From: Clostridiales bacterium | GTDB taxonomy: Bacteria; Bacillota; Clostridia; Lachnospirales; UBA12420 | Direction: 5' to 3' | Length of the DNA stretch: 64,000 nt | Assembly (NCBI GenBank): GCA_003452395.1 | Contig: DMOI01000045.1 | Location: forward strand, 3,727 to 67,726 | Part shown: positions 1 through 64,000 of the stretch, piece by piece | Numbering within the stretch: the first letter of the stretch is position 1 | How the letters are laid out: every line of letters begins with the position of its first letter | Made by a program: the position numbers and the translations under genes | Notes under the pieces: generated by a model | Told to the model about the DNA's origin: nothing | The model's database searches: none | Seen by the model: only the letters and a program-made list of their open reading frames with translations

Positions 1-1033
1 ACAGATACATATATTTTTCCTGCAATTGCTCCTAATTGTGGTATAGATATTGTTACCGTTCTCGCGTCTTCCTCAACTATTGCCGTACCTATAGCCGCAC
101 CACCTTTTGACACAGTAAATACACTTACAATATCTCCTGGATATAATCCATTTACTTCTACTTTATCACTAGTTCCATTAATATTATTTGTTACTATAAT
201 ATTTGCCACTAATGGCGTTTGTGTTGTTGGCTCTCCATAGAAATTTACCTCTGTACGACTACTCTCATGACTTTTGTTATCTTTATATGCTGAAGTAACG
301 TAAATTTTACCAGCACTTATTCCCAATTGATTAACAATAACTACTGCTCCAAATTCTCCCATTTTTGCAATACCTATTGGTGTTGTGCTAGTTGCAGTAC
401 TGTATACTCTTATTATATCTCCCTCCATGATGGAATCATCTACAGGTTTTTCAACTGAAATTATATCAGGCCATTCGGTTGGATAGTTTTCTATGTGAAT
501 AGTCCTAATAGCTGGTGAAAGTGCCACAGTTTCGGGCTTTGCACTTACTAATGTTCGTAAGCTTTCGGTTTTTCCTATGCTTGTAATTGAAACATATAGT
601 TTAGTTCCAAGTTTACCAAGTTGATTAAAATATATTGTTACACTATCATCAAACTCCGCTTCTCGTGGAATTAGCTCACCATCTATTTCTGCTCCATCTA
701 GAATTAAACTTTCATCTATTTCCACTCCTTCTAGGATTAGACTTTCCTCTGATTCAATAATACGTTGTCTATCTAAAAATATCATTCGACTTTTATCAAT
801 ATTCGCCTCTACTGCAATTGGACTTCCACCTGTTTGGGTAGTATAAACCTTTATAATAGTACGCGAACTCAAATTACTTATAGTGATACTATCAGGTTCG
901 TTTGCGAGTCCTGCATATGAAACTATATCTTCAGGCATTGGTGCAGTTGAAACCTCAGCAAACACCACTTGACTTATGAAAATGGTAAAGAAAAGTGCAA
1001 CGTATAAGCTTCTTAGAATTTTAAATTTTTTCA
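1..1033 (-). CDS. secreted repeat protein, partial (C-terminal part lies beyond the left edge)
   Basis: Not in the ORF track because no stop lies in the window. ATG at 1033-1031 with AGGAGG upstream, and my translation stays open to base 1. N-terminus MKKFKILRSLYVALFFTIFISQVVFA looks like a signal peptide. Repeated modules end G(K)IYV(T/S)S. Confidence 0.6.
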
Positions 1034-1241
1034 TGATTTCCTCCTGAATGTTGAATATATTAAAATTATCGTTATTACTAATATCGACATTTTTTTGGAT
1101 TGTTTAAATATTCTTTTTTGAATTTAAAAATATACTTTAAAAATTCATAATTTGTACAAACTATAATATGAATATACTTTTAATACAATGCAATTAAAGA
1201 AGCCCAAGATAAAGCATTGGACTTCTAAATTACCTATGCCT

Positions 1242-1274
1242 CACCTAATTTAATTTCCCAATTAGGTGTTTTTT
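1242..1274. terminator. hairpin with T-run; a second hairpin lies at 1198-1226
   Basis: CACCTAATT-N9-AATTAGGTG then TTTTTT. The neighbouring AGAAGCCCAA/TTGGACTTCT hairpin has a T-rich tail in the minus orientation and may end the ATPase-HMA operon. Confidence 0.4.
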
Positions 1275-1295
1275 AATTTCTAGTATTTCTATCCT

Positions 1296-1520
1296 CTATA
1301 AAGTCTCTTTTTCTTCTATCACATCATATCCTTTTTCTACAATAACACTTTTTATATCATCATTAGTTACTTTCGTTGAATCATACTCAACTACAACAGT
1401 TTTATTAGCAAGACTCACACTTACTTCATCTACTCCATTTAGTCCTAATATTGCCTTAGTTACAGTATCTTCACAATGACTACAAGACATACCCTCTACA
1501 TTTATAACAACCTTATCCAT
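1296..1520 (-). CDS. heavy-metal-associated (HMA) domain metallochaperone, CopZ-like
   Basis: 74 aa with a GMSCSHC metal-binding loop near the N-terminus, HMA-domain length, and a GGAGG RBS. Confidence 0.8.
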   Translation of the reverse strand: MDKVVINVEGMSCSHCEDTVTKAILGLNGVDEVSVSLANKTVVVEYDSTKVTNDDIKSVIVEKGYDVIEEKETL

Positions 1521-1586
1521 TACTTCGCCTCCTATTTATAATTTTCCCTTATTAATAACATTCCATAACACCTTATCTAAATTTTA

Positions 1587-4241
1587 TTAATCCTCAACTT
1601 TATTTTTCTCTATATTTCTCACAAATATCTTCACTATCTCAACTATCGGTATAATTGCAAATGAAGCTAATAATACAATTGACCATTGTTCTAAGTTTAA
1701 TGGCACAACTTTAAATATTTTTGCTATAGGTGGAACAACAACTACTATAACTTGTAAAAAAGCAGTTATGAGTATAGCCCATATCAAATACATATTGCTA
1801 AATATACCTATTTCAAATATTGATTTTTTATTTGATCTCACATTAATTGAATGTGTAAGTTGTATTAATCCTAAAGTTATAAATGTCATTGTCATTGCAA
1901 CTTCATGATTATATAATTTATTACCTATATAATATACAGTTAAAGTAATTAGTCCTTTGAATATACCTTGATAAATTATATTAAATCCTACACCATTCGA
2001 CCAAAAACTGCTATCTGACTTTCTTGGTTTTTGCTTCATTACATCTTTATCTGATTTTTCTACTCCAAGTGCTAAAGCAGGTAAACTATCTGTAACTAAG
2101 TTTATCCATAATATGTGTATTGGAAATAGTACTACCCAGTTTAGCATTGTAGCTAAAAATAAAGTTACTACTTCTCCTAGATTAGAAGACAGTAAAAATT
2201 GAATAGTTTTTGTTAAATTACTATATATTTTTCTTCCTTCTTTTACAGCATAAACGATTGTTGCAAAGTTATCATCTGCAAGTACCATGTTTGATACGCT
2301 TTTTGAAACATCAGTACCTGTTATACCCATACCTACACCTATATCTGCTGTTTTAAGAGCTGGTGCATCATTTACACCATCACCTGTCATTGCTACTATC
2401 TTGCCATTTTTTTGCCATGTTTCTACTATTCTAACTTTATGTTCAGGTGAAACCCTTGCATAAACTGAATATTTTGTCACATTCTTTGTAAAGTCTTCAT
2501 CAGAAATTTTATCAAGTTCTGCTCCTGTTATAGCTTCATTTTCTTCTTTTATTATGCCTAGTTCTTTTGCAATAGCGACTGCTGTATCCTTGTGGTCACC
2601 AGTTATCATTATAGCTCTTATGCCCGCAGACTTACACATACGGATAGCTTCTTTTGCCTCTTCTCGCGGTGGATCTATCATACCAACTAATCCAACAAAA
2701 ACCAAGTCATTTTCTACTTTCATAGAAGTCATATCTTTCGGCATAACTTCTACTTTATTATAAGCAAATGCCAAAACTCTAAGTGCCTTGCTTGCCATCA
2801 GTCTGTTTGATGAACTTATTTCATTTAAAATTTCTTCTGATAAATCTTTAATTTCACCATTTATTAAAATCTTTGTACATCTTTCTAGTAATACATCTGG
2901 TGCACCTTTTGTCATTATTTTAAAATTACCTTCTACATCATGAATTGTAGTCATGAGCTTTCTGTCTGAATCAAAAGGTATTTCGTCTACTCTTTTTAAG
3001 TTATTATCTAATTCATTCTTACTAAAACCTTTTTCGTGTGCAAAGCTTACTAATGCAGTTTCTGTAGGATCTCCCAATAGTTTTATACTATTTTCTTCAG
3101 AATTTACAACCTTTGAATCATTACACAATGTCATTACATGTATAAATTCCCTTACATTTTCATGATTACCTTCTACATCCTTTGCCTCAAACACTTGACG
3201 GTTTATATAAACTTCCTTAACTGTCATTTTATTTTGAGTTAATGTTCCAGTTTTATCAGAACATATTATTTCTGTACTCCCTAGTGTCTCAACAGCAGCT
3301 AATTTTCTTATAATAGCATTTTTCTTTGCCATCTTTTGAACGCCAATTGCGAGAACTATAGTAATAACAGCAGGAAGTCCTTCCGGAATAGCTGCAACTG
3401 CTAAGCTTACTGATGTTAAAAACATTTCAAAAGTATCGCGACCATTCATTATGCCTACAACAAATATTACTACGGCTATTATAAGTATTGCTACTGATAA
3501 TAGCTTTCCCATTTTGTCTAGATTCATTTGTAGTGGTGTCTGATTATCCCCTGTATCAGAAATTTTCTTTGCTATCTTACCAACCTCAGTATTCATACCC
3601 GTTCCAGTAACTAAACCGATACCTCTACCATACGTTACTATGCTACCTGAGTATGCCATGTTTATCCTGTCTCCAATAACAACATCTGCATTTTCTAATG
3701 TAACAACACTTTTTTCAACTGGTACAGACTCCCCTGTCAAAGCCGATTCATCTATCTTTAAGTTCGCAGTTTCGATTATCCTCATGTCTGCAGGTATAAA
3801 ATCCCCTGCTTCTACTAAAACTATATCTCCAAAAGCCAGATTTTCTGTATCTATTCTTACCACTTCACCATTTCTTTTTACTTTAACCTGTGGAGATGAC
3901 ATCTTTTTAAGAGCTTCTAATGCCTTTTCTGCTTTACTTTCTTGTACTAGCCCAAGTATTGCATTTATTATAACAACTGCAAGTATTATACCCATATCTG
4001 TTAACTCACCTAATGCACCAGAAATTACCCCCGCAACTATAAGTACTATAACCATAAAATCTTTAAATTGATCTATAAATTTACCAAGTAAAGTTTTTTT
4101 CTTTCCTTCATCAAGCTCATTTTTACCAAACTCTATAATCCTACTTTCAGCTTCAGTTTGAGCTAATCCATTAGAACTCGAACCCGTTTCTACAAAAATA
4201 TCTTCTATATTCATTACATGATAAGCATTATTTTTTTTCAT
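1587..4241 (-). CDS. P-type ATPase, type IIA (calcium-translocating, SERCA/YloB-like)
   Basis: DKTGTLT phosphorylation motif, PEGLP in TM4 (not CPC), TGDGVNDAP hinge, about 10 TM segments. Start moved to the third Met, which has AAGGAGG 6 nt upstream. Confidence 0.85.
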   Translation of the reverse strand: MKKNNAYHVMNIEDIFVETGSSSNGLAQTEAESRIIEFGKNELDEGKKKTLLGKFIDQFKDFMVIVLIVAGVISGALGELTDMGIILAVVIINAILGLVQESKAEKALEALKKMSSPQVKVKRNGEVVRIDTENLAFGDIVLVEAGDFIPADMRIIETANLKIDESALTGESVPVEKSVVTLENADVVIGDRINMAYSGSIVTYGRGIGLVTGTGMNTEVGKIAKKISDTGDNQTPLQMNLDKMGKLLSVAILIIAVVIFVVGIMNGRDTFEMFLTSVSLAVAAIPEGLPAVITIVLAIGVQKMAKKNAIIRKLAAVETLGSTEIICSDKTGTLTQNKMTVKEVYINRQVFEAKDVEGNHENVREFIHVMTLCNDSKVVNSEENSIKLLGDPTETALVSFAHEKGFSKNELDNNLKRVDEIPFDSDRKLMTTIHDVEGNFKIMTKGAPDVLLERCTKILINGEIKDLSEEILNEISSSNRLMASKALRVLAFAYNKVEVMPKDMTSMKVENDLVFVGLVGMIDPPREEAKEAIRMCKSAGIRAIMITGDHKDTAVAIAKELGIIKEENEAITGAELDKISDEDFTKNVTKYSVYARVSPEHKVRIVETWQKNGKIVAMTGDGVNDAPALKTADIGVGMGITGTDVSKSVSNMVLADDNFATIVYAVKEGRKIYSNLTKTIQFLLSSNLGEVVTLFLATMLNWVVLFPIHILWINLVTDSLPALALGVEKSDKDVMKQKPRKSDSSFWSNGVGFNIIYQGIFKGLITLTVYYIGNKLYNHEVAMTMTFITLGLIQLTHSINVRSNKKSIFEIGIFSNMYLIWAILITAFLQVIVVVVPPIAKIFKVVPLNLEQWSIVLLASFAIIPIVEIVKIFVRNIEKNKVED

Positions 4242-4272
4242 ATTCATCCTCCTTGTGATATCCCCACCTGCT

Positions 4273-4379
4273 CTGTCATTGCGACATCCTAATACTTAGT
4301 TTGTGTATTTTGCAAACTTAGTTATAGGGGTACTAGTATAGTGAGAGGTTTTTTCGACGAAGCAATCTCATCCTTTAAA
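4273..4379. repeat. family A palindromic element, left arm only, carrying a 58-bp nested insert
   Basis: CTGTCATTGCGA[insert]GAGAGGTTTTTTCGACGAAGCAATCTCATCC. Nearly identical to 59851-59947. Confidence 0.85.
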
Positions 4380-5256
4380 TTATCTCAACATCTCCAAATA
4401 CATCGCCCGATATATTTGTCCTCATATTTTCAATCTCAAATTTCATTACTCCATATCCTACCCCAAATGGTCCTTCATATGACAAAAGCTTACCTTTTAT
4501 ATCATTTCCATTTATAGCACCTAATATTATATAGCAAGATTTCAAACCATATTGGGAAACATTTTGAATAATAGAACTGTCTAAATTAAAAATCTCTACT
4601 TCGTTCCCTTCTTCTAAAAGACTAATAAGCTTCTTGTCAAATTTTTCCCCATCTTCATGATAATTATATTGTCCCTCATCACTTAAACAATGTGAAAAGT
4701 CTCCACTCGCAATCAAGACTACATTACTTGGTGAATCATTTATTGCCTTCCTTATAATCATACCAAACTTATATAAATCAAGCTTTGATAAAAGTCCATA
4801 AGTTATGTTTACCACTTTATAATCTTTATATTTTTTATTTATAAAATACAGTGGAACCATACTTCCGTAATCAAGTTCAACACCTACTCCATATACTTTA
4901 GCAGAATTCTTGCCTAATTTTATTGTTGATATTTTATTTTGTATTGCATATTCTGCAACCTTCTCAGTTAAAACTTTATCAATCTTACATTCTATTCCTA
5001 TTTGCTCATTACCAAACTCATCAAAGTTTCCATAAAGAACATCATCAATTGATATCGCTATCGTATCTCCAGAAAGAGATGCATGCGGTGTTACTATTAT
5101 TATAGTATCAGGTACTTTATGTGCTACATCTGACGCAACTTCATAACAAGCATTAAAAGTATTCTTTACATTTTTTATTTGTTCCTCACCTATTTCAGGT
5201 AATAAAATAGGTGCTTGAGGCATTAAATAACAACCCTTAAGTTCTCCCATAAACAC
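4375..5256 (-). CDS. class III extradiol dioxygenase subunit B-like (LigB/Memo superfamily) protein
   Basis: 293 aa, family-level resemblance only (VTPHASLSGD and GPFGVGYGV segments). Start uncertain: GTG at 5256 or ATG at 5223. Confidence 0.45.
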   Translation of the reverse strand: MFMGELKGCYLMPQAPILLPEIGEEQIKNVKNTFNACYEVASDVAHKVPDTIIIVTPHASLSGDTIAISIDDVLYGNFDEFGNEQIGIECKIDKVLTEKVAEYAIQNKISTIKLGKNSAKVYGVGVELDYGSMVPLYFINKKYKDYKVVNITYGLLSKLDLYKFGMIIRKAINDSPSNVVLIASGDFSHCLSDEGQYNYHEDGEKFDKKLISLLEEGNEVEIFNLDSSIIQNVSQYGLKSCYIILGAINGNDIKGKLLSYEGPFGVGYGVMKFEIENMRTNISGDVFGDVEII

Positions 5257-5420
5257 ACATCCATTCTAAGCAATATAGTAAATATTCACTCTGCCTTCTT
5301 ACTAAATTATAACATATGATTAAAAAACATACAAGAAAAATTATATTTTAATGTATAATAACGTTAATATTTCAAAAAATATAATAATACTAATAAAAAT
5401 AATAAAACATGGAGGTACTT

Positions 5421-5819
5421 ATGGACAGGGAAGAAAGAAAAAATGCTAATAGATTAGATACACTTGAAAATATCTTAGAAAAGCACACAAGAACTGAAAG
5501 ACATCTAGAGCAGCATAGTGACATTGCGAATCCGGATCAAATTAAACATTCAAAAGAGATTCAAGGTGAGAGAGAAAATGAGATTAAGACTATAGAAAAT
5601 AAAATTATTTTTGGAGATACTTCTAAGGACAATGATGAATTAGGCAACGTTAAGAAAAACTTTGAATTTACGAAAGGTTACCTTATGGAGAATGCGAAGG
5701 AAATGGATGATTTTACTTTAGAGAAAACTATTGAGAAACAGCAAAACAGAACTAAACATATGGAAAATTTTGAAAGAGGACAAGAAAATGATGCTGAAAA
5801 CAAAAATGAGCAAAATTAA
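5421..5819 (+). CDS. charged spore-protein-like protein (resembles Tlp-type small acid-soluble spore protein)
   Basis: Highly charged protein. N-terminal DREERKNANRLDTLENILEKHTRTERHLE resembles the Tlp pattern. The ATG at 5421 follows GGAGGT, and the track start at 5409 is the RBS itself. Confidence 0.4.
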   Translation: MDREERKNANRLDTLENILEKHTRTERHLEQHSDIANPDQIKHSKEIQGERENEIKTIENKIIFGDTSKDNDELGNVKKNFEFTKGYLMENAKEMDDFTLEKTIEKQQNRTKHMENFERGQENDAENKNEQN

Positions 5820-5835
5820 TTGCTCATTTTTGTTT
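5806..5835. terminator. bidirectional terminator shared by convergent genes
   Basis: ATGAGCAA-N6-TTGCTCAT with flanking A and T runs. The stem overlaps both stop codons. Confidence 0.6.
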
Positions 5836-6673
5836 TCAAGTTTAATGATGCCTCATATACTTGATTTTTTGAAAAATCATGTTCATTTACTACCTTTTTT
5901 ATAGCTTCCTTCATTGTACAATCATCTCTCATTATTTTATCTACTAACAATGCCTCTATGGATATTTTAGCTTCACCTGTATTTTCATCCTTGACCTCTT
6001 GATTTTGAAGTATTACAACATACTCACCTTTTTCTATATTTTCATCATTTTTAATTTTCTGTAAAACTTCCTTAATATCTCCTCTTATTACCCTTTCATG
6101 CAGCTTTGTCAAATCCGAGCAAATGCATATAGCTGAGTTTGGAAATGATTCAGCCAATTTTTCAACTAATTTTACTACCCTTCGTGGCGACTCATATATA
6201 ACTGAGATTTTAACATTTGAATTACTTATTTCAGTTATCTTTTCCTTTAGCTTATTATCCCTGTCTAAGAAACCATAAAATGCAAATTTATCAATCTCAA
6301 ATCCGGATATTGATAATGCATCTATTACAGCCGATGGTCCTGGTATGCCTATTACCTCTATTTGATTACTATGTGCAAAAGCGACAATCTCATAGCCTGG
6401 GTCTGATATACACGGAGTGCCTGCATCGGATACTAGACACACAACTAGATCTTCAGTTTTTATCAGCTCTACTATCTGCTCTGCCTTCCATTTTTCATTA
6501 AACTTATGATATGATTCCATCTTCTTTTTTATATTAAAGTAATTTAGTAATTTTATTGTATGCCTTGTATCCTCGGCAAGTATTAAGTCACACTCATTCA
6601 AAACATCTAAAGTTCTTTTAGATACGTCTCCTAAATTCCCTATTGGGGTTGCTACTATATACAGTTTTGACAT
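5816..6673 (-). CDS. rsmI: 16S rRNA (cytidine1402-2'-O)-methyltransferase
   Basis: N-terminus LYIVATPIGNLGDVSKRTLDVL...LAEDTRHT is typical RsmI. Confidence 0.9.
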   Translation of the reverse strand: MSKLYIVATPIGNLGDVSKRTLDVLNECDLILAEDTRHTIKLLNYFNIKKKMESYHKFNEKWKAEQIVELIKTEDLVVCLVSDAGTPCISDPGYEIVAFAHSNQIEVIGIPGPSAVIDALSISGFEIDKFAFYGFLDRDNKLKEKITEISNSNVKISVIYESPRRVVKLVEKLAESFPNSAICICSDLTKLHERVIRGDIKEVLQKIKNDENIEKGEYVVILQNQEVKDENTGEAKISIEALLVDKIMRDDCTMKEAIKKVVNEHDFSKNQVYEASLNLKTKMSN

Positions 6674-6713
6674 AATTAAACTCCTAACTAAATATTTATT
6701 TTATAATTTATAT

Positions 6714-7340
6714 TCACACAAGTATCTTTCCACAATGCTCCTCCAAAAAGCACTCTCCACATTTTGGTTTTTGACCCTTACACATTGTTCTACCGAGTGC
6801 CATAATTTGGCTATTGTACCTTGCCCAGTTTTCTTTTGGCAACACTTTCATTAGGTCAAACTCTATTTTAGTAGGGTCTTTCTCTTTTGTAAGACCTAAT
6901 CTGTAGCTTACTCTCTTAACATGCGTGTCTACAACTATGCTTGGTTGCTTAAATATATGTGTTAGTATTACATTCGCTGTTTTTCTGCCCACTCCAGCAA
7001 GTTTTGTTAGAGTTTCTATATCCATAGGCATATTTTTAGAATAATCTGTTATAAGTTGACCACATGATCTTTTTATATTTTGTGCCTTATTTCTATAAAA
7101 TCCTGTTTGAAATACATCTTGCTCTAATTCTGCTATATCACACTCTGCAAAATCTTCTATCTTGTTATACTTTATAAAAAGCTTCTCTGTCACTTTATTT
7201 ACTCTTTCATCTGTACATTGTGCAGCAAGTATTGTTGCAACCATAAGCTCATAATCTTTAGTGTAATTTAGATAGCATATAGCTTCTTTACCATATTTAT
7301 AATCAAGTAGCTTTAATATTTGATTTATTGTTTCTTCCAT
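6714..7340 (-). CDS. nth: endonuclease III
   Basis: HhH-GPD region LAGVGRKTANV and a C-terminal 4Fe-4S Cys cluster CKGQKPKCGECFLEEHC. Start at the Met preceded by GGAGGTGA. Confidence 0.9.
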   Translation of the reverse strand: MEETINQILKLLDYKYGKEAICYLNYTKDYELMVATILAAQCTDERVNKVTEKLFIKYNKIEDFAECDIAELEQDVFQTGFYRNKAQNIKRSCGQLITDYSKNMPMDIETLTKLAGVGRKTANVILTHIFKQPSIVVDTHVKRVSYRLGLTKEKDPTKIEFDLMKVLPKENWARYNSQIMALGRTMCKGQKPKCGECFLEEHCGKILV

Positions 7341-7522
7341 GCAGTCACCTCCAAATAATATCTTCATCCATCATTGCAATACTTTTGCATCCATAATCTA
7401 TTCTACCATTATCTCATATCTTTTTCAATATAAAAAATTATAATAATATTTTTGTTTCTTTGTATATATTTTTCAATTTGGCAAATAATACAATTGTACA
7501 TCAAATTTAAGGAGGTTAAATT

Positions 7523-7702
7523 ATGACATCTAAAGAATTAGATTTATTGAAAGATACTTTAAATCAAGAGCAACAAGCTATTAAGAAGTGTCAAACTTAT
7601 GCTGAGCATTCAAATGATCAATCAATCAAGAGTTTATTTGCACAAGCTGCTCAAAGACACGAAACACATTATAAAAAGATTTTGACTCAACTAAACGTAT
7701 AG
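7523..7702 (+). CDS. small spore coat protein F-like protein (59 aa, below ORF-track cutoff)
   Basis: ATG at 7523 follows AAGGAGG. Translation is MTSKELDLLKDTLNQEQQAIKKCQTYAEHSNDQSIKSLFAQAAQRHETHYKKILTQLNV with stop TAG at 7700-7702. Helical Coat_F-like pattern, adjacent to a CotF-like gene. Confidence 0.6.
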   Translation: MTSKELDLLKDTLNQEQQAIKKCQTYAEHSNDQSIKSLFAQAAQRHETHYKKILTQLNV

Positions 7703-7780
7703 TCTGATGTAGCTATTATACATGGCTAATAGCAGGTAAAACGTTTTTATCTGCTAACTAAATTAAAGGGGTGAACTACT

Positions 7781-8137
7781 ATGACGAATACAAATACAGG
7801 TACAGGTGTAGGTACAAATGCCAATGCAAATACAGCAGCAGCTGCTAGTGCAGGTTCTAGAACTACTAGCTCAGATAAAATGGGTGAAAAAGAATATGTA
7901 ACAGATTTACTAAATTCAGAAAAGTTACTATGTAGTACTTATAATACTGCTATTATTGAGGCAGCTACTCCTCAAATAAGAGAAGATTTTAAATCAGTAT
8001 TAATGGATCAATTTGATGTTCAAAATACAATATTTATGGCTATGAATGAAAAAGGCTGGTATCCAGTTGATCCAGCACAACAAAACAAAATACAACAAGC
8101 AAAAGACCAGTTTCCATCTTCAGTATTAAACGCATAA
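7781..8137 (+). CDS. spore coat protein F (CotF)-like
   Basis: Low-complexity N-terminus, then EKEYVTDLLNSEKLLCSTYNTAIIEAATPQIREDF, which is typical of the Coat_F domain. Confidence 0.7.
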   Translation: MTNTNTGTGVGTNANANTAAAASAGSRTTSSDKMGEKEYVTDLLNSEKLLCSTYNTAIIEAATPQIREDFKSVLMDQFDVQNTIFMAMNEKGWYPVDPAQQNKIQQAKDQFPSSVLNA

Positions 8138-8139
8138 TT

Positions 8140-8190
8140 AAAAAGCTACTGCTATCAAGATTTTCCTTGATTCAGTAGCTTTTTAATTTT
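8140..8190 (+). terminator. rho-independent terminator after the CotF-like gene
   Basis: AAAAAGCTACTG...CAGTAGCTTTTT with an inner ATCAAG/CTTGAT stem. Confidence 0.7.
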
Positions 8191-8349
8191 TCACTTCAAT
8201 CATTCCTTATAATCCATAGTATTCCGTTCGAAACATGTCTTATTGTCAAGACAGTACACAAATCATCAAAAACATCCTCATGTCTTTCCAGCTTTTTATA
8301 TGTTTATCCTTTCACTTCTACTATCATTTGTAACTCTTCAGTACAATGA

Positions 8350-8481
8350 TTAATCTGCTTTTTTTTTTTCTTCATCGTCATCATATTCTAAGATACCCAC
8401 TCCTTTTTTCATATTTTCATTAACAATTTGTCCGTTTTCTATTACCACTATCGGTTCTGTATTTACAATTTCTTGATACAT
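8350..8481 (-). CDS. hypothetical small acidic protein (43 aa)
   Basis: ATG at 8481-8479 preceded by GGAGGAATATAG. MYQEIVNTEPIVVIENGQIVNENMKKGVGILEYDDDEEKKKAD. Immediately downstream of the DUF421 gene. No homology recognised. Confidence 0.35.
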   Translation of the reverse strand: MYQEIVNTEPIVVIENGQIVNENMKKGVGILEYDDDEEKKKAD

Positions 8482-8503
8482 CTATATTCCTCCTGTCTTT
8501 CGA

Positions 8504-9208
8504 TTAAAATTCTTGCGGTTTCCCACCTGCATTGCCAAATTTATTCTTATTCCAGTCAACATAAAGCTTTCCTTCGGTATTAAGCTCTGCTATTAGCACA
8601 TCTTCTATATTTTGAACACCAGCTTTTTTAATCTCTTCTTTCAACCAATTTTCATCTAGTTTTGCATATTTCAAATTTACTTTTATTATATCTCCATCAA
8701 TAATCAAAGGAAGCGCAAGTCCTTCGTATTCAGTACTAATTTTCATATCTTTTGCTTTAACAGGTCTTTCTTGCGATTTTGGTATTACAGAAAGGTTTCC
8801 GTTTGGTTCTACAATGGCAAATTCAACTTCTGATATGTTAACATATCCTTCTAATCGCAATAATGACATCAAAAAGGTTACATTTATTTTGTTTAGTTTA
8901 AGTTCATTTTTGTCAATCTTTCCGTTTGCTATTACTATACTTGGTTTCATATCTATATTATAAAATTTCTTATGCAACGATATTACTCCTACTGCAAGTG
9001 TACAAAAGACTATTGAAAATACTCCTATCGCCTGTTTAGATGGTATTTTATAAACTAAAGGCTCCGCAGCAATATTAGAAATAAGTAATAAAGCAGCAAG
9101 TTCATAGGATGTCATTTGAGATATAGACTTCTTACCCAACATTCTAACTGCTGCCCATATTACTAAAAACATTATTATACAACGTGCTATATATACTATA
9201 ATTTCCAC
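8504..9208 (-). CDS. DUF421 (YetF/YdfS-like) membrane protein
   Basis: Two to three N-terminal TM helices followed by a soluble C-terminal domain. GTG start with AAGGAGGA 9 nt upstream. Confidence 0.7.
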   Translation of the reverse strand: MEIIVYIARCIIMFLVIWAAVRMLGKKSISQMTSYELAALLLISNIAAEPLVYKIPSKQAIGVFSIVFCTLAVGVISLHKKFYNIDMKPSIVIANGKIDKNELKLNKINVTFLMSLLRLEGYVNISEVEFAIVEPNGNLSVIPKSQERPVKAKDMKISTEYEGLALPLIIDGDIIKVNLKYAKLDENWLKEEIKKAGVQNIEDVLIAELNTEGKLYVDWNKNKFGNAGGKPQEF

Positions 9209-9224
9209 TAAGAAGTCCTCCTTT

Positions 9225-9599
9225 TTATGGTTCAGGTACTATTTTCTTAAAATTTATGAAATGTCCCATAACTTTATTTGCACTTTCTACGGCTCTGTTT
9301 CTATCCTTGATTTCTATCGCACTCCTTAATACTTCAATTGCATCGCTCATCTCTGAATAGTCATGCTCTGCATTATTTAATGCAATAAGGTATTTACCAT
9401 TCATCCATATTTTATTAAATTCTTCTTCATTTTGCTGTGCAACTTCCCAATTCTCTTTCTTTGCTTCTTCCATTACCTCTTTCAACGTGTTCTCAAATCT
9501 ATTACCCCGATCGTAAATATAATTTTGTGCTACAAAAAACACTGCGAATATTATTACTATTATACTTATTAATCCTCTTGTTATTGTATTATTGCTCAA
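9225..9599 (-). CDS. DUF4363-like small membrane-anchored protein
   Basis: Single N-terminal TM followed by a helical domain. Usual partner gene upstream of DUF421. Confidence 0.55.
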   Translation of the reverse strand: MSNNTITRGLISIIVIIFAVFFVAQNYIYDRGNRFENTLKEVMEEAKKENWEVAQQNEEEFNKIWMNGKYLIALNNAEHDYSEMSDAIEVLRSAIEIKDRNRAVESANKVMGHFINFKKIVPEP

Positions 9600-9829
9600 G
9601 CAGTTCCCCCCCTTTTTATGTTGTTAAGCTATACCAATATTTTCTACACTATTATAAAAGTTATACATTTTATAGTTTTAACTTCAATTACATTAGCAGG
9701 ATGATCTTTAGGTGATATGCTTCCCCACTTGGTGAAACTGCAATACTTTCAGCTACCATCAGATGTTTAATCATGTATTATGTTAAGTCTTATCTACCTT
9801 ATAGTTGTATATAATTATTTCATTAAAAA

Positions 9830-9931
9830 TGTGCATATGAATGCAATATATTTCCTGATGCACATTGTAAAGAGTGTGTTGACATCTGTACAGCATGTGC
9901 AGACGAATGTAGAAAAATGGCTAATTCGTAA
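9830..9931 (+). pseudogene. 3' remnant of a cysteine-rich four-helix-bundle (DUF326-like) gene
   Basis: 33 in-frame codons, CAYECNIFPDAHCKECVDICTACADECRKMANS then stop. In-frame TAA directly upstream and no start codon. Followed by an intact terminator. Confidence 0.55.
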
Positions 9932-9937
9932 TTAAAT

Positions 9938-9980
9938 AAACCCAGTTAGAGTATATCACTACTCAACTGGGTTTATTTTT
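9938..9980 (+). terminator. rho-independent terminator after the DUF326 remnant
   Basis: AAACCCAGTT-N17-AACTGGGTTT then ATTTTT. Confidence 0.7.
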
Positions 9981-10115
9981 ATATCTCTAAATTAAATTCT
10001 ATCCTTGTAAGAGGAACCTACCACTTTGTTGTTATTAGTTTTTAATGTGTTTTACTTTCCATTCTAAGCTGGGTTCCCCACTAGTTCCATCTACCGTATT
10101 AGGCTTGTGGTTATC

Positions 10116-10754
10116 CTATATTTGGATATTTAAACTATTTATATAAGTTCTCATATTAATTTTACTAGTGTTATCAGCTAATATTTCTTGAATTTCTTGG
10201 CTTTTAGATTTAACACTTTCTTCCTCTCTACTTTTAGTTTCTATTAGTATATCTTCTGATGTATATGTTCTTATATGACCAAGGTCAGGACAAGGACCAT
10301 TTTCATCCCATACTGCAAATGTTTCCCTATTTATCTCTACAGGCTTTGTACTTTCTTTAAAAAAATCTATTATATTTGCATCAACATTCATAGTATTACC
10401 TTCAAAATTTATTGCAATTGAATCTTTGTTTAGCATAAATTCCGATGCCTCTGTACATTTAAAAATCAGCCCTCCACCATCGTCTAGAATAGAGCATCTG
10501 TTTTCATACTTACTACCTTTTATATATATCTTAGAATCAACTAAATATGTATCATTAAGTCCTGGTCGTAAATCAGATATTCCACAATCTCTTTCTAATA
10601 TTTTTTTTCTTTTTGAAAATAAAGTTGGATGTATCAAATTAGAAATTGGTATAATCTTTCTATCTTTATCAATCAAACGATAGTCACCAGTTAACCAATT
10701 TTTTTGTATTGCTGCACCTTCATGCCCGTCAATTTCTTTCTTCCAAAACATCAA
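10116..10754 (-). CDS. hypothetical protein
   Basis: 212-aa ORF with no recognisable motif. Lies downstream of the clpC terminator. Confidence 0.5.
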   Translation of the reverse strand: MMFWKKEIDGHEGAAIQKNWLTGDYRLIDKDRKIIPISNLIHPTLFSKRKKILERDCGISDLRPGLNDTYLVDSKIYIKGSKYENRCSILDDGGGLIFKCTEASEFMLNKDSIAINFEGNTMNVDANIIDFFKESTKPVEINRETFAVWDENGPCPDLGHIRTYTSEDILIETKSREEESVKSKSQEIQEILADNTSKINMRTYINSLNIQI

Positions 10755-10834
10755 TAATTCTCTCCTTTTATATCATTAGTTTTTATCCATTGTATAATAT
10801 AGCATTTTTTTACATTTTTATCAATACACAGACA

Positions 10835-10868
10835 AAAAACATCAAAATCTTATGATTGATGTTTTTTT
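10835..10868 (-). terminator. terminator overlapping the clpC stop codon
   Basis: AACATCAA-N10-TTGATGTT with a T-run in the minus orientation. The stop codon lies in the loop. Confidence 0.55.
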
Positions 10869-13333
10869 ACTTCACTACCTTTATTTTTAAACTTCAAGCT
10901 TATTTCGTTATCTTTTACTTCAACTGTTACTGTTGCTTCTTCTTTTATTTCTCCATCTAACATCATTTCTGCTAGTCGGTCTTCTATTTTAGATTGTATT
11001 GTTCTTTTTAGTGGTCTTGCACCATATTGTTGGTCAAAGCCTGAATTTGATATATTTTCTATTGCTTCATCGGTCATTTTAATGTTTATGTTTACGTTCT
11101 TTTTTATTCGATTTTTCAGCTGTTCAAATAATATTTTCACTATCTCTCTTATATTCTGATCTGTAAGTGAGTGGAACACTATTACTTCATCTATACGGTT
11201 TAGGAACTCCGGCTTGAATACTTTTTTTACTTCTTCCATAACCATCTTTTTCATTGCTGCATAATCTTTCTTTTCATCTTTCTCGTAAACAAACCCCATT
11301 GTCTTTGGTGAAATTATATTAGCTGCACCTATATTTGAAGTCATAATTATTACTGCATTTTTGAAATCTACTTTTCTTCCTTGTGAATCAGTTATATGTC
11401 CGTCATCTAATACTTGTAGTAAAATATTAAACACATCAGGATGAGCTTTCTCTATCTCATCAAGTAGTATAACAGAGTACGGTTTCTTTCTTATTTTCTC
11501 TGTTACATGTCCACCTTCATCATGTCCTACATACCCAGGAGGAGACCCTATTAGCTTAGATACACTATGTTTTTCCATATATTCAGACATATCTATTCTT
11601 ATTAATGCATTTTCATCACCAAATATTACTTCGCTAAGAGCTTTAGACAACTCTGTTTTCCCAACACCTGTAGGCCCGAGAAAAATAAATGAACCAACAG
11701 GTCTTTTAGGATCTTTAAGCCCTACTCTTCCTCTTCTAATTGCTTTAGATACAGCTTTAACCGCTTCATCTTGTCCTACTACTCTCGCATGCAGTAATTC
11801 CTCCATATTCATAAGCCTTTTACTTTCTTCTTTTTCAAGTTTTTTGACAGGTATTCCAGTCCAGCTAGCTACAATATCAGATATTTCATTTTCTGTAACT
11901 ACTTGAGTTGTTTTTGTGTTTTCTGTTTTCCATTCATCACTTAGTTTTTGTAACTTCTGTCTTAGTTTGTTTTGCCTTTCCTTTACTTCCCCTGCTTTTT
12001 CAAACTGTTCTGTTTTGATTGCTGATTCTTTTTCTTTATCTAAATCTTTAATTTTCTGTTCCATTTCTTTTATCTCTTCTGGTGGTGTAAATGTCCTAAG
12101 CCTAACTTTTGATGATGCCTCATCTATTACATCTATAGCTTTGTCTGGCAGGAATCTGTCTGTTATATATCTGCTTGATAATCGTACTGCTGCCAGAATA
12201 GCATCATCTGTTATTTTCACTTCATGATGCGCTTCATATTTATCTTTCAGTCCCTTTAATATAGCTATAGTATCATCTTCGTTTGGCTCCTCGACCTTCA
12301 CTGGTTGAAACCTTCGTTCAAGTGCTGAGTCTTTTTCTATATGTTTTCTATATTCCTCATAGGTTGTTGCCCCTATAACTTGAAGCTCCCCGCGAGCCAA
12401 AGATGGCTTTAAAATATTAGCTGCATCTAGTGAACCTTCAGCCGCGCCCGCACCTATTATAGTGTGTATTTCATCTATAAATAAAATTATATTTCCAGCT
12501 AATCTTACTTCCTCTATGCATTTTTTTATTCTTCCCTCAAACTCTCCTCTGTATTTTGAGCCAGCTACCATCGATGAAATATCTAGTGTAACTACTCTCT
12601 TACTTTTTAGTGTCTCTGGTATGTCTCCTTTTACTATTTGTTGTGCAAGGGCTTCTATTACTGCTGTCTTTCCAACACCAGGTTCACCTATAAGACATGG
12701 GTTATTTTTTGTCCTTCTACTCAAAATTTGTATTACACGCTCTATTTCTTTTGTTCTACCTATTACAGGATCAAGCTTTTGGTCTGTAGCCTGTGAAGTC
12801 AGATCTCTACTAAATTTGTCTAATGTAGGTGTAGATTTTTGCCTATTACCCACCGTTTTAGGATTACTCATCATCATGCCATCTTCGGATTCTATCATTC
12901 CTCCAGATAACATATTTATTATATCATCATAAAGCTTTTGCATGTTAACATCGAGTGTGGCCAGTATTTTAACTGCAACACAATTTACTTCTTCGAGTAA
13001 TGCTAAAAGAATATGTTCAGTTCCTATATAACCTGTACTCATATTTAACGCTTGCTTCAAGCTCATTTCTAGTATTTTTTTTGTTCTAGGTGTGAATTCC
13101 TGTATTTTTACCTTTCCTGCTTCTCCAACACCTAATAATTCTTCTATCTTTTTTATTACATCATCTTCTGTCACTCCATAGTTTTCTAATGCTTTGCCTG
13201 CAACACCTTCTTTTTGTCTAACAAGACCTAATAAAAGATGTTCTGTTCCCACATAGCTATGCCCCAATTCTAATGCACTCTCTTGTGATAGCCTTATGGA
13301 TTCTTGTGCCCCTTCTGTAAATTTACCAAACAT
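10850..13333 (-). CDS. clpC: ATP-dependent Clp protease ATP-binding subunit ClpC
   Basis: Double Clp_N repeat, two AAA+ modules (GEPGVGKT and GPTGVGKT), and a UVR-like linker. Confidence 0.95.
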   Translation of the reverse strand: MFGKFTEGAQESIRLSQESALELGHSYVGTEHLLLGLVRQKEGVAGKALENYGVTEDDVIKKIEELLGVGEAGKVKIQEFTPRTKKILEMSLKQALNMSTGYIGTEHILLALLEEVNCVAVKILATLDVNMQKLYDDIINMLSGGMIESEDGMMMSNPKTVGNRQKSTPTLDKFSRDLTSQATDQKLDPVIGRTKEIERVIQILSRRTKNNPCLIGEPGVGKTAVIEALAQQIVKGDIPETLKSKRVVTLDISSMVAGSKYRGEFEGRIKKCIEEVRLAGNIILFIDEIHTIIGAGAAEGSLDAANILKPSLARGELQVIGATTYEEYRKHIEKDSALERRFQPVKVEEPNEDDTIAILKGLKDKYEAHHEVKITDDAILAAVRLSSRYITDRFLPDKAIDVIDEASSKVRLRTFTPPEEIKEMEQKIKDLDKEKESAIKTEQFEKAGEVKERQNKLRQKLQKLSDEWKTENTKTTQVVTENEISDIVASWTGIPVKKLEKEESKRLMNMEELLHARVVGQDEAVKAVSKAIRRGRVGLKDPKRPVGSFIFLGPTGVGKTELSKALSEVIFGDENALIRIDMSEYMEKHSVSKLIGSPPGYVGHDEGGHVTEKIRKKPYSVILLDEIEKAHPDVFNILLQVLDDGHITDSQGRKVDFKNAVIIMTSNIGAANIISPKTMGFVYEKDEKKDYAAMKKMVMEEVKKVFKPEFLNRIDEVIVFHSLTDQNIREIVKILFEQLKNRIKKNVNINIKMTDEAIENISNSGFDQQYGARPLKRTIQSKIEDRLAEMMLDGEIKEEATVTVEVKDNEISLKFKNKGSEVKKHQS

Positions 13334-13365
13334 GTGTTCACCTCCGGTTCTCTGTTCTCTATTAT

Positions 13366-14352
13366 CTATAACAGCTTTGATTGTATTATCTTAGCTCTTT
13401 CCTCGTCTTTTTCTGTAGTCTGTAGTTTTTTTTCAGCTTGTTTTTCAACATTAGATTTTTGTATTTTTATCATTAAATCAAATATATCAACCCTATCCAC
13501 AAATAGCTTATCGATAAGTTTCATATCGATACCCAATTTAACATATGAAAGAAGTAACATAGCTTCTTTGATAGTCATTAACTTAGCATTAGTTAATATT
13601 CCATACGCCCTGTATATTTCATCAACTAATTTTATTTTTTGTTCGCTATATAATTTATTTCTAATTTTAATTTCTTGATTAATTATTTGAGCAACAACAT
13701 CATCAAGCCTCTCTATTATTTCTACTTCACTTTGTCCAAGTGTTATTTGATTAGATATTTGATATAAACTTCCTTTTGCTTCTGTTCCCTCACCATACAT
13801 TCCTCTAACAGCTATCCCTAATTTACCGAGAAAACTTATAGCATTTTTTATTTGATTAGTGACCTCAAGCATAGGTAAATGTATCATGAATGATGCCCTC
13901 ATTGCTGTTCCTACATTTGTTGGACATGCAGTTAGATATCCATAATCTTTATTAAATGCATACGTAAGCTTTTTATCCAGCTTATCATCTACTGAACTTG
14001 CATACTTATAGGCCATTTCCATGTTGTCGCCTTTAACTATAGATTGAATTCTAACATGATCTTCTTCATTTATCATAATACTTGCTTGGGTACTTTTTTC
14101 TAAAAAAACAGCTCTATCAAGCTCACTCTTTAGCATTTCAGTACTTATAATATGGTTTTCAACTAATACAAGATTATCAAGTCTTGTATTAGTTTTTATA
14201 TCTATATAAGTGTATTTTTTCTCTGAAAATATCTTTTTTATATCTTTTACAATTTGCTCAGCCTCTTCATTTTTTAATCTATTTGGGAATGGATGTTTTG
14301 CGATATTTCTAGCGAGTCGAATTCTACTCGAAACGATTATATCTTTTCTCAT
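13366..14352 (-). CDS. mcsB: protein arginine kinase McsB
   Basis: Guanidino-kinase-like pattern SSRIRLARNI...CPTNVGT. Overlaps the mcsA stop by 4 nt. Confidence 0.9.
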   Translation of the reverse strand: MRKDIIVSSRIRLARNIAKHPFPNRLKNEEAEQIVKDIKKIFSEKKYTYIDIKTNTRLDNLVLVENHIISTEMLKSELDRAVFLEKSTQASIMINEEDHVRIQSIVKGDNMEMAYKYASSVDDKLDKKLTYAFNKDYGYLTACPTNVGTAMRASFMIHLPMLEVTNQIKNAISFLGKLGIAVRGMYGEGTEAKGSLYQISNQITLGQSEVEIIERLDDVVAQIINQEIKIRNKLYSEQKIKLVDEIYRAYGILTNAKLMTIKEAMLLLSYVKLGIDMKLIDKLFVDRVDIFDLMIKIQKSNVEKQAEKKLQTTEKDEERAKIIQSKLL

Positions 14353-14873
14353 ATTTTTGCTCCTTTTTGCATTTCCTTTATCTTATCTCTTAGATAAGCA
14401 GCTCTTTCAAACTCTTCTTCGATAATTGCTTTTTCCAGGTCTTGCCTAAGGTCGTTAATTCCCTTTTCTTTAATTATATTTTCTCCTATCTTTGTAGGCA
14501 CTTTCCCATTATGTTTAGTATGTCCATGAAGCTTATTAAATACTATAGGAAGTTGTTTATTAAATGTCTGGTAACATTGTGCACACCCGAGCTTACCACT
14601 CGCTTTAAAATCTGCATAAGTCATTTCACATTTCTCACACTTAATTATTTTCGCCTTTTGGCTTTCTTTTTGTTCCTCAAAGGTCGTTTCTTTCACTGTT
14701 AAATCCATAAGCCCCACTAAAAAATCCTGAAAAGAAATAGGTATATTTATTATTTCATTTTCTTTAGTTTCCTTGGCGCATTGTTCGCATAAATGTATCT
14801 CAGTGGACTTACCTTTTATAGTCTTCTTAATATGAATGCTTGCTTCATTTTCATTGCATCTATCACAAAGCAT
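14349..14873 (-). CDS. mcsA: McsA (UvrB/UvrC-motif zinc-finger activator of McsB)
   Basis: CDRC...CEQC and CEKC...CAQC zinc-finger pairs plus a C-terminal UVR motif EEEFERAAYLRDKIKEM. Confidence 0.85.
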   Translation of the reverse strand: MLCDRCNENEASIHIKKTIKGKSTEIHLCEQCAKETKENEIINIPISFQDFLVGLMDLTVKETTFEEQKESQKAKIIKCEKCEMTYADFKASGKLGCAQCYQTFNKQLPIVFNKLHGHTKHNGKVPTKIGENIIKEKGINDLRQDLEKAIIEEEFERAAYLRDKIKEMQKGAKI

Positions 14874-14908
14874 TTCTACCACCACCATATATTATCATAA
14901 AATATTTT

Positions 14909-15364
14909 CTATATCTTTTTCCCACAATTCTTACATGTATCACATGTTGGTTCATTTCCAGTATTACATTCAGCGCAAAATTTAAAAACACCTATGTTTT
15001 GGCTGTTTTCAGGATGCTTTATAAAATCTGGGATCTCATTTGTATATTTTACAGGCGTTTCTCTCATTGGATCTTCAGAATTTATTAATACTATCTGCCT
15101 TTCAAGATTTGTTATATAATCTTTTTTCATATTAATTTGTTTACAAATAGCATCAAGGTCTCCAAAATCATCACTACCATTATTTTTTGCAGTGTAGATT
15201 TTAATCCCTAAATCTTTATATATTTTGTCTATTTCATTTTTTACTTTTCCTATTTCAAACTCAAGTTTCTTAATGCTTATAAATTTATTAACCTTTTCTC
15301 CTACCGTATTCACGGTGTTTCCTATGTTTGTTTTCAAATTTTCAATAAATTGTTTTTTATCCAT
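14909..15364 (-). CDS. coiled-coil protein with C-terminal zinc ribbon
   Basis: 151 aa ending CAECNTGNEPTCDTCKNCGKKI. Occupies the operon position usually held by ctsR but does not resemble CtsR. Confidence 0.6.
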   Translation of the reverse strand: MDKKQFIENLKTNIGNTVNTVGEKVNKFISIKKLEFEIGKVKNEIDKIYKDLGIKIYTAKNNGSDDFGDLDAICKQINMKKDYITNLERQIVLINSEDPMRETPVKYTNEIPDFIKHPENSQNIGVFKFCAECNTGNEPTCDTCKNCGKKI

Positions 15365-15423
15365 TTCAAATCTCCCCTTTTATATTATACTTAAATAAAT
15401 TTATAATATTTACATCTATGTAA

Positions 15424-15452
15424 ATTTTAACATATTATTTTTTCAAAGTCAA
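15424..15452 (-). promoter_or_regulatory. candidate sigma-A promoter of the zinc-ribbon-mcsA-mcsB-clpC operon
   Basis: On the minus strand: TTGACT, 17-nt spacer, TAAAAT. Confidence 0.4.
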
Positions 15453-15488
15453 CTTTTTTGGTCATTCGGCTAAAATTTCTTTATCTAA

Positions 15489-16829
15489 CTACAGCTTTTT
15501 AAGTCTCGCAATAAAGAATCCGTCAGTATCATATATATGTGGCAACAGCTCTACATATCCTTGTTTTGCTGTATCACATTTTAAATTATTTGGCAAAAAT
15601 TCAGTCATATCGCACATTTCAAAATCAAAATTTTCGATAAACCAATTAACATTATCAATGTTTTCACGTTTGGATAATGTACATGTGCTATAGATTAATA
15701 TTCCACCTGATTTTAGGTATTTAGAGGCATTCTCCAATATATTTCTTTGTAACTTTATAAGTTCTTCTATATCCTTTTGTGTCCTGTTAAACTTTATATC
15801 TGGTTTTTTTCTAACTATCCCAAGTCCTGAGCAAGGAGCATCAACAATTATTTTATCAAATCTTTGTTCCATTTTCTCATCTTCTATAGTAGCATCCTGA
15901 ACAACAGGTTTTATCATACTTAGTCCTAGTCTACCAGCACCTTCTTTTATCATATCTAGTTTATGATCGTATATATCTCCTGAAATTATTTCACCTTTAT
16001 TATTCATTTTTATTGCAGCAAAAAAGCTCTTTCCACCTGGTGCTGCACATACATCAAGTATATGTTCATCTTCTTTAGGGGAAAGTACTTCTACAGCAAT
16101 CATTGAACTTTCATCTTGAACATGAAAATAGCCTTTTTTGTATTCTTCTAAAAAAGTAATATTTGCAGTACCACTAAGCCTTAGATTATTTGCTACATAT
16201 TTACCTTTTTTCACAGTAATCTGTTTACTTTCAAGTAAACCAACCATATCATCTACACCTATTTTTGTAGTATTTACACATATATTCACTTCTGGGTCGC
16301 TATTTAAAAATTGACACATATTAAGAACTGTATCATAATCATATTCGCGAGTCCACATATCAATAATCCATTTAGGGTAGGAATACATTATTTCTAAGTA
16401 TTCATTTGTATTCTTTTCGGGAAACTCAATTTTCCCTTTATTCCTTATTATATTTCGCAACACAGCATTAATAAACCCATGTATATGTTTTTGGCATAGG
16501 TTTTTACTTATCTTAACAGCCTCGTTGCAAACTGCACTTTCTGGCACTCTATCCATGAAAAAAAGTTGGTATACTCCACTTCTTAATATACTTAAAGCAT
16601 CCTTATCCATTTTATTTATTTTTATCTTAATAAACTTGCTTATCATATAATCTATATATATAGTGTTTTTAATAGTTCCATTAACAATTTGTGTAATAAA
16701 GGCTCTATCGAGACTAGATAAATCATCATATTCATCTAATGTACGTCGAAGCACCACATTATTATACCCACCGTCATTTAAAATTTCAGTAAGTATACAT
16801 ACCGCCACTTCTCTAGGATTTATCTTCAT
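15489..16829 (-). CDS. rsmB: 16S rRNA (cytosine967-C5)-methyltransferase
   Basis: NusB-like N-terminal domain plus SAM methyltransferase motifs DVCAAPGGKS and DAPCSG. Start moved to MKINPREV (GAGAGGGG RBS). The track extension is translated heptamer repeat. Confidence 0.9.
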   Translation of the reverse strand: MKINPREVAVCILTEILNDGGYNNVVLRRTLDEYDDLSSLDRAFITQIVNGTIKNTIYIDYMISKFIKIKINKMDKDALSILRSGVYQLFFMDRVPESAVCNEAVKISKNLCQKHIHGFINAVLRNIIRNKGKIEFPEKNTNEYLEIMYSYPKWIIDMWTREYDYDTVLNMCQFLNSDPEVNICVNTTKIGVDDMVGLLESKQITVKKGKYVANNLRLSGTANITFLEEYKKGYFHVQDESSMIAVEVLSPKEDEHILDVCAAPGGKSFFAAIKMNNKGEIISGDIYDHKLDMIKEGAGRLGLSMIKPVVQDATIEDEKMEQRFDKIIVDAPCSGLGIVRKKPDIKFNRTQKDIEELIKLQRNILENASKYLKSGGILIYSTCTLSKRENIDNVNWFIENFDFEMCDMTEFLPNNLKCDTAKQGYVELLPHIYDTDGFFIARLKKL

Positions 16830-16850
16830 TAGTTTACCCCTCTCAATATA

Positions 16851-16907
16851 GTTGAAAGTTAAAAGTTGAAAAGATTTTTTATTTTCAGTTTTCAATTCTC
16901 AATTTTC
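16851..16907. repeat. family B heptamer-periodic hairpin
   Basis: GTTGAAA GTTAAAA GTTGAAA ... TTTTCAG TTTTCAA TTCTCAA TTTTC. Confidence 0.8.
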
Positions 16908-16928
16908 CATTTTTATAATGCATGAATA

Positions 16929-17114
16929 TTATTCTCTTGGCATAACTGCCCAAGCTATTAAGTAAAAAACTATGCCTGTACCTATACTTGCTAGCGTAAA
17001 TAATATAACACCAAGTCTTACTAAAGTAGCATCTATCCCAAAATACTCTGCAACACCTCCACATACACCAGCTATTTTTACATTTGTTTTTGATAAAGTA
17101 AGTTTTTTATTCAT
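16929..17114 (-). CDS. PspC-domain protein
   Basis: 61 aa with [27 protein letters not shown]. Confidence 0.8.
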
Positions 17115-17291
17115 AATATCAATCTCCTCTCTATATATTTTATTTTTTAAAATTTTTACTTATCTTTAACAACATCTTCTAACATAAATCTCCACAGCAC
17201 ACGGGTTGTCCACTTCTTCTGTAACAATATTTAGACAGTAGTTTTTAAAGTATCCCTATTATAAAACCCTCGATCCAGTTTTTGAATATCA

Positions 17292-18461
17292 TCACATCCT
17301 CGTATACCCACTAATTATCTTACTAAAATTACTACCAATCGTATTTTCTTCTACATCTTTGCCTGCGAGCAGTGCACCTTCGCATATAAAATCTTCATCT
17401 ATATAAATCCTTGCAACTCCTATCTCCACACCTTTTTGTATAGGTGCTTCGATTAGTTCAGGGTAATATATTTCTGCTCTAAGTTTTTCCTTTTCCGAAT
17501 TTTTTATCGGTAATATTATATCATCTTTCAAATATAAATCAATACTTTGTTTTTTACTTTTTTTCACTTCTACACTTTTTGCTAAAATATCATTCTTTTT
17601 ATAAATATCTTCATATTTAAAATTATCAAACCCATAATTCAAAACTTTTTTCGTGTCTGTCCATTTGGCTTGTTTACCTCTATTGCCCCATCCACTTGCG
17701 AGAACAACTGATATAAGCTGCATACCATTGTTTTCTGCACTTCCAACAAAACATTGCCCTGCAGCATTTGTGAATCCAGTTTTCACTCCATTTCCACCTG
17801 GATAATCGTTTAGTAATTTATTGTGATTTGTCAAACTAAAACTTCGATAATTACCACCATTAACAGGTGTGTATACATTTTTTGTAGTGATTATATCTCT
17901 AAATTTTTTATTACTGAGTGCATATCTAGTTATTAAAGCCATATCGTAAGCAGTCGAGTGATGGTCTTCTTTATCTAGTCCATTTGGTGTTTTAAACACT
18001 GTATCCTTTGCCCCTATTTCTTTAGCTTTCTCTGTCATCTGCATACAGAAACTTTCTACACTTCCACCTACATGTTCCGCTATAGCAACAGCCGCATCAT
18101 TTGCAGATACCAACATGAGAGCATAAAGTAAATCCTCTAGTCTTTGTTTTTCACCTTGCCTTAAATATAGTTTAACCTTTGGTGCAAGTGCTGCTTTCCT
18201 GCTAACTACTACTATATCATAAATTTCAGAATTTTCAAGTGCTAATATACAAGTCATAATTTTGGTTGTACTTGCCATTGGTCTAGGCTTATATATATTC
18301 TTGCCCCATAACACCCTACCTGTTTTATAATCCATAAGAATAGAACTATCAGCCGCAACGATAGGCTCCTTTGTTTGCACAGCTAAAGCAATATTCAAAA
18401 ACAACATATTTAGTATCATCATTATTATTATAATTTTCTTTTTCAATTCTCCATCCTCCAA
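17292..18461 (-). CDS. D-alanyl-D-alanine carboxypeptidase (peptidase S11, DacB/DacF-like)
   Basis: SxxK (ASTTK), SxN (SAND) and KTG (KTGFT) motifs, with a signal anchor. Confidence 0.85.
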   Translation of the reverse strand: MEDGELKKKIIIIMMILNMLFLNIALAVQTKEPIVAADSSILMDYKTGRVLWGKNIYKPRPMASTTKIMTCILALENSEIYDIVVVSRKAALAPKVKLYLRQGEKQRLEDLLYALMLVSANDAAVAIAEHVGGSVESFCMQMTEKAKEIGAKDTVFKTPNGLDKEDHHSTAYDMALITRYALSNKKFRDIITTKNVYTPVNGGNYRSFSLTNHNKLLNDYPGGNGVKTGFTNAAGQCFVGSAENNGMQLISVVLASGWGNRGKQAKWTDTKKVLNYGFDNFKYEDIYKKNDILAKSVEVKKSKKQSIDLYLKDDIILPIKNSEKEKLRAEIYYPELIEAPIQKGVEIGVARIYIDEDFICEGALLAGKDVEENTIGSNFSKIISGYTRM

Positions 18462-18515
18462 ATATAAATATATACTTTATTTATATTTGAAAGGGAATGA
18501 CTTTATGAATTTTAG

Positions 18516-19115
18516 TTATCTTGCTAGTTCCTTGAGTGACATCTTTACTATGTCTGCTAGGTTAATGTCACTTTTATCTTTTGTCACTTTCGTTACAACA
18601 TCATCTGCTACTTTTTTACTATAACCTAAACTTTGCAATGCTTCCATTGCCTCACAATTAATGGATGTGCAAAAACTATCTTTTATATTACTTGCTTGCT
18701 GCACTACTTGATAGTTTTTAAATTTATCTTTAAGTTCTAATATCACCTTTTGTGCCGTCTTTTTGCCTATTCCTGGACATTTACTAAGTGCATCTGCATC
18801 TTCTTCCACAATTGCCTTTACGACATTTTCAAAATACATAGCAGAAAGCATACCAATAGCCACCTTTGGACCGATTCCAGAAACAGATATAAGCATCACA
18901 AAAACACTCATAGTCTTTTTTTCGAGTGACCCATAAAGTTTCATAGCATCCTCTTTTACATATAGGTAAGTATGTATCTTCACTTCTTCATTTATCTGAG
19001 GTAAATTACTATAATCAAGTACAGGTATATAAACTTGATACCCTACTCCACTAACATCAACCACTGCATAATTTATCTCTTTTTCCGTTAATATTCCCCG
19101 TACATATGAAATCAT
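18516..19115 (-). CDS. ruvA: Holliday junction branch migration complex subunit RuvA
   Basis: MISYVRGIL...GVGYQV, with HhH motifs GIGPKVA and GIGKKTA. Start after an AAAGGGG RBS. Confidence 0.9.
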   Translation of the reverse strand: MISYVRGILTEKEINYAVVDVSGVGYQVYIPVLDYSNLPQINEEVKIHTYLYVKEDAMKLYGSLEKKTMSVFVMLISVSGIGPKVAIGMLSAMYFENVVKAIVEEDADALSKCPGIGKKTAQKVILELKDKFKNYQVVQQASNIKDSFCTSINCEAMEALQSLGYSKKVADDVVTKVTKDKSDINLADIVKMSLKELAR

Positions 19116-19150
19116 GTCTGTACCCCTTTCACGATTGAAGCCCTCCAAAC

Positions 19151-19187
19151 CTGTCATTACGAGGAGAGTCTACAGGTGCAGTTCTTT
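19151..19187. repeat. family A fragment
   Basis: CTGTCATTACGAGGAGAGTCTACAGGTGCAGTTC. Its tail matches the 30631-30650 end of another copy. Confidence 0.6.
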
Positions 19188-19193
19188 CTTAAG

Positions 19194-19242
19194 TTTTTCA
19201 ACTCTCAACTCTCAACTCTCAACTCACAACTCTCAACTTTCC
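19194..19242. repeat. family B single arm (about 7 heptamers)
   Basis: TTTTTCA (ACTCTCA)x3 ACTCACA ACTCTCA ACTTTCC. The unit count is taken from the ORF-track translation [15 protein letters not shown]. The ytfJ stop codon lies inside the tract. Confidence 0.8.
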
Positions 19243-19598
19243 TTACCCTTACCTTTCTTAACCAACTTATCTAACCCGAATTGTGCTATTATTCCTGGAA
19301 CCATATCTATTATCTTTCCAAAGCCTTCTTGATTTTGTATATTGATTACTTGTGGTTTTCCGTCTCTTATTATTAGTAACGAATTAGGAGATATCTTTGC
19401 TCCCATTCCTCCTCCTACAGACTCTTTTTCATCCTTTGATTGTATAGCACCAGCACCTATTCCGAGACTTATATCAAGCAATGGAACTATAATTATTCCA
19501 TCTATTGTTATCGGCTCTCCAATTACAGTTTTTGTTGTCAAAACTTCCTCTAAACTTTTAAACATTTCTTTTAAATTTTTTGATACATTAGATTCCAT
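19233..19598 (-). CDS. ytfJ: sporulation protein YtfJ (GerW family)
   Basis: GEPITIDGIIIVPLLDISLGIGAGA is typical of GerW/YtfJ. Confidence 0.85.
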   Translation of the reverse strand: MESNVSKNLKEMFKSLEEVLTTKTVIGEPITIDGIIIVPLLDISLGIGAGAIQSKDEKESVGGGMGAKISPNSLLIIRDGKPQVINIQNQEGFGKIIDMVPGIIAQFGLDKLVKKGKGKES

Positions 19599-20301
19599 AA
19601 GATCCTTCCTTTCTAAAAATTAGTTTTAATACTGTACCAAATACAGGTTTTGAAATTAAAAATAATAATGCGTATAATAAGCATGCTACAGGGATTATAT
19701 GCCCTTTTATAAAAAGATTAAACTTTAAATCATTTTCACCCATTGCTGTGAGTACCTTTATATCCTTTGGTAGTATCGATATTAGGAGTGCTGCTATTGC
19801 TGATAGAATACCATATTTATATGGGTCACTAATAAAAATTTCGTATGTACCTTTTGCCTTTTTGAATTTAGTTACAGAAACAATCCTTCGTATAAGTTCA
19901 ATAACCTCTTGCTTTAGCTCTTTCTTATACTTATAGCTTTTCATGCTATTATATCTTTCAATCAGATTTCCTTTTTTATATTCTTTTTCTTTTTCTACAT
20001 TTTCAGTATTTTCACTATCTTGAGTTACTTCATCTTCATTACTCGCCTCATTATTTATTTTTATTTCCTTATTTAAAACCTTAAATGCTGACTCTATTTC
20101 AGATTCTTTTATTTTGCTAGTAAATCTGACTAACCCAAATAACAATAAAATATCAGCATGTCCATCTATTTTATTGTCCCGTATAAGCTCAACCTCGAAT
20201 CCCACAGGTATACAAAGGAGAGCGAATATAAACACTATTATACTCAATACTACTATATATATAATTTTAAGTATCAATAAAACTATTCCTATAAAATCCA
20301 T
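19588..20301 (-). CDS. DUF2953 (YtfI-like) sporulation membrane protein
   Basis: N-terminal TM, acidic linker, usual partner upstream of ytfJ. Overlaps it by 11 nt. Confidence 0.6.
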   Translation of the reverse strand: MDFIGIVLLILKIIYIVVLSIIVFIFALLCIPVGFEVELIRDNKIDGHADILLLFGLVRFTSKIKESEIESAFKVLNKEIKINNEASNEDEVTQDSENTENVEKEKEYKKGNLIERYNSMKSYKYKKELKQEVIELIRRIVSVTKFKKAKGTYEIFISDPYKYGILSAIAALLISILPKDIKVLTAMGENDLKFNLFIKGHIIPVACLLYALLFLISKPVFGTVLKLIFRKEGSYGI

Positions 20302-20315
20302 TTACATCTTCCTTT

Positions 20316-20666
20316 TTAAGAATTACTTTTCTTAAGTTGAGTATATAGCATCTTCGCAAGTCCAATTCCACCGTTTTCTGTAGCCTCTTTTGAGTACTGT
20401 GAATCTCTCATTTCCGTAAACATTGTTTCACCTTTACCTTTAGGAATCAAAGCATCTTCATTATCTTTACTTAATGTATTTCTCATTTCCTTCATCATTT
20501 GCTCAATAAAATAATTTTCAAATTGTTTACACGCCTCTTTAAGTTCCTCATCATTTTTTCCCTTTAGAGCGTCATCAGCCTTACTTTTCAAGCTATTTGT
20601 TTTTATACTATTACCTTGGCTAGTTGCCATATCTACAATACTGTTTATGCTTCCATCCATTTTCAT
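20316..20666 (-). CDS. rod-binding (FlgJ N-terminal-like) protein
   Basis: ACKQFENYFIEQMMKEMR matches the Rod_binding pattern. Start set to the Met after AAGGAG, which avoids overlap with dapF. Confidence 0.55.
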   Translation of the reverse strand: MKMDGSINSIVDMATSQGNSIKTNSLKSKADDALKGKNDEELKEACKQFENYFIEQMMKEMRNTLSKDNEDALIPKGKGETMFTEMRDSQYSKEATENGGIGLAKMLYTQLKKSNS

Positions 20667-20685
20667 AACTTCCAACTCCTTTTTA

Positions 20686-21510
20686 TCAAATTTCTCCCTC
20701 AAATACAGTTTTAGCAGGTCCACTCATAAATACGTGATTATTATCCGTCCACTCAAAATTTAGGACTCCTCCTAGTAGTTCCACTTCTATTTTTCTAGAT
20801 GTCTTACCATTTAATACACTAGCAACGGTACTCGCACAAGCAGCTGTCCCACAAGCTAAGGTTTCTCCTACTCCTCTTTCCCAAACTCTAACTCTTATTT
20901 TATCAACTGATATAACTTCTATAAATTCAACATTTGTTTTATTAGGAAACAATGTATGATTTTCTATCTTTCTGCCTATTTTCTCTACATCTATTTTATC
21001 GACATCTTCTACAAAAACTATAGCATGTGGATTTCCTGTAGATACTGCAGTTATCCTGTAAGCATTACCATCTATAATAAACTCCTCATCTATAACTATA
21101 TCTTTGTTAAAAATAATAGGAACATTTTCTGATTTCAATATCGGCTCACCCATATCTACTTTTACATTTTCTATTATACCATCTTTCACAATAAGTTCAA
21201 GCTTTTTTATACCACCTAAAGTTTCTATCAAAACCTCTTGTTTATTAGTCATTTTATTATCATATATGTATTTTCCTGTACATCTTATACCATTTCCACA
21301 CATTTCAGCTTCTGAACCATCCGCATTAAATATTCTCATGCGAAAATCAGCTGTATTTGACTCACATATTAAAATCAAGCCATCTGCACCTATTCCGAAA
21401 TGCCTATCACATTGCTTTATAGCAAGCTCGCTTGGTTTGTCTATTTTTTCATTTATATCATTTATCATAACAAAGTCATTTCCCAAACCATGCATTTTTG
21501 TAAACTTCAT
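20686..21510 (-). CDS. dapF: diaminopimelate epimerase
   Basis: KMHGLGNDF, plus catalytic Cys motifs MCGNG and CGT. Confidence 0.9.
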   Translation of the reverse strand: MKFTKMHGLGNDFVMINDINEKIDKPSELAIKQCDRHFGIGADGLILICESNTADFRMRIFNADGSEAEMCGNGIRCTGKYIYDNKMTNKQEVLIETLGGIKKLELIVKDGIIENVKVDMGEPILKSENVPIIFNKDIVIDEEFIIDGNAYRITAVSTGNPHAIVFVEDVDKIDVEKIGRKIENHTLFPNKTNVEFIEVISVDKIRVRVWERGVGETLACGTAACASTVASVLNGKTSRKIEVELLGGVLNFEWTDNNHVFMSGPAKTVFEGEI

Positions 21511-21561
21511 GAACATCACTCCCTTGTTTATTTCATATATCTAATTTTACCCTTAAACCAT

Positions 21562-21591
21562 AAAAAAAGCAAGACTTTTTTTCTTGCTTTT
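21562..21591 (-). terminator. terminator after rluB
   Basis: GCAAGA-N7-TCTTGC with flanking A and T runs. Confidence 0.65.
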
Positions 21592-21610
21592 GGAAATTAT
21601 TGGTTTTTAT

Positions 21611-22333
21611 TTAGGTCAGCTTTTGTTTTAAATATTCAAGTTCCCTCGCTGTGAGCATCCTGTACTCTCCAACTGGCAATTCTCCTAGTTTCAGGTTACC
21701 TATAGATATTCTTTCGAGTTTGATTACCTCATGTCCAATCTTTTCACACATTTTCCTTACTTGTCTATTCCTACCTTCATGTATTGTTATCATTAATTCA
21801 CAGTTTTTATCAAATATTTTATTAACACTTACTTTTGCAGGCTGTGTTTTTTTACCATCTATACTCACACCTTTTCTCATTTGCTCTAACTTTTCTTCAG
21901 TTGGTATTTCTTTTACCTTTGCTAGGTAAGTCTTTGCTATTTCCTTACTTGGGTGAGTTAGTTTATATGTCAAGTCTCCATCATTCGTAATCAAAAGTAG
22001 CCCTGTCGTATCGTAATCTAGCCTACCCACTGGATATACCCTTTGTTTGACTTTTTTGAGCAAACTAAGTACACTCGGTCTATCAAATTGATCTTTTGCT
22101 GTTGTTACATACTTTGCAGGTTTATTCATAATTATATATATATGTGCCGTTGCTACCTTAACTGGCCTTCCCTCGCAAGTCACATTAACTTGTTGTGGGT
22201 CTACCTTTGTCCCAAGCTCCATAATCTTTTTTCCATTCACTATAACCTTACCTGCAAGTATCAACTCTTCAGCTTTTCTCCGAGATGCTACTCCCGCATC
22301 AGCCAAAAATTTTTGCAACCTCACTTCACCCAT
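21611..22333 (-). CDS. rluB: rRNA pseudouridine synthase (RluB/RsuA family)
   Basis: S4 domain RLQKFLADAGVASRR plus the catalytic motif GRLDYDTTGLL. Confidence 0.85.
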   Translation of the reverse strand: MGEVRLQKFLADAGVASRRKAEELILAGKVIVNGKKIMELGTKVDPQQVNVTCEGRPVKVATAHIYIIMNKPAKYVTTAKDQFDRPSVLSLLKKVKQRVYPVGRLDYDTTGLLLITNDGDLTYKLTHPSKEIAKTYLAKVKEIPTEEKLEQMRKGVSIDGKKTQPAKVSVNKIFDKNCELMITIHEGRNRQVRKMCEKIGHEVIKLERISIGNLKLGELPVGEYRMLTARELEYLKQKLT

Positions 22334-22793
22334 TTTTATTCTCCTCATCTTCGTCTTCTCTAACGAACAGCTTCAAATTGCTTACATCTTCATTCGGTTT
22401 ATTATATTTAGTCTCTGACTTATTTTTATACTCCTCATGTTCAGCAACTTTTTCATATACTGCATCTATTTTATATTTTATGTACTCATTATCTTTGTGT
22501 AGCACACCCACTTCATTAGCTAGCTTTTGATCTACTTCATCAATTTTTTTCGTTAGTTTTAATTCTACTCCATCAATTCTTTTCGTTAGCTTTTGATCTA
22601 CTTCATCAATTCTTTTCGTTAGTTTTAATTCTACTCCATCAATTCTTTCAGTCAATCTTTGCTCCATAGCATACATTTTTTCGTTAAGCTTCTTAATATC
22701 ATCCTTGATATCATTCTTAATATCGTCCCTTGCAACATTTACCTCTTCTTTCACTATAAATCTAATTTGCCTCAATAATTCGTTATTATCCAT
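22326..22793 (-). CDS. coiled-coil protein with 11-residue repeats
   Basis: Repeats KLTKRIDEVDQ / KLTKRIDGVEL encoded by a 66-bp tandem duplication. Start after GAGGAGG. Confidence 0.6.
   Translation of the reverse strand: MDNNELLRQIRFIVKEEVNVARDDIKNDIKDDIKKLNEKMYAMEQRLTERIDGVELKLTKRIDEVDQKLTKRIDGVELKLTKKIDEVDQKLANEVGVLHKDNEYIKYKIDAVYEKVAEHEEYKNKSETKYNKPNEDVSNLKLFVREDEDEENKNG
22522..22650. repeat. 66-bp tandem duplication (two 33-bp subunits each) within a coding region
   Basis: AGCTTTTGATCTACTTCATCAATT...TTCGTT occurs twice in a row. Confidence 0.75.
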
Positions 22794-22844
22794 CTTTAAT
22801 AGCCTCCTCAAAATTTATTATCCTTATTCTTGTATTTTATTGCA

Positions 22845-23396
22845 TTATATATAATCTTTGATCAATTCTAATAATTCATCCCAATTTTTAACTTCAAGAC
22901 CTGTCCAATGTTCCGATACATCATATTTCTTATCAGTCAGACATATTTTTACTTTTGCATTTACTTCATCTAAGTTATTTGCATTATCATCTATAAAAAT
23001 ATAGTCTTCCATGTTTAATAGGGATTTACTTACATTCGTTATAAACATACTTCCTTTTACAAATGGTAATTTATCATGAATAAATTTTGCTTTAATAATG
23101 TGATTATGATATGAACCAATTGTGCAGATTATTACCTCTGTCTTTTCACAAAGATACTTTATCCCCTCAAGTGCACCTTCTTTCATATTTATTTCACTAT
23201 AAAAATCCTCTCTTTCGACAAGTTCCCATACATCTCTTATTAACGGGAATACATCTTTCCAATTATAGCAATACATATCTTCAAATTTTACTTTTTTATA
23301 TCCTTCTTTATCTTTATAATGCTCATTATACAAATCTACTGCCCGCTTTTTTGTTTCAACAATTACTTCATCAAAATCAAGTATTATTCCTTTCAT
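22845..23396 (-). CDS. HAD-family 5'(3')-deoxyribonucleotidase-like protein
   Basis: DFDEV (DxDxV) nucleophile motif at the N-terminus and FIDD near the C-terminus. Confidence 0.6.
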   Translation of the reverse strand: MKGIILDFDEVIVETKKRAVDLYNEHYKDKEGYKKVKFEDMYCYNWKDVFPLIRDVWELVEREDFYSEINMKEGALEGIKYLCEKTEVIICTIGSYHNHIIKAKFIHDKLPFVKGSMFITNVSKSLLNMEDYIFIDDNANNLDEVNAKVKICLTDKKYDVSEHWTGLEVKNWDELLELIKDYI

Positions 23397-23412
23397 AACT
23401 CTATCATCACCT

Positions 23413-23805
23413 CTACAATTTATACCCATGTGGGAATAGTTCCTTTAGCGTATACACTTTTATATTTCCATCTTTATCTTCTAATATTATCTCCACATTT
23501 TCTGACATGAATTCGTACATTACCTGTCTACATATCCCACATGGAAAAGTCTCATCACCTAAGCTTGAAACTACTGCTACCGCTACAAAATCGTGATTTC
23601 CATCTGTTATAGCTTCAAATATGGCATCTCTCTCTGCACATACTAAAGATCCGAAAGACTTTGATTCTATGTTACACCCTTTGTAAATTTCCCCATTTTC
23701 AGTTAAAATAGCCGAACCTACTTTCAACTTTGTGACAGGTGCATAGGCTTTTTGCATTTCTTCTTTTGCTATATCAATAAGCTTTCTTCTAATTTGATCA
23801 TTCAT
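23413..23805 (-). CDS. cdd: cytidine deaminase (homotetrameric type)
   Basis: 130 aa with CAERDAIF and PCGICRQVM zinc ligand motifs. Confidence 0.9.
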   Translation of the reverse strand: MNDQIRRKLIDIAKEEMQKAYAPVTKLKVGSAILTENGEIYKGCNIESKSFGSLVCAERDAIFEAITDGNHDFVAVAVVSSLGDETFPCGICRQVMYEFMSENVEIILEDKDGNIKVYTLKELFPHGYKL

Positions 23806-23806
23806 A

Positions 23807-24391
23807 TTATACCTCTTTCATTTCAAGTAACTTTGCTATATCAGCTTTTGCCTCATCAAAACTATCTGTATATATATCTATCACTTTTATATTTTCTGTT
23901 AAAGATTTTATTTCATTCATTACCTCATCATAAACATGTTGTTGTTTTGTACTATTTTCTATATTAAACATTAATGCGTGGTGACTCGGTTTGCCGCCTC
24001 TCTCCATTCTCTCAGCAAAAAGATTTACATCCCTTATTTTTAAATTAAAAAGATATATATCAAAATCTGCTAAATCTATCTTTGTAATTAGACTTTTAAA
24101 AACTTTACTATAATCATAACTCCTATATCCTAACCTACAATAAACATATTCTGTTATAAATATTCTATCGAATAACAGATTAACACCACAATCTTCCATC
24201 ATAGCTACGTAGTTTACCAGATTTTTATACATTATTTCTGAGCGTTTTCTAGCCTCTTCCTCTGTTTTGTATTTACTCCCTGTGAGTCTATATAAATTTG
24301 TATAAACTATTTTTTCCCTCAACCAATTTGTAAGTCCTGTTTTACCTACCCCCTGTGGTCCTTCTAAAATTATTAATTTTTCTTTTGCCAT
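23807..24391 (-). CDS. P-loop nucleoside/nucleotide kinase-like protein
   Basis: Walker A GPQGVGKT. Size and layout resemble dNK/dTMP-kinase. Its stop lies 1 nt from the cdd start. Confidence 0.55.
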   Translation of the reverse strand: MAKEKLIILEGPQGVGKTGLTNWLREKIVYTNLYRLTGSKYKTEEEARKRSEIMYKNLVNYVAMMEDCGVNLLFDRIFITEYVYCRLGYRSYDYSKVFKSLITKIDLADFDIYLFNLKIRDVNLFAERMERGGKPSHHALMFNIENSTKQQHVYDEVMNEIKSLTENIKVIDIYTDSFDEAKADIAKLLEMKEV

Positions 24392-24468
24392 AACAATAGC
24401 CTCCTCTTTTGTTTTTCCGAGATCCCTCAGTCACTATCGTGCCAACTCCCTTATCAAGGAGCCGTTTC

Positions 24469-25626
24469 TCATTCTTTGATTATCTTAATCTCATTTGGCA
24501 CTATACTAATCCACGTCTTACCTTTGTTTAGTACAAGCGATTTGCCATCTTCATATGTATATTCTACTTCGGCTTTATGATTTGATTTTGACCATTTTAT
24601 AGGTATAATCTTTCCATTAGTTAGGTATAAAGCTTCTCCGTCAGACACTGTATCTATATTTTTTCTTCCATATGAGTCATTTTTAATTGGACTAACTTTT
24701 GAATATTGTATTATTACATTAGTGAACTCCAATTGCTTGCCTGTGTCTGCATCAATGTGAGGTGCAGCAAATTGGAAACGTTTATATGTATCAGAACTTT
24801 CATTATATTCAAAAACTGATTTTTGATAATAAGAATATGGTATAGTAATCTTTGTACACAAACCCCAATCATCAGTATTTAATATTTCATCACTAAACTT
24901 AAACATTGGTTTATAATCTTCATCATTTTCCACTTCATACTTTGCTAGTTTCCATGCAGCTTTTATCTTTTTCCCGCTTGTGTATGCACTATGTTCTAGT
25001 CCACTTGACTTTTGTCTTTCCTTATCTCTCCACGTCATTATAGCCTCATATTTAGGATTAATACCGTCTATACTCGGTACATCAAGGTCCGCTATAGCCT
25101 CTGTTGCTTGATCACTATGACCAAAATGAACATATATTGCATCATTATCAAATGCATAATCCATAAAATAATGCCTTGCACTTCTTATAGGACCTATCTT
25201 GTCCACATTTAAGTCTTGAAAAATGGCCATAAGTCTTACAAACTCTCCCTCAACAGGTACTTCATATATTATATCTGCTTTAGAAATACCACTTTGTGGT
25301 GTTGCCTTTTTATGATTATTTATCATAACTGCAACCGCACGTTTTTTGAGTTCGTCTTTATCTATAGGTAGTCCCGAAAGTGGACTTACGCTCTTTTCTT
25401 TATTATCACCTGTTTCACCTTTATCATTTGTGTCACCTTTATCATTTGTATTCTCATTTACAATATCAGACTTTTCATCCAAATTAACAAATGCAGGTTT
25501 TGCATCAAACTGACTTGCTACCACCCAACCTATTCCGAAAATAGCTATCAAAAATATTATTAATTTTTTATAATTAATTTTAGTTTTTACACTGTTCTGA
25601 CTAGTTTTCTGTATTTTTCTTTTCAT
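24469..25626 (-). CDS. DUF3048 (YerB-like) secreted/membrane-anchored protein
   Basis: Signal anchor followed by PLSGLP...AVMINN...IYEVPVEGE, typical of DUF3048. Confidence 0.7.
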   Translation of the reverse strand: MKRKIQKTSQNSVKTKINYKKLIIFLIAIFGIGWVVASQFDAKPAFVNLDEKSDIVNENTNDKGDTNDKGETGDNKEKSVSPLSGLPIDKDELKKRAVAVMINNHKKATPQSGISKADIIYEVPVEGEFVRLMAIFQDLNVDKIGPIRSARHYFMDYAFDNDAIYVHFGHSDQATEAIADLDVPSIDGINPKYEAIMTWRDKERQKSSGLEHSAYTSGKKIKAAWKLAKYEVENDEDYKPMFKFSDEILNTDDWGLCTKITIPYSYYQKSVFEYNESSDTYKRFQFAAPHIDADTGKQLEFTNVIIQYSKVSPIKNDSYGRKNIDTVSDGEALYLTNGKIIPIKWSKSNHKAEVEYTYEDGKSLVLNKGKTWISIVPNEIKIIKE

Positions 25627-25669
25627 TTTACCCCCCATAAATCTCAGTTAAATTATTTAATTCCTTCAC

Positions 25670-25839
25670 CGTAGGGGCCGTGCATATGTGCCGGCCCGTC
25701 TTGGGCGTACTATAAATTATAATATAACCTATTATTATAACAACTTTTTTTATCTTTTTTTCTCATATCTCATGCTTATCAACTACATTTAATTCGTTGG
25801 CTATTCAGGACGGGCTGGCACATAGGCACAGCCCCTACG
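25670..25839. repeat. MITE-like element with about 31-bp GC-rich terminal inverted repeats
   Basis: CGTAGGGGCCGTGCATATGTGCCGGCCCGTC ... GACGGGCTGGCACATAGGCACAGCCCCTACG flanking about 108 bp of AT-rich DNA. Confidence 0.75.
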
Positions 25840-25883
25840 TTTAGATAAGAGGTATCTCTATTCTTGAACCTTAACACCTTTTC

Positions 25884-26591
25884 TTAGCTAAACACCTGAA
25901 ATATAAGTACGGTAACTAGCGTTCCTAGTGCTGCACCAGCAATAACCTGTAGTATACTATGTATTTTACCCTCTACCCTGCTCTGTGCAACTAGAAAAGC
26001 TAAGAAATATGCTAGACTTATAACTAAAACACTCTTTCCTTTATCTACAAAGCATATCGCAGTAGCTATTGCAAATGATATCGAGCTATGCCCACTCGGC
26101 ATTCCGCCACGCAAAAATCTTGTATATCCTGTAAATGCTTTTATACCAACCGTTAACACTAAAACTATAAGTATTGCGATTAGCGTTATATAATAATTCA
26201 TTTGGCTAATCTTTTGGAATAGATTTATAGAGTGTTTAGCTATTTTTGTATAAAATAATACATATCCAACTAATACTGCACACAAAGTCGCCACGAACAC
26301 AGCTCCAGCTGCTACATCTTTAGCTTTTTTAGCTAATGCATGCCTACTTTTTCCACAAACCAAATCCACAACGCACTCAATAGAAGTATTTACAAGCTCC
26401 ATACAAATTACTAGAGCTAAAGTAAATATCAGTATCAAAAGCTCTGTGGTTGAAAAATTAAAGAATAGTGCAAGCACAAGCACAATTAGCGATGAGATTA
26501 AATGTATCCTCAAGTTTCTTTCTGTTCTTATAGCTCTTACAACACCAAGCAGTGCATTATTAAAACTATCAAACAAACTTTTGTTTTTCAT
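25884..26591 (-). CDS. fusion of DgkA-type (diacylglycerol/undecaprenol) kinase with PAP2 phosphatase
   Basis: N-terminal half matches DgkA (RTERNLRIH...ELVNTSIE...AKD.AAGAV). C-terminal half has the PAP2 motifs PSGH and SRV..K.H. Confidence 0.8.
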   Translation of the reverse strand: MKNKSLFDSFNNALLGVVRAIRTERNLRIHLISSLIVLVLALFFNFSTTELLILIFTLALVICMELVNTSIECVVDLVCGKSRHALAKKAKDVAAGAVFVATLCAVLVGYVLFYTKIAKHSINLFQKISQMNYYITLIAILIVLVLTVGIKAFTGYTRFLRGGMPSGHSSISFAIATAICFVDKGKSVLVISLAYFLAFLVAQSRVEGKIHSILQVIAGAALGTLVTVLIFQVFS

Positions 26592-27046
26592 CTATCTAAA
26601 CCTACTCTCACTAAAATATCTTCTTGCCTTTTAAACATTTCCTCTTCATCTTCTTTGTTTTCATGATCGTATTCTAAAAGATGTAACATGCTATGTACAG
26701 TAAGAAACCCGATTTCTCTTTTAAACTCGTGTCCATACTCATTTGCTTGCTCACGAGCTTTATCTAAAGATATTACAATGTCTCCAAGCATGATTTCTTT
26801 TGTTTCGGGATTCTCATCACCTAAAGGAAATGACAAAACATCAGTAATCTTATCTTTATCTCTATACTGATTATTTAGCATTTTTATTTCATCATTTGTT
26901 ACAAACGAGAGGCTTATCTCCACATTTTGAGTATAATTCTCGTATACTAAAGTCTCAGTTATAACATTTTCTATTATACTTTTTATATCTTCACCAATCT
27001 CACAGTCCGTTCTATTATCATAAAAAATCGTCAAATCAAACCACAC
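26588..27046 (-). CDS. ybeY: rRNA maturation endoribonuclease YbeY
   Basis: HSMLHLLEYDH zinc-binding motif, 152 aa. Confidence 0.9.
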   Translation of the reverse strand: MWFDLTIFYDNRTDCEIGEDIKSIIENVITETLVYENYTQNVEISLSFVTNDEIKMLNNQYRDKDKITDVLSFPLGDENPETKEIMLGDIVISLDKAREQANEYGHEFKREIGFLTVHSMLHLLEYDHENKEDEEEMFKRQEDILVRVGLDR

Positions 27047-27153
27047 TCCCAGAAAAATACAAATAAATGTTAAACAAATATTTGTTTTATTATAACAAAA
27101 AAAGAAGACATCTGCAAGTGCAAATACCTTATTTTTAATTTTTTAAATTATAA

Positions 27154-28377
27154 TTATGGCACATCTTTCGTTTCAGAGGTTTCAGGCGTTTCTGTATTTT
27201 CGATTGTTTTATTTTGACCTATTTTCTCAATTAACACTGCAATTCCATTTACCATTATTCTCTTTCCTTTAAAACCATAATCAAACCTGACATCTATTAT
27301 TCTTGTATCATCTGATACTTCCAAAGATATATTTTCATATATTTTTTTTTGAAGTCTTCTTTTCGCCTCATCTATCGTATATATCGTCTTTTCAAGTCTA
27401 TACTCTGCATACTCATTTAATACAAACCCAAACTTATTTTCTTTAATAAATGGATCAAGTGATATATATCTTTCTTTTTTTTCAAAAAGACTATTTTGTG
27501 GTCTTGTCTTTATAAAATCAAACTTTCCAAAATGTAAATCTAGTTGCAATTCTCTATAAACATTTCCCGTATAAGTTTTTTTAGCAACCTCGAGTTCTTG
27601 TTCTTCTTTTATAAATAAATACATTTTTCCTTCTATCTTTGCATTTGCATGTACATATTTTTTTAGTATTTCCCCATCTTTTTCTACATCTATCTCTCCA
27701 CTAACTAAAATATCACCCTCATTTACAACATCCTTTGCTTTTACCTTTGGTACACCACTTAGTGTTACTATATCATGTATTATAGCTTTTTTATCTGCTA
27801 CTATATCACATGGTGTACTTTCTAGTGATTCAGAAGTTTTTACCACAGTTTCAACGATGTCAATATTCACACTAGTTCCTTTTTGATATATATTTAGCCA
27901 TGCTATATCTCCTATCTCTCTATAAAGTGAATTTACTACATTATCATAGTTTATTACAAATTCGGGCTTGCCTTTACTAAGTCCTGCAGCTTTTGCCACT
28001 GCCAAAATCTTTTCATCATCTATTCTTTCTGTCCCATAAACATTAATATCTAGTACTATATTAGATAAAATCATTAGTACTGTAAGCGTTAAAAATATTC
28101 CAATAACAAAGATTTTTCTTCCTCTATATTTATTAATCAAAAATGGCAATCCGTACTTTTTTATGATTTTTACTTTGGTATGTGTACCTTTTAAGATGCT
28201 CTTTATCCTCCAAAAATCCGTAAGAGAAATATTCATTTCGATATAGTTACTTTTTAATATTATCCGCCATAATAGAATGGAGCTGGTTGCAAATCTATTT
28301 ATAATTTTTTCTCTTTGGAACCCAAATATTCTTATTCTAACGTATCCTCTAAAGAACTTCGGTATATTGTAAGACAT
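27154..28377 (-). CDS. yqfD: sporulation protein YqfD
   Basis: 407 aa with one central TM. Positioned after yqfC as in Bacillus. Confidence 0.8.
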   Translation of the reverse strand: MSYNIPKFFRGYVRIRIFGFQREKIINRFATSSILLWRIILKSNYIEMNISLTDFWRIKSILKGTHTKVKIIKKYGLPFLINKYRGRKIFVIGIFLTLTVLMILSNIVLDINVYGTERIDDEKILAVAKAAGLSKGKPEFVINYDNVVNSLYREIGDIAWLNIYQKGTSVNIDIVETVVKTSESLESTPCDIVADKKAIIHDIVTLSGVPKVKAKDVVNEGDILVSGEIDVEKDGEILKKYVHANAKIEGKMYLFIKEEQELEVAKKTYTGNVYRELQLDLHFGKFDFIKTRPQNSLFEKKERYISLDPFIKENKFGFVLNEYAEYRLEKTIYTIDEAKRRLQKKIYENISLEVSDDTRIIDVRFDYGFKGKRIMVNGIAVLIEKIGQNKTIENTETPETSETKDVP

Positions 28378-28389
28378 ATATGTACACCT

Positions 28390-28656
28390 CTAACTTCCAT
28401 ATTGTATATTTTTTATAATTCCGGTTATGAAAATTTCATCTTTCCTTATGTACTTAATATTCATGTTTTTACCACTTATCTTCACATGACCTATCTTAGT
28501 ATTTATCCTTATTGTATCAGGCTTATAATCTAGTACTGCTTTATAATTTTCTATAACAATTTCTTCATTCCCGACAATGGTAGCAAGAGGAATGTTAAGA
28601 AATGTCTCTTTTGGTATGTCAACAGCACTATATATTTTTTTCTTCAAACTTTCCAT
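28390..28656 (-). CDS. yqfC: sporulation protein YqfC (YabP family)
   Basis: 88 aa with a YabP-like beta pattern. Directly precedes yqfD. Confidence 0.8.
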   Translation of the reverse strand: MESLKKKIYSAVDIPKETFLNIPLATIVGNEEIVIENYKAVLDYKPDTIRINTKIGHVKISGKNMNIKYIRKDEIFITGIIKNIQYGS

Positions 28657-28724
28657 GTCATCCCCCCGAGCGAATATAAGTAAAAGTTTTTTCTGCTTAC
28701 TATATTTAGTTTATTCCAACAAAA

Positions 28725-28753
28725 CAAAAAAATGCAAGTAAACAGCACTTGCA
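28725..28753 (-). terminator. terminator after sigG
   Basis: TGCAAGT-N7-ACTTGCA followed by a T-run in the minus orientation. Confidence 0.6.
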
Positions 28754-28782
28754 CTTTATAAAATATTTTCTAGCACTCACAT

Positions 28783-29556
28783 TTAACTTATATTTCTTTT
28801 TATCTTATCCAAAGCATTTTTCTCAAGTCTTGATACTTGAGCCTGTGATATTCCTATTTCATCCGCGACTTCCATCTGAGTTTTCCCTTTGAAAAATCTC
28901 AGTGTTATTATGTTCTTCTCTCTTCCTTTTAATTTTTTTATACTTTCCCTTAATGCAAGAGAGTCTATCCAATTTTCTGCTAGATTTTTTTCGTCTTTAA
29001 CTTGATCTACAACATATATCGCATCACCACCATCATTATATATAGGTTCGTACAACGAAACTGTGTCCTGTATTGACTCTAAAGCAAATACAACTTCCTC
29101 TTTAGGGACACCTATCTCTTTTGCTATATATTCAATGGTTGGTTCTTCCATATTTTTATTTATAAAATCCTCCTTTATCTTATATGTTTTGTAAGCAATG
29201 TCCTTAAGTGACCTACTTACCCTTATCGAACTATTATCCCTTAGATATCGCTTAATCTCTCCTATTATCATAGGAACCGCATAAGTAGAAAACTTAACAT
29301 CTTGAGATAAGTCAAAGTTGTCAATAGCCTTTATAAGTCCAATACACCCAACTTGAAATAAATCATCAAGATTTTCGCCCCTATTATTAAATCTTTTAAC
29401 CACACTTAAAACTAATTTCAAATTTCCTTTTATATACTTTTCTCTTGCAAAAATATTGCCTTCTTTTGCTCTAACTAACAAATCGTATTTTTCATTTTTC
29501 TTTAATACTTCGAGTTCAGAGGTGTTAATGCCACAAATTTCTACCTTCCTTATCAT
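28783..29556 (-). CDS. sigG: RNA polymerase sporulation sigma factor SigG
   Basis: MIRKVEICGINTSELEVLK aligns to the Bacillus SigG N-terminus. Sigma-70 regions 2-4 are present. AGGTGGTGA RBS. The track extension is translated repeat. Confidence 0.9.
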   Translation of the reverse strand: MIRKVEICGINTSELEVLKKNEKYDLLVRAKEGNIFAREKYIKGNLKLVLSVVKRFNNRGENLDDLFQVGCIGLIKAIDNFDLSQDVKFSTYAVPMIIGEIKRYLRDNSSIRVSRSLKDIAYKTYKIKEDFINKNMEEPTIEYIAKEIGVPKEEVVFALESIQDTVSLYEPIYNDGGDAIYVVDQVKDEKNLAENWIDSLALRESIKKLKGREKNIITLRFFKGKTQMEVADEIGISQAQVSRLEKNALDKIKRNIS

Positions 29557-29575
29557 CTTATCACCACCTAGCATG

Positions 29576-29706
29576 AAATGCAAAGTACAGTGTGCAAAGT
29601 TCAAAGTACAAATCAAAGAATTATTTAAGTATAACCATCCTAATTATCATTTATTATTTATTCTTTGTACTTTGTTATTTGTCCTTTGTTATTTGTACTT
29701 TGTTTT
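29576..29706. repeat. family C heptamer-periodic hairpin between sigE and sigG
   Basis: Left arm AAATGCAAAGTACAGTGTGCAAAGTTCAAAGTACAAATCAAAGAAT. Right arm ATTC TTTGTAC TTTGTTA TTTGTCC TTTGTTA TTTGTAC TTTGTTT. Confidence 0.8.
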
Positions 29707-29729
29707 AATTATTGCCGAGCGGCTTATAT

Positions 29730-30464
29730 TTAATACAGTTTTGCCATTTCTTTTTTAAGCTTTTTTATTATCTTTTTCTCAAGCCTTGATATGTATGATT
29801 GTGATATTCCTAGTTCATCTGCTACCTCCTTTTGCGTCAATTCATCTCCTTCATTATAAATACCATATCGTAGTTCAATTATTTTCTTTTCCCTTAAGTT
29901 AAGTTTCTCAACACACTTTTTTAAAATCTTAGAATCTATTTCTTCCTCTATCTTTTTAGATACATTTGACTCCTCACTACCAATAACATCAGCAAGTAAA
30001 AGTTCATTTCCATCCCAATCTACATTAAGGGGTTCGTCTATAGAAACTTCAAACTTCGTTTTATTATTCTTTCTCACAAACATCAGAATCTCATTTTCTA
30101 TACATTTAGATGCATAAGTTGCAAGCTTTATATTCTTATTAGCCTCAAATGTATTAATTGCCTTAATAAGCCCTATATTCCCTATAGATACTAGATCTTC
30201 AAGTCCAATACCTACATTTTCAAATTTTTTTGCAAGATACACTACAAGCCTCAAATTTCTCTCTATAAGTTCGCGTTTAACTTTATTTCTATCGCAAGTA
30301 TTTAGTTTTTCAATCAACACTTTCTCCTCTTCTGGTTTTAGAGGCTCTGGAAGCACCTCATTATTGTTTATATAATGTATTCCCTCACCTAAATCCGAAT
30401 TAAACTTTCTTATAAAATTAATCCACAATAATTTTAGTTTTAAAATTAATTGTTTTAAGCTCAT
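29730..30464 (-). CDS. sigE: pro-sigma-E (sporulation sigma factor SigE)
   Basis: Pro-sequence-like N-terminus followed by sigma-70 regions 2-4. Start at the Met with GGGGGA 8 nt upstream. Follows spoIIGA. Confidence 0.9.
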   Translation of the reverse strand: MSLKQLILKLKLLWINFIRKFNSDLGEGIHYINNNEVLPEPLKPEEEKVLIEKLNTCDRNKVKRELIERNLRLVVYLAKKFENVGIGLEDLVSIGNIGLIKAINTFEANKNIKLATYASKCIENEILMFVRKNNKTKFEVSIDEPLNVDWDGNELLLADVIGSEESNVSKKIEEEIDSKILKKCVEKLNLREKKIIELRYGIYNEGDELTQKEVADELGISQSYISRLEKKIIKKLKKEMAKLY

Positions 30465-30495
30465 ACATATGTCCCCCTTTTTTATCATCACCTCC

Positions 30496-30638
30496 CAGAC
30501 TTGTCATTGCGAGGAGGTCCTTTCGACGTGGCAATCTCATCTTTAAAATTATTTCGCTATAGAAAGTATGTTTGTTTCATACGTTACTTTCTTTAAAGAT
30601 AAGATTGCTTCGTCGTTCCTTCTCGCAATGACAGTCTG
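30496..30638. repeat. family A palindromic element (complete) between spoIIGA and sigE
   Basis: Arms TTGTCATTGCGAGGAGGTCCTTTCGACGTGGCAATCTCATCTTTAAA and TTTAAAGATAAGATTGCTTCGTCGTTCCTTCTCGCAATGACAG. Confidence 0.85.
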
Positions 30639-30662
30639 CGGGTGCAGTTCAACTTTTGGCTT

Positions 30663-31508
30663 TTATCCTAATATCCTCGGATGTATTAGCATGTTATATT
30701 CATCATTGTTTGTAAATTTTCCTTTATATATTGCAATTATTTGATTTTCTAGCACCAAGTCTCCTAATTTATTATTTAAAATTACTACCTTATCAAACAT
30801 AACCCCTGTAAGCTTTCCATTAGCCTCTCCAACGCTTTTGTATGGTATATTGTACGTATCTACATCGTCATCAAAATCCTTCTGTAGCATATCCTTCAAT
30901 ATCTCATATTCGGATACTAAAACAGGTTTAAAACTTTTTGGCTCATATAGACTATTTCCAGTATCTATAATCCCTTTCAACGTCACAACATTTTTGTTTT
31001 TCAAAATCTGAACTATGTATATTTTACTTTTCGTAAAGTACTGATTTAAAATCACACTCGAGGCTTTGATTAGTAAATAGCTAAATATTACTGAAAAAAT
31101 TAGGAGTTTTATTGTAATTTTATTTGTTGCTACATAAATAAAATTTTGTATATACGAATTAGTGTTTATGTAGTACATAGTTGCAAATGTTACTCCTCCA
31201 ACAAAAGTGGAAACAATATAAACTGATATTATTATCTTGAATAATTCAACAATACTTTTAGGTCTAAACCCAACAATTATAGGAATTATAAATATTAGTC
31301 CACTTAAAATAATTTTATTTACAGTATTAAATTCAAAATATACAATAGCTACGCAGTAAGTTATTGATGCAATAAAAGATGCTACACACATTCGAATATG
31401 TGTGGTATTTAGTCTCAATAATTTTTTTGTTGCAAAAAATATTATAAAATTCATAACAAAATTCACAGCAAAAATTACATCTATATACAAATTTACTTCC
31501 AGTAGCAT
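30663..31508 (-). CDS. spoIIGA: sigma-E processing peptidase SpoIIGA
   Basis: Five N-terminal TM helices followed by the aspartic protease motif IIDTGNSL. Confidence 0.9.
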   Translation of the reverse strand: MLLEVNLYIDVIFAVNFVMNFIIFFATKKLLRLNTTHIRMCVASFIASITYCVAIVYFEFNTVNKIILSGLIFIIPIIVGFRPKSIVELFKIIISVYIVSTFVGGVTFATMYYINTNSYIQNFIYVATNKITIKLLIFSVIFSYLLIKASSVILNQYFTKSKIYIVQILKNKNVVTLKGIIDTGNSLYEPKSFKPVLVSEYEILKDMLQKDFDDDVDTYNIPYKSVGEANGKLTGVMFDKVVILNNKLGDLVLENQIIAIYKGKFTNNDEYNMLIHPRILG

Positions 31509-31572
31509 CAACCCCTCATAAATATACAGTTCTGTTTATACTTAGATTATATCCTTTGTATATGTAAAAAAA

Positions 31573-31613
31573 TGTAAAAAGAGTGAACTCAAATCAAGTT
31601 CACTCTTTTTACA
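31573..31613. terminator. perfect 16-17 bp hairpin insulating spoIIGA from the upstream gene
   Basis: TGTAAAAAGAGTGAACT-N7-AGTTCACTCTTTTTACA, which includes A and T runs in the stem. Confidence 0.6.
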
Positions 31614-31717
31614 TTTTTTATTTTATCCTATACAAAAATATATATTACCTCAAGTAAACTTACAAATTTGTCAGATAGTCTCCTCATCAGGCAACCGACG
31701 AGGTATTCTTTATCTAT

Positions 31718-31774
31718 CGTAGTGGTCGAGCTTGTCTCTGCTTCCTTTACGTCGAGACAAGCTCGACCACTACG
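31718..31774. other. perfect 21-bp GC-balanced hairpin of unknown function
   Basis: CGTAGTGGTCGAGCTTGTCTC, a 15-nt loop, then GAGACAAGCTCGACCACTACG. Confidence 0.8.
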
Positions 31775-31880
31775 TTACATAGCACGCCGCAAGCGGACAG
31801 GGAATTAAACCCTGAAAGATTAAAATATATTAAAAAAGCAGCTCCCTCACACTAGTTAGTACTAAAAATAAAGCTCCTCC

Positions 31881-31914
31881 AAAATAAAATTGCCCATCTA
31901 GGGCAATTTTATTT
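31881..31914 (-). terminator. terminator of the pilin-like gene 32038-33378
   Basis: Perfect 14-bp stem AAATAAAATTGCCC / GGGCAATTTTATTT with a 5-6 nt loop. Confidence 0.7.
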
Positions 31915-31940
31915 GAAGTCCGTTGCACTCTTCGAGTATA

Positions 31941-31973
31941 GTTTAACTAAGCTTTGAAAATACCAAAGCTAAG
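31941..31973 (-). repeat. conserved 3'-flank hairpin motif, copy 1
   Basis: On the minus strand CTTAGCTTTGGTATTTTCAAAGCTTAGTTAAAC. About 27 of 33 nt are shared with copy 2. Confidence 0.7.
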
Positions 31974-32037
31974 TTTCCACTTATCGCGTACGACACTAAT
32001 TCCGCGGCTCTTCTCTTCCGATATTTTTCCATCCTTT

Positions 32038-33378
32038 TTATTCCCACGTTATCGTATATGCATCCCCCGCACTAGCTCCGCTCGCTCCATCTAGTGTCAT
32101 ACCCGACGGACTTAAAAACAAAGCGGGCCGAACTCCGTTGTTACCGATATAGACGTAGTTGCAGTTCACCTCGCCACTCGCGAACACGTAGCGGACGTAG
32201 TACGAATTAAGCGCATAAGAGTCCCTTAGCCAGTAATACCCATACGCCCCTGTATTTAATCCTACATCTGTATAGCCTCCTGCTGTACTTTGCGTTACTG
32301 CTTCACTCGTTGGATATGCTTTTGTCCATGCTACTCCATCCCCTAGTGCCCCATTACTATATACATAGTCATTTAATTCCTTTATTCCTAGTAAAAATAC
32401 ACTTTCTGTCGTGTCTTTATAGTTTGCACTTACATAGTTTTCTACTGCTGCACTTGCATTTGTTGCTGTATATGTATGACTTGCTGTTCCTCCTGTTTTT
32501 GCGGCTGTTGCTGCATCTGTATTTGCTAGTATTGTTTTATGGGTTACTGGCATTATTTTACTTCTTTCTACTCCGTTAAAGTTTCCATCTGCCAAAAATC
32601 CTTTTTCTGCATCATATGGGTTGAAGCTACTATATACTCTTGCTGCGGTTGGCGAAAAGTATCCTAGCCAATCTACTAATCCAGCTCCTGCACTACTGTT
32701 TAGCCATGCTTTTAGGTTGCTTTTATCCCAGTAGTTACTTCCGTATGTTCCTCTATCTGCATCTCCCCCTGCTCCTGTTATCAGGTTTTCTCCTGTTGCG
32801 TCAAATGGTTTTATGCTTATTATTTTATCACTAAATAGCATGAGGTCTCCCTCGTGTAGTCCACTTCCTGGATTCGCTGCTAGGTATGCTGCGTCTACTT
32901 TGTTTATTACTCTCCATACGATTGGTTGACTTAGATATGTCCCGAATTTTAGGTAGTTTCCTACTGGCACATCTGCTACTACTGGTGGCTCTGGTTCTCC
33001 TCCACTTGCTACTCCTGTTACTTCTACTAGTGGCTGATTTACTGTTGCTATTCCTGTTACTGACGAGACAACTACTTTATACTCTTTTTCTGGATCTGTT
33101 GGATATATCGGATTTACGGGTAGCTCTTTTATATATCCTCCCGCTATCATTTCTGGTATACAGTCTGTATCATCTACTATACTATCTTGTGCTAATAGGT
33201 AGCTCTGTGCCTGTTGTTGTAGCATTCTCACATTTGCATTGTGTGCTATCTGCTTTGCTGTTTCGCTCTTATTCATGAATATTGGTATTGCTATTGTTGC
33301 TAGTGCTGCTAGTATTACCAGTACTGCTAATAATTCTAATAAAGTGAACCCTTTTTTGTTTTTTCTTTCAACTTTCAA
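32038..33378 (-). CDS. type IV prepilin-like N-terminus fused to a DUF1566/DUF6273-like (lectin-fold-like) domain
   Basis: KKG|FTLLELLAVLVILAALATIAIPIF class III signal motif. C-terminal YYWLRDS...GVRPALF pattern. GC clearly above its neighbours. TTG start lies inside a heptamer repeat. Confidence 0.75.
   Translation of the reverse strand: MKVERKNKKGFTLLELLAVLVILAALATIAIPIFMNKSETAKQIAHNANVRMLQQQAQSYLLAQDSIVDDTDCIPEMIAGGYIKELPVNPIYPTDPEKEYKVVVSSVTGIATVNQPLVEVTGVASGGEPEPPVVADVPVGNYLKFGTYLSQPIVWRVINKVDAAYLAANPGSGLHEGDLMLFSDKIISIKPFDATGENLITGAGGDADRGTYGSNYWDKSNLKAWLNSSAGAGLVDWLGYFSPTAARVYSSFNPYDAEKGFLADGNFNGVERSKIMPVTHKTILANTDAATAAKTGGTASHTYTATNASAAVENYVSANYKDTTESVFLLGIKELNDYVYSNGALGDGVAWTKAYPTSEAVTQSTAGGYTDVGLNTGAYGYYWLRDSYALNSYYVRYVFASGEVNCNYVYIGNNGVRPALFLSPSGMTLDGASGASAGDAYTITWE
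32119..32232 (-). other. candidate DGR-type variable-region-like segment (adenine-poor NNY codons)
   Basis: 38 codons from TGG CTA AGG to GCT TTG. By hand count 23 of 114 nt are A and only 2 codons end in A. AAC/TAC/TAT/TGC/ATC codons are interleaved with adenine-free GTC CGC, GTG TTC GCG and GTT CGG CCC GCT TTG. Confidence 0.4.
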
Positions 33379-33382
33379 CTTT
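33366..33382. repeat. family B short arm covering the start codon of the pilin-like gene
   Basis: TTTCAAC TTTCAAC TTT. Confidence 0.6.
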
Positions 33383-33597
33383 AATCACCATTCCTCTTAT
33401 TAAATTTTGCTATGATGTTTTTTCTTAGGTTATATGTATTTCATTGCTTTGCATGATTTATCCAGCTTTTTATCTTGTCTAATATTATCATTTTTCCAAG
33501 TACCAGTCAAGAATTTTTTGTAGAGTTTTTTGTTTTGAAAATAAGTCCCTCTTAATGACAAAATAAAGACAGATTACTAATCTGCCATTATTTCTTC

Positions 33598-34809
33598 TCA
33601 ACTTTCCAGTTTTCTCTTCCTCGCTGCGACTATCTTTAATACTACAAGCTTAACCACCCCTGCTGTTGGTACTGCTAGTATCATTCCTACAAGCCCGAAT
33701 TGTATTCCAACAATTACTGCAAGTAGTATAAATACTGGATGTAGACCAACACTTTGTCCTACTATTCTTGGTACCAATATATTTCCATCTATTTGTTGTA
33801 TTACACCTAGTACTATAAGTGCATAGAGTGCTGTTATTGGTTCTGGACTAAGTAGTCCTATAACAACAGCTACTGCAACTCCTATAAAGGGTCCGAAATA
33901 TGGTATGATATTAGCTAGTCCCGCAAAAAGTCCTACAAGAAACGCATATTCAAGTCCAACTATACTTAAAGATATTATACTTATAGCTGCTACTATTGAA
34001 CAATCGAGAAGCTGTCCACGTATAAACTTTGAAACAACACCGTCAACTTCAATCAAGAATCTGTTTATTCTATTACAATATCGTTTAGGCAATATAAGCC
34101 TCTGCCCTTCTTTATAAATCTTCTCAAAAAATTCTAAATCAACCATTATATAAAATGCAAGGACTAAAGCAAGCATGAAACTGATCAGATTGTCCATTAT
34201 TCCACTAAATAGATTTATTATAAAATCAAAAATAACTTGACCAACATTTCCAATTCCCTGTACAAACTCAGTTACCTTATCTTTCAAATCAGTAGATAGC
34301 AAATGACTTGCATCAAGTCTAGCCTTTAGATTTGATTCTAAAAATACCTTTGTTTCATCCATATAGTTCTTGGTTCCGCTAATTAATGAATCTAAATTTG
34401 TAGTTTCTAGTTTTCCTTTTATCATTACAAATCCCATAATAATTACAGTTGTAATTATTGAAATAATTAATACATAAGTCACCAAAACACTAACAAATGT
34501 TTTAAACCTTTCTTTCTTCTTAATTTCTTCTCCATTTTGTTCTTTTTTGCGACGCCTTTTTATAATTTCTTTAAACAAACCCTTTTTAATCCAAACAGAT
34601 ATTGGGTATAGTAGGTAGGCTATTATAAGTGCAATCCAAAGTGGTTTTAGTACACCTAATACATATAAAAATGTATTCAGTATTATCATGCAAACTTCCG
34701 GTATTACATTCACTATACTACTTAATATGTATATTATGGTGAATGATAGAATAACGTAAATGCTCACCTTTATTGCTACCCTATCCACATGATCAAAATT
34801 ATATCTCAT
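33598..34809 (-). CDS. AI-2E family transporter (PerM-like permease)
   Basis: 403 aa, about 8 TM segments, with a conserved C-terminal NIIPYFGPFIG-type segment. Confidence 0.8.
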   Translation of the reverse strand: MRYNFDHVDRVAIKVSIYVILSFTIIYILSSIVNVIPEVCMIILNTFLYVLGVLKPLWIALIIAYLLYPISVWIKKGLFKEIIKRRRKKEQNGEEIKKKERFKTFVSVLVTYVLIISIITTVIIMGFVMIKGKLETTNLDSLISGTKNYMDETKVFLESNLKARLDASHLLSTDLKDKVTEFVQGIGNVGQVIFDFIINLFSGIMDNLISFMLALVLAFYIMVDLEFFEKIYKEGQRLILPKRYCNRINRFLIEVDGVVSKFIRGQLLDCSIVAAISIISLSIVGLEYAFLVGLFAGLANIIPYFGPFIGVAVAVVIGLLSPEPITALYALIVLGVIQQIDGNILVPRIVGQSVGLHPVFILLAVIVGIQFGLVGMILAVPTAGVVKLVVLKIVAARKRKLES

Positions 34810-34825
34810 TTTTTATTCCTCCTCT

Positions 34826-36631
34826 TTACACAATCCGTTTAAATTTCTTCTCTATCTCGTATCTATTCATAGAAATTATTACTGGTCTTCCATGTGGACA
34901 ATGAAATGGATTATCTAAGTTCATAAGATCATCTATCATCCTCTTACTCTCATCAAAGCTCATTTTATCATTTGCCTTCACTGCTGATTTGCAGGCAATA
35001 CTTGCTATCTCTTGTTCTTTATTTTGATATGCGTTACTCACTTCTTTCACTAGCATCTGGTCAACAATGTCAAGAAAAAATTGTGCGTTACTTGGTTTGT
35101 TTAGTATTATCGGCACTTCCCTAATTGCAAAAGAATTTATACCAAACTCTTCTATTTCAAAACCAAATTTTTTTAATATATGCAAGTTCTTCAAAATAAT
35201 TTCTTTTTCTCTTATAGATACTTCTATTACCATTGGTTGCAGTAATTGTTGGGATATTATATGATCTGACACAAACTCACTCATAAGCTTCTCGTATAAA
35301 ACTTTCTCGTGTGCAGCATGTTGGTCAATTATGTACATACTACTTTCGTGTTCTAAAACCCAATATGTATTAAATATTTGCCCAACTATTTTATAGTCCT
35401 TTAATACTTCTTTTTTTTCTATTATTTTATTTTCATTTTCCTGCACTATATATTGCTCTGTAAAATTAGGTTGGTAATAAGTTTCTTTAGCTACTACTGG
35501 TTTTTGTCTTAAAATGCTCATAGAATTTTCTTTTAATACATGATTTTCAACTTCAAATGCCTCTTTAATGTGGCTCTTATCAAGTTCCGCTTTAACCTCT
35601 TTTTCTTCACTTAGAGGAATATCCACTATAAACGATTCGTTTTCTAATACTTTTTTTATAGCTTGATATATAGCACTACACACCTTTTTTTCTTCTTTAA
35701 ATCTTACTTCTATCTTGGTCGGATGTACATTTACATCAACCTCATCAGGTGGCATATTTATTTTCAATACGCAGAAAGGAAATCTTTTTATCATCATATA
35801 AGGCTTAAAGGCGTCTTCTAGATAATTCTCTATTCCTGTACTTTTTATATATCTTCCATTTACAAAAAAGTTTTCATACATTCTATTTGCTCTATTCACC
35901 TCAGGTTTTCCAATAAACCCTTCTACTCTTATATTATTTTCATATTCATTTATTTCTAACATTTTTTTGGTTATATCTCGTCCATATATATTAAATATAA
36001 CATTATTTAAATCATTATTCCCAGTAGTGAAAAAAACTACTTTATTATTATTTATAAATTTAAACGATACTTCCGGATGTCCAAGTGTCATCTTACTAAG
36101 AATTTCTTCTACAAAGGCCGCCTCAGTCATGTCAGTTTTTAAAAATTTTCTCCTTACTGGCGTATTATAAAATATATTTTTTACTATCATTGTAGTCCCT
36201 TCTGGACAACCAACTTCACTTTCTTCAGTAATCGTTCCACCATCTATCTGCATTCTAATACCAGTCAGTTCATTATGCTCCTTTGTTATTATCTCTACCT
36301 GGGATATTGCTGCTATGCTCGCAAGAGCCTCTCCCCTAAAACCCAAAGACAGAATACTACTTAAATCATTCTCGTCCGTGATTTTACTTGTTGCGTGACG
36401 AATAAAGGCAGTTTTTACGTCAGCTTTTGGTATTCCTGTCCCATTGTCGGTTACACGAATAAAAGATATCCCACCATTCTTCAACTCAACAGTTACCGCA
36501 GTAGCATTTGCATCAATAGAGTTTTCTACGAGTTCTTTTACTATAGAAGCTGGTCTTTCAACCACTTCTCCAGCAGCTATTTTATTTATGGTTTTGTTGT
36601 CTAGAATGTTTATTTTGTTCAAGTTACTCAC
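34826..36631 (-). CDS. mutL: DNA mismatch repair protein MutL
   Basis: KIAAGEVVERPASIVKELVENSIDA GHKL ATPase N-terminus and a C-terminal dimerisation/endonuclease region. The start may be the TTG at 36622. Confidence 0.95.
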   Translation of the reverse strand: MSNLNKINILDNKTINKIAAGEVVERPASIVKELVENSIDANATAVTVELKNGGISFIRVTDNGTGIPKADVKTAFIRHATSKITDENDLSSILSLGFRGEALASIAAISQVEIITKEHNELTGIRMQIDGGTITEESEVGCPEGTTMIVKNIFYNTPVRRKFLKTDMTEAAFVEEILSKMTLGHPEVSFKFINNNKVVFFTTGNNDLNNVIFNIYGRDITKKMLEINEYENNIRVEGFIGKPEVNRANRMYENFFVNGRYIKSTGIENYLEDAFKPYMMIKRFPFCVLKINMPPDEVDVNVHPTKIEVRFKEEKKVCSAIYQAIKKVLENESFIVDIPLSEEKEVKAELDKSHIKEAFEVENHVLKENSMSILRQKPVVAKETYYQPNFTEQYIVQENENKIIEKKEVLKDYKIVGQIFNTYWVLEHESSMYIIDQHAAHEKVLYEKLMSEFVSDHIISQQLLQPMVIEVSIREKEIILKNLHILKKFGFEIEEFGINSFAIREVPIILNKPSNAQFFLDIVDQMLVKEVSNAYQNKEQEIASIACKSAVKANDKMSFDESKRMIDDLMNLDNPFHCPHGRPVIISMNRYEIEKKFKRIV

Positions 36632-37131
36632 CTCTTAAATGTTTTTAATATAGATAAATCTCTCATCACTATATACCTAGCAACTTTTTCATCTCCACTA
36701 TCACCAAAATATTCATCTTCATTTTCCTCTTCCAATTTCTCTATGGCGTCATCTAAGCTCATCCAATTTACTGAAAATCCTAATCTCTGTTCCCGGAGTG
36801 TATATCTTGTCTCTTTAAGTTCACCAATAACTTTTGAAAAATAAATATATGATATTTGTATTAGCTTAAATTCATTTCTATATTCCACTGTATGCCCTAC
36901 AGCACCTATGACTTCGATATCTGCTCCAACCTCTTCCAATGTTTCTCGTCTTAACGCTTCCAATTCATTTTCGTCAATTTCGATCTTTCCACCAGGAAGT
37001 TTGTGATAATTAAGCTTCCCTACATATAACATAGCTATTTCACCCTTTTCATTCTGTAAAATAGTCATCACAGCTGTTCTTCTTTTATATATTATGTCTT
37101 GCCTATTTCCTATTTCGATTATTAGCTCCAT
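36628..37131 (-). CDS. NUDIX hydrolase
   Basis: Nudix box [23 protein letters not shown]. Confidence 0.85.
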
Positions 37132-38980
37132 GCCGTCCTTCCTTTCTTTTGTCTTGTAATTTATAGTTTGTTCTTTGTACTTTGTTTTCTCCCTTTATAA
37201 GGCACTTTTCTCCATTTCCAATTAAATCTATTCTGCCAGCTTTTGTGAGTGCTTCATGTACCAAATTATAATTTGAGGGCCTCTTGTATTGCATGAGTGC
37301 TCGCTGCATAGCTTTTTCATGCATTGTTTTAGGAACATATATTTGCTTCATATTTTCAGGATCAATCTCCGTATAATACATACACGTAGACATTGTTCCT
37401 GGTGTTGGATAAAAATCCTGTACCTGTTCAGGCATATAGCCCATATTGTCTCTCACATATTCCGCGAGCTTTATAGCATCATTTAAAGTGCTACCTGGAT
37501 GACTTGATATAAAGTATGGCACTAAGAATTGTCCCTTGCCTAATTTTTTATTTATTTCATCATATTTTTTTACAAATTTTTCGTATACTTCATTTCTTGG
37601 TTTACCCATTTTATCTAAAACATTATTAGAAACGTGCTCTGGCGCCACCTTTAATTGTCCACTTATATGATGTTCGCAAAGTTCATTAAAAAACGTTTCG
37701 TCTTTATCATTAATCAAATAATCAAAACGTATTCCTGACCTTACAAAAACCTTTTTTATTCCTTTTAACTCTCTAAGTTCTCTAAGTAGTTTAATATAAT
37801 CCTCATGATCTATTTTCATATTTTTGCATGGCTCTGGAAATAAACACTGTTTATTTATGCAGACTCCAGATTTTTTTTGTTTATCACAAGCTAGGTTTCT
37901 AAAATTTGCAGTGGGACCCCCAACGTCATGAATATACCCCTTGAACTGGGGATCTTTAATTAATTCTTTAGCTTCTGTGACTATTGCATTTCTACTTCTT
38001 GATGTCACCATTCTACCTTGATGAAAATTAAGTGCGCAGAAATTGCAACCCCCAAAACATCCTCTACTACTCAGTAAACTAAACTTTACTTCTTTTATTG
38101 CTGATATTCCTCCTGCTTTTTCATATATAGGATGGTACGTTCGCATATAAGATAATGAGTAAACATCGTCTAGCTCCTTTGTGCCGAGTGGATCACTAGG
38201 TTTATTTTGAACTACAAAAAAATCTTGATACGGTTCAATTAAAACCTTGCCTGAAATAGAATCTGTATTTTTATGCTGAATATTAAAACTTTCAGCATAC
38301 TTTACTTTATCTTTTAATATTTCTTTAAACTCTGGTAAAATTGTATAGTCATATAGCCCGTCCAGACTCCTTGCTTTAAAAACAGTTCCTTTAATATAAT
38401 TAAGATCATGTATATCTATTCCTGCATTCAAGTTATCTGCAATCTCTACTATTTGATGTTCTCCCATGCCATATGTGAGCAAGTCAGCTTGTGAATCTAT
38501 AATAATGCTCTTACGCACTTTATCATCCCAATAATCATAATGCCCAAATCTACGCAAACTTGCTTCAAGTCCACCTATAATTATAGGTACATTGCCGTAT
38601 GCTTCTCTGACTTTATTACAATAAACTATTACCGCTCTATCCGGTCTATACCCTGCCTTGTCACCTGGTGAGTATACATCAATTTTTCTCTTCTTTTTTG
38701 CCGCAGTATAATTATTTACCATAGAATCAATATTTCCACTATTTATAAGGAATGCCAGTCTAGGTCTGCCTAGCTTTTTAAAATCTTCAATATTTTTCGG
38801 GTCAGGTTGTGGAATAATACCAACTTTATATCCATGTACTTCTAACACCCTAGATATTATAGCGGTACCAAAAGAAGGGTGATCTATATACGCATCACCT
38901 GTAACAAAAATAAAATCACATTCGTCCCAACCTCTATTATCCATGTCATACTTTGATATAGGCAAAAAATCATTGTTCAT
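37103..38980 (-). CDS. ygiQ: YgiQ family radical SAM protein (UPF0313)
   Basis: N-terminus [34 protein letters not shown], with a CxxxCxxC-type cluster CFGGCNFC. Confidence 0.9.
37141..37195. repeat. family C single arm inside the ygiQ 3' end
   Basis: TTTGTTC TTTGTAC TTTGTTT, encoding the [17 protein letters not shown] tail. Confidence 0.6.
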
Positions 38981-39056
38981 TATAAATTCCTCCGTCTATC
39001 ATACTCACCCCTATCCCTCTCTACCAGAGAGGGGATACAAATTTATAGTAAGTGAG

Positions 39057-39389
39057 TTATCTTACATTTTTTCTAATTTTAAGCAAATCAATCGACAACT
39101 TTTCTATCTTATCTTTTAAAATCCTATTTTCTTGCATCAATTGACTTGTTTTTGATTCATATTCCCTGTTTTTTAGTATAGCCTTAAAATAATCATCCGT
39201 AACATTTACACTTGCAATTATAGATATATTTTGAGTACTCATTCCTTTTGCAAAATCCATTTTACGAATATCACTATATTTTTTATCTATATAGCTCGCA
39301 ACTCTCTGCATATACTCCACACTTTCTACGCCCACTAGAGTATTTGATTTTCCATCTATTGTAACATCAATTTTGTTTTTCTCACCCAT
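39057..39389 (-). CDS. zapA: cell division protein ZapA
   Basis: About 110 aa with the pattern VTIDGK...LVGVESVEYMQRVASYID and a C-terminal coiled coil. Confidence 0.8.
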   Translation of the reverse strand: MGEKNKIDVTIDGKSNTLVGVESVEYMQRVASYIDKKYSDIRKMDFAKGMSTQNISIIASVNVTDDYFKAILKNREYESKTSQLMQENRILKDKIEKLSIDLLKIRKNVR

Positions 39390-39533
39390 ATTCATACCTC
39401 CGGGATGGTAGATTTTGAAATCTAATATATTTTATACTATTCTACTACACTTTTCCTTTTTTTTCAATAACTTTTATTTAATAACTCAACCTTTTAAACT
39501 ATAAAGAACCATTAAACAAAAAAAGATATGTAA

Positions 39534-40136
39534 CTATGCTACATATCTTGATTTTAATCCATTAAGCAATGCACTTACTGATTGTATGTATACTTCTACG
39601 TCTTCTTCCTTATTATTTGCAAAATAAGTAAGCAAACCCTCTATCATAGAATACAGTATAACTGACATTATTTTTTCTGAAACTTCTTCAATTTCTTGGT
39701 TTTTCTTTGCTTCTTCGAACAAGCTTTCAAATATTTCTTTTATTTTAATAGAATACATATCTAAAACCTTATATTGTTCTTTAGTATTATCATTATCTTG
39801 CATCCATTTTTCAACTAAAGTTAGTAGTATACTAGTATATTTATGTCTTTTTAGGAGTTCAGTAACAATCGCTGTTACCTTATCATAAAATGAAACGCTC
39901 TTGTCATTAACAATATCTTTTATTCTACCGTGCACCCTATTTATAACAAAATCTACTGCTGATTCAAAAAGATGCTCCTTATCTTTAAAATATTGATAGA
40001 CTGTAGTTCTAGAAACATTTGCCTCATCAGATATATCAGATATCCTTGTTTTTTCGTAACCCTTTACATTAAATATTTTAATCGCTGCTTGCATTATTTC
40101 CTTACGCTTTTGTTCGTGATCAACTATTTTTGGCAT
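39534..40136 (-). CDS. TetR/AcrR family transcriptional regulator
   Basis: HTH segment GYEKTRISDISDEANVSRTTVYQYFKDKEHLF. Start at the Met after GGAGGAAG. Confidence 0.9.
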   Translation of the reverse strand: MPKIVDHEQKRKEIMQAAIKIFNVKGYEKTRISDISDEANVSRTTVYQYFKDKEHLFESAVDFVINRVHGRIKDIVNDKSVSFYDKVTAIVTELLKRHKYTSILLTLVEKWMQDNDNTKEQYKVLDMYSIKIKEIFESLFEEAKKNQEIEEVSEKIMSVILYSMIEGLLTYFANNKEEDVEVYIQSVSALLNGLKSRYVA

Positions 40137-40329
40137 GCCACTTCCTCCTATTATATTTATCTTCATTACATATTTTTAATATATTTTTTTACATTATATT
40201 ACATTTTGCAAAAATTCTGTTTTTCATAGTACCATTTTTGTCTAATTTTGTCAACCCGTTTTTGTGAAATATTTTTTAAGCAAAGATTGCAAGTTTAATT
40301 TCCGGATATTATTAGGATTAAGGTTAATG

Positions 40330-40785
40330 TCATTCTGGTTGTACTTCTTGATATATATAAACGTCATCCTCCAGCATCTCTATTCTTTTTTTACCTAACA
40401 CATCTGCTTTTACATCTGAACTGTTTACTCCTATATATGTAGTTTCTCCTCCAAATCTTGAGATTGTTATTTGATCATCCAATATTGCACCATTTGAAGG
40501 AATAATATCTTCATCTATTTTTAGATTGTAAACTACTTTTTTACCATCCCGATTAATCATCACAGCCAAAGAATTATTTTGACCTAACATGTCTGGAGTA
40601 TTATCAATTTTATCTATTTCAGCATTTACTTTATGTCCTCTTATGTCTCTTCCCTTTTCTGTTCCAAAACGAACACCATTAAGGCTTTCATTTATCATTC
40701 CTGGAATACCCGATGCCCATAATGCCATTCCCAATACTGTAGATACACAAATTTTCCCTAATGTACCTAATTTCTTTTTATTCAT
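40330..40785 (-). CDS. hypothetical secreted protein
   Basis: Signal-peptide-like MNKKKLGTLGKICVSTVLGMALWA after an AGGGGGAG RBS. No recognised domain. Confidence 0.55.
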   Translation of the reverse strand: MNKKKLGTLGKICVSTVLGMALWASGIPGMINESLNGVRFGTEKGRDIRGHKVNAEIDKIDNTPDMLGQNNSLAVMINRDGKKVVYNLKIDEDIIPSNGAILDDQITISRFGGETTYIGVNSSDVKADVLGKKRIEMLEDDVYIYQEVQPE

Positions 40786-40925
40786 ACCATTTATCTCCCC
40801 CTTTATCTTTTTCGATTTTCTAATATTTTTTATTATACAGTATTTCCCAGTTTTTGTCAACCATATTTTGTAATTTTTTAGTATGTTGTGTATATTTATT
40901 AGTTATTGGGTAAAATAAAAGCGAG

Positions 40926-41117
40926 GTGATTACTGTGGATAATGATTTGTTTCCAATTAATATACGACTCAAATATGAAATTGCGAGTGAGCTCGGTCTT
41001 TCTGACAAACTCAAACAATATGGGTTTAAAGGATTATCAGCTAGTGAGACTGGTAAAATCGGAGCTATAATGAAGAAGAGGCTTAATGAATATAAAAAAG
41101 ATAATCTAGGGGATTGA
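40926..41117 (+). CDS. alpha/beta-type small acid-soluble spore protein (divergent)
   Basis: KYEIASELGL...G..SASETGKIGAIMKKRL matches the SASP alpha/beta core pattern. GTG start. A forespore-type promoter-like GTATA-N14-GGTAAAATA lies upstream (40890-40917). Confidence 0.65.
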   Translation: MITVDNDLFPINIRLKYEIASELGLSDKLKQYGFKGLSASETGKIGAIMKKRLNEYKKDNLGD

Positions 41118-41168
41118 AAATATTTGAAATTTACTGTATAATCATTAAAAAACTAAGGAGTTGTTTTA

Positions 41169-42059
41169 ATGAACGATTATATATTGCGTGCAGCAACAAA
41201 AGGCGAACAAGTTCGTGCTTTTATTTCATATAACAAAGATACTGTACAAAAAGCAAGGGAAATACATGATACTTCTCCAGTTGCATCAGCTGCACTTGGC
41301 AGAACTCTTATTGTTGCTTCACTCATGGGTGCTATGCTCAAGAATGATTCCGATTTGATAACTATACAAATAAAAGGAGATGGACCTATACGTGGGATCG
41401 TTGTTGTTGCTGATAATAAAAGCAACGTAAAAGGTTATATATACAATCCGAATGTCTCTCTTCCATTAAATAAACTCGGAAAACTTGATGTAGGAGGTGC
41501 TATTGGTACTGGCTCTCTCATAGTTATTAAAGACTTAGGACTCAAAAATCCATATATAGGTCAGACCGAGCTTGTTACTGGTGAAATAGCCGAGGATTTT
41601 ACATATTATTTCACTGTTTCTGAGCAACTGCCTTCTGCTGTGGCCTTGGGTGTTCTTGTAGATAAAGACACTAGTATCAAACACGCTGGCGGGTTTATTA
41701 TTCAGGTTATGCCGGAATGTGAAGAAATCACTTTATCTACACTTGAGCAAAATATTTCGAAAATTAACTCTATTACAAATCTTTTTGAACAAGGCAATCT
41801 TCCTGAGGATATTTTAAAAATTATATTTGAAGGCATTCCGTATACTATATATGAAACACAAAAAACAGATTTTAAATGCAATTGTTCCAAAGAACGTGTA
41901 GAAAAAGCTTTGATAAGTATAGGTATGAAAGATTTACAAGATATTTTAGGAAAAGATAAAAAAGCTGAATTAAACTGTCATTTTTGTAATAAAAATTATG
42001 TGTTTGATGAAGAACATATAAGGAGATTAATAGATAGTGTTGGTTGTGAATTGAAGTAG
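41169..42059 (+). CDS. hslO: redox-regulated chaperone Hsp33
   Basis: C-terminal zinc centre CNCS...CHFC and a typical N-terminal fold pattern. Confidence 0.9.
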   Translation: MNDYILRAATKGEQVRAFISYNKDTVQKAREIHDTSPVASAALGRTLIVASLMGAMLKNDSDLITIQIKGDGPIRGIVVVADNKSNVKGYIYNPNVSLPLNKLGKLDVGGAIGTGSLIVIKDLGLKNPYIGQTELVTGEIAEDFTYYFTVSEQLPSAVALGVLVDKDTSIKHAGGFIIQVMPECEEITLSTLEQNISKINSITNLFEQGNLPEDILKIIFEGIPYTIYETQKTDFKCNCSKERVEKALISIGMKDLQDILGKDKKAELNCHFCNKNYVFDEEHIRRLIDSVGCELK

Positions 42060-42070
42060 TGAATACTGTA

Positions 42071-42185
42071 CTGTCATTGCGAGAAACGTTTTTTGTGACG
42101 AAGCAATCTCATCTTTTAAGTATTAGAGAGATTAATAAAATAGGAAAAGATGAGATTGCTTCGTCATTCCTCCTCGCAATGACAG
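42071..42185. repeat. family A palindromic element (complete)
   Basis: Arms CTGTCATTGCGAGAAACG...GACGAAGCAATCTCATC and GATGAGATTGCTTCGTC...CTCGCAATGACAG. Confidence 0.85.
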
Positions 42186-42218
42186 TTCAAAAGAATGTGA
42201 ATAAAAGGAGGTGTAAAT

Positions 42219-42647
42219 ATGATTACTCGAAATTTTTCTTTAGCTATAAAAGCTGTTGTTGTTAAAGACAATAAATACTTGCTTCTACATAAATCAGTTA
42301 GTGAAATGGAGAAGACAAAAATAAATAGTCATAACCCATGGGATTTACCTGGAGGTTCTATCCAGTTTTTTGAAAAAAATGCTGATGGATTGCTACGAGA
42401 AGTAAAGGAAGAAACAGGGCTCAATGTAAAAATCATCAAACCCTTATACGTGTATGATGCAATCCGTCCTCATTTACATATGACTATAATTACATACCTT
42501 TGTAAATATACCTCAGGTATACTTAGCTTAAGCAATGAACATGATTCTTATAAATGGATTTCCCACGATGAGTTGGAAGGTCTAGAAATGCCTGAATGGT
42601 TGAAAAACTATTTTTATATGGCAATAGATGAATATGAAAATTTATAA
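42219..42647 (+). CDS. NUDIX hydrolase
   Basis: Nudix box GGSIQFFEKNADGLLREVKEETG. Confidence 0.8.
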   Translation: MITRNFSLAIKAVVVKDNKYLLLHKSVSEMEKTKINSHNPWDLPGGSIQFFEKNADGLLREVKEETGLNVKIIKPLYVYDAIRPHLHMTIITYLCKYTSGILSLSNEHDSYKWISHDELEGLEMPEWLKNYFYMAIDEYENL

Positions 42648-42664
42648 AATTTTACAATTTTCTA

Positions 42665-42694
42665 TTGACAATTAATATAAATTAAGCATATAAT
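42665..42694 (+). promoter_or_regulatory. sigma-A-type promoter of the thrS leader
   Basis: TTGACA (42665-42670), 18-nt spacer, TATAAT (42689-42694). Confidence 0.55.
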
Positions 42695-42853
42695 ATATAA
42701 AAATTGTAAAAGGTAATGATGAGACGAGTAAGTTAAACCCATTTTCTAAGAGAGAGAATATCGTGGCTGTAAGTATTCTCAAATATGGTTAACCCAAAAC
42801 TACCTCTAAACCGCAATCGAAAGACTAGTCGCTCTCCAGCGTTATGGAATAAA

Positions 42854-42935
42854 GAAAATTGAAAATTGAAAATTGAAAATTGAAAGTTAAATACTATATC
42901 TTATAACTTTCAACTCTCAACTTTCAACTTTCAAC
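42854..42935. repeat. family B heptamer-periodic hairpin inside the thrS T-box leader
   Basis: (GAAAATT)x4 GAAAGTT, a 17-nt loop, then ACTTTCA ACTCTCA ACTTTCA ACTTTCA AC. Confidence 0.8.
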
Positions 42936-42960
42936 TAAAATAAGGGTGGAACCACGAAAA

Positions 42961-43007
42961 TCTCGTCCCATATAATACTTATGTGTTATATGAGATGAGA
43001 TTTTTTT
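42961..43007 (+). terminator. T-box attenuator terminator
   Basis: Arms TCTCGTCCCATATAA / TTATATGAGATGAGA followed by TTTTTTT. Confidence 0.75.
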
Positions 43008-43040
43008 GTTGTTTCAATAAAAATACAAGGAGGAATTATT

Positions 43041-44951
43041 ATGATTAAAATTACTTTTAAAGACGGCTCCGTACGTGAGTTTGAAAGTGGTATATCTGTT
43101 TTAGACGTTGCTACTAATATATCTGAGGGGTTAGCAAGAAATTCTTTAGGTGCTTTAATTGACGGTGAGCTTTCTGATCTCCGTAAACAACTTACAAAAG
43201 ACTGCAAACTTACAATCTTAACTTTTGATGATGATGAAGGCAAGGATATTTTTTGGCATACATCAAGTCACATATTAGCACAAGCCCTAAAAAGACTTTA
43301 CCCAAGTGTAAAGCTTGCCATAGGTCCTGCCATAGCAAATGGATTCTACTATGATGTTGATGTAGAAGGTTCTTTTACTGAAACCGACATAGTAAAACTG
43401 GAAGCTGAAATGCAAAAAATAGTCAAAGAAGAACTAAATTTGGAGTACTTTGAACTTTCGCGTGATGACGCAATAAAACTTATGCAAGAAAAAGATGAAC
43501 CATACAAGGTTGAGTTAATACAGGATTTACCTATAGACGCTACTATTTCTTTCTACAGACAAGGTGAGTTTGTAGACTTATGTGCTGGCCCTCATGTGAT
43601 GAATACAAAAATTGTTAAAGCTATCAAAATACTTAACGTTGCGGGTGCATACTGGCGAGGTAGTGAGAAAAACAAAATGCTAACAAGAATATACGCTACT
43701 TCTTTCACAAAAAAATCACTTCTTGACGAATACCTTACTATGCTTGAAGAAGCTAAGAGACGCGATCATAAAAAAATAGGTAAGGAACTTGATTTATTTA
43801 CTTTCCACCCTGAAGCTCCCGGCGCTTGTTTTTGGCATCCAAAAGGACTTATAATGTGGCAACAACTTGAAAACTACTGGAGAGAAATGCATAAAAATTA
43901 TGGATATACAGAAGTACAAACTCCTGGACTAGCTAAAAAAATTCTTTGGGAAACATCAGGACACTGGGATCATTATCAAGATGATATGTATCACTTCGAT
44001 GCCGATGAAAATGAAACTTTATGCTTAAAACCAATGGATTGTCCTTTTGACATCCTTATATATAATACTAAACAGCACTCTTATAAAGATTTACCTGTAC
44101 GTTTCAACGAGCTTGGTAGAATATTTAGAAATGAAAAATCTGGTCAGTTAAATGGTTTATTTAGAGTAAGACAAATTACTCAAGATGATGCTCACATAAT
44201 GTGTACTGAGGAGCAGGTTTTACAAGAAATCTCTTCAATTATAAAAATGCAACAGGAATTTTATAAAACTTTCGACTTAAAAATTAATTACTTCTTATCT
44301 ACTCGTCCAGATGATTATCTTGGAGAAATAGAAACTTGGGATAAAGCCGAAGATGATTTAAAAAATGCACTTATATCAAATGGCATAAATAGCTATGGAA
44401 TAAAAGACAAAGATGGTGCTTTCTATGGTCCTAAGATTGATGTGCAGGCTAAAGACGCCCTAGGTAGGACTTGGCAGCTTGCTACTATCCAACTAGACTT
44501 CCAGCTTCCGAGTAGATTTGATATGATATATATTGACAAAAATGGTGAAAAGAGAACTCCTGTTATGATACACAGAGCTGTCTTTGGTTCTTTTGAAAGG
44601 TTTATAGGTATAATAACAGAACAATTCGAAGGAGCATTCCCAACTTGGCTTTCACCTGTTCAAGTTAAAGTTTTACCTATATCTGATAAATTTAACGAAT
44701 ATGCTAAATCTGTTGCCGATAAATTATTAGACAAAAACGTAAGGGCTGAAATCGATGTTCGTGCAGAAAAAATAGGCTTCAAAATACGTGAATCTCAACT
44801 TTCAAAGACACCTTATATGCTTGTAGTAGGTGAGGAAGAACAAACTAACAACACTGTTTCTGTTAGAAAACGTGGCGAGGGTGATGTGGGAGTTTTACCA
44901 ATTGATGAATTCGTAGGCAATATCTTGAGTGAAATAAAAGATAAGAAATGA
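43041..44951 (+). CDS. thrS: threonine--tRNA ligase
   Basis: TGS domain, editing domain, class II core and anticodon-binding domain. 636 aa. Confidence 0.95.
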   Translation: MIKITFKDGSVREFESGISVLDVATNISEGLARNSLGALIDGELSDLRKQLTKDCKLTILTFDDDEGKDIFWHTSSHILAQALKRLYPSVKLAIGPAIANGFYYDVDVEGSFTETDIVKLEAEMQKIVKEELNLEYFELSRDDAIKLMQEKDEPYKVELIQDLPIDATISFYRQGEFVDLCAGPHVMNTKIVKAIKILNVAGAYWRGSEKNKMLTRIYATSFTKKSLLDEYLTMLEEAKRRDHKKIGKELDLFTFHPEAPGACFWHPKGLIMWQQLENYWREMHKNYGYTEVQTPGLAKKILWETSGHWDHYQDDMYHFDADENETLCLKPMDCPFDILIYNTKQHSYKDLPVRFNELGRIFRNEKSGQLNGLFRVRQITQDDAHIMCTEEQVLQEISSIIKMQQEFYKTFDLKINYFLSTRPDDYLGEIETWDKAEDDLKNALISNGINSYGIKDKDGAFYGPKIDVQAKDALGRTWQLATIQLDFQLPSRFDMIYIDKNGEKRTPVMIHRAVFGSFERFIGIITEQFEGAFPTWLSPVQVKVLPISDKFNEYAKSVADKLLDKNVRAEIDVRAEKIGFKIRESQLSKTPYMLVVGEEEQTNNTVSVRKRGEGDVGVLPIDEFVGNILSEIKDKK

Positions 44952-45079
44952 GAGTATTAGAGGACGGTTCCTTCTTTCTAGGAACTGCCCCACAAAAAAA
45001 ACAAATGTAGAATGAAATATAAAAATATCCAAGAAATAAAAAATATATTACAAAACTTCCTTATTCATAGGTTAATATA

Positions 45080-45108
45080 TTGACAAATTTAAAACTATAT
45101 GGTAATAT
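45080..45108 (+). promoter_or_regulatory. sigma-A-type promoter
   Basis: TTGACA, 17-nt spacer, TGG-TAATAT (extended -10). Confidence 0.5.
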
Positions 45109-45149
45109 TATGTAAATAAGCTAAAATTAAACTCAGGAGGTTTTAAAAT

Positions 45150-45578
45150 ATGGCTACTGATATAGAACAAAATGTAATCGAAATGAAAGAAATATTTGGT
45201 GAACCAAAAGACTCATGTGATATGGCTGAAATGAAAAAAGCTAGAAATTTTTTTATTGGATTACTCATAAAAGATGGAAATTTAACTAACCAACAATTAG
45301 TTGAATCAGTTGCTTCTTATGCAAGACTGTTAGCGAAATCAGAAGATGAAAAAACACCAGAAGAAACTATAGATGAAACTATTATATGTGCAAGTGGTCT
45401 TGCATATTTAACAGGCACCTGCGTATTTTTAGGAGCAGAAAAAATAGAAATACGTCATAAAGATGCAGTTGCTGATCTTTTTCCTGTTATAGTTAAAGAA
45501 GTAACTGATCCGGTACAGACATCATCACAAGCAGACACATTAGATTCAGTTGTTCCTGTTTTCGAATTATTCGAATAA
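45150..45578 (+). CDS. hypothetical acidic protein
   Basis: 142-aa ORF with an AGGAGG RBS. No recognised domain. Confidence 0.55.
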   Translation: MATDIEQNVIEMKEIFGEPKDSCDMAEMKKARNFFIGLLIKDGNLTNQQLVESVASYARLLAKSEDEKTPEETIDETIICASGLAYLTGTCVFLGAEKIEIRHKDAVADLFPVIVKEVTDPVQTSSQADTLDSVVPVFELFE

Positions 45579-45613
45579 TTCGAATAATTTTTACATAATT
45601 TTGCCATCAGCTA

Positions 45614-45642
45614 TTGACACTTTAAGGTAATTATGGTAATAT
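45614..45642 (+). promoter_or_regulatory. sigma-A-type promoter of the infC-rpmI-rplT operon
   Basis: TTGACA (45614-45619), 17-nt spacer, TGG-TAATAT (45637-45642). Confidence 0.55.
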
Positions 45643-45649
45643 ATAAAAG

Positions 45650-45812
45650 CAATTTAATATTGACGAGTGCTATGCACTTATAAGTAGAAGTCCTTTTCTC
45701 ACCTTAAAACCTTTACTGTGTTAATAAGGTTATATATTTAAAACATTATTTCTATAAGAATTATTTTAATGTTTATATATAGAGTGGACTATGCTTGTCC
45801 GCTTTTTTGTTG
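45650..45812 (+). promoter_or_regulatory. probable L20-responsive leader with attenuator hairpin
   Basis: About 220-nt untranslated leader between the promoter and infC. Hairpin GTGGAC-N7-GTCCGC plus TTTTTT at 45783-45812. Position matches the Firmicute L20 leader. Not verified structurally. Confidence 0.4.
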
Positions 45813-45864
45813 CATATTCATAAATTGTTCAATGTGAACTGTATTTTTAAAAGGGGGTAATTTT

Positions 45865-46371
45865 ATAAAAGAATTACTAATAAACGAGCAAATAAAAGCC
45901 AAAGAAGTTAGACTTTTTGATCAAAATGGAGAATCAGTTGGGGTCATTCCTATAAAAGATGCTTTACAAAAAGCTGAGGAAGTTCAACTTGATTTAATAG
46001 CTATTTCTCCTACTGCTCAACCTATAGTTTGCAAGATTATGGACTATGGCAAATATCGTTTCGAGTTAATTAAAAAAGAAAAAGAAGCTAAGAAGAAACA
46101 AAAATTAATTGTTATTAAAGAAATTAAAATGTCACCTAGCATTGAGAAACATGATATTGATATCAAAATCAATAGAGCTATTAAATTTTTACAGGATGAT
46201 TGCAAACTAAGAATATGTGTTCAATTCAAAGGTCGTGAAATGGCTCATAGAGACATCGGATACAAAATTCTTAAAGCTTTCATGGAAAGTATCTCTGAGT
46301 ATGGAGTTAACGACAAAGCTCCTATGAATGAAGGAAATAGTTTAGTAATAAATGTAGAACCTAAAAAGTAA
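45865..46371 (+). CDS. infC: translation initiation factor IF-3 (non-AUG start)
   Basis: The frame is open from 45838. IKELLINEQIKAKEVRLFDQNGESVGVI is the canonical IF-3 N-terminus, upstream of the track Met. In-frame ATA at 45865 lies 6-7 nt after AAGGGGGT. Confidence 0.85.
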   Translation: MKELLINEQIKAKEVRLFDQNGESVGVIPIKDALQKAEEVQLDLIAISPTAQPIVCKIMDYGKYRFELIKKEKEAKKKQKLIVIKEIKMSPSIEKHDIDIKINRAIKFLQDDCKLRICVQFKGREMAHRDIGYKILKAFMESISEYGVNDKAPMNEGNSLVINVEPKK

Positions 46372-46433
46372 TTTATTTGATAAGTTCAGAATTATTCTGT
46401 TTTTATATATAACACAATAAAGGAGGAGTATTT

Positions 46434-46631
46434 ATGCCGAAATTAAAAACTTCTAGAAGTGCAGCAAAGAGATTTACAAAGACTGGTACTGGCGCTTTTA
46501 AAAGAAATAAAGCTAATAAAAATCATATTTTGACAAAAAAGAGTTCAAAAAGAAAAAGAGGATTAAGACAATCTGGTCTTGTAGATGCAACTCAACAACA
46601 CACAGTTAAGAAAATGTTACCATACGCTTAG
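46434..46631 (+). CDS. rpmI: 50S ribosomal protein L35
   Basis: [14 protein letters not shown], 65 aa. Confidence 0.95.
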
Positions 46632-46635
46632 TAAG

Positions 46636-46670
46636 CTGAAATTTGAAAGTGGAGAGTTGAAAATTAAAAA
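46636..46670. repeat. family B single arm between rpmI and rplT
   Basis: CTGAAAT TTGAAAG TGGAGAG TTGAAAA TTAAAAA. Confidence 0.65.
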
Positions 46671-46698
46671 CAATTAAAATAAAAAGGAGTGAATATAA

Positions 46699-47058
46699 AT
46701 GCCAAGAATAAAAGCGGCAGTTAATGCTAAAAAAAGACATAAAAAGATATTAAAACAAGCAAAAGGTTATTGGGGAGCTAGATCTAAACAAGTAAGAGTT
46801 GCTAAAGAAGCAGTTATGAAGGCTCTAGATACAGCTTTTTCTGGAAGAAAACAAAAGAAACGTGAATACAGAGCTTTATGGATAGTAAGAATAAACGCAG
46901 CTACTAGAGAAGCTGGTATGTCTTATAGCAAATTTATGAACGGTTTAAAATTAGCAGGCATCGAGATAAATAGAAAAGTTTTAGCAGATATGGCAGTAAG
47001 AGATGAAGATGGTTTAAAACAATTAATAGAAACAGTGAAAAAACAACTTACTAAGTAA
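46699..47058 (+). CDS. rplT: 50S ribosomal protein L20
   Basis: [29 protein letters not shown], 119 aa. Confidence 0.95.
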
Positions 47059-47067
47059 GCTGTTTTT

Positions 47068-48405
47068 TTATTTATGTATGTTAGAAAATTCTATATTTAT
47101 ATTTTTCATATTTGTTTCTAGTTCACTTTCTTTTATGCCTACTAATTCTTTATTTTCCAGTCGTACAAATAATGTTGTTCCTATACCAACTTCACTTTCA
47201 GCCCATATTTTACCATTATGAAGTTCTACTAATGATTTTGATAGTGCAAGTCCTATACCACTGCCTTCTTTTTGTTTGACTAATGAGCTATTTACTTGCA
47301 CAAACCTTTGAAATATAGTTGTTATTTTTTGTTTTTCTATCCCGGCTCCTGTGTCTTTTACAGAAATTAAAATATGTGTTCCTTCGTCTTTTATAACAAC
47401 TTCTATTTTTCCACCATTAGGAGTAAATTTTATTGCATTAGATAATAAATTCAGCATTATTCTTTCTATTTTTTCTGGATCACATGCAATTATTTTTTCT
47501 TCAACATCTGTATCAAATAAAAGAGCTATTCCATTTGCTTTTGCATATTCAACAACAGAGATTGATATTTCTTCTATAACATTAACTATATTATAATTTC
47601 CTAAATTTAGATTGTAATACCCTGCTTCTATTTTTGTCATATCTATTAAGTTGTTTACAAGTCTTAATAATCTATATCCATTTTCTTTTAGCATTTTCAA
47701 GTACTTTTCTTCAAATTCGCCACTTTGTTCAATTACTTGTAAGGTTGTTAATATTACATTAATAGGTGTTCTTATTTCATGTGATATATTTGAGAAAAAA
47801 TCGTTTTTCTTTTTTTCCTGTTTTACTACTTCCACTAACTCAGATGATATTTTTTTCATTTCTGTTATATCAAAAACAACTCCAATTACTCCAGAAATCT
47901 TATTTTTTCCTGTATATACAATATCTTTCTTTATTATATAATCTCGTGTGTCTTCTGTAAAAAGATCCGTGCTTAACTCATAAACTTGCATACCCGGGTT
48001 ATTGGTTAAATCCGTGCCTAATCGTTGCCACTCACTTAAAACTTCACTTTCAACAATTTGTTCTATCTTCTTTTTTATTATATCTTTTCGGCTTTTTTTT
48101 ACTAAGCTCTCAAATGCTTTGTTACACTCAATATATTCACCTGAGTATTTTTTATAGTAAATAGGATATGGTATATTATTTATTATTGTACTAACTAATC
48201 TTTCAAAATTTGCTGATTTTCTACCGTATAAAGTGTAAGATAAAATTAATAATGAAACTAAAATAATATCAAAAATTAAATTTTCCAAGATATTATTTTC
48301 TAAATTCAGATTAACATAACCTATATATTTAATTATAAAAACTATAGTTGCCACTAACCATAAAAGCATTATGCCTTTATTTTTTGTAAAATAATCGCCA
48401 CACAT
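47068..48405 (-). CDS. sensor histidine kinase (membrane, PAS-like, HisKA, HATPase_c) with no adjacent response regulator
   Basis: H-box FFSNISHEIRTPIN plus N, G1 and G2 boxes (NLLSNAIKF, DTGAGI, GSGIGL). Start set to the Met after AAAGG. The track start at 48447 would overlap the upstream gene by 23 nt. Confidence 0.85.
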   Translation of the reverse strand: MCGDYFTKNKGIMLLWLVATIVFIIKYIGYVNLNLENNILENLIFDIILVSLLILSYTLYGRKSANFERLVSTIINNIPYPIYYKKYSGEYIECNKAFESLVKKSRKDIIKKKIEQIVESEVLSEWQRLGTDLTNNPGMQVYELSTDLFTEDTRDYIIKKDIVYTGKNKISGVIGVVFDITEMKKISSELVEVVKQEKKKNDFFSNISHEIRTPINVILTTLQVIEQSGEFEEKYLKMLKENGYRLLRLVNNLIDMTKIEAGYYNLNLGNYNIVNVIEEISISVVEYAKANGIALLFDTDVEEKIIACDPEKIERIMLNLLSNAIKFTPNGGKIEVVIKDEGTHILISVKDTGAGIEKQKITTIFQRFVQVNSSLVKQKEGSGIGLALSKSLVELHNGKIWAESEVGIGTTLFVRLENKELVGIKESELETNMKNINIEFSNIHK

Positions 48406-48424
48406 AGTAAGCCTTTGCCCCCTA

Positions 48425-50851
48425 TTACTTTGAAACGTTATTATCAAATTTTTTAAGCTTTTCTACAACTTTTCCATAAATCGAATCCTTTTGATACCTT
48501 CCTTTTTCATTTTTCTTGCCTGCCGATAGTCCTGTAAGTATTTCTATGCCTTCATCAACATTTTTTACAGGATATATATGAAATTTTTTTTCTTTTATCG
48601 CCTGTATAACTTCTTCCTTTAACACAAGATCTTTTATATTTTGGTTAGGTATTATAACTCCTTGATCCCCTGTTAGCCCCCTCTGTTTACAAAGCTTATA
48701 GAATCCTTCCACTTTATGAGTGACTCCTCCTATTGGTTGTATCTCTCCCCATTGGTTTATAGACCCTGTCACTGCAATATTTTGCTTTATTGGTGTTTCT
48801 GAAAGGCTTGAAAATATCGCATATAATTCAGTACTCGAAGCACTGTCTCCATCTATTCCTGAATAATTTTGCTCAAAAGATATTCGACAAGAAAGGGCTA
48901 ATGGTATATCTTGAGCAAACTTTTGCCCTAAATACCCAATAAGAACCTGTACTCCTTTATTGTGTATCTTACCGCTCATATCGGCTTCCTTTTCTATATT
49001 TATAACTCCCGCCTTACCCATATATGTTGTAACAGTTATTCTAGTTGGCTTGCCGAACGTATAATCACCCGTATCAAGAACTGCAAGTCCGTTAATTTGT
49101 CCTACTTTTTTGCCTTTTGTATCAATCATTAGCATCTCTTCTTCTATCATTCTATCAAGTTTTTCTTCATATAAATTCGATCTTTGTTCTTTTTCAAAAA
49201 TTGCTTTCTTTACATGTTCGTCTTTTATTAAGTTACTCTCATCAAACCCGGCCCAAACACTAGCCTCCGAAAGTATTTGCGCAATCTCATCAAATCTAGT
49301 AGACATTTTATTTTGATGTTCAATTAATCTAGACGAATACTCAATAACCCTTGCAACTGCATATTTATCAAATGAAACAATCTTTTCTCTCTCACAAAAA
49401 CCTTTTATAAATCTAGCCATTTCCATTATATTTTTATGTGATTTTTCTATTTCTGTGTCAAAATCTACTTTAATTTTGAATAACTTACTAAAATCATCAT
49501 CATTATCAAAAAGCATATGATACAGATAATTATCTCCAATTAATATAACTTTTAAGTCTACTGGTATTGCCTCTGGTTTTATAGTAGATACCGCAACTGT
49601 TGCAAACTGGTCTCTAAGACTTTCTATCGTAATTTCTTTTGTCTTTAGAACACGTTTTAATGCTTCCCATGAATAAGAGTTTTTCAAAATATCACTTGCT
49701 TGCAATATAAGATATCCTCCATTTGCTTGCTGTAGTAATCCTGACTTTATTTTAGTAAAATCAGTTGTTAGATTACCAAATTCATTATTATACTCCACTT
49801 GTCCTATAAGTTTATTATACGTAGGATTAAAATCAAGTATAACAGGAGCACCCTTTGTCTTAGTATTATCGATAAACAAGTTGACTTTATATTTTGCAAG
49901 TATTGCTTCTCTTTTTTTAGGTTGCCATGGCACTTGCTGAACATTACCATCTTGCACTTCATCTTCCTCATCAACTAATTCTTGAATATTTTCCAATATA
50001 TCTTCTTTTAAGTTTTCCAAAAATTTGATAACTTTATCATGTTCTTTATATTTTTCTTTCATATCAATTATATGATGCCCTACAGCAAATAGACCTATCT
50101 CATAATCCAATTTTTCTAGATTAGACCTTGATTCTTTATCTAATGCCTTTATCTTTCTAGTAAGTTCTACTGCTTCTTTTTGTATTATTTGAGAATTTCC
50201 TGTTATTTCATCCTTTTTTTCTTGTGTCAACTCTTCGTACTGTTCTTCATTTATAACTTGTCCTTCAAGTAACGGCATAAAGTATATACCTGAATTACTT
50301 GTTTTAACAGCAAACCCCATTTCTTTAGCCCGCCTTGTTATTTCTTCCATTAATTTGTCTTTTTTTCCGTCATGTTTGCATAAAACTCTATTCTTTTGAT
50401 TTTGATACTCTTCTTCACCAAAAGCTTTTTTTATCTCTGACATAAGATCTTCTATAAACTCTTCTATATCTTTTTTAAATATCCTGCCCTCACCCGTTTT
50501 AAAACTTATTGCCTGGGGACATTCTTTGTTTTCGAAATTATATACGTAACACCAATCACATGGAGCATCCTTTTTCGAGGCTATCTGACTTATATATGTT
50601 TTAGCATATGTGGTTTTACCTGTTCCACTAGGTCCTGCTATGTACAAGTTGTAACCTTTCATATTTATTTTCATACCAAATTCTAAAGCCTTTTTAGCTC
50701 TTTCCTCACCGATAACTCCAATATAAGGCTTTAACTCATCTGTAGTTTCAAACTTTAATTCTCCTGGATTACAAATGTTTTTAATTAAATCTTCATAAAC
50801 TAGTTCTCTGAATTCTTTCAAGCATTCCACCCCTTTTAAAAATTTATCCAC
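48425..50851 (-). CDS. Lon-like ATP-dependent serine protease (LonB/LonC-type, no LonA N-domain)
   Basis: Walker A GPSGTGKT, a long helical insertion, and a C-terminal S16 domain with DGDSASS (Ser) and GGV.HK (Lys) motifs. Confidence 0.8.
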   Translation of the reverse strand: MDKFLKGVECLKEFRELVYEDLIKNICNPGELKFETTDELKPYIGVIGEERAKKALEFGMKINMKGYNLYIAGPSGTGKTTYAKTYISQIASKKDAPCDWCYVYNFENKECPQAISFKTGEGRIFKKDIEEFIEDLMSEIKKAFGEEEYQNQKNRVLCKHDGKKDKLMEEITRRAKEMGFAVKTSNSGIYFMPLLEGQVINEEQYEELTQEKKDEITGNSQIIQKEAVELTRKIKALDKESRSNLEKLDYEIGLFAVGHHIIDMKEKYKEHDKVIKFLENLKEDILENIQELVDEEDEVQDGNVQQVPWQPKKREAILAKYKVNLFIDNTKTKGAPVILDFNPTYNKLIGQVEYNNEFGNLTTDFTKIKSGLLQQANGGYLILQASDILKNSYSWEALKRVLKTKEITIESLRDQFATVAVSTIKPEAIPVDLKVILIGDNYLYHMLFDNDDDFSKLFKIKVDFDTEIEKSHKNIMEMARFIKGFCEREKIVSFDKYAVARVIEYSSRLIEHQNKMSTRFDEIAQILSEASVWAGFDESNLIKDEHVKKAIFEKEQRSNLYEEKLDRMIEEEMLMIDTKGKKVGQINGLAVLDTGDYTFGKPTRITVTTYMGKAGVINIEKEADMSGKIHNKGVQVLIGYLGQKFAQDIPLALSCRISFEQNYSGIDGDSASSTELYAIFSSLSETPIKQNIAVTGSINQWGEIQPIGGVTHKVEGFYKLCKQRGLTGDQGVIIPNQNIKDLVLKEEVIQAIKEKKFHIYPVKNVDEGIEILTGLSAGKKNEKGRYQKDSIYGKVVEKLKKFDNNVSK

Positions 50852-51285
50852 ATAATTATTGCATCTTCTGTCGGTCTAGTATAGTAGTTTTTCCTTATTC
50901 CCTCATTTTTAAACCCCAACTTTAAATAAAAATTAATTGCTACTGTATTTGACCTTCTAACTTCAAGCGTTGCTGTATTTATACTCTTATTTCTGCAGAA
51001 TTTAACAAGATACTTCATCAAAAAAGTTCCCGCTCCATTATTTTGCATACTAGGAGCAATACACATATTTGTTATATGGCATTCGCTAGTTATATCCCAA
51101 AAGCCCACATACCCAATTAAACAATCGTTATACTTTGCAAGAAAATAATATACATTTTCGTGCTCCATCTCACCCTCAAACATTTTTTTTGTCCATGGAT
51201 CAGTAAAACATTCCTCTTCAAGTAATAATATATCATTTATATCATTATTTGTCATCTTTTTTATTAAAATTTCTGAAAGTTTCAT
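50836..51285 (-). CDS. rimI: ribosomal-protein-alanine N-acetyltransferase
   Basis: GNAT fold with the acetyl-CoA motif QNNGAGTFLM. Start after AAGGAG. Confidence 0.8.
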   Translation of the reverse strand: MKLSEILIKKMTNNDINDILLLEEECFTDPWTKKMFEGEMEHENVYYFLAKYNDCLIGYVGFWDITSECHITNMCIAPSMQNNGAGTFLMKYLVKFCRNKSINTATLEVRRSNTVAINFYLKLGFKNEGIRKNYYTRPTEDAIIMWINF

Positions 51286-51323
51286 ATAAATGCTCCTTAA
51301 ATCCATTATAACATCTCACCATA

Positions 51324-51441
51324 CCTGTCATTGCGAGGAGGTTCTTTCGACGTGGCAATCTCATCTTTTAAATTATTCTATTGTGTAAGTATTTCCCTTT
51401 AAAGATGAGATTGCTTCGTCGTTCCTCCTCGCAATGACAGG
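51324..51441. repeat. family A palindromic element (complete) between tsaB and rimI
   Basis: About 45-bp arms, CCTGTCATTGCGAGGAGGTTCTTTCGACGTGGCAATCTCATCTTTTA and its near-complement. Confidence 0.9.
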
Positions 51442-51462
51442 TGAACACTACATCCCTCACTA

Positions 51463-52143
51463 TTATTTTTCTGCTTGTGATTTTTTTATATAAAAGGGAT
51501 TTACAAAGATATCTTTTGTTTCTAATAATTCTTTATTCTCTAAAACATATTTTATTAAATTACCTGCTTTTTGAAAGTTATTATTATTATCTGCAAATTC
51601 ATATTCTATATCATGAAATCTTTCATTGATATACTCCCTATAGCTCGTAATTCCATCCCCTATAAATATTATCTTTTCATTCATACTATTTCTAATAAAT
51701 ATCTCAAAATCATCTATATCCATCAACTCATAATCTGAAATTCTATTTAACTTATTAGTATTTTTGTACAGAGCGGTATATATTTTCCTACCCTTTGCAT
51801 CAATTATAGGACAAATCGCTCCTTGATAGCTACCAATTTCTATGGCTAGTCCATCTAATGTAGTAATACCTATAACAGGCACATTAAGTAGCTCACCAAA
51901 AGTATTTGCAACTGTAACACCTATTCTTAACCCCGTAAAAGAGCCAGGACCTTTTGCTACTATAATTAGGTTAATATCTTTTTTATTTATATTAGAACTT
52001 GAAATTACCTCATCAATAATAGGTATAAGAAGCTCCGAATGTGTCAGTCCTTTGTCAATATTTTTCTCTACCGTCACACCATCCTCTGTACCTATCGCCA
52101 CAGAACAAATACTTGATGCCGTATCAATCGCAAGTATATACAT
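51463..52143 (-). CDS. tsaB: tRNA t6A37 biosynthesis protein TsaB
   Basis: MYILAIDTASSICSVAI...GPGSFTGLRIGV. Confidence 0.9.
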   Translation of the reverse strand: MYILAIDTASSICSVAIGTEDGVTVEKNIDKGLTHSELLIPIIDEVISSSNINKKDINLIIVAKGPGSFTGLRIGVTVANTFGELLNVPVIGITTLDGLAIEIGSYQGAICPIIDAKGRKIYTALYKNTNKLNRISDYELMDIDDFEIFIRNSMNEKIIFIGDGITSYREYINERFHDIEYEFADNNNNFQKAGNLIKYVLENKELLETKDIFVNPFYIKKSQAEK

Positions 52144-52173
52144 TATATTCTCCCTTCGTTTACCTTCTAACTT

Positions 52174-52740
52174 TTAATTATATTTATTCATAGCTTTAGC
52201 ATTTCCTTCTTTTATAATCAATTCAATTGCATCACATGCATTTGTAGTTGCTATATTTATCAAATCTTGTTCTTCTTTTCTAAAAGGGCTAAGTACGTAG
52301 TCCGCTAAATCCCAGTTTTGAGGTCTTTCCCCGATTCCTACCCTTATTCGTGAAAAGGTATCTGAACCAATTTTATTTATTATATCCTTCATTCCATTAT
52401 GTCCACCTGAGCTTCCTTTTTCTCTAATTCTTATTTTTCCGACTTCTAGACTAATATCATCATATATAACAATGATATCCTCTGTTGTTAATTTATAAAA
52501 ACCAAGTATTCCTTGTACACTATCTCCGCTCAAGTTCATAAATGTAAGTGGCATAACTAAAATGACTTTTTCGTTTCCTATCTTTCCTTCTCCTATTATA
52601 GCCCTAAACTTCTCTTTATCTAATTTTATTTTATTAATACTAGCCAACTTGTCTATAACTTCAAACCCTATATTATGCCTTGTTCTATCATACTTGAGAC
52701 CCGGATTACCTAATCCAACTATAATGTACACTACCCTCAC
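52174..52740 (-). CDS. pth: peptidyl-tRNA hydrolase
   Basis: VGLGNPGLKYDRTRHNIGF and GGHNGMKDI motifs. Confidence 0.95.
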   Translation of the reverse strand: MRVVYIIVGLGNPGLKYDRTRHNIGFEVIDKLASINKIKLDKEKFRAIIGEGKIGNEKVILVMPLTFMNLSGDSVQGILGFYKLTTEDIIVIYDDISLEVGKIRIREKGSSGGHNGMKDIINKIGSDTFSRIRVGIGERPQNWDLADYVLSPFRKEEQDLINIATTNACDAIELIIKEGNAKAMNKYN

Positions 52741-52748
52741 CTCACTTG

Positions 52749-53474
52749 CTATTTAAGTCTCACTCTCGCTTTATCATATACCACCATTTCCCTATCTTTC
52801 ATTTCTAGCATTTTTTCTTTTGCAATAAAGCCTTTTACTTTAGTCATCGGACCTATCCATGTATATTTTCCTATAAATGTCCCTGGTAAGGTAGTGCAGT
52901 TTGCGCCTATTCTAGAATGATCCCCCAAAACACATCCAAAAAAATCCAGTCCTAAATCGAAAAGTTCATCAGCATTTTTTACTGTAATATTTCTTTGATC
53001 AAATCTTCTATTAGCAAGTATCGAGCCCGAACCCACCCTGGCACTATCACCTATTATTGAGTCTCCTACAAAGGTAAAACTCTGCACTTTAGCATTATCC
53101 ATTATTATACTATGTTTCACTTGTGCACAATGTCCTATTGTACAATTATCTCCTATTATTGTGTATGGTCTTATAAAGGCACCCGGCATTATTGTGCAAT
53201 TTTCTCCAATTATTGAAGGTCCCTCAATTACTACATTTGGATATATTACTGTACTTTCTTCTATCATACATTTTCCAGTAATCACAACATTTTGTCTGTT
53301 TTTCATTTCTTTAAAGTCTTCGCTAAAAAAATTTATATTAATAGTATCTTCAACATACTCTTGTAATTTTTTCATTACCTCCCATACATGGGTCATATCA
53401 TTAAATAAGCATCCATGTTTATAATCTTCTAGACTTTCAAAATAATAGTTAAAATTAGAACCTTCATTTTTCAT
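52749..53474 (-). CDS. left-handed beta-helix acetyltransferase resembling the GlmU C-terminal domain
   Basis: Hexapeptide repeats. PGAFIRPYTIIGDNCTIGHCAQVKHSII...FVGDSIIGDSARVGSGSILAN aligns by eye to GlmU GPFAHIRP...IGNFVEIKK...YVGDAEVG...GCGSITVN. Confidence 0.65.
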   Translation of the reverse strand: MKNEGSNFNYYFESLEDYKHGCLFNDMTHVWEVMKKLQEYVEDTININFFSEDFKEMKNRQNVVITGKCMIEESTVIYPNVVIEGPSIIGENCTIMPGAFIRPYTIIGDNCTIGHCAQVKHSIIMDNAKVQSFTFVGDSIIGDSARVGSGSILANRRFDQRNITVKNADELFDLGLDFFGCVLGDHSRIGANCTTLPGTFIGKYTWIGPMTKVKGFIAKEKMLEMKDREMVVYDKARVRLK

Positions 53475-53496
53475 GTTTCTTCTCCCTTGTTAATAT

Positions 53497-54888
53497 CTAT
53501 TTATTAATGGTATATGGATTATCTATTGTACCTTCTCCCCCAGTTATATATACAGACTCATCAATATTTATAGCTGGTCTTGCGGGAAAGTTAGTAAATG
53601 CATCTGCTTGACTTATTATTCCACTTAAATAATAAACATAGTAAATTTTTGTAGTAGAATCATTTGGTTGTGTAATTAACCACCAGTCTGCATTTATATC
53701 AGTAGTGGTAATTAGTTCACCCAATCTAAGTAATCCAACATTTGCCGAGATAGATTCAACCTTATTTTGCTCATATTTAACTTGCTCTATCGACTTTTCT
53801 ACTTTTTTATCGGGATTATTACCGACTTTGTCATATTGTGATGATTTTTTTGGATCTTTTGCAGGAGCCATATATCCAATATCTCTTATATACCAATCTG
53901 ATAATACAATCCAGTGTTTATTTTCTAGATTTTCATAAAATACTGTATTTAGAAAATTAGCTATATTATATTTATCTTTCGGATTATACGAAGGTATATT
54001 TCTTGTATCAAATCCTTGAAACCAGATAGCACTATTGCATACAATTTTTGTAGTAAGATTAGTATTTACATCAACAATTCTCCACGAAAACCCTGAATAT
54101 GTAATGTACTCCCCTGAGTGTCTCGTATTGAGTTTTTCCCCAGTTTTTGCAATAGACTCTTGTTTTAACTTATAAGGCGAAGCTTTAGTTCCTTCTCCCG
54201 ATTTTAAAGAAATAGTATTAGAAATTTTTATTACAGGAGTTACCCCATATTTACTATCAATTGGTGCTACATTAAGTTTCCCATCGTTTGATATACAATA
54301 TGCTTGATTAAGAGCATACGAAGGAGCAGACATTGTCCAATTGTATTTCGATATATTTAATATGCCTTTATACTTTATATACTCATCTTTAGTAAGCATT
54401 CCTATGTTATCCGTCACCGAATTATTTGTACCGTCCTCATTTTCCCTCCAAATAAATGTTTGGGGAATCAAAAGTGCTTTATTGTTTAATGTTTTATAGT
54501 AGGTTTGGTTTAACCAAACTCTTAAATAACTCAGATCATACTCATTATTATCTTCATAGTTATAATTTAGTATGGCAATAGGGTCTGCTGAAATAAGTAC
54601 AATACCATCATCTGCTTTATTTAAAATTATCCAATTATTTCCACTAAACCAGATGTAAGAACCCACTTCTTTGTCTTTTATATATATACTATTTTTATTT
54701 TCAACTTCAACTTGGTTTTGCGTTGTTCCTGTTTGATTTGTCTTATTTCCTTCAATTTCATCTACATTTTCAATATTTGTTGCAGGATTTTTCATAAAAT
54801 TTAGAACTAGATAACTTATTGCAATTAATACAATAACTAAAATACAACCCAAAACAATCAATTTTTTAGATTTATCACTTGTCTTCAT
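53497..54888 (-). CDS. membrane-anchored protein with two DUF6273/DUF1566-like domains
   Basis: N-terminal signal anchor. Two modules each have a W-rich beta pattern. The second ends DWWLITQPN...FPARPAINI and GGEGTIDNPYTI. Normal AT-rich codon usage. Confidence 0.65.
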   Translation of the reverse strand: MKTSDKSKKLIVLGCILVIVLIAISYLVLNFMKNPATNIENVDEIEGNKTNQTGTTQNQVEVENKNSIYIKDKEVGSYIWFSGNNWIILNKADDGIVLISADPIAILNYNYEDNNEYDLSYLRVWLNQTYYKTLNNKALLIPQTFIWRENEDGTNNSVTDNIGMLTKDEYIKYKGILNISKYNWTMSAPSYALNQAYCISNDGKLNVAPIDSKYGVTPVIKISNTISLKSGEGTKASPYKLKQESIAKTGEKLNTRHSGEYITYSGFSWRIVDVNTNLTTKIVCNSAIWFQGFDTRNIPSYNPKDKYNIANFLNTVFYENLENKHWIVLSDWYIRDIGYMAPAKDPKKSSQYDKVGNNPDKKVEKSIEQVKYEQNKVESISANVGLLRLGELITTTDINADWWLITQPNDSTTKIYYVYYLSGIISQADAFTNFPARPAINIDESVYITGGEGTIDNPYTINK

Positions 54889-55030
54889 TATCTCATCACC
54901 TTTCTTGTAATAAATATACTATTTAGTCTATTCTATCATTTTGAAAATGATTTGACAATATAAATTTACAAAAAAAAAGAAGGCGTCCTGAAAGGTTTAC
55001 ACTTCAAAGACCCAACCTTCTGTTTTTTTA

Positions 55031-55342
55031 CTAACAAGCTCTTGATAAAATACCTGTGTCATCTACATCTTCTGTTACATCATCAAGAATATTTACCATT
55101 GATACCGGCGTTACAGCATGTTCTATCAGCATATTTATAATCTCACGTACCGTATTGTATCTATCCGATATATTTGTCACAGCCTCCTTTTCAAGTATTC
55201 GTTCATTATGTAATTTTTTTATTGATATTCCGTAAATTATCTTGTTGTCCCTTTGAGCTTTTGTTATATAATAGTTCAAAGTAAATTTCTGTTTCTCTGT
55301 CAAAATCTCTTTAGTTCCGTACAAAACATCTTCATTAACCAT
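55031..55342 (-). CDS. hypothetical protein
   Basis: 103-aa ORF. No confidently recognised domain. Confidence 0.5.
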   Translation of the reverse strand: MVNEDVLYGTKEILTEKQKFTLNYYITKAQRDNKIIYGISIKKLHNERILEKEAVTNISDRYNTVREIINMLIEHAVTPVSMVNILDDVTEDVDDTGILSRAC

Positions 55343-55562
55343 AAATTAAAAATCCCCCTTTAAATAGTATAATTTGTATAGAAGTCAATTTGAATTATAC
55401 TCTTTTTAAAAGATTTGTAAAGAAATAAAAAACGCAATTATCCCTTATATATTATGTAAAATGACAAACAAATTGTATAAATTCCCTTTTACTCACTAAT
55501 ACTCCATCAAATTATGTAGTTTTATTATTTTTCTTGTAATAAAGTTTTTTAATTATTAGTGT

Positions 55563-56537
55563 TTATTTTGTGTTATTATTATTTACCTCTAACAACTTAA
55601 ATTTCTTCTTATTAATCATTATATCATTTTGCTTACAATAAGCAATACCTTTATTTTCAAGTACTGCAACGCTTGTTCCAAAAGCTATCTTAGACATTTT
55701 TTCTTGTTCGTATTTCCTTTCAATACCCACAGCAATAGCACCTAAAAAAGCATCTACTGCCTCTGAAATCTTTTCACAAGGCAAACCATAATCAGCCTCA
55801 ATATAACAAGTTTTATTTTTAGATATAAAAAGAGCCCCCTCGCCTACAATATCTATAATAACATAATGAATACCTTTTTTTATAAAATCCGAGTAGTTTT
55901 TTGCAATTTCTTCCTTTGATTTTTGAAGTATCTTATCATCCTTTGATATAGTAATTTTTATTGCATATGGGACAATAAAATCTAAAAAATCAAGTACATT
56001 ACTATATTTGTTAATATTTAGTATTATTTTATAATGATCATTCTTATAAAATTTCAATATATCTTTGTAAAACTCTTTTTCATTACTTTTGAAGAAATTT
56101 TCGTTTATTATAACTACATGTGCCAGATTTCTTGTATCATTCAGAACACTCCTATAGATAGCATATTCTTTATCAATTATATTTTTTGTATCTTCCCCTA
56201 TAACAGCATATGATTTGTTATTCTTATCCAAAATATTTACCTTTAATTCTGTATCACATCTAGTATATATAAGCTCTGACTTAATATTATCTTTTGTAAA
56301 AATCTTTCTTATATGTTTACCTGTAGTACCACCTAAAAAAGAAACCACAAAAGGCTCACTTTGCAAAAGCTTAATGGTCTTTATTATGGTCATTCCGCTA
56401 ATCTCAAGTCTTTCCATATTATCTTCTTCTGTCATGTAACCTACATTCAAATCATCCTCATTATAAGTCTTACTTAAATATAAATGAGGTAAAACTAAAA
56501 TAATCAAAATTAAACACCCCTTTAGAACAAATAACAA
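55563..56537 (-). CDS. PfkB-family (1-phosphofructokinase-like) protein with degenerate motifs
   Basis: FLGGTTGKHIRK and DAFLGAIAVG resemble PfkB segments, but the GGKG and DTxGAGD motifs are not intact. Start uncertain: TTG at 56537 lies in a repeat, with ATG candidates at 56435 and 56417. Confidence 0.5.
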   Translation of the reverse strand: MLFVLKGCLILIILVLPHLYLSKTYNEDDLNVGYMTEEDNMERLEISGMTIIKTIKLLQSEPFVVSFLGGTTGKHIRKIFTKDNIKSELIYTRCDTELKVNILDKNNKSYAVIGEDTKNIIDKEYAIYRSVLNDTRNLAHVVIINENFFKSNEKEFYKDILKFYKNDHYKIILNINKYSNVLDFLDFIVPYAIKITISKDDKILQKSKEEIAKNYSDFIKKGIHYVIIDIVGEGALFISKNKTCYIEADYGLPCEKISEAVDAFLGAIAVGIERKYEQEKMSKIAFGTSVAVLENKGIAYCKQNDIMINKKKFKLLEVNNNNTK

Positions 56538-56560
56538 AGTACAAATAAAAATAACTAATA
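56520..56560. repeat. family C single arm
   Basis: AACAAAT AACAAAG TACAAAT AAAAATA. Confidence 0.5.
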
Positions 56561-56628
56561 GATTATATCTATCAGTTATTTATTATAACGTGTTTTTCTG
56601 TGAATTGCAAGGTGTATGTATTTATATT

Positions 56629-57000
56629 TTAATTATTTTTTGTGTTAACTCCTATTATTCCACCTAAAACTCCACCTATCAACGCTGTGGAAAGTAGCTT
56701 AAAAGAATTAGGAGAAAATCCATACTCATTAGTAATAGCAAACGTTATTATAGCTAAAAAAACAAAATATATCCCCCCTACAAGAAGCCCAGAAAGCCAT
56801 CCATTCATACTCAGATTTCTTGCAGCATAAAATCCCCCTATAAACAATGCTACAATAGTTATAGCTGCAATACCAATACCTATACTATTATCGTCAATAG
56901 AAGCGTAGGTTAGTAAAAATGAAAAAAATAACAATAATATAAGCGTTACAATATAAGATAGTAAAACTCCTTTAAATAACTGCATAATAAAATTTTTCAT
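56629..57000 (-). CDS. small four-TM membrane protein (TIGR04086-like)
   Basis: 123 aa with four hydrophobic helices and a GGFYAARN...NGWLSGLLVG pattern. Confidence 0.6.
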   Translation of the reverse strand: MKNFIMQLFKGVLLSYIVTLILLLFFSFLLTYASIDDNSIGIGIAAITIVALFIGGFYAARNLSMNGWLSGLLVGGIYFVFLAIITFAITNEYGFSPNSFKLLSTALIGGVLGGIIGVNTKNN

Positions 57001-57072
57001 AACTCACCTCTTAATTTGTTTAGTTATTAAAATTATATTACACATTATTAAAAATATGAAAAAATATTTAGA

Positions 57073-57801
57073 TTACTTATTTCTTTTGTCCAATATTTCT
57101 CTAGCTATAACTAAATCTTCTTGTGTATTAACACCTAGTATCTCAGTATAATCATTAACAATATAACTCCCTACCCTATATCCTTCGTTTATGATAATTC
57201 TTATAGTATCAGGCAGATAGTACTCATTACTCTTATTATTGTTTTGTATTTTCTTTAACGCTTCTTTTAAATATTTTCCTTTAAAGCAATATATGCCGGA
57301 ATTTATTTCCTTTATATTTATTTGATCATTATTTGCATCTTTTTTTTCTACTATACTTATAATATTTTTTTCATTATCTCTAATTATCCTACCATAAGCC
57401 ATTGGATTATCAAGTATAGTAGTAATAATTGTGGCAGCGTCATTACTTTTAATATGCATATCCATAATATTATTTAGAGTTTTTGATGTTATAAGTGGAG
57501 AGTCTCCACACAGTACTATAATGTCGTCTATATCATCTATGTATTCTTCCACTTGCATAACTGCATGTCCAGTTCCTAACTGATCTTTTTGTTCTACAAA
57601 AATCACATCATTCTTAACTGCTTCTATTACATTATTTGCGTTACTAGAGATAACTACAAATACTCTATCAAAATTGCACATTTTAACAACATCTAACACG
57701 TGCTGAATTAACGTTTTATTATTTATCTCATGTAAGACCTTCGGTATCATAGAATTCATCCTACTACCTTTCCCCGCTGCAAGTACTATAGCTTTCAACA
57801 T
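57073..57801 (-). CDS. GlmU N-terminal (uridyltransferase) domain protein lacking the acetyltransferase domain
   Basis: LAAGKGSRM, LGTGHAV, CGDSPL, YGRII, EYYLPD and LGVN all align to the GlmU pyrophosphorylase domain. The ORF ends at the linker after 242 aa. Confidence 0.8.
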   Translation of the reverse strand: MLKAIVLAAGKGSRMNSMIPKVLHEINNKTLIQHVLDVVKMCNFDRVFVVISSNANNVIEAVKNDVIFVEQKDQLGTGHAVMQVEEYIDDIDDIIVLCGDSPLITSKTLNNIMDMHIKSNDAATIITTILDNPMAYGRIIRDNEKNIISIVEKKDANNDQINIKEINSGIYCFKGKYLKEALKKIQNNNKSNEYYLPDTIRIIINEGYRVGSYIVNDYTEILGVNTQEDLVIAREILDKRNK

Positions 57802-57990
57802 GAAATTTCCCCCATTTTATTAATTATTATATTATATGTTTCCTATCTCGACGAGTCTTCTTGAGAATCTATTTTGTTTTTTGCTACTTCCTTGTGCACC
57901 TCCATCGTCCCTTATATTTGGTGCGCCGCTTATGCTATTGCCCTTCCCAAATCTATACGTCGCAAGTTAGCAGTTGCTCGCAAGGAGAAA

Positions 57991-58025
57991 GTTCAATCTA
58001 CAACTTTGAAACTACCAAAGCTTAG
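57991..58025 (-). repeat. conserved 3'-flank hairpin motif, copy 2
   Basis: On the minus strand CTAAGCTTTGGTAGTTTCAAAGTTGTAGATTGAAC, starting 8 nt after the stop codon. Confidence 0.7.
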
Positions 58026-58033
58026 ACTCACTT

Positions 58034-59611
58034 TTAGTCAAGCCCACACAGAACGGGACGGAAAGAAACATTACTATCAGCAGTGCCATTGATGTAGTGA
58101 CCCGCGAACGCCCCCGCACTAGTACCATTAGAGTAGTTACCACCGCGAAGGAAAAACGGATTCGCGCTATATGGAAAATATTGGTAATCTCCGTATCCTT
58201 TAAAGGTATTTGTGTTTGTGCTATTATCGCCACATTTCATTATTTCATGTAATGCTAGTCCTGTCGTATTTCCTTCTGTTTGAGTATAGTTTTCTTGATA
58301 TGTTGGTGTTCCATCTTCTGTTACTGCTAATACATCTGCTACACCGCTATTACTTCCATAGGCTGTTACTAGGCTTCCACCATTTGTAGTTAGGATTCCA
58401 TTTCCGTTTGCCACGTAGCTTGCTATGTACTCCCAAGCACCACCACTCATGTCATAGATTCCGTACACGTTTCCGGTTGTGCTTGCTTTTTGGCATTGTG
58501 CATTTTTATAGTCACTGATTGTTCCTACATCTGTTCCTGCACTTGCAGAGCTTCCTGCGCTTCCTGTGACGTATCCACTGTCATTGTTTATCCATATCTC
58601 TACGCCATCTCTTACTGCTTCTGAAAGATATGTTACCGCTCCCCAGTCTCTATTTCTCATCATCAGGGTGTCTACTTCACTGCTGTTAAGTCCATAGCTG
58701 CCTGTTTTCATTGCAATACATTTGTTATATATATTATTTACTGTTATACTTCTCCAGCTTGCTACGCTTGGTACTACTTTTATGTTTGTACTTGCATTTT
58801 GACTTGCTTCAAATTTGGCTACCCAGATGCCCGTGAGCTGTGTTGCTCCATATGTAAAGGCTGGGTGCACAGTAAATCCTGCTGTTGATGTGGTACTCGT
58901 TCCTTCTAGATATTCTATTTCTATTTTATCGTCTGCTGCTGAATCTGTATTGTCTCCTGTTATCTTGTATGCATATCGTGGTATCCATACAAACATACTA
59001 TTATCTACATCTCCTAGTTGTACATTTGCCCATTTTTCACTTGTCGCATAACTTCCATTTTCTACGTCTCCTGCGTAGTTATACCATGCTACATCATCTG
59101 CTGTTGTTGTGACTACATTGTTGCTTCCATCCCATTTGATTGGTGTCATTCCTGTTAGTAGCTTCGGCTTGTTTACTCCCATCGCTACATTATATTCTGG
59201 GTCTGATGCTGGTGGCGTACCACCGCCTTGAGCGGTGTTGGTTACCTCTACTAGCCCTGGGCTTACTGTTACCTTACCGTCTGCTGCTACTGCTACGGTA
59301 AATGCTCCCGAACCATCCCCGCTTGCTATCGGATTTGTTGGTCTTTCCCTTAGATACCCTGTTGTTACCATAGTGTCTATGATATCTGCCTGTACTCCTG
59401 TATCTCCCTGCTCCCACAGGTATGCCTGTGCTTGCTTTTGCAAGAGTGCTACTGTTTCGTTATGGGCTATTTCTCTTGCTCTACCCCCGTTATTCGTAAA
59501 TATAGGTATCGCAATCGTCGCTAGTGCTGCAAGTATTACAAGCACTGCTAAAAGTTCAAGTAATGTAAACCCTTTTTTTGTATTTCTTTTCGTATCGTGC
59601 ATGTCTTTCAT
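58034..59611 (-). CDS. type IV prepilin-like N-terminus fused to an FGE-sulfatase/C-type-lectin-fold-like domain
   Basis: KKG|FTLLELLAVLVILAALATIAIPIF. C-terminal ...GIYDMSGGAWEY...RGGNYSNG...VSFRPV resembles the FGE-sulfatase fold. GGAGGT RBS. GC above its neighbours. Confidence 0.75.
   Translation of the reverse strand: MKDMHDTKRNTKKGFTLLELLAVLVILAALATIAIPIFTNNGGRAREIAHNETVALLQKQAQAYLWEQGDTGVQADIIDTMVTTGYLRERPTNPIASGDGSGAFTVAVAADGKVTVSPGLVEVTNTAQGGGTPPASDPEYNVAMGVNKPKLLTGMTPIKWDGSNNVVTTTADDVAWYNYAGDVENGSYATSEKWANVQLGDVDNSMFVWIPRYAYKITGDNTDSAADDKIEIEYLEGTSTTSTAGFTVHPAFTYGATQLTGIWVAKFEASQNASTNIKVVPSVASWRSITVNNIYNKCIAMKTGSYGLNSSEVDTLMMRNRDWGAVTYLSEAVRDGVEIWINNDSGYVTGSAGSSASAGTDVGTISDYKNAQCQKASTTGNVYGIYDMSGGAWEYIASYVANGNGILTTNGGSLVTAYGSNSGVADVLAVTEDGTPTYQENYTQTEGNTTGLALHEIMKCGDNSTNTNTFKGYGDYQYFPYSANPFFLRGGNYSNGTSAGAFAGHYINGTADSNVSFRPVLCGLD
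58037..58170 (-). other. candidate DGR-type variable-region-like segment (adenine-poor NNY codons)
   Basis: The last 38 codons have no A at third positions. By hand count 18 of 114 nt are A. Adenine-free scaffold codons (GCG GGG GCG TTC GCG; TTC CGT CCC GTT CTG TGT GGG CTT) are interleaved with AAC/TAC/AAT/CAC/ATC/AGT codons. Confidence 0.45.
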
Positions 59612-59727
59612 AACTAACCTCCATTATATACATCATTTGTATTGGTTATTTAGTGCTAGGATATTTTTTGGTGTTGTATATGTATGAGAGTGCTTTAAGA
59701 AAATTGCCACAAATATGCGGTTTTACG

Positions 59728-59774
59728 CCTATACCTATACCTATACCTATACCTATACCTATACCTATACCTAT
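59728..59774. repeat. hexanucleotide microsatellite (CCTATA)7 plus a partial unit
   Basis: Read directly and confirmed by the IPIPIP / GIGIGI translations in the ORF track. Lies 117-163 nt upstream of the 59611 start codon. Confidence 0.95.
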
Positions 59775-59801
59775 TTTAACAATTTTCTTTCTTTTTTGCA
59801 A
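59773..59801 (-). promoter_or_regulatory. candidate sigma-A promoter abutting the microsatellite
   Basis: On the minus strand: TTGCAA (59801-59796), 17-nt spacer, TAAAAT (59778-59773). The repeat starts right after the -10. Confidence 0.4.
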
Positions 59802-59850
59802 TAGATTTCGAAAAGAAAATTTTCGCAACAAGAAAAGCGCTCCGCGCGTG

Positions 59851-60024
59851 TGTCATTGCGACATCCTAATACTTAGTTTGTGTATTTTGCAAACTTAGTT
59901 ATAGGGGTACTAGTATAGTGAGAGGTTCTTTCGACGAAGCAATCCCTTGCTCCTTACGAAATACTAAAGTGAACTATTAATTTGTTCCATAAAACACGGG
60001 ATTGCTTCGTTCCTCGCAATGACA
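59851..60024. repeat. family A palindromic element with the same 58-bp nested insert in its left arm
   Basis: Left arm plus insert at 59851-59947, right arm GGGATTGCTTCGTTCCTCGCAATGACA at 59998-60024. Confidence 0.85.
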
Positions 60025-60049
60025 AAATCGGAGGAGTTTCCTAGTAAAC

Positions 60050-60082
60050 AAAAAAACTCTCTAGCAAATATAGAGAGTTTTT
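60050..60082 (-). terminator. rho-independent terminator after spoVG (bidirectional shape)
   Basis: AACTCTCTA-N7-TAGAGAGTT flanked by an A-run and a T-run. Confidence 0.65.
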
Positions 60083-60110
60083 AGTGATATCTGACACGCC
60101 GATATCTATG

Positions 60111-60398
60111 TTAAAAGTTTGTTGTTGCAGTATCCGACATTTGAACTGCTGCTTTTTGATATTCTGAAATTATTGCTTCTTGCATTTTATCTCTTGCATC
60201 AGAGTTTATTGGATGTGCAATGTCTTTAAACTCTTCGTTAACTGTTTTTCTGCTAGGCATAGCTATAAACATGCCCTTTTCCCCTTCTATAACTTTGATA
60301 TCGTGAACTACAAATTCATTATCAAAAGTCACTGATACAACCGCTTTCATTTTTGATTCGTTAGTAATTTTTCTAATTCTTACATCTGTAATTTTCAT
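60111..60398 (-). CDS. spoVG: septation/sporulation regulator SpoVG
   Basis: [11 protein letters not shown]...[20 protein letters not shown] is canonical SpoVG. Confidence 0.95.
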
Positions 60399-60513
60399 AC
60401 TTTTAGTCATCTCCTTTTGAATAAGTTATCTGTCGTGTGTGACATATTTTTATATAAGTTCATATTAACATATTTGTTTTAAAAAATCAATATATTTTTA
60501 ACATTTTTTTATT

Positions 60514-60542
60514 ATTATGTAAATAATGTGATTTTTTGTCAA
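60514..60542 (-). promoter_or_regulatory. candidate sigma-A promoter of spoVG
   Basis: On the minus strand: TTGACA, 17-nt spacer, CATAAT. Confidence 0.45.
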
Positions 60543-60549
60543 ATACTGT

Positions 60550-61662
60550 CTATACTACAGCTCCCTTTTTCAATATGATTGGGTTTTCCTTCGTACCTAT
60601 TATCTTTTGATTATCTGATATTATTACTTGCTTATCTAAGATAGCATTCTCTATAAGACAATTCTTACCTATATATGAATCATTCATTATTATAGAGTCA
60701 CTAACAATAGCTCCAGCTCCTACGCAAACTCTACTAAATAGTACTGAATTCTTAACCTCTCCTTCTATTATAGAACCACCACTTATAAGACAGTTTTTAA
60801 CCTTAGCTCCATGGTTATATTTTGCTGGGGGGTCATCTTTTATTCTTGTAGCCACAGACGGATAGTCAAGTAACATCTGCTTTCTAATATTAAACTTCAA
60901 AAAATCCATATTAGTATCATAATATTTTTTTACTGTACGTATATTCGACCAATATCCATCAAATAAATATGCATATATCTTCAGTTTCTTTCTATACTTA
61001 GCAATTACATCCGTCACAAAATCATATCGTCCTTCACTTATAACTTGTTCAAGTATCTCTATTAATAATGTTCTTTTTACAATATATATTCCTAGTGATG
61101 CTATATTAGTCTCTGGATCAAGTGGTTTTTCTTCAAACTCTATAACTCTATTATCTGAATCCAATTTCATTATTCCATAACTACTAAGTTCATCGTTTTT
61201 AACCATTTCTTTACTGATTATGGTCATATCTGCATTATTATTTATATGATATTTAAGTACTTCTCTATAATCCATCTTATATATATGATGCCCTGCTCCA
61301 ATTAAGACATAAGGCTCTTGACTTCTTTTTAAAAATATAATATTCTGATATAGTGCATCCGCTGTTCCTTTATATTCAAAGGCATTATCCTTAGTAACAG
61401 ACGGTGTAAACACAAATAACCCACCTTGTTTAGTACCAAGTTCCCATATTTTGGCAGATGATAGATGATTTAATAATGAACGAGAATTATACTGAGTTAT
61501 GACTGCTACTTTCTTTATTCCGGAATTTGCCATATTGCTTAAAGTAAAATCTATCGCCTTATAACAACTAGCAATTGGCAAAGAAGCCATAGCTCTTTCT
61601 GATGCTAGATCTTCTAATTTTTCATTTTTACTGCTTGCAAGTATTATCCCTACAAATTTCAT
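60550..61662 (-). CDS. glgD: glucose-1-phosphate adenylyltransferase subunit GlgD
   Basis: Nucleotidyltransferase plus LbH fold without the GlgC GGxGxRL motif. Overlaps the glgC stop by 4 nt. Confidence 0.85.
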
Positions 61663-62930
61663 TGTTTCACCTCTTTCGCTAAAAGGGTTTCTCCACTTGG
61701 TAATTCTGAGTCTTTATAATCCCCTTTTTTTGTTTCACCATGAACTACACAATTTTTACCAACAACTATCATATCAGGTATTACAGATTTTTCACCAATC
61801 ACTGTTATACCTGTGTTATATATTTTAGGTTGCTTTTTATTTGCAATATTCTCACCAAAACCTATTTTAGACTTTTCTCCTATAATACAGTCCTCACAAA
61901 CTATACATCTATCTATCACAGCATTTTCTTTGATTATACAATTACTCATTATTATAGAGTCAGTAACCTTTGCACCTTTTCCTACTATTACATTCGGAGA
62001 TAATATAGAATTTTTTATAACTCCATCAACCTCACAGCCCTCCGAAATTATACACGTATCCGTATGAGCATCCTCACCTAAATACTGTGGTAGTTGTCTA
62101 TCAAAATTAGTGTATATCTTCCAAAACTCTTCATATAAGTTGAATTCCGGTATTATGCTTATCATTTCCATATTCGTCTTCCAATACGAATCCACAGTAC
62201 CTACATCTTGCCAATAGCCTTTAAATTTGTATGCATATAGGTTCTTCTCTTCTTCTAAAAGCATAGGTATGATATGTTTACCAAAGTCACTATCTTCATG
62301 TAGCTCATGTCCTTTTTCTAAGTATTTTTTTAATAATTTAAAATTAAAAATATATACACCCATAGACACAAGATTACTTTTAGGTTCTGGTGGCTTTTCT
62401 TCAAATTCTACTATTTTATCATTATCATCTATATTCATTATACCGAATCTTGACGCCTCTTTTATCGGCACCTCGAGAACGGCAATGGTAACATCCGCAT
62501 TCTTCTCTTTATGAAAATCCAACATTTTCGAATAATCCATTTTATATATATGATCCCCTGAAAGTATAAGGACAAATTCTGGGTCACATTCTTCTAAATA
62601 ATGCATATTTTGATACACAGCATCAGCAGTACCCGAATACCATGATCCTTCTTTTGTTTTTATATGTGGAGGCAATAACATTACTCCACCATTTTTCCTG
62701 TCTAATTCCCAAGGTATTCCTATACCTATATGTTGATTAAGTTTAAGTGGTTGATATTGAGTCAAAACTCCAACCGTATCTATACCGGAATTAATACAAT
62801 TACTTAAAGTAAAATCAATAATACGGTACTTTCCTGCAAATAAAACTGCTGGCTTTGCAGTTTTATCTGTAAGTATACCAAGCCTACTACCTTGTCCACC
62901 TGCAAGCAACATTCCAATCATTTCTTTCAT
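61659..62930 (-). CDS. glgC: glucose-1-phosphate adenylyltransferase
   Basis: LAGGQGSRL and GTADAV motifs. Start at MKEMIGML. The 30-codon track extension is translated heptamer repeat. Confidence 0.9.
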
Positions 62931-62952
62931 ATACAATTTACACCCCCTATAT

Positions 62953-63044
62953 AAGTTGAAAGTTGAGAGTTGAGAGTTGAAAGTTAGAAGTTGAAAAACT
63001 GTTTTATTTTTCACTTTCAACTTTCAATTTTCAATTTTCAACTT
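62953..63044. repeat. family B heptamer-periodic hairpin between efp and glgC
   Basis: AAGTTGAAAGTTGAGAGTTGAGAGTTGAAAGTTAGAAGTTGAAAA ... TTTTTCACTTTCAACTTTCAATTTTCAATTTTCAACTT. The stem is about 32 bp including G-U positions on the plus strand. Confidence 0.85.
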
Positions 63045-63150
63045 ATCATGTCATTCTCTTAGTTTACCATATTTTAAAATAAATACAATACCTTTTGGAA
63101 TTTTTTTCACAAAAAAATCACAAATTGTTTATCATGTGATTTTTTATTCT

Positions 63151-63175
63151 TTCCTTCACTTTCAACTTTCCACTT
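63151..63175. repeat. family B single arm abutting the efp stop codon
   Basis: TTCCTTC ACTTTCA ACTTTCC ACTT. Confidence 0.6.
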
Positions 63176-63176
63176 A

Positions 63177-63734
63177 CTAAGCTCTACTCATATACTCACC
63201 CGTACGAGTATCTATTTTTATTTTATCACCTTGATTTACAAATAGAGGCACTAACACTTTTGCTCCTGTCTCAACAATTGCCGGTTTATTGGCTCCTGTT
63301 GCTGTATCACCTTTAACCCCTGGCTCTGTATCCGTAATAATGAGTTCTACAAACATAGGTGGTTCAACACCAAATATGTCACCTTGATGTTCTAACATTT
63401 TAACTAAATCATTTTCTTTAACGAATTTCATAGCATCACCTAGTTTTTCTTCAGTAATTGTTGTTTGATCGTAAGATGTAGTATCCATGAAGTGGCATAA
63501 GTCACCATCTTTATACAGATATTGCATTTCTTTCCTTTCTATAAGTGCATTTTCAAATTTTTCAGATGGCCTAAAAGATTGCTCTGTTACCGCACCTGTT
63601 CTCAAATTTCTAAGCTTTGTTCTAACGAACGGTGAGCCTTTACCTGGTTTTACGTGTTGAAACTCTATTATCACATAAACCCCATTTTCATATTGAACTG
63701 TTACTCCATTTCTAAAATCTCCTGCTAATATCAT
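63177..63734 (-). CDS. efp: elongation factor P
   Basis: [13 protein letters not shown] loop and a three-domain length of 185 aa. Confidence 0.95.
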
Positions 63735-63796
63735 AAGAAACCTCCATTTTTTTTGCTTTAAGCGTCTTTATATTATATCTTAAAACTAATATTTTT

Positions 63797-64000
63797 TCAA
63801 GTTTTTTTGTTAAATTTTTGCAATAATTTCTTTTCCATGTTTCTTTTTACTCTTTCTACTATACTATCCTTTGGTCTAATAGGATTTACCAAAATAGTCT
63901 TTATTCCTATTCTATTTCCCGCAAGAACATCCGTAAATATCTGGTCACCTATTATTACAACCTCACTTTTAGTTAGCTTCATTTCATCTACTACTTTATT
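63797..64000 (-). CDS. YqeG-family HAD phosphatase, partial (N-terminus beyond right edge)
   Basis: IGDQIFTDVLAGNRIGIKTILVNPI is the YqeG C-terminal motif. The reading frame stays open to the window end. Confidence 0.7.
   Translation of the reverse strand, partial: NKVVDEMKLTKSEVVIIGDQIFTDVLAGNRIGIKTILVNPIRPKDSIVERVKRNMEKKLLQKFNKKT

What the first reader, a model, noticed from the sequence alone, without database searches (positions are those of the whole stretch)
32119..32232. Second VR-like adenine-poor NNY segment in the paralogous pilin-fused gene
Coding strand: TGG CTA AGG GAC TCT TAT GCG CTT AAT TCG TAC TAC GTC CGC TAC GTG TTC GCG AGT GGC GAG GTG AAC TGC AAC TAC GTC TAT ATC GGT AAC AAC GGA GTT CGG CCC GCT TTG (WLRDSYALNSYYVRYVFASGEVNCNYVYIGNNGVRPAL).

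By hand count 23 of 114 nt are A and only 2 of 38 codons end in A. Four AAC codons plus TAC, TAT, TGC and ATC alternate with adenine-free GTC CGC, GTG TTC GCG and GTT CGG CCC GCT TTG. The WLR...GVRPAL pattern resembles the DUF1566/DUF6273 type of lectin-fold end that DGRs also target.

An internal control exists. The homologous domain in gene 53497-54888 (DWWLITQPN...ARPAINI) is written in ordinary AT-rich codons.

Caveat: NCG-rich codons (CCG TCG GCG ACG) continue for the 30 codons after this segment to the stop. Plain horizontal origin from a GC-richer donor therefore remains a real alternative.
Basis: partly seen in the sequence, partly recalled or inferred. Interest (0 to 1): 0.75.

Follow-up and report, generated by a model that had tools for sequence, protein, structure and literature searches.

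The report
DGR variable region in pilin-lectin gene
The flagged adenine-poor stretch is the hypervariable tip-coding region of a pilus-anchored lectin-like protein, one of several genes a reverse-transcriptase mutagenesis system (a diversity-generating retroelement, DGR) elsewhere in the same genome rewrites or has rewritten; this is a known kind of system.

Summary
Of 15,067 windows of 38 codons across 55 ORFs, only 30 have two or fewer A-ending codons, and all 30 lie in this gene or in gene 58034-59611.

The gene (32038-33378, minus strand) encodes a type IV prepilin N-terminus fused to a DUF6273 domain. Among five paralogues, 30 of 31 adenine-containing columns in an 87-nt core vary. Only 1 of 50 invariant columns holds an A (p=1e-15).

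The cognate cassette lies on another contig of the same MAG (Clostridiales bacterium GWD2_32_59). Its order is MutS_I/Avd-like protein, a 98-nt template repeat (TR1), a DGR-type reverse transcriptase, then a pilin-DUF6273 target.

TR1 aligns without gaps to window 32123-32220 (81.6% identity). All 28 TR1 adenines sit at codon positions 1 or 2. Eleven of 28 A sites differ in this gene, against 7 of 70 non-A sites.

Sixty of 80 phage DUF6273 homologues carry TR/VR pairs at the same C-terminal position.

The caveat is the seven non-A mismatches: this copy may be an older or currently idle remote target. No evidence of ongoing diversification was obtained. It is a new member of a known kind.

The parts
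32038..33378 (-). Target gene g1: 446-aa modular type IV pilin-like protein (prepilin N-terminus, linker, DUF6273 domain).
   Evidence: ORF. Pfam N_methyl 32.8 bits and DUF6273 52.4 bits. NCBIfam TIGR02532 prepilin domain 30.5 bits, above the 16.3 cutoff.
33286..33366 (-). Class III (prepilin) signal and N-terminal methylation motif, KKG|FTLLELLAVLVILAALATIAIPIF.
   Evidence: Pfam N_methyl matches aa 5-31. The profile also hits solved type IV pilins.
32041..32979 (-). Globular DUF6273 domain (aa 134-446).
   Evidence: AF2 model with pLDDT 93.7 and pTM 0.93. Foldseek TM 0.80 to 9qa6 (IgA peptidase; the aligned part is its N-terminal DUF6273 domain). Matches to phage DUF6273 proteins at E 1e-20 to 1e-7.
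32123..32220 (-). Variable region (VR): the 98 nt homologous to template repeat TR1.
   Evidence: Ungapped alignment to L113:4517-4614 at 81.6% identity. 11 of 28 TR adenine sites differ against 7 of 70 non-A sites, Fisher p=1.5e-3.
32138..32208 (-). Adenine-templated hypervariable core (codons matching TR1 AAT/AAC/ACG/GAT codons).
   Evidence: Across five paralogues, 30 of 31 A-containing columns vary and 49 of 50 invariant columns lack A (p=1.4e-15). There are 17 columns with 3 or more alleles, and transversions outnumber transitions.
32111..32136 (-). 3' boundary resembling an IMH. The G/C-rich 14-mer GGAGTTCGGCCCGC is shared with TR1. It is followed by TTTGTTTTTAAG, where TR1 reads CTTAAATAAACA.
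   Evidence: Alignment A8. The same boundary is present in every paralogous target.
32038..32122 (-). Non-mutagenised tail coding LFLSPSGMTLDGASGASAGDAYTITWE plus the stop codon. It is GC- and CpG-rich and conserved among targets.
   Evidence: 22 invariant A columns. The first 86 nt after the VR are identical to those of the RT-adjacent target.
31881..32037 (-). Conserved 3' untranslated flank shared by the paralogous targets, ending in a terminator-like hairpin (31881-31913). It holds the right arm of a long-range inverted repeat (31983-31999 and 31916-31924) that pairs with 32092-32113.
   Evidence: Alignments A2 and A8. DNA fold z-score -4.8.
31925..31982 (-). 58-nt insertion carrying the hairpin AGCTTTGGTATTTTCAAAGCT. 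It is present in g1, P0008 and P0175 and absent from P0004, P0009 and P0003.
   Evidence: Alignments A2 and A8. A similar element directly follows the stop of gene 58034-59611.

Best explanation
Window 32123-32220 (minus strand) is the variable region of a diversity-generating retroelement (DGR) target gene.

The gene encodes a modular type IV pilin: a prepilin signal and pilin helix carrying a C-terminal DUF6273 ligand-binding domain. In phage relatives this domain is reported to be C-type-lectin-like.

The DGR cassette sits on another contig of the same genome. Its order is a MutS_I/Avd-like accessory protein, the 98-nt template repeat TR1, a DGR-type reverse transcriptase, then a sister pilin-DUF6273 target.

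Shown here:
- TR1 aligns without gaps to this segment.
- All 28 TR1 adenines are at codon positions 1 or 2.
- The paralogous VRs differ from TR1 and from each other almost only at those adenines.
- All targets, including this one, keep the same G/C-rich 3' boundary and the same 3' flank.

Inferred from the established DGR mechanism (Bordetella phage BPP-1 and relatives): TR RNA is reverse-transcribed with random misincorporation opposite adenines. The cDNA replaces the VR, directed by the IMH-like 3' boundary, and so rewrites about 14 surface codons of the binding domain.

The adenine-poor NNY look follows from this design. Constant positions must avoid A, and templated adenines are partly replaced.

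This copy is a remote (trans) target. Its 7 non-A mismatches cluster partly at sites that vary recurrently among targets (TR1 positions 50, 87, 93, 96). This suggests it was last written by an earlier or alternative TR version that had A at those sites. On that reading it is an older, less recently rewritten target than P0009 and P0004.
For: - Composition outlier confirmed.
- Adenine-specific variability among five paralogues: 30 of 31 A-containing columns vary, and only 1 of 50 invariant columns holds an A (p=1.4e-15). Variation is at codon positions 1 and 2 (15/29 each) against position 3 (7/29). There are 17 multi-allelic columns, and transversions outnumber transitions, the reverse of the gene body.
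- Cassette found: Avd-like gene, TR1, RT and target in L113/L112. The RT has RVT_1 and the LPIGNMTSQ and YVDD motifs.
- The cis target P0180 is named A2Y22_05080 of Clostridiales bacterium GWD2_32_59, the MAG that also holds the window's contig.
- TR-VR mismatches, A sites versus non-A sites: cis target 16 vs 1, P0004 12 vs 1, P0008 19 vs 5, g1 11 vs 7 (p=1.5e-3).
- Outcome at A sites is G 37, T 25, C 8. This matches the published bias of about half A-to-G (PMC6642488).
- 60 of 80 phage DUF6273 homologues have A-biased TR/VR pairs with the VR at the same C-terminal position. The four top-ranked loci missing's A-biased list sit close to an end of the DNA held, where a TR about 2 kb upstream could not have been seen. 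The avd-TR-RT-target order was read in the two loci checked (L040, L056). The g1 VR is 72-74% identical to those phage TRs.
- DUF6273 is a documented DGR target whose VR lies at its C-terminus (PMC11792537, PMC10743442).
- The 86 nt after the VR are identical between g1 and the RT-adjacent target.
Against: - Seven of 18 TR1-VR mismatches in g1 are at non-A positions (7% of the 98 nt). Published pairs average about 1.5 non-A substitutions (PMC6642488), and the remote-target rule of PMC5758913 is 'only A-to-N, allowing minor exceptions'.
- No sign of ongoing diversification was found. The other cluster members that cover the g1 VR are identical to it (P0171, P0173). Paralogue VRs are identical across independent assemblies and samples.
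- The cassette is on a different contig of a MAG. Same-cell co-residence rests on binning, and on co-occurrence of paralogues P0004, P0008 and P0175 with the cassette in JGI metagenome 3300025011. The window's own contig was not retrieved from that metagenome.
- The Avd-like match is below the curated cutoffs (Pfam 34.2 against 40; NCBIfam 32.8 against 80).
- The hypothetical earlier or second TR was not found.
Confidence: 0.85

Rival explanations
1. Fossil VR. The segment descends by gene duplication or gene conversion from a paralogue that had been diversified by the DGR. This copy is no longer, or never was, a homing target, and now drifts by ordinary mutation.
For: g1 has 7 non-A mismatches to TR1, against 1 each for P0009 and P0004. 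The paralogues are mosaics of 45-100% identical blocks, and one database member (P0174) is a g1/P0003 chimera, so recombination among copies is frequent. No population heterogeneity was seen.
Against: g1 keeps the G/C-rich boundary and an identical 86-nt flank relative to the RT-adjacent target. Four of its 7 non-A mismatches fall at sites that vary recurrently, with several alleles, among targets (TR1 positions 50, 87, 93, 96). That is the behaviour of templated adenines in another TR version rather than of random drift. The reading frame is intact.
Confidence: 0.1
2. Plain compositional island. The 3' end of the gene and its downstream region were acquired from a GC-richer donor, and the adenine poverty only reflects donor codon usage, with no hypermutation.
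For: The GC-rich (~50%) and CpG-rich composition extends beyond the VR, through the tail and about 350 nt of non-coding DNA. The VR scaffold is 72-74% identical to TRs of GC-richer phages.
Against: This cannot explain why 30 of 31 A-containing columns vary while 49 of 50 invariant columns lack A. It also does not explain a matching TR next to an RT in the same genome. The RT gene itself is AT-rich like the host. A foreign origin of the module may well be true, but it complements the DGR explanation rather than replacing it.
Confidence: 0.02
3. Pilin antigenic variation by recombination, or by positive selection alone (Neisseria pilE/pilS style). The hypervariable block arises from shuffling among paralogous cassettes that share conserved 3' sequences.
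For: There are multiple dispersed pilin paralogues with a conserved 3' flank and mosaic bodies. The chimeric P0174 also fits.
Against: The copies are full-length genes with their own signal peptides, not silent cassettes. Variation in the block is nucleotide-specific (adenine columns, codon positions 1 and 2, multi-allelic), which recombination or selection does not produce. Each VR is unique, not a reassortment of shared segments.
Confidence: 0.03

Closest known systems
Phage DGRs that target DUF6273 proteins (Faecalibacterium prophages Lelie, CP11, Roos and Pioen; tentaclins of nd4/nd12-like phages)
   Same: The target domain family is the same, and the VR is at the same C-terminal position of DUF6273. 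The avd-TR-RT-target order is the same in the two phage loci read. The ~95-98-nt TR has AAC/AAT codons, and its scaffold is 72-74% identical to the g1 VR (PMC11792537, PMC10743442).
   Different: Here the element is cellular. The targets carry a type IV prepilin N-terminus instead of phage tail or Ig modules, and at least 5 targets are dispersed on different chromosomal contigs. The accessory protein has an added MutS_I domain.
Cellular DGRs with remote targets (Treponema denticola TvpA family; Legionella DGR with a MutS-like accessory gene) as surveyed in PMC5758913
   Same: One RT/TR serves several non-adjacent target genes. MutS-like accessory proteins accompany Avd. The targets are surface-exposed ligand-binding proteins.
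   Different: The Treponema and Legionella targets are lipoproteins with FGE-sulfatase- or DUF1566-type C-type lectin folds. Here the scaffold is DUF6273 on a type IV pilin, and MutS_I and Avd are fused in one ORF.
Bacteroides DGRs that diversify type V pilus tip adhesins (bioRxiv 10.1101/2024.11.15.621889)
   Same: The concept is the same: a DGR diversifies the adhesive subunit of a pilus.
   Different: The pilus system differs (type V against a type IV class III signal peptide), as do the phylum and the target fold family. That paper does not mention type IV pili.
Modular type IV pilins of Gram-positive bacteria (Streptococcus sanguinis PilB, PMC8179133)
   Same: A pilin module has a functional adhesive module grafted onto its C-terminus.
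   Different: Those pilins are not known to be hypermutated. Here the grafted module carries a DGR VR.

Membership tests
DGR variable region / target gene | The VR is an imperfect repeat of a template repeat (TR) elsewhere in the genome. | tested here: met
   TR1 (L113:4517-4614) aligns without gaps to window 32123-32220, 98 nt at 81.6% identity.
DGR variable region / target gene | TR-VR differences lie (almost) only at TR adenines. | tested here: inconclusive
   In g1, 11 of 28 A sites differ against 7 of 70 non-A sites (61% at A, Fisher p=1.5e-3). This is enriched but not exclusive. The feature is clearly met for the sister targets P0009 (16 vs 1) and P0004 (12 vs 1). The TR-independent test across paralogues is met: 30 of 31 A-containing columns vary.
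DGR variable region / target gene | A DGR-type reverse transcriptase is encoded next to the TR. | tested here: met
   A 406-aa ORF starts 180 nt after TR1. It has Pfam RVT_1 (E 1e-17) and the motifs LPIGNMTSQ and YVDD. Its placement in the DGR RT clade by phylogeny was not done.
DGR variable region / target gene | An Avd-type accessory protein is present. | tested here: inconclusive
   The ORF at L113:3822-4502 hits Pfam bAvd at 34.2 bits (cutoff 40) and NCBIfam DivGenRetAVD at 32.8 bits (cutoff 80). It also hits MutS_I at 52.3 bits. Position and size fit.
DGR variable region / target gene | The VR lies at the C-terminal end of the target ORF in a C-type-lectin-like (or Ig) ligand-binding fold. 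| tested here: met
   The VR covers aa 387-419 of 446, inside DUF6273. It is the same position as the VRs of 60 phage homologues. The C-type-lectin character of DUF6273 rests on the literature (PMC10743442). Foldseek gave only insignificant hits to C-type lectins.
DGR variable region / target gene | An IMH at the VR 3' end differs from IMH* in the TR. | tested here: met
   A shared G/C-rich 14-mer is followed by TTTGTTTTTAAG in all VRs and by CTTAAATAAACA in TR1. Its function in homing is not testable here.
DGR variable region / target gene | There is ongoing diversification (VR heterogeneity within a population). | tested here: inconclusive
   Cluster members P0171 and P0173 have the same VR as g1. 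Paralogue VRs are identical across assemblies. Consensus assemblies cannot show minority variants, and no reads were available.
Type IV pilin (class III signal peptide protein) | An N-terminal prepilin cleavage/methylation motif G|FxxxE followed by a hydrophobic helix. | tested here: met
   The sequence is KKG|FTLLELLAVLVILAALATIAIPIF. Pfam N_methyl scores 32.8 against a 21.2 cutoff, and TIGR02532 scores 30.5 against 16.3. A profile hits solved pilins. Processing and pilus assembly are not testable here.
Neisseria-type pilin antigenic variation | Silent, promoterless partial cassettes donate segments to one expression locus. | tested here: not met
   All copies examined are full-length ORFs with signal peptides, in unrelated chromosomal contexts. 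The variation is adenine-specific.

The most novel reading that the evidence does not exclude
This groundwater Clostridiales may keep a repertoire of at least 8 dispersed modular type IV pilins in two families: DUF6273-type like g1, and an FGE-sulfatase-like type like gene 58034-59611. Their ligand-binding tips would be programmed in trans by DGRs. That would make it a type IV pilus adhesin repertoire under retroelement-driven hypermutation. Its accessory protein fuses a MutS mismatch-binding domain to Avd. The TR itself appears to have lost adenines over time (positions 50, 84, 87, 93, 96), which would leave a datable series of older targets (g1, P0008, P0175) and fresher ones (P0009, P0004).
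Probability: 0.35. Interest if true: 0.6.

Novelty: new member of a known kind. Interest (0 to 1): 0.45.

Why it matters
The finding shows that a purely compositional cue can flag a remote DGR target even when the TR and RT lie outside the sequence in hand. The cue is a local loss of third-position adenine together with NNY codons.

Biologically it adds a cellular, multi-target DGR in a Clostridia-class MAG. This DGR diversifies the tip domain of type IV pilin fusions. Surveys list pilin-type DGR targets only as rare oddities (PMC11661182).

The set of paralogues has graded numbers of non-A mismatches. It offers a natural series for asking how remote targets are recruited, maintained and retired, and whether TRs evolve by silencing adenines.

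The MutS_I-Avd fusion bears on the open question of how mismatch recognition relates to retrohoming.

Tried and rejected
- **TR inside the window.** blastn with word size 7 and fuzzy pattern searches found only the VR itself.
- **RT inside the window and in the flanks of the paralogues fetched by then.** A YxDD/SQ motif scan found nothing.
- **Rfam.** No hit at gathering thresholds and no credible hit at E<=1.
- **Collection scans with GTCCGCNNCGTGTNCNNGNNTGGCNNGGTG** (GTDB representatives, JGI metagenomes, IMG/VR) and with an all-A version returned only VRs or chance GC-rich hits. The reason emerged later: I had fixed a T that all VRs share, where TR1 has A (AAC against TNC).
- **The metagenome scan was also incomplete.** It missed contigs L005 and L006, which do match the pattern. 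The negative scans therefore carried little weight.
- **Protein search with a peptide translated from my predicted TR.** Almost no candidates shared words with the query.
- **Protein search with a phage DGR RT.** It gave 6,323 hits, and none of the 120 listed was attributable to this organism.
- **Look-ups of P0002 and P0172.** Neither was on record.
- **First AF2 run, on 13 close paralogues.** It was unusable at pLDDT 37. The second run, on the domain alone with 40 diverse sequences, worked.
- **P0002/P0175 as a possible orthologue of g1.** It proved to be another paralogue at a different locus, upstream of spoIIAA-sigF.
- **The conserved 3' flank as part of the homing tract.** Rejected, because the tail has 22 invariant adenine columns.
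- **Hammerhead-like CTGATGAG in the g1-specific downstream element.** Considered, but Rfam gives no support.
Full report
**Observation**

It is a sharp local anomaly. The body of gene 32038-33378 (minus strand) has 50-76% A at third codon positions. The last ~75 codons fall to 5-16%, with GC3 up to 0.71 and up to 14 CpG per 114 nt.

I scanned 15,067 windows of 38 codons taken from 55 ORFs of the 64-kb window. Only 30 have two or fewer A-ending codons, and all 30 lie in this gene or in gene 58034-59611.

The GC-rich patch runs on past the stop codon to about 31680.

**The gene and its relatives**

The product is 446 aa long. It has a classical prepilin motif (KKG|FTLLE..., Pfam N_methyl) and a DUF6273 domain at aa 204-423.

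The window is a chromosomal stretch of a sporulating member of the Clostridia. The neighbouring genes include spoIIGA, sigE/sigG-type sigma factors and mutL.

The source is MAG GCA_001797235.1, Clostridiales bacterium GWD2_32_59, contig MGOV01000033.1.

A protein search found a small family in this MAG and its close relatives. In the protein alignment the block YGYYWLRDSYALNSYYVRYVFASGEVNCNYVYIGNNGVRPAL is hypervariable. The flanking sequence is nearly identical, including the tail FLSPSGMTLDGASGAS...TITWE.

The copies are full-length genes scattered in unrelated chromosomal contexts. Their bodies are mosaics of blocks 45-100% identical.

**Adenine-specific signature without a TR**

I aligned the DNA of five distinct copies. 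Three are from this population (g1, P0004, P0008) and two from the sister MAG GWD2_32_19.

The results for the 87-nt core (window 32116-32202) are:
- 37 columns vary.
- 30 of the 31 columns that contain an A in any copy vary.
- Only 1 of 50 invariant columns holds an A (Fisher p=1.4e-15).
- Variation sits at codon positions 1 and 2 (15 of 29 each), against 7 of 29 at position 3.
- 17 columns have three or more alleles.
- Transversions outnumber transitions (140 to 82), the reverse of the gene body (346 to 533).

The 78-nt tail has 22 invariant A columns, so it is not mutagenised.

This is the footprint of DGR mutagenesis. Recombination or positive selection alone would not be expected to produce it.

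**Finding the cassette**

The window holds no TR and no RT.

Pattern scans of three public collections returned only VRs. The reason became clear later: I had fixed a T that all VRs share at a site where the TR has A.

The last contig look-up, for paralogue P0009, gave the answer. On JGI contig Ga0209000_1000367 (L113), and identically in an ENA assembly (L112), lie four features in this order:
- a 226-aa protein with MutS_I and an Avd-like domain (3822-4502);
- a 98-nt template repeat, TR1 (4517-4614);
- a 406-aa reverse transcriptase (4794-6014) with RVT_1 and the motifs LPIGNMTSQ and YVDD;
- a pilin-DUF6273 gene whose VR is at 7030-7127.

The full-length product of that gene, P0180, is recorded as A2Y22_05080 of Clostridiales bacterium GWD2_32_59. 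That is the MAG that holds the window.

**TR1 against the VRs**

TR1 has 28 adenines: 13 at codon position 1, 15 at position 2 and none at position 3. It translates to SYAPNSYNVRNVNTDGTVNNNNAYNGNNGVRP.

Mismatches to TR1 at adenine sites and at non-adenine sites:

| Target | A-site mismatches (of 28) | Non-A mismatches (of 70) |
|---|---|---|
| P0009 (RT-adjacent, cis) | 16 | 1 |
| P0004 | 12 | 1 |
| P0008 | 19 | 5 |
| P0175 | 12 | 8 |
| g1 (window 32123-32220) | 11 | 7 |

For g1 the enrichment at A sites gives Fisher p=1.5e-3.

At TR-A sites the replacements are G 37, T 25 and C 8. This is close to the published bias of about half A-to-G (PMC6642488).

TR-VR homology starts at TCTTATGCG. It ends after a G/C-rich 14-mer. 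After that, every VR reads TTTGTTTTTAAG and TR1 reads CTTAAATAAACA, an IMH/IMH*-like arrangement.

The 86 nt that follow the VR are identical in g1 and in the RT-adjacent target.

**How to read the seven non-A mismatches**

Seven is well above the roughly 1.5 per pair seen in surveys. It would also fail the strict remote-target rule of PMC5758913.

Four of the seven fall at TR1 positions 50, 87, 93 and 96, where several other targets also differ. At positions 50, 87 and 93 they show more than one alternative base; at position 87, five of seven VRs carry A or T against the G of TR1. At position 96 all four differing targets carry C.

That is how templated adenines behave. I infer that g1, P0008 and P0175 were last written by an earlier or second TR version with A at those sites, and that P0009 and P0004 are fresher.

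This is inference; no such TR was found.

The alternative is that g1 is a fossil copy. I give that alternative about 10%.

**Independent support from phages**

A scan of IMG/VR for DUF6273 relatives returned 80 loci. Sixty of them have a TR/VR pair with A-biased mismatches. In these the VR sits at the same distance from the end of the domain. I read two loci in full (L040, L056); both show the avd-TR-RT-target order.

The g1 VR is 72-74% identical to those phage TRs. Stretches such as TCGTACAACGTCCGCAACGT match my adenine-restored reconstruction exactly.

The literature already places DGR VRs at the C-terminus of DUF6273, and describes the domain as C-type-lectin-like with the VR forming a beta-hairpin (PMC11792537, PMC10743442).

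**Structure**

An AF2 model of aa 134-446 is confident (pLDDT 93.7).

It matches the DUF6273 N-terminal domain of the Thomasclavelia ramosa IgA peptidase (9qa6) with TM 0.80. It also matches phage DUF6273 proteins.

The VR residues (model positions 254-286) span the strands at 261-265 and 271-275. This agrees with the beta-hairpin reported for phage relatives.

**Composition explained**

Constant positions of a TR/VR cannot be A, and all templated adenines are at codon positions 1 and 2. A VR is therefore bound to have almost no third-position A and many NNC or NNT codons.

The GC- and CpG-rich tail and 3' flank are not explained this way. They belong to a conserved 3' module shared by all targets. 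This module may hold recognition elements, for example the long-range inverted repeat 32092-32113 / 31983-31999 + 31916-31924, or it may reflect a foreign origin of the module.

Foreign origin complements the DGR explanation and does not replace it.

**What is not shown**

- Current activity. VRs are identical across assemblies, and no reads were available.
- Physical linkage of the cassette to the window. They lie on different contigs of a MAG.
- Avd identity. The hits are below the curated cutoffs.
- Processing of the pilin and its assembly into a pilus.

**Comparison and novelty**

DGRs, remote targets, MutS-like accessory genes and DUF6273 targets are all known (PMC11792537).

Pilin-type domains among DGR targets are mentioned only as rare cases (PMC11661182). 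The well-studied pilus case is the type V pilus of Bacteroides.

This is therefore a new member of a known kind. It has three unusual features:
- the targets are type IV pilin fusions;
- at least five targets are dispersed on different contigs;
- MutS_I and an Avd-like domain are fused in one accessory protein.

Interest is moderate.

Noticed in passing
window 58034-59611 (minus strand), VR-like part about 58037-58170: This is a second pilin-fused gene (N_methyl). Its C-terminal sequence, FLRGGNYSNGTSAGAFAGHYINGTADSNVSFRPVL, resembles an FGE-sulfatase-type VR. It shows the same collapse of third-position A and is hypervariable among homologues P0040, P0041 and P0043. TR1 does not match it, and no TR for it was found in any fetched locus, so it needs a different TR.
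   Followed up: partly
L113:3822-4502: The DGR accessory ORF fuses a MutS domain I (52 bits) to an Avd-like domain. Separate MutS-like and Avd genes are known in DGRs (PMC5758913). I did not find a fusion described in the papers read.
   Followed up: partly
window 31655-31830 (minus strand): A GC-rich, strongly structured 176-nt element lies downstream of g1 only. It has a perfect 21-bp hairpin plus two smaller ones (RNA fold z-score -7.5). It is absent from all paralogous loci, has no Rfam hit and has no match in IMG/VR. Its function is unknown.
   Followed up: partly
window 31925-31982; also 58004-58030, 4294-4324 and 59871-59901: A 58-nt insertion with the hairpin AGCTTTGGTATTTTCAAAGCT interrupts the conserved 3' flank in g1, P0008 and P0175 but not in P0004, P0009 or P0003. 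Related hairpins lie directly after the stop of gene 58034-59611 and in two other intergenic sites. It may be a small mobile or terminator-like element.
   Followed up: partly
window 4349-4378, 30495-30634, 42090-42185, 51319-51440, 59851-59955: A family of palindromic intergenic repeats (GTCATTGCGAGGAG...CGACGAAGCAATCTCATC...) has 3 to 5 copies in the window. They look like REP or MITE elements.
   Followed up: no
window 19187-19238, 42855-42946, 62944-63046, 16850-16913: Arrays of 7-nt repeats (AACTCTC / TTGAAAG types) form inverted pairs in several intergenic regions.
   Followed up: no
window about 59728-59772: A hexanucleotide microsatellite (GGTATA/GTATAG, about 8 units) sits in the upstream region of gene 58034-59611.
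   Followed up: no
proteins P0174 and P0001; window 32038-33378: Database member P0174 has the N-terminal half of g1 and the C-terminal half of P0003, VR included. It is either a real recombinant between paralogues or an assembly chimera. The gene bodies of the paralogues are mosaics in general.
   Followed up: partly
L002:17923-18014: In the sister genome, the C-terminal end of a 1222-aa FecR/Big_12 protein shows a weak match (65% over 92 nt) to the VR region of gene 58034-59611. That VR type may also sit on non-pilin scaffolds.
   Followed up: no
L004:11813-12505 and L029:2239-3120: A PDDEXK_2 (Rpn/YhgA-like nuclease) gene lies immediately downstream of two different pilin-fused paralogues (P0008 and P0047). 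This may be coincidence or a link to their recombination.
   Followed up: no

Follow-up and report, generated by a model that had tools for sequence, protein, structure and literature searches.

The window analysed here (the whole stretch of 64,000 nucleotides) belongs to an uncultured spore-forming Clostridiales bacterium with a 2-Mb genome and contains two genes, designated A and B, whose products combine a pilin-like N-terminus with dissimilar C-terminal heads. Two questions arise from this locus: what such proteins do at a distance from any pilus genes, and how their heads have come to differ. The comparisons reported below make it probable, as far as sequences can tell, that both genes are DGR-written modular type IV pilins with lectin-fold heads, likely tip adhesins of one pilus, and that they are now fixed variants. 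Locations of the features are collected in Table 1.

Table 1. Features of the window and of related loci (locations without a contig name are window positions)
Feature	Location	Strand	Remarks
Gene A	32038..33378	(-)	modular type IV pilin, 446 aa; Pfam/NCBIfam, AF2, Foldseek, profile
Gene A, alpha1N-coding DNA	33277..33351	(-)	75 nt encoding GFTLLELLAVLVILAALATIAIPIF; spans prepilin peptidase site and alpha1N
Gene A, variable region	32119..32220	(-)	34 codons, SYALNSYYVRYVFASGEVNCNYVYIGNNGVRPAL; homologous to TR1
Gene A, upstream segment	33385..33533	(-)	common to paralogues C39, C26, C38, C11, C56
Gene A, promoter-like sequence	33510-33482		TTGACT-17-TGnTAATAT; consensus match only
Gene A, downstream segment	31862..32037	(-)	176 nt; common to paralogues C11 (98%), C66 (92%)
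Insertion A	31624..33597	(.)	compared with G001 and G002, which are of the same genus
Gene B	58034..59611	(-)	modular type IV pilin, 525 aa; N-terminus and stalk as in gene A, FGE-like (TaqVP-like) head
Gene B, variable region	58041..58168	(-)	128 nt; homologous to 128-nt TR of G002:C33 and to truncated TR2 (C58:1894-1962)
Gene B, upstream segment	59612..59820	(-)	common to FGE-type paralogues (C10 91%)
Gene B, promoter-like sequence	59801-59773		TTGCAA-17-TGnTAAAAT
Gene B, CCTATA run	59728-59769	(+)	seven exact hexamers, flanked by partial repeat units
Gene B, downstream segment	57865..58033	(-)	169 nt; common to C14 (97%), C58 (88%)
TR1	G000 C38:2854-2955		AAC-rich, non-coding template repeat
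DGR-1 cis target variable region	C38:341-442
PilB	C47:16360-18006		T2SSE 1e-121 and MshEN
PilC	C47:18065-19252		T2SSF 3e-47
PilD	C23:~17166-17909		A24_N_bact and Peptidase_A24
PilT	C23		TIGR01420, 463 bits

Common pilin stalk and different heads

Both proteins begin with a short basic leader ending in KNKKG that is directly followed by FTLLELLAVLVILAALATIAIPIF, and thus contain Gly-1, a glutamate at +5 and a hydrophobic stretch of about 20 residues. Genes A and B score 32.8 and 29.3 bits, respectively, with the N_methyl model (PF07963, cut-off 21.2) and 30.5 and 30.1 with TIGR02532 (cut-off 16.3). The ComGC and GspG models of NCBIfam match the first ~80 residues of both proteins at scores below their cut-offs, and solved pilins are matched by both family profiles over alpha1 only. 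In the BLASTP alignment, the two proteins are 48% identical across the first ~164 residues (E 2e-35) and have no similarity past that. These data support the assignment of both genes to prepilin-type proteins with a common stalk and differing heads, in agreement with the initial annotation, which had recognized two ORFs sharing a prepilin N-terminus and stalk.

The most conserved part of this N-terminus is a segment of 25 residues identical in genes A and B, for which the 75 encoding nucleotides differ at 15 positions, all of them synonymous. The same segment is present without change in at least 13 genes, among them C47a and C47b, which exceed the other pilins of the C47 operon in length. Thirteen copies of the alpha1N DNA differ from each other by 12.4 nt on average (16% divergence), and all 29 of their 29 variable columns are synonymous. 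The earlier view that the copies are old and under purifying selection is thus supported, and recent duplication or gene conversion is not.

The layout of gene A includes (i) a leader up to Gly10 and the glutamate at +5, (ii) the alpha1 helix and a small pilin module, (iii) a linker that is disordered at residues 122-133, and (iv) a C-type-lectin-like DUF6273 head at residues ~135-446. The AF2 model of this protein (pLDDT 85) contains a helix at residues 13-63, a short helix (74-79) and a small sheet of just two short strands (102-105 and 110-113), with pLDDT of ~75-85, and a confident independent head at 142-446. In this model, gene A has the parts of a modular pilin: the pilin module is followed by a disordered linker, and the head is a unit of its own, unlike a pilin. 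The head belongs to DUF6273 (PF19789; 52.4 bits at a gathering threshold of 23.5, E 7e-14), a domain known as the C-type-lectin-like N-terminal domain of the Thomasclavelia ramosa IgA peptidase, PDB 9QA6 (PMC12237041). Foldseek finds 9qa6 with the model of gene A at E 3e-22, and the family profile finds it at 4.5e-63. The enlarged C-type-lectin-like fold is common to both structures, which align over 321 columns with an rmsd of 2.3 A and 26% identity; unlike the gene A head, the peptidase domain is Sec-exported, dispensable for catalysis and not DGR-varied (PMC12237041).

The head of gene B (residues ~140-525) is FGE-like/TaqVP-like and is not a member of the Pfam FGE-sulfatase family (PF03781), for which it remains below the gathering threshold (15.4 bits vs 23.3, over 31 residues only). 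The initial annotation, which described the heads as different, is borne out. The family profile of gene B matches pilins at 1e-8 and the DGR variable protein TaqVP, PDB 5vf4 (bioRxiv 10.1101/432187), at 7e-6, and the E-value of gene B against pFGE 1y4j is 0.35. Since the AF2 model of gene B is poor and unusable (pLDDT 44), its lectin fold is deduced from profile matches only.

Paralogous genes and pilus machinery

The initial annotation described two orphan paralogues. The family has about 21 members: the same N-terminal module was found in ~21 genes of the 2.04-Mb genome, and its stalk carries other modules in the paralogues, namely Big_12 with DUF6273, GLUG-like modules and propeller-like repeats. 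Group II introns are inserted into the conserved N-terminal DNA of ~13 paralogues; both window genes are intron-free, and their nearest paralogues, C66 and C14, are intron-bearing. Roughly 25 contig breaks of the assembly fall into the N-terminal DNA of the pilin genes. Two introns, A and B, may stand in tandem with a 12-nt mini-exon between them, and the predicted spliced junctions are GFTLLE|LLAV and LLAV|LVIL. A retro-copy of spliced mRNA is an unlikely source of the intron-free window genes, because the duplicated unit takes in the promoter-like upstream region. Among the members of the protein clusters, no same-locus variants of the window genes were found. One candidate, P0170, sits at another locus in another assembly, and a second one, P0169/L020, is probably an assembly chimera, because its first 100 nt resemble C66 and the remainder equals gene A; neither of them bears on DGR activity or intron polymorphism.

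As had been noted, no pilus machinery occurs nearby, and the contig of the window has no T2SSE or Peptidase_A24 matches. The genes are not orphans, since a PilB/PilC operon with five pilins is located on C47, and PilT and PilD are encoded on C23. Because both an assembly system and a prepilin peptidase are present, their absence from the genome, which would have spoken against the pilin reading, does not hold. The C47 operon is the single PilB/PilC operon in the genome, and its two longest pilins, of 182 and 193 aa, which carry the identical 25-residue helix, are the major-pilin candidates.

Most likely, the window genes serve to display adhesins at the tip of one type IV pilus, the tip location being suggested by analogy. 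PilD would cut the window pilins after Gly-1, and the pilin module would join the pilus core of the C47 operon pilins, most likely at the tip. A short flexible linker is predicted to connect the small stalk to the large C-type-lectin-fold head, and the latter would bind a ligand.

A less probable explanation, which keeps some weight, is that the prepilin N-terminus is an export and anchor device only. After cleavage by PilD, the proteins would remain in the membrane or make short pseudopili, and the heads would be located at the cell surface, not on long pili. Models for such an arrangement are type II secretion pseudopilins and, in the archaeal bindosome, sugar-binding proteins with class III signal peptides. 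The best full-family NCBIfam matches, ComGC and GspG, all under cut-off, are consistent with it, as is the result for the PilM/N/O-like genes that follow the pilins, for which no family matches were obtained; moreover, 21 is a high number of bulky subunits for the tips of one kind of pilus. Yet every copy of alpha1N agrees exactly with that of C47a and C47b and is under strong purifying selection; such identity is predicted by co-packing in a single filament core and exceeds the needs of a membrane anchor. The PilT retraction ATPase in the genome also argues for a pilus, and in a monoderm wall a stalk of ~120 residues would hardly be enough to pass the head without a filament.

Variable regions and DGRs

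By their sequences, both heads are assigned to C-type-lectin-fold DGR variable domains, and matching retroelement parts are found in the genome. According to the preferred explanation, pilus-borne tip adhesins, the ligand-binding surface of each head would have been written by mutagenic retrohoming: for gene A from TR1 of the intact DGR on contig C38, and for gene B from a second DGR that lacks here the reverse transcriptase and the 5' half of the template.

The intact DGR on C38 (DGR-1) comprises an accessory ORF of 226 aa, in which MutS_I (8e-14) is fused to a bAvd-like domain (4e-8), TR1, an RT-14-like spacer, and a reverse transcriptase (RVT_1 1.4e-17) with the motif IGNMTSQ of the IGxxxSQ type. 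Mismatches between gene A and TR1 fall on 12 of 29 template adenines vs 8 of 73 other positions (Fisher p 0.001). The corresponding changes are 17/29 and 2/73 in the cis variable region of DGR-1, and 13/29 and 2/73 in the variable region of C15 (102 nt, starting at C15:1114). Across the 110 nt located 3' of the variable region, gene A is ~98% identical to the cis target on C38; its G+C-rich 3' element of 14 nt has three mismatches to TR1. In the DUF6273-type targets, the variable region is followed by ~26 codons. No TR1 copy that would explain the non-adenine mismatches of gene A was found in the sister genomes, where all four of the four matches are variable regions inside genes.

The template of the second DGR (DGR-2), TR2 on C58, covers no more than 69 nt at the 3' end of the variable region (128 nt), the 5' half of the template being lost, and precedes a full-length RT-14 RNA (60 bits in Rfam, compared with 34 bits for the RT-14 after TR1). 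The arrangement target-RT-TR-RT-14 is kept in the sister genome G002 (contig C33), and the 128-nt template is whole only there. Relative to this template, the cis variable region of G002 differs at 22 of 32 adenines vs 0 of 96 non-adenines, and gene B at 12 of 32 vs 4 of 96 (p 9e-6); relative to the truncated TR2, gene B differs at 8 of 18 vs 8 of 51. On C58, a gene B-type downstream segment is followed by ~140 nt that are not shared and then by TR2 and the RT-14 RNA; downstream of gene B, the homology to C58 ends and the template is absent. The Rfam search of the window gave no matches. The DGR-2 reverse transcriptase is missing from this assembly (97% complete) and has a stop in G002. A reverse transcriptase on C30 was rejected as the lost enzyme, its motif YGIPQGSPIS and context being retron/UG-like. 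This genome has one intact and one decayed DGR, and in the sister genome these states are reversed.

Both window copies look like written targets that are currently frozen or rarely rewritten. Neither of them appears to have been rewritten recently, because they have non-adenine differences and gene A has a diverged G+C-rich 3' element; the non-adenine mismatches are far fewer in the cis targets (2/73 and 0/96) than in genes A and B (8/73 and 4/96). No stable hairpin was found 3' of either variable region (z-scores ~0). The diverged element and the lack of a hairpin speak against targeting at present but leave a DGR origin untouched.

It is unlikely that the window genes are still active remote targets, on which the C38 reverse transcriptase and Avd would act in trans with TR1 and the TR2-spacer RNA, the non-adenine differences being tolerated or recent. 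DGRs are known to act in trans and to have remote targets (PMC5758913), RNA of one Rfam family follows both templates, and gene A closely resembles the C38 cis target beyond the variable region, but faithful copying of non-adenines would have removed the eight non-adenine mismatches of gene A and the eight of gene B vs TR2. The partial extent of TR2 and the altered G+C-rich element of gene A also speak against such activity. We prefer to regard genes A and B as probable fixed variants within an adhesin repertoire.

Insertion sites and base composition

The sites of both genes are empty in two same-genus genomes, where the gaps are 98-153 bp between spoIIGA and the AI-2E gene and 119-420 bp between spoVG and the glmU-like gene; this synteny check, proposed earlier, bears out single-gene insertions into conserved neighbourhoods. 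Insertion A consists of gene A together with upstream DNA of 219 bp and downstream DNA of 414 bp, in which palindromic repeat elements occur. Both window genes have promoter-like sequences upstream and share upstream and downstream segments with paralogues (Table 1), and the pilin genes have probably spread to new sites as promoter-to-downstream DNA units. The CCTATA run upstream of gene B reads TATAGG/TAGGTA on the gene strand and is shorter in paralogues C10 and C66.

Genes A and B are indeed G+C-richer than their flanks (0.41-0.43 vs 0.29-0.31). Much of this excess comes from amino-acid composition, since GC3 is only slightly raised (0.28-0.31 vs 0.21-0.22 in the flanks), and horizontal transfer is not needed to explain it.

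It is very improbable that the window genes lack a cellular role today, being either relics in decay or receptor-binding genes of phage origin: DUF6273 heads are common among phage tail-like proteins, paralogue C62 is frameshifted and DGR-2 has decayed, but both ORFs are intact, their N-terminal changes are synonymous only, the promoter-like upstream regions are conserved, and the flanks contain sporulation and cell-envelope genes and no phage genes.

Comparison with known systems

The closest known arrangement of the pilin part is that of Streptococcus sanguinis, in which PilB with a vWA module and PilC with a lectin module are modular type IV pilins, and these modules have been proposed to lie at the pilus tip and to widen the binding range of the pilus (Raynaud et al. 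2021, bioRxiv 10.1101/2021.01.27.428410; PMC9934059). Shared features are the class III signal peptide, the small pilin module, the short unstructured linker, the bulky adhesive module and the monoderm host. In contrast to the two modular pilins of S. sanguinis, ~21 are predicted here, as read from the genes alone, and they are scattered single genes outside the pilus operon; furthermore, their alpha1N does not differ from that of C47a and C47b, and most heads are DGR-type lectin folds.

The DGR lectin-fold variable proteins include Mtd of a Bordetella phage, TvpA of Treponema, TaqVP of Thermus (5VF4) and LdtA of Legionella, and MSL-containing DGRs have been described as 'Architecture D' by Wu et al. 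2018 (PMC5758913). The elements described here resemble the known DGRs in the AAC-rich template, the adenine-specific mismatches, the variable region located towards the C-terminal end of a lectin-fold domain, the IGxxxSQ reverse transcriptase, and the MutS-like and Avd functions; remote targets are also known, with seven in Treponema. They differ in the fusion of MutS_I and Avd in one ORF, the type IV pilin as the carrier domain, the codons that follow the DUF6273-type variable region, and the persistence of a template-spacer module without a reverse transcriptase.

Bacteroides BfrT, BthT and BunT are DGR-diversified tip adhesins of type V pili (bioRxiv 10.1101/2024.11.15.621889) and follow the same tip adhesin logic, that is, a pilus subunit with a DGR-diversified lectin-fold head. 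The two pilus systems are not related: in a diderm cell, type V pili depend on the export of lipoproteins and on strand exchange, whereas type IV pili depend on PilD cleavage and ATPase-driven assembly, here in a monoderm. The Bacteroides genes are located on conjugative elements, and the genes described here are chromosomal.

Pilin-like DGR targets with a prepilin N-terminus fused to a DGR-targeted lectin domain have also been recorded by surveys, namely 'putative pilin structures' for DUF1566 targets of CPR bacteria (cited in PMC6642488) and a 'GspG-type pilin' among scarce DGR target domains (PMC11661182). The survey passages list them, without analysis, as single genes next to their own DGR in ultrasmall bacteria. 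The present genome, unlike these, has a large paralogous family, two differently decayed DGRs and an identifiable pilus machine.

Biological implications

A more extended scheme, which we offer tentatively and hold to be rather doubtful, is that one type IV pilus machine serves more than 20 interchangeable DGR-written tip pilins, gated by group II introns homing into the signal-peptide/alpha1N DNA. If true, this would give a free-living spore-former a programmable repertoire of adhesins, so far undescribed for type IV pili. Both modular pilins and DGRs are known separately, and the type V pili of Bacteroides have been shown to carry DGR-varied tip adhesins; the link between type IV pili and DGRs has so far been limited to passing survey entries. 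The genome described here would be an unusually complete case, with a single pilus machine, ~21 pilins of the tip type that share an invariant carrier helix, two DGRs in opposite states, and self-splicing introns in the coding DNA of the carrier. It suggests how an environmental bacterium with a small genome could hold broad and renewable binding specificities.

Modular pilins and the pilus assembly machinery

BLASTP comparison of the two window genes, gene A with a DUF6273 head and gene B with an FGE-like head, revealed 48% identity (E 2e-35) confined to the first ~164 residues, the remainder being unrelated at the sequence level. Both ORFs are real, and their initial annotation as paralogues with a common N-terminus and swapped heads holds. 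Both products pass the Pfam N_methyl and TIGR02532 models, and the ComGC and GspG models match their first ~80 residues under the model cut-offs. DUF6273 is confirmed as the head of gene A (E 7e-14), whereas the FGE-sulfatase assignment of gene B amounts to a 31-residue match below threshold. A 25-residue stretch starting at Gly-1 (GFTLLELLAVLVILAALATIAIPIF) is shared by both proteins without any difference; its 75-nt coding DNA shows 15 differences between the two genes, all synonymous (15/15).

Contrary to the initial proposal, the pair is neither orphan nor alone. In the assembly (2.04 Mb, 66 contigs, 32% G+C), the window corresponds to C40:3727-67726. A motif scan and tblastn detected 17 large genes with this N-terminus and stalk; four further DUF6273 heads have lost their 5' ends at contig breaks, giving ~21 modular pilins in total. 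The heads are DUF6273 (15 copies, some with an extra Big_12 domain), FGE-like (3; gene B, C14, C58), propeller-like repeats (2; C1, C60), and GLUG-like (1; C26). The assembly ATPase PilB, PilC, and five short pilins are encoded on contig C47, and PilT and the prepilin peptidase PilD on C23; the remaining T2SSE-family ATPases of the genome are TadA/CpaF-like. The 25-residue helix of genes A and B is identical in the two longest C47 pilins (182 and 193 aa), the major-pilin candidates. Co-packing with the operon pilins in one filament core would require such an invariant N-terminal helix (alpha1N).

Among 13 copies of the 75-nt alpha1N DNA, the mean difference is 12.4 nt and 29/29 variable columns are synonymous, which rules out recent duplication and gene conversion. 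Judged from these coding sequences, one exact alpha1N is under strong purifying selection, and the copies are old, as initially suggested. Expansion of the family is genus-specific, as tblastn gave 33 matches in this genome, 11 and 18 in two congeners, and 0-2 in the order's other families; homologues carry the names Clostridiales bacterium GWD2_32_19 and DEP72. The genome also encodes non-pilin relatives of both heads, one a DUF6273 protein with a Sec signal and the other a 1400-aa surface protein ending in an FGE-like head (..NVSFRPVIVGLE); the latter shows no adenine-type variation relative to TR2, the template repeat described below.

Location of the features of the modular pilin system. 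C-numbers are contigs of this genome unless stated.
Feature	Location	Strand	Details
Gene A	window 32038-33378	-	446 aa
Gene A variable region	window 32119-32220
Insertion A	window ~31624-33597
Gene B	window 58034-59611	-	525 aa
Gene B variable region	window 58041-58168
CCTATA run	window 59728-59769	+
MITE-like repeats	window 31700-31830, 59850-60050
PilB	C47		T2SSE 1e-121, MshEN
PilC	C47		T2SSF 3e-47
PilT	C23, adjoins PilD		TIGR01420, 463 bits
PilD	C23, adjoins PilT		A24_N_bact 3e-36, Peptidase_A24 4e-19
Non-pilin head relatives	C57:64218-65516, C23:25305-29507
MutS_I + bAvd-like fusion	C38:2970-3650	-	MutS domain I 8e-14, bAvd-like 4e-8
TR1	C38:2854-2955	-	non-coding, AAC-rich, SYAPNSYNVRNVNTDGTVNNNNAYNGNNGVRPAL
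DGR-1 reverse transcriptase	C38	-	406 aa, DGR motif IGNMTSQ
DUF6273 pilin gene (cis target)	C38	-
TR2	C58:1894-1962
DGR-2 copy	C58:1894-2114
Complete DGR-2, sister genome G002	C33, L021:1161-2520
Other reverse transcriptase	C30:402-1733		443 aa, YGIPQGSPIS
Intron A, 5' ends	C10, C16, C26, C28, C39, C40:1-77 (outside window), C46, C54, C56, C60, C66, C19:5846-6475
Intron A, 3' ends	C1, C19, C58, C7
Intron B, 5' ends	C12:1-13, C8, C55
Intron B, 3' ends	C14, C15, C26, C60, C62, C64, C66, C21, C37
Intron B	L020:24-99

Structure of the heads

The AF2 model of gene A (pLDDT 85) comprises a helix (13-63), a small sheet, a disordered linker (122-133), and a head (142-446) mostly above pLDDT 90. Its sole significant PDB match is 9qa6, the N-terminal domain of the T. 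ramosa IgA peptidase (E 3e-22, 321 columns, rmsd 2.3 A), which the gene A family profile also matches (4.5e-63). The authors of that structure describe this domain as C-type-lectin-like but enlarged, and as a relative of the C-terminal domain of Legionella Lcl (PMC12237041). The modelled gene A head has a lectin fold, which in a viral structure library is common among DUF6273 and tail-fibre-like phage proteins. The gene B model is poor (pLDDT 44); its family profile matches solved pilins at the N-terminus and, in the head, TaqVP (5vf4, E 7e-6), a variable protein of a Thermus aquaticus diversity-generating retroelement (DGR) (bioRxiv 10.1101/432187). With 5060 matches, the head family of gene B is very large, and many members are ~500 aa long with pilin-like N-termini and source names PilA or PulG.

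Diversification of the heads by two retroelements

The intact element DGR-1 on C38 includes a template repeat (TR1), a reverse transcriptase, and a cis target. Its MutS_I and Avd domains form one 226-aa fusion, whereas MSL and avd are separate, co-occurring genes in Wu et al. 2018 (PMC5758913). Positions changed in a variable region (VR) relative to TR1 were split by template A and non-A: 17/29 versus 2/73 in the cis target (Fisher p 7e-10), 13/29 versus 2/73 in C15 (p 5.3e-07), 20/29 versus 6/73 in C11 (p 1.4e-09), and 12/29 versus 8/73 in gene A (p 0.001). Gene A differs from TR1 at 3/14 nt of the G+C-rich 3' element, and the 110 nt past this element are ~98% identical to the cis target. As TR1 contains 11 AAY codons, arithmetic on the established DGR mechanism gives at least 15^11 head variants that it could encode.

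TR2 lies downstream of an FGE-head paralogue and is directly followed by a full-length RT-14 RNA (RF02921; 60 bits versus a gathering score of 48); a weak RF02921 match (34 bits) was found between TR1 and the DGR-1 reverse transcriptase. According to an earlier proposal, RNA motifs of the RT family are the spacer RNAs of DGRs (PMC5737381). No reverse transcriptase was found beside TR2 on C58, and the genome otherwise contains, apart from that of DGR-1, only a group II intron protein (C5) and a retron/UG-like enzyme (C30). The latter, retron/UG/Abi-like and neither DGR nor group II, lies at the start of its contig and faces a 595-aa P-loop-like protein, with which it may form a defence system.

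In G002, DGR-2 is complete, in the order target, reverse transcriptase (36% identical, with one in-frame TAG), 128-nt TR, and RT-14 RNA. The C58 copy retains the 3' 69 nt of the template (TR2) and an intact RT-14 RNA; thus, it is a deletion remnant without the reverse transcriptase and the template 5' half. Relative to the G002 TR, the G002 cis VR is changed at 22/32 A and 0/96 non-A positions, and the gene B VR at 12/32 and 4/96 (p 9e-6). In G002, DGR-1 is represented by reverse-transcriptase fragments only, and TR1 was not found. The two DGRs have therefore decayed reciprocally, DGR-1 being whole in this genome and DGR-2 kept in its sister. By their substitution patterns, the VRs of genes A and B are genuinely DGR-written; the non-adenine differences in both VRs, together with the loss of DGR-2, speak against their being rewritten at present.

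Insertion sites and the spreading unit

Synteny comparison bears out the proposed single-gene insertions into conserved neighbourhoods. Both loci are empty in the congeners G001 and G002, where spoIIGA directly adjoins the AI-2E gene (gaps 98-153 bp) and spoVG the glmU-like gene (gaps 119-420 bp); the flanking proteins share 57-97% identity with their window counterparts. Genes A and B are indeed G+C-richer than their flanks (0.41-0.43 versus 0.29-0.31). Their GC3 is only slightly raised (0.28-0.31 versus 0.21-0.22), so most of the excess is due to amino-acid composition and the VRs.

The unit common to the paralogues extends from ~150-210 nt before the gene to ~170 nt past it. Promoter-like sites, as consensus matches only, precede gene A (TTGACT-17-TGnTAATAT) and gene B (TTGCAA-17-TGnTAAAAT). 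Since the unit spans this region, the genes appear to have spread as DNA units with their own promoter. Just downstream of the gene B -10 site are seven exact CCTATA hexamers (gene strand TATAGG/TAGGTA) with partial units on either side; a shorter run occupies the same place in the C10 and C66 paralogues, and the 5'-UTR length of gene B could vary with it. Long palindromic MITE-like repeats (CTATCGTAGTGGTCGAGCTTGTCTC...GAGACAAGCTCGACCACTACG; others end GGAATTAAACCC.GA.AGATTAA) flank both insertions and recur genome-wide on many contigs, including contig ends (C14, C50).

Group II introns in pilin genes

About 25 contig ends fall within the conserved N-terminal pilin DNA, which seems to be a multicopy homing site that breaks the assembly; genes A and B are intron-free. 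In 12 pilin 5' exons, intron A, which starts with GTGCGTACTG..., follows GFTLLE plus 1 nt directly. Both its D1-D4 (RF02005, 64-68 bits) and its DV-DVI (RF00029, 56 bits) score above gathering, and the latter match ends exactly at ...CTTGAAC, so that splicing would restore GFTLLE/LLAV and the pilin frame. In domain VI of this intron, the 3' strand resembles the 5' exon (GGGTTCACTCTACTTGAAC versus GGGTTTACATTACTTGAAC). Intron B is inserted 12 nt downstream of the intron A site, after LLAV plus 1 nt, with ends 5' GTGTGCCATGAAAATCCACACA (GTGTGCC...) and 3' ...GCGTTACTCGAC; the DV-DVI match of intron B (55 bits) stops at ...CTCGAC, where splicing would restore LLAV/LVIL. The unequal junction numbers in pilins (12 A-5' and 1 B-5' versus 3 A-3' and 7 B-3') suggest that several genes carry both introns in tandem, separated by a 12-nt mini-exon.

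Proposed function and related systems

We regard as established the prepilin sequence features, machinery genes, invariant alpha1N, modular architecture, lectin fold of head A, template/VR relations, and insertions. In the proposed mechanism, PilD would cleave the gene A and B prepilins and the C47 system would assemble them. They are putative adhesins that would be located at the tip, by comparison with the S. sanguinis pilins PilB and PilC, which have bulky modules that clash within the filament body (bioRxiv 10.1101/2021.01.27.428410). Three known systems come closest: modular type IV pilins; DGR variable proteins with a lectin fold, among them MSL-type DGRs and remote targets (PMC5758913); and the type V pilus tips that DGRs vary in Bacteroides (bioRxiv 10.1101/2024.11.15.621889). 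The literature mentions pilin-like DGR targets only in passing (PMC6642488, PMC11661182). Particular to this genome are the large size of a family built on a single invariant carrier, the reciprocal DGR decay in sisters, the MutS_I-Avd fusion, and the introns.

Follow-up and report, generated by a model that had tools for sequence, protein, structure and literature searches.

A probable DGR variable region and remnants of a lost cassette at a pilin-fused, lectin-like gene of a Clostridiales bacterium

The window, which is the whole 64-kb stretch of DNA that was analysed, contains on its minus strand the variable-protein gene of a diversity-generating retroelement (DGR), which stands in the order spoVG-target-glmU. 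DGRs are systems by which the binding site of a protein is rewritten at the adenines of a template. The encoded protein carries a prepilin-type methylation signal, for which Pfam N_methyl scored 29.3 bits against a cut-off of 21.2. The family profile matched the solved type IV pilins PilE1, PilA, MshA, GspG and geopilin with E values of 1e-7 to 1e-3 in a PDB profile search. Both results bear out the type IV pilin stalk proposed in an initial annotation of this DNA, and in the AF2 model residues 17–68 form a long N-terminal helix. No pilus assembly genes were found among the window ORFs that were scanned. Upstream of the gene lie a promoter-like site and a hexanucleotide repeat (Table 1). At the same place, Clostridiales bacterium GWD2_32_19 (L020), whose target homologue is 52% identical to the window gene, has about 1.5 repeat units, and a further relative, L027, has about 7 copies of a 7-nt unit. 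An Rfam scan of 57000–60500 gave no match at E≤1, and exact-sequence look-ups returned no record for the window protein or for P0001, P0121 and P0002.

Table 1. Predicted features of the target locus and of a second pilin-fused gene, in window positions (TR, template repeat)
Feature	Position	Strand	Basis
DGR variable-protein gene (525 aa), coding for a prepilin-type N-terminus, a pilin-like head and a C-terminal FGE-sulfatase/C-type-lectin-like domain ending in the variable region	58034–59611	-	ORF, Pfam, homologues, PDB profile matches, Foldseek
Class III (prepilin) signal peptide and the hydrophobic helix at the N-terminus, KKG|FTLLELLAVLVILAALATIAIPIF (G-1, F+1, E+5)	59507–59587	-	Pfam N_methyl, residues 9–35, E=5.9e-7
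Probable variable region (VR), 128 nt, aligned without gaps to the L020 TR; diversified part 58067–58165	58041–58168	-	TR alignment, inter-copy differences, codon composition
Adenine-free, GC-rich 3' end of the VR, 26 nt, TCTTTCCGTCCCGTTCTGTGTGGGCT, common to the TR up to GGGCT	58041–58066	-	VR/TR alignment
23-nt motif TAAGCTTTGGTAGTTTCAAAGTT, a weak AT-rich inverted repeat within a 58-nt block absent from L020	58002–58024	-	Motif search
Putative cassette remnant A, corresponding to the post-VR spacer of related cassettes	57865–58033	-	blastn to L020 4681–4791, 79%
Putative cassette remnant B, 29 nt, homologous to 25–53 nt upstream of the L020 RT start codon	57836–57864	-	25 of 29 bases identical to L020 4488–4516
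Promoter-like site preceding the target gene, TTGCAA-17-TAAAAT with TG	59773–59801	-	Consensus match only; aligns among window, L020 and L027
Hexanucleotide repeat, (CCTATA)x7.8 on the plus strand, beginning right after the -10 hexamer	59728–59774	-	TRF
Second pilin-fused gene, 446 aa, N_methyl and DUF6273, candidate VR at ~32113–32256	32038–33378	-	Pfam, codon composition, homologue variation

The initial annotation assigned the C-terminal domain to the FGE-sulfatase/C-type-lectin fold, and the family as a whole agrees with this. PF03781 matched the window protein itself weakly, below the cut-off (E=0.015), and was found in 39 of 55 family members at E≤0.01. TaqVP (5VF4) was the sole significant domain match of the family profile in the PDB (E=1.3e-6), with a sequence identity to the window protein of 16–17%. 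Foldseek on the AF2 model also placed TaqVP at the top (E=1e-5), but with a TM-score of only 0.3 and low pLDDT at the VR. The full-length AF2 model was poor (pLDDT 50), and a model of the C-terminal 386 aa built from 105 sequences reached a pTM of 0.71, with pLDDT still at 25–45 in the C-terminal ~130 residues, to which the VR belongs. Because the models are poor over these residues, the fold evidence comes from the upstream part of the domain and from the sequence profile. The best enzyme match of the profile was SUMF2 (1Y4J) with E=0.67. The likeness to FGE is claimed at the fold level, and the protein is not classed as an enzyme. On the profile and the models, the VR is predicted to close a fold of the CLec/FGE-sulfatase type at its C-terminus.

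The 3' end of the gene is distinct in codon composition. Third-position A is absent throughout codons 481–525 (window 58037–58171), against 235 of 480 (49%) in codons 1–480, and the probability of 0 in 45 is ~7e-14. The initial annotation read the last 38 sense codons and counted 18 A in 114 nt with none at the third position, which was exact on recount (9 at first and 9 at second codon positions); the absence of third-position A was correct, and the extent of the tract was understated. The GC of about 50% given for these codons also stood (52.6% on recount), but the contrast drawn with a genome of ~30% GC alone did not, since the whole gene and ~170 nt downstream (57865–59620) already form an island of 40–50% GC, and the gene overall has 43% GC versus ~30% in its surroundings. 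The tail is therefore set apart mainly by adenine loss rather than by GC. On the plus strand, the AT skew is about -0.35 across the gene body and +0.25 in the tail segment. The initial annotation had named beforehand a signature running over the whole gene in relatives as pointing elsewhere than to a DGR; in L022, L027, L029 and L030 the third-position A fraction was 0.51–0.59 in the gene bodies and 0.00–0.09 in the tails. The shift in third-position A usage is abrupt and falls at the edge of the TR homology.

Related cassettes provide the template. In L020, the fullest related cassette from the same aquifer, the target gene (4792–6354, VR 4799–4926) is accompanied by an avd pseudogene, an RT gene with IGNYTSQ and YMDD (3432–4463) and a TR (3262–3389). 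The L020 TR differs from its own VR by 22 mismatches, 22 of 22 at TR adenines and none at the 96 non-A positions (p=2e-17), and the VR-TR homology ends at GGGCT. The L020 RT contains an in-frame TAG. L027 has an intact target-TR-Avd-RT cassette, with 19 adenine mismatches and 1 non-adenine mismatch between TR and VR. The flanks of L020 and L027 are cellular. Two other copies are more reduced: L001 keeps an avd remnant and the first ~45 RT codons (85% aa identity), and L022 retains an avd remnant and, of the TR, the 3' half, within 227 nt that are 97% identical to L020. The family is large (>5,000 homologues). Its distant members L029 and L030 show the tail signature with no RT within 5 kb, so that non-adjacent DGR service may be common in the family, and RT adjacency is not a family rule, because the distant homologues P0029, P0077 and P0247 have no RT within 5–8 kb.

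The window VR showed 12 mismatches at the 32 adenines of the L020 TR and 4 at the 96 non-A positions (Fisher p=9e-6), scored on this surrogate TR of another species because the cognate TR of the window genome was not seen. L001, whose copy of the window gene is 96–99% identical, has the same 4 non-adenine differences from the L020 TR. Because both copies carry them, the lost cognate TR probably differed from the L020 TR at these 4 sites, and the cognate template would be the L020 TR with G38C, C93T, C99T and G111T: AGCACGAATCCGTTTTTCATTCGCGGTGGTAACTACACTAATGGTACTAATGCGGGGGCGTTCGCGGGTAACAACAACAATGGCAATGCTAATAGTAATAAATCTTTCCGTCCCGTTCTGTGTGGGCT. When the window and L001 were compared directly over the 128 nt aligned to the TR, 20 of the 21 differences fell at TR-adenine positions, which make up 32 of the 128 positions. 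The same two copies are identical along 4,389 nt of upstream flank; they differ at 12 of 1,437 nt in the gene body and at 22 of 138 nt in the VR. The gene-body differences were not adenine-specific, and 10 of the 12 were non-synonymous. Across five assemblies just two VR haplotypes were found, one in the window and L002 and the other in L001, L025 and P0121. The DGR variable region suggested in the initial annotation is thus upheld by the TR of a homologous cassette, which aligns to it, and by the inter-copy differences at the adenines of that TR, which also agrees with the proposal that variation among related copies be limited to template adenines. The 26-nt VR 3' end (58041–58066) sits where an IMH-like element is expected, and it may play the IMH role.

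The absence of an RT or a TR from the window, already stated in the initial annotation, was confirmed. No imperfect copy of the VR was found in the 64-kb window by blastn with word size 7 or by a scan forgiving second-copy adenine mismatches, in which the best non-self match had 32 non-A mismatches. No DGR-type RT was found by tblastn of the L020 RT (nothing below E=9) or by Pfam on 21 window ORFs, and no Avd similarity was found in the window spacer (best E=15). Outside the window, no further TR matching the VR core was present in the GTDB genomes, in the JGI metagenomes, including one with contigs of the window species, or in IMG/VR. The 19-mer VR core occurred at 19 loci in the GTDB genomes, of which only L020 was relevant; 17 were rejected as chance matches in high-GC genomes, and L012 was rejected as it has just the core in common (25 nt to the L020 cassette). 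Besides the fragment of L020 itself, no RT more than 63% identical to the L020 RT was found, and a database of 5.8 billion proteins contained no RT of the L020 lineage from the window species.

What follows the VR is a trace of the related cassettes. The segment 57865–58036 (172 nt) is 97% identical to L001 with 5 differences, and the homology stops abruptly at 57865. Remnant B adjoins this point, and its local alignment score of 19 exceeded the maximum of 15 in 300 shuffles. It is preceded by no avd remnant and followed by no RT, TR or post-TR element. Because these two cassette-spacer remnants persist (57865–58033 and 57836–57864), avd, RT and TR appear to have been deleted from the window locus. 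From these comparisons, the window segment 58041–58168 on the minus strand is very probably a true DGR VR that has lost its local cassette by deletion.

The 23-nt motif downstream of the VR has only 2 matches in the window, with 0 expected by chance, and the other match (31950–31972) lies beyond the 3' end of the second VR gene. L001, L002, L022, L025 and L026 have the motif, L020, L027 and L028 do not, and it is common to the VR genes of the window species only. A terminator function was rejected for this motif, which is without a GC-rich stem or T-run, and the region downstream of the VR folded no better than shuffles (z=-0.13); no cruciform is claimed there. In the second gene (32038–33378), the prepilin N-terminus has the same 25 residues as the target gene, and a pilin 5' end is common to several paralogues. 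One 30-codon stretch of this gene has 1 third-position A versus ~17 elsewhere in the gene, and 8 homologues (69–100% identity) vary almost only between WLRDSYA and GVRPALFL. No TR for its candidate VR was found in the window.

The following history is proposed for the target gene. A DGR reverse transcriptase would have copied an AAY-rich TR with misincorporation at template adenines, and the mutagenized cDNA would have replaced the VR by mutagenic retrohoming. Because the scaffold codons contain no adenine, they would never change, and this would leave the adenine-free signature. The VR would encode the ligand-facing residues of the C-terminal lectin-like domain, and the protein is predicted to mature through cleavage by a prepilin peptidase and to act as a variable adhesin displayed on a type IV filament. 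The avd, RT, TR and a conserved post-TR element would once have been located directly downstream, between the target gene and glmU, and this accessory cassette was very probably lost via at least two deletions, which left 169 nt of the spacer after the VR and 29 nt of the RT leader. Since the downstream cassette is deleted, the window copy is probably no longer diversified, and we favor the reading that its VR is now frozen. The identical 4.4-kb flank was rejected as a clock for the last diversification, because the gene and spacer diverge more than the flank between the window and L001 (0.84–2.9% versus 0%), which points to recombination or to paralogues joined or collapsed by the assembler.

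The main competitor, to which we give a lower but substantial chance, is that the VR is an active remote target, diversified in trans by an intact but unseen DGR (RT, TR and possibly Avd) elsewhere in the genome, while the local copy became redundant after duplication and decayed. Remote targets have been described in Treponema and in lineage 4 DGRs, among others (PMC5758913). Decayed cassettes accompany several paralogous targets of the species (L001 and L022), a second VR type occurs within the window, and the 23-nt motif follows both VR genes. The 3' end of the VR is intact, distant family members keep the signature without an adjacent RT, and copies that are identical over 4.4 kb of flank have different VRs. 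The window is 64 kb of the genome, and an intact cassette could have been missed, as VR/TR repeats are frequent breakpoints of metagenome assemblies. Against diversification in trans, the searches of the metagenomes, viral records, genomes and proteins described above yielded neither a matching TR nor a suitable RT for the window species, the VR haplotypes are fixed across independent assemblies, and even in L020 avd is a pseudogene and the RT reading frame contains a TAG. A much broader extension of service in trans is unlikely in our judgment. It would make the window copy a live remote target within a multi-gene repertoire of type IV-pilin-anchored binding modules in groundwater Clostridiales and possibly many gut Clostridia, in which two DGR-writable folds (FGE-sulfatase/CLec-like and DUF6273) are put on one pilin stalk, one trans-acting DGR works via the post-VR motif and the promoter-proximal hexamer repeat switches expression. 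If it were true, such proteins would be antibody-like, phase-variable adhesins at the pilus tip.

Loss of the cassette could also be an artefact, with the VR/TR and paralogue repeats having made the assembler skip avd-RT-TR or join two loci. The sister-form contigs L025 and P0121 do break within the 5' part of the gene, the gene body of L002 combines window-type with L001-type alleles in a mosaic, and the sharing of a pilin 5' end among paralogues would favor such errors. However, the window junctions (57864/57865 and after 57836) are away from the VR/TR repeat sequence, three loci show three different truncation patterns, and the spoVG-target-glmU order recurs in a second record, L002. The spoVG gene followed by glmU is the usual order in Firmicutes, as in the spoVG-gcaD-prs-ctc-pth region of B. 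subtilis. We regard an assembly error as very improbable. One further explanation would remove the DGR altogether: the segment would be either a patch whose codon usage is foreign or a surface-protein hot spot of ordinary positive selection. The foreign composition of the whole gene and the mostly non-synonymous polymorphism of its body speak for it. This explanation is scarcely credible in view of the concentration of VR differences at TR adenines, whereas body polymorphisms have no such specificity, of the abrupt change in third-position A at the TR homology boundary, and of the full TR and RT cassettes in relatives.

The window gene resembles the CLec/FGE-sulfatase DGR variable proteins (Mtd of Bordetella phage BPP-1, Treponema denticola TvpA and Thermus aquaticus TaqVP, 5VF4) in the VR at the extreme C-terminus, the AAY-rich template, the adenine-specific TR/VR differences and the adenine-free scaffold codons, and its relatives carry an RT with IGxxxSQ and Avd. 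It differs from them in its N-terminal context, which is that of a type IV prepilin (signal and helix) instead of a phage tail fibre, a lipoprotein or a cytoplasmic protein, and in that the window copy is without TR, RT and Avd; the likeness to TaqVP is also limited by the low identity and by a model that is weak over the VR. Compared with type IV pilins and pseudopilins (PilA/PilE, GspG, ComGC and the large modular Gram-positive pilins), the class III signal, hydrophobic helix and beta-sheet head are the same, but the 525-aa window protein has a 380-aa lectin-like module grafted on and is encoded outside any pilus operon. A Treponema DGR has seven non-adjacent targets (PMC5758913), and the window VR gene is likewise without a nearby RT or TR; in contrast to those targets, its spacer and RT-leader remnants point to a formerly adjacent, deleted cassette, and no TR serving it was found. 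In Bacteroides, DGRs diversify the adhesive tips of type V pili (bioRxiv 10.1101/2024.11.15.621889), which is similar in placing DGR-written variability on a predicted pilus-associated protein, presumably for adhesion. However, type V pili are built of lipoprotein-type strand-exchange pilins, the window gene has a type IV prepilin signal (prepilin peptidase), and the phylum differs (Clostridia). DUF6273-domain DGR targets are described in phages, as tentaclins (PMC10743442) and in Faecalibacterium prophages (PMC11792537). The second window gene has DUF6273 and a VR-like hypervariable patch as they do, but it is chromosomal, without phage context, and fused to the pilin N-terminus of the target gene.

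The adenine-free codon signature alone led to a DGR target in a sequence without RT or template. Remote or orphaned targets, which are missed by RT-anchored surveys, may thus be discovered from composition; the authors of one such survey state that their own approach would not detect remote targets (PMC8144416). The related loci can be arranged as a stepwise decay of one cassette lineage, from intact L027 through L020 with its avd pseudogene and RT in-frame stop, L001 with an RT stub and L022 with half of the TR, to the window with the spacer only, and this series bears on how long DGR-written diversity outlasts its writer. For the combination of a DGR scaffold with a type IV prepilin N-terminus, a literature mention was found just in passing in one survey (PMC11661182), and the present analysis adds sequence-level evidence for a large family with this fusion. 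If displayed on pili, these proteins would be programmable adhesins of Gram-positive anaerobes.

In the last 38 codons of the target gene, only 18 of the 114 nucleotides are adenine, none of them is at a third codon position, and the GC content is 52.6%. The codon string and counts of the initial annotation were reproduced on recount, but the tract without third-position adenine is longer than the 38 codons described there and covers codons 481–525 of the 525-codon ORF. The third base is A in 235 of codons 1–480, and at this rate the chance that 45 codons would all lack it is ~7e-14. The AT skew of the plus strand flips sign exactly at the start of the tract. The GC contrast was confirmed in value but not in extent, since the whole gene plus ~170 nt downstream (57865–59620) is already a 40–50% GC island in a genome of ~30% GC. 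The segment is distinctive by its missing adenine, not by its GC content. As had been noted, the window holds no template repeat (TR) or reverse transcriptase (RT): no imperfect copy of the segment was found in it, even when mismatches at the second copy's adenines were forgiven, and no DGR-type RT was detected by tblastn with the RT of a related cassette (L020, below), by Pfam on 21 window ORFs or by gene calls on the copy of window 49.8–64 kb in L002, a second record of this arrangement.

When GTDB genomes were searched with the A-free core TGCGGGGGCGTTCGCGGGT, two copies 1.5 kb apart were found in Clostridiales bacterium GWD2_32_19 (L020), beside a homologue (P0004) 52% identical to the window protein. 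The L020 TR (STNPFFIRGGNYSNGTNAGAFAGNNNNGNANSNKSFRPVLCG) differs from its own variable region (VR) at 22 of 32 adenines and at 0 of 96 other positions; its 19 diversifiable codons allow ~3e18 possible peptides. It aligns without gaps to the window VR, which departs from it at 12 adenines and 4 other positions. Because the sister contig L001 (ENA k141_327878) carries the same four, the best reading is that the lost cognate TR had diverged at these sites. An intact cassette (L027) adjoins another homologue (P0003, 49% identical), and its TR and VR differ at 19 adenines and one other position.

Of the related cassettes from the same aquifer, L020 has kept the most. The in-frame TAG of its RT sits between REAGKN and GNDYYILKCD and its avd is only a remnant; its TR/VR differences are nonetheless purely adenine-specific. 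This cassette was either recently inactivated or uses read-through. A conserved element (GTGAGAGGTTATTGTTCACGGAC...AAGGAACCTTATTCCTACC...AACATAAACAGCAAG) lies directly 3' of the TR and stays behind it despite the gene order RT-TR in L020 versus TR-avd-RT in L027; it may be a structured, self-priming part of the DGR RNA.

In the upstream flank, the window and L001 are identical for 4,389 nt, and their homology stops abruptly at window 57865. Between them, the gene body has 12 differences, 10 of them at first or second codon bases, in 1,437 positions; the VR has 22 in 138, and the spacer downstream has 5 in 172. With the L020 TR as reference, 20 of 21 VR differences fall on TR adenines. This comparison of two copies is the decisive test for a DGR variable region; it is the check proposed in the initial annotation, and the window VR passes it. 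Divergence is higher in the gene and spacer than in the flank, and L002 combines the window and L001 allele sets as a mosaic, which points to recombination or collapsed paralogues; the identical flank is therefore unusable for dating the VR divergence. The bias of the body differences to codon positions 1 and 2, beside a flank with none, points to diversifying selection, to gene conversion between paralogous pilin genes, or to strains collapsed in assembly.

When the sequences that follow the VR are aligned, L027, L020, L001, L022 (a contig of the same species as L001) and the window form a decay series. In L022, the 227-nt stretch that includes the 3' half of the TR has 97% identity to L020. 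Of the 29-nt piece in the window, 25 of 29 bases match L020 at 25–53 nt upstream of the RT start, and 0 of 300 shuffles reached this score; the glmU start codon is 34 nt beyond it. L001 is without this piece yet keeps parts missing from the window, so the two forms lost their parts separately, starting from an ancestor whose cassette was fuller. The target gene lies between spoVG and glmU. Since these two are neighbours in many Firmicutes, as in the spoVG-gcaD region of B. subtilis, the interval looks to have received the target gene and cassette by insertion.

Two further observations concern this neighbourhood. A 94-nt dispersed repeat (99% identical) containing a palindromic cattgcgaggaacgaagcaatcc-type sequence has its second copy in the interval from spoVG to the target gene; in L027, a related sequence lies upstream of the target gene. 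GlmU is apparently split into two ORFs 3.6 kb apart, with DUF3792, PfkB, DUF6514 and a DUF6273-like gene between them.

Coordinates of features in the window and related contigs
Sequence	Feature	Position	Strand	Description
Window	Target gene	58034–59611	−	525 aa; body 58175–59611
Window	VR	58041–58168	−	
Window	Remaining spacer	57865–58033		169 nt
Window	Further piece	57836–57864		29 nt
Window	Second pilin-fused gene	32038–33378	−	446 aa, N_methyl + DUF6273
Window	Its candidate VR	~32113–32256		
Window	23-nt motif	58002–58024, 31950–31972	−	TAAGCTTTGGTAGTTTCAAAGYT
Window	Hexanucleotide repeat	59728–59774		(CCTATA)x7.8, perfect
Window	Promoter-like site	59773–59801	−	
Window	94-nt repeat, first copy	4274–4367		
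L001	94-nt repeat, second copy	9668–9761		about window 59,850–59,945 by offset
Window	GlmU NTP-transferase ORF	57073–57801	−	
Window	GlmU hexapeptide-repeat ORF	52749–53474	−	
Window	DUF6273-like gene	53497–54888		463 aa, without VR signature
L020	P0004	4792–6354		
L020	Spacer after target gene	4463–4792		329 nt, contains frameshifted avd remnant
L020	RT	3432–4463	−	IGNYTSQ and YMDD, one in-frame TAG
L020	TR	3262–3389		128 nt
L020	Post-TR element	3100–3261	−	~190 nt conserved
L020	Cassette state			all parts kept except working avd, possibly except working RT
L027	TR	7877–8006		
L027	Post-TR element	8007–8130		
L027	Cassette state			intact downstream of VR: TR, Avd, RT
L001	Cassette state			spacer, avd remnant, first ~45 RT codons (85% aa identity), followed by DNA of other origin (SNF2 helicase)
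L022 (paralogue P0124)	Post-TR element	2225–2381		
L022 (paralogue P0124)	Cassette state			spacer, avd remnant, then TR 3' half and post-TR element
L029	Family member	360–1871		
L030/L031	Family member	5001–7502		

The target protein has a prokaryotic N-terminal methylation motif at residues 9–35, above the Pfam cut-off, and its cleavage-type site KKG↓FTLLE has G-1, F+1 and E+5, the canonical arrangement of class III signal peptides. A profile of 55 family members was compared with solved structures: its first ~110 positions matched type IV pilins and GspG (E 1e-7 to 1e-3), and positions 228–378 matched one further structure, 5VF4 (E=1.3e-6), which is TaqVP, the DGR variable protein of Thermus aquaticus (bioRxiv 10.1101/432187). 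Pfam FGE-sulfatase was matched by 39 of the 55 at E≤0.01. The AF2 model of the full-length protein was poor; that of residues 140–525 reached a pTM of 0.71, with pLDDT 25–45 across the last ~130 residues, and TaqVP was its sole significant Foldseek match in the PDB (E=1e-5, TM-score 0.3). Given the profile and Pfam matches, the low pLDDT and this TM-score, the predicted FGE-sulfatase/lectin-type fold has support for the family as a whole, and its assignment is weak at the tip that bears the VR. More than 5,000 homologues are detectable, and the 90% cluster has four members with two C-terminal haplotypes.

The second pilin-fused gene shares an identical 25-residue prepilin N-terminus with the target gene and is probably a second DGR target. 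In its candidate VR, the third base is A in 1 of 30 codons versus ~17 elsewhere, and eight homologues (69–100% identity) vary almost only in the WLRDSYA..GVRPALFL stretch. No TR or RT for it was found in the window or adjoining its homologue in L028. In phages, DUF6273 has already been described as a domain targeted by DGRs. Each of the two VR-bearing pilin genes has one copy of the 23-nt motif downstream, a weak AT-rich inverted repeat with no further occurrence in the 64 kb; it also follows the VR in L001, L002, L022, L025 and L026 and is absent from L020, L027 and L028, which are of other species. The motif may serve in target recognition or may be just a small repeat. The hexanucleotide repeat begins immediately behind the promoter-like site's -10 hexamer and could permit slipped-strand control of target gene expression; L020 has ~1.5 units, and at the same position L027 has a 7-nt unit ~7 times.

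The window VR has the same mechanism and scaffold as classical DGRs (Mtd, TvpA, TaqVP), and DGR targets associated with pili are already known from Bacteroides type V pili (bioRxiv 10.1101/2024.11.15.621889). Pilins are unmentioned in the main texts of two large DGR surveys, one further survey (PMC11661182) refers briefly to the fusion of a DGR scaffold with a type IV prepilin N-terminus, and none of the papers listed pairs DGR with prepilin, pseudopilin or N-terminal methylation. The window VR thus belongs to a known kind; the domain context of the target gene is under-described, and its cassette state is orphaned.

The window VR is probably a frozen orphan. That it is still written as a live remote target of a DGR is a less favoured but serious alternative: the visible sequence is limited to 64 kb of the genome, assemblies often lose VR/TR repeats, and remote targets are well documented (PMC5758913). 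However, a search with the VR core found no further TR in GTDB species representatives, IMG/VR or JGI metagenomes, including Ga0209000, the source of this species' contigs L025 and L026. Among 2,682 RT homologues, none exceeded 63% identity to the L020 RT save L020's own fragment, and five assemblies carry merely two VR haplotypes, which also speaks against ongoing writing. In favour of a remote DGR, the distant family members L029 and L030 have the A-poor signature (third-position A 0.51–0.59 in the gene body, 0.04–0.07 in the tail) with no RT within 5 kb of the target genes.

These family members (L029 and L030/L031) come from other metagenomes, are 38–45% identical and end in a GC-rich 45-codon tail; neither RT nor TR was found within 5 kb of the tails, one of which is carried by a contig of 1.47 Mb. 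In this target-gene family, VRs that are remote or orphaned may be common.
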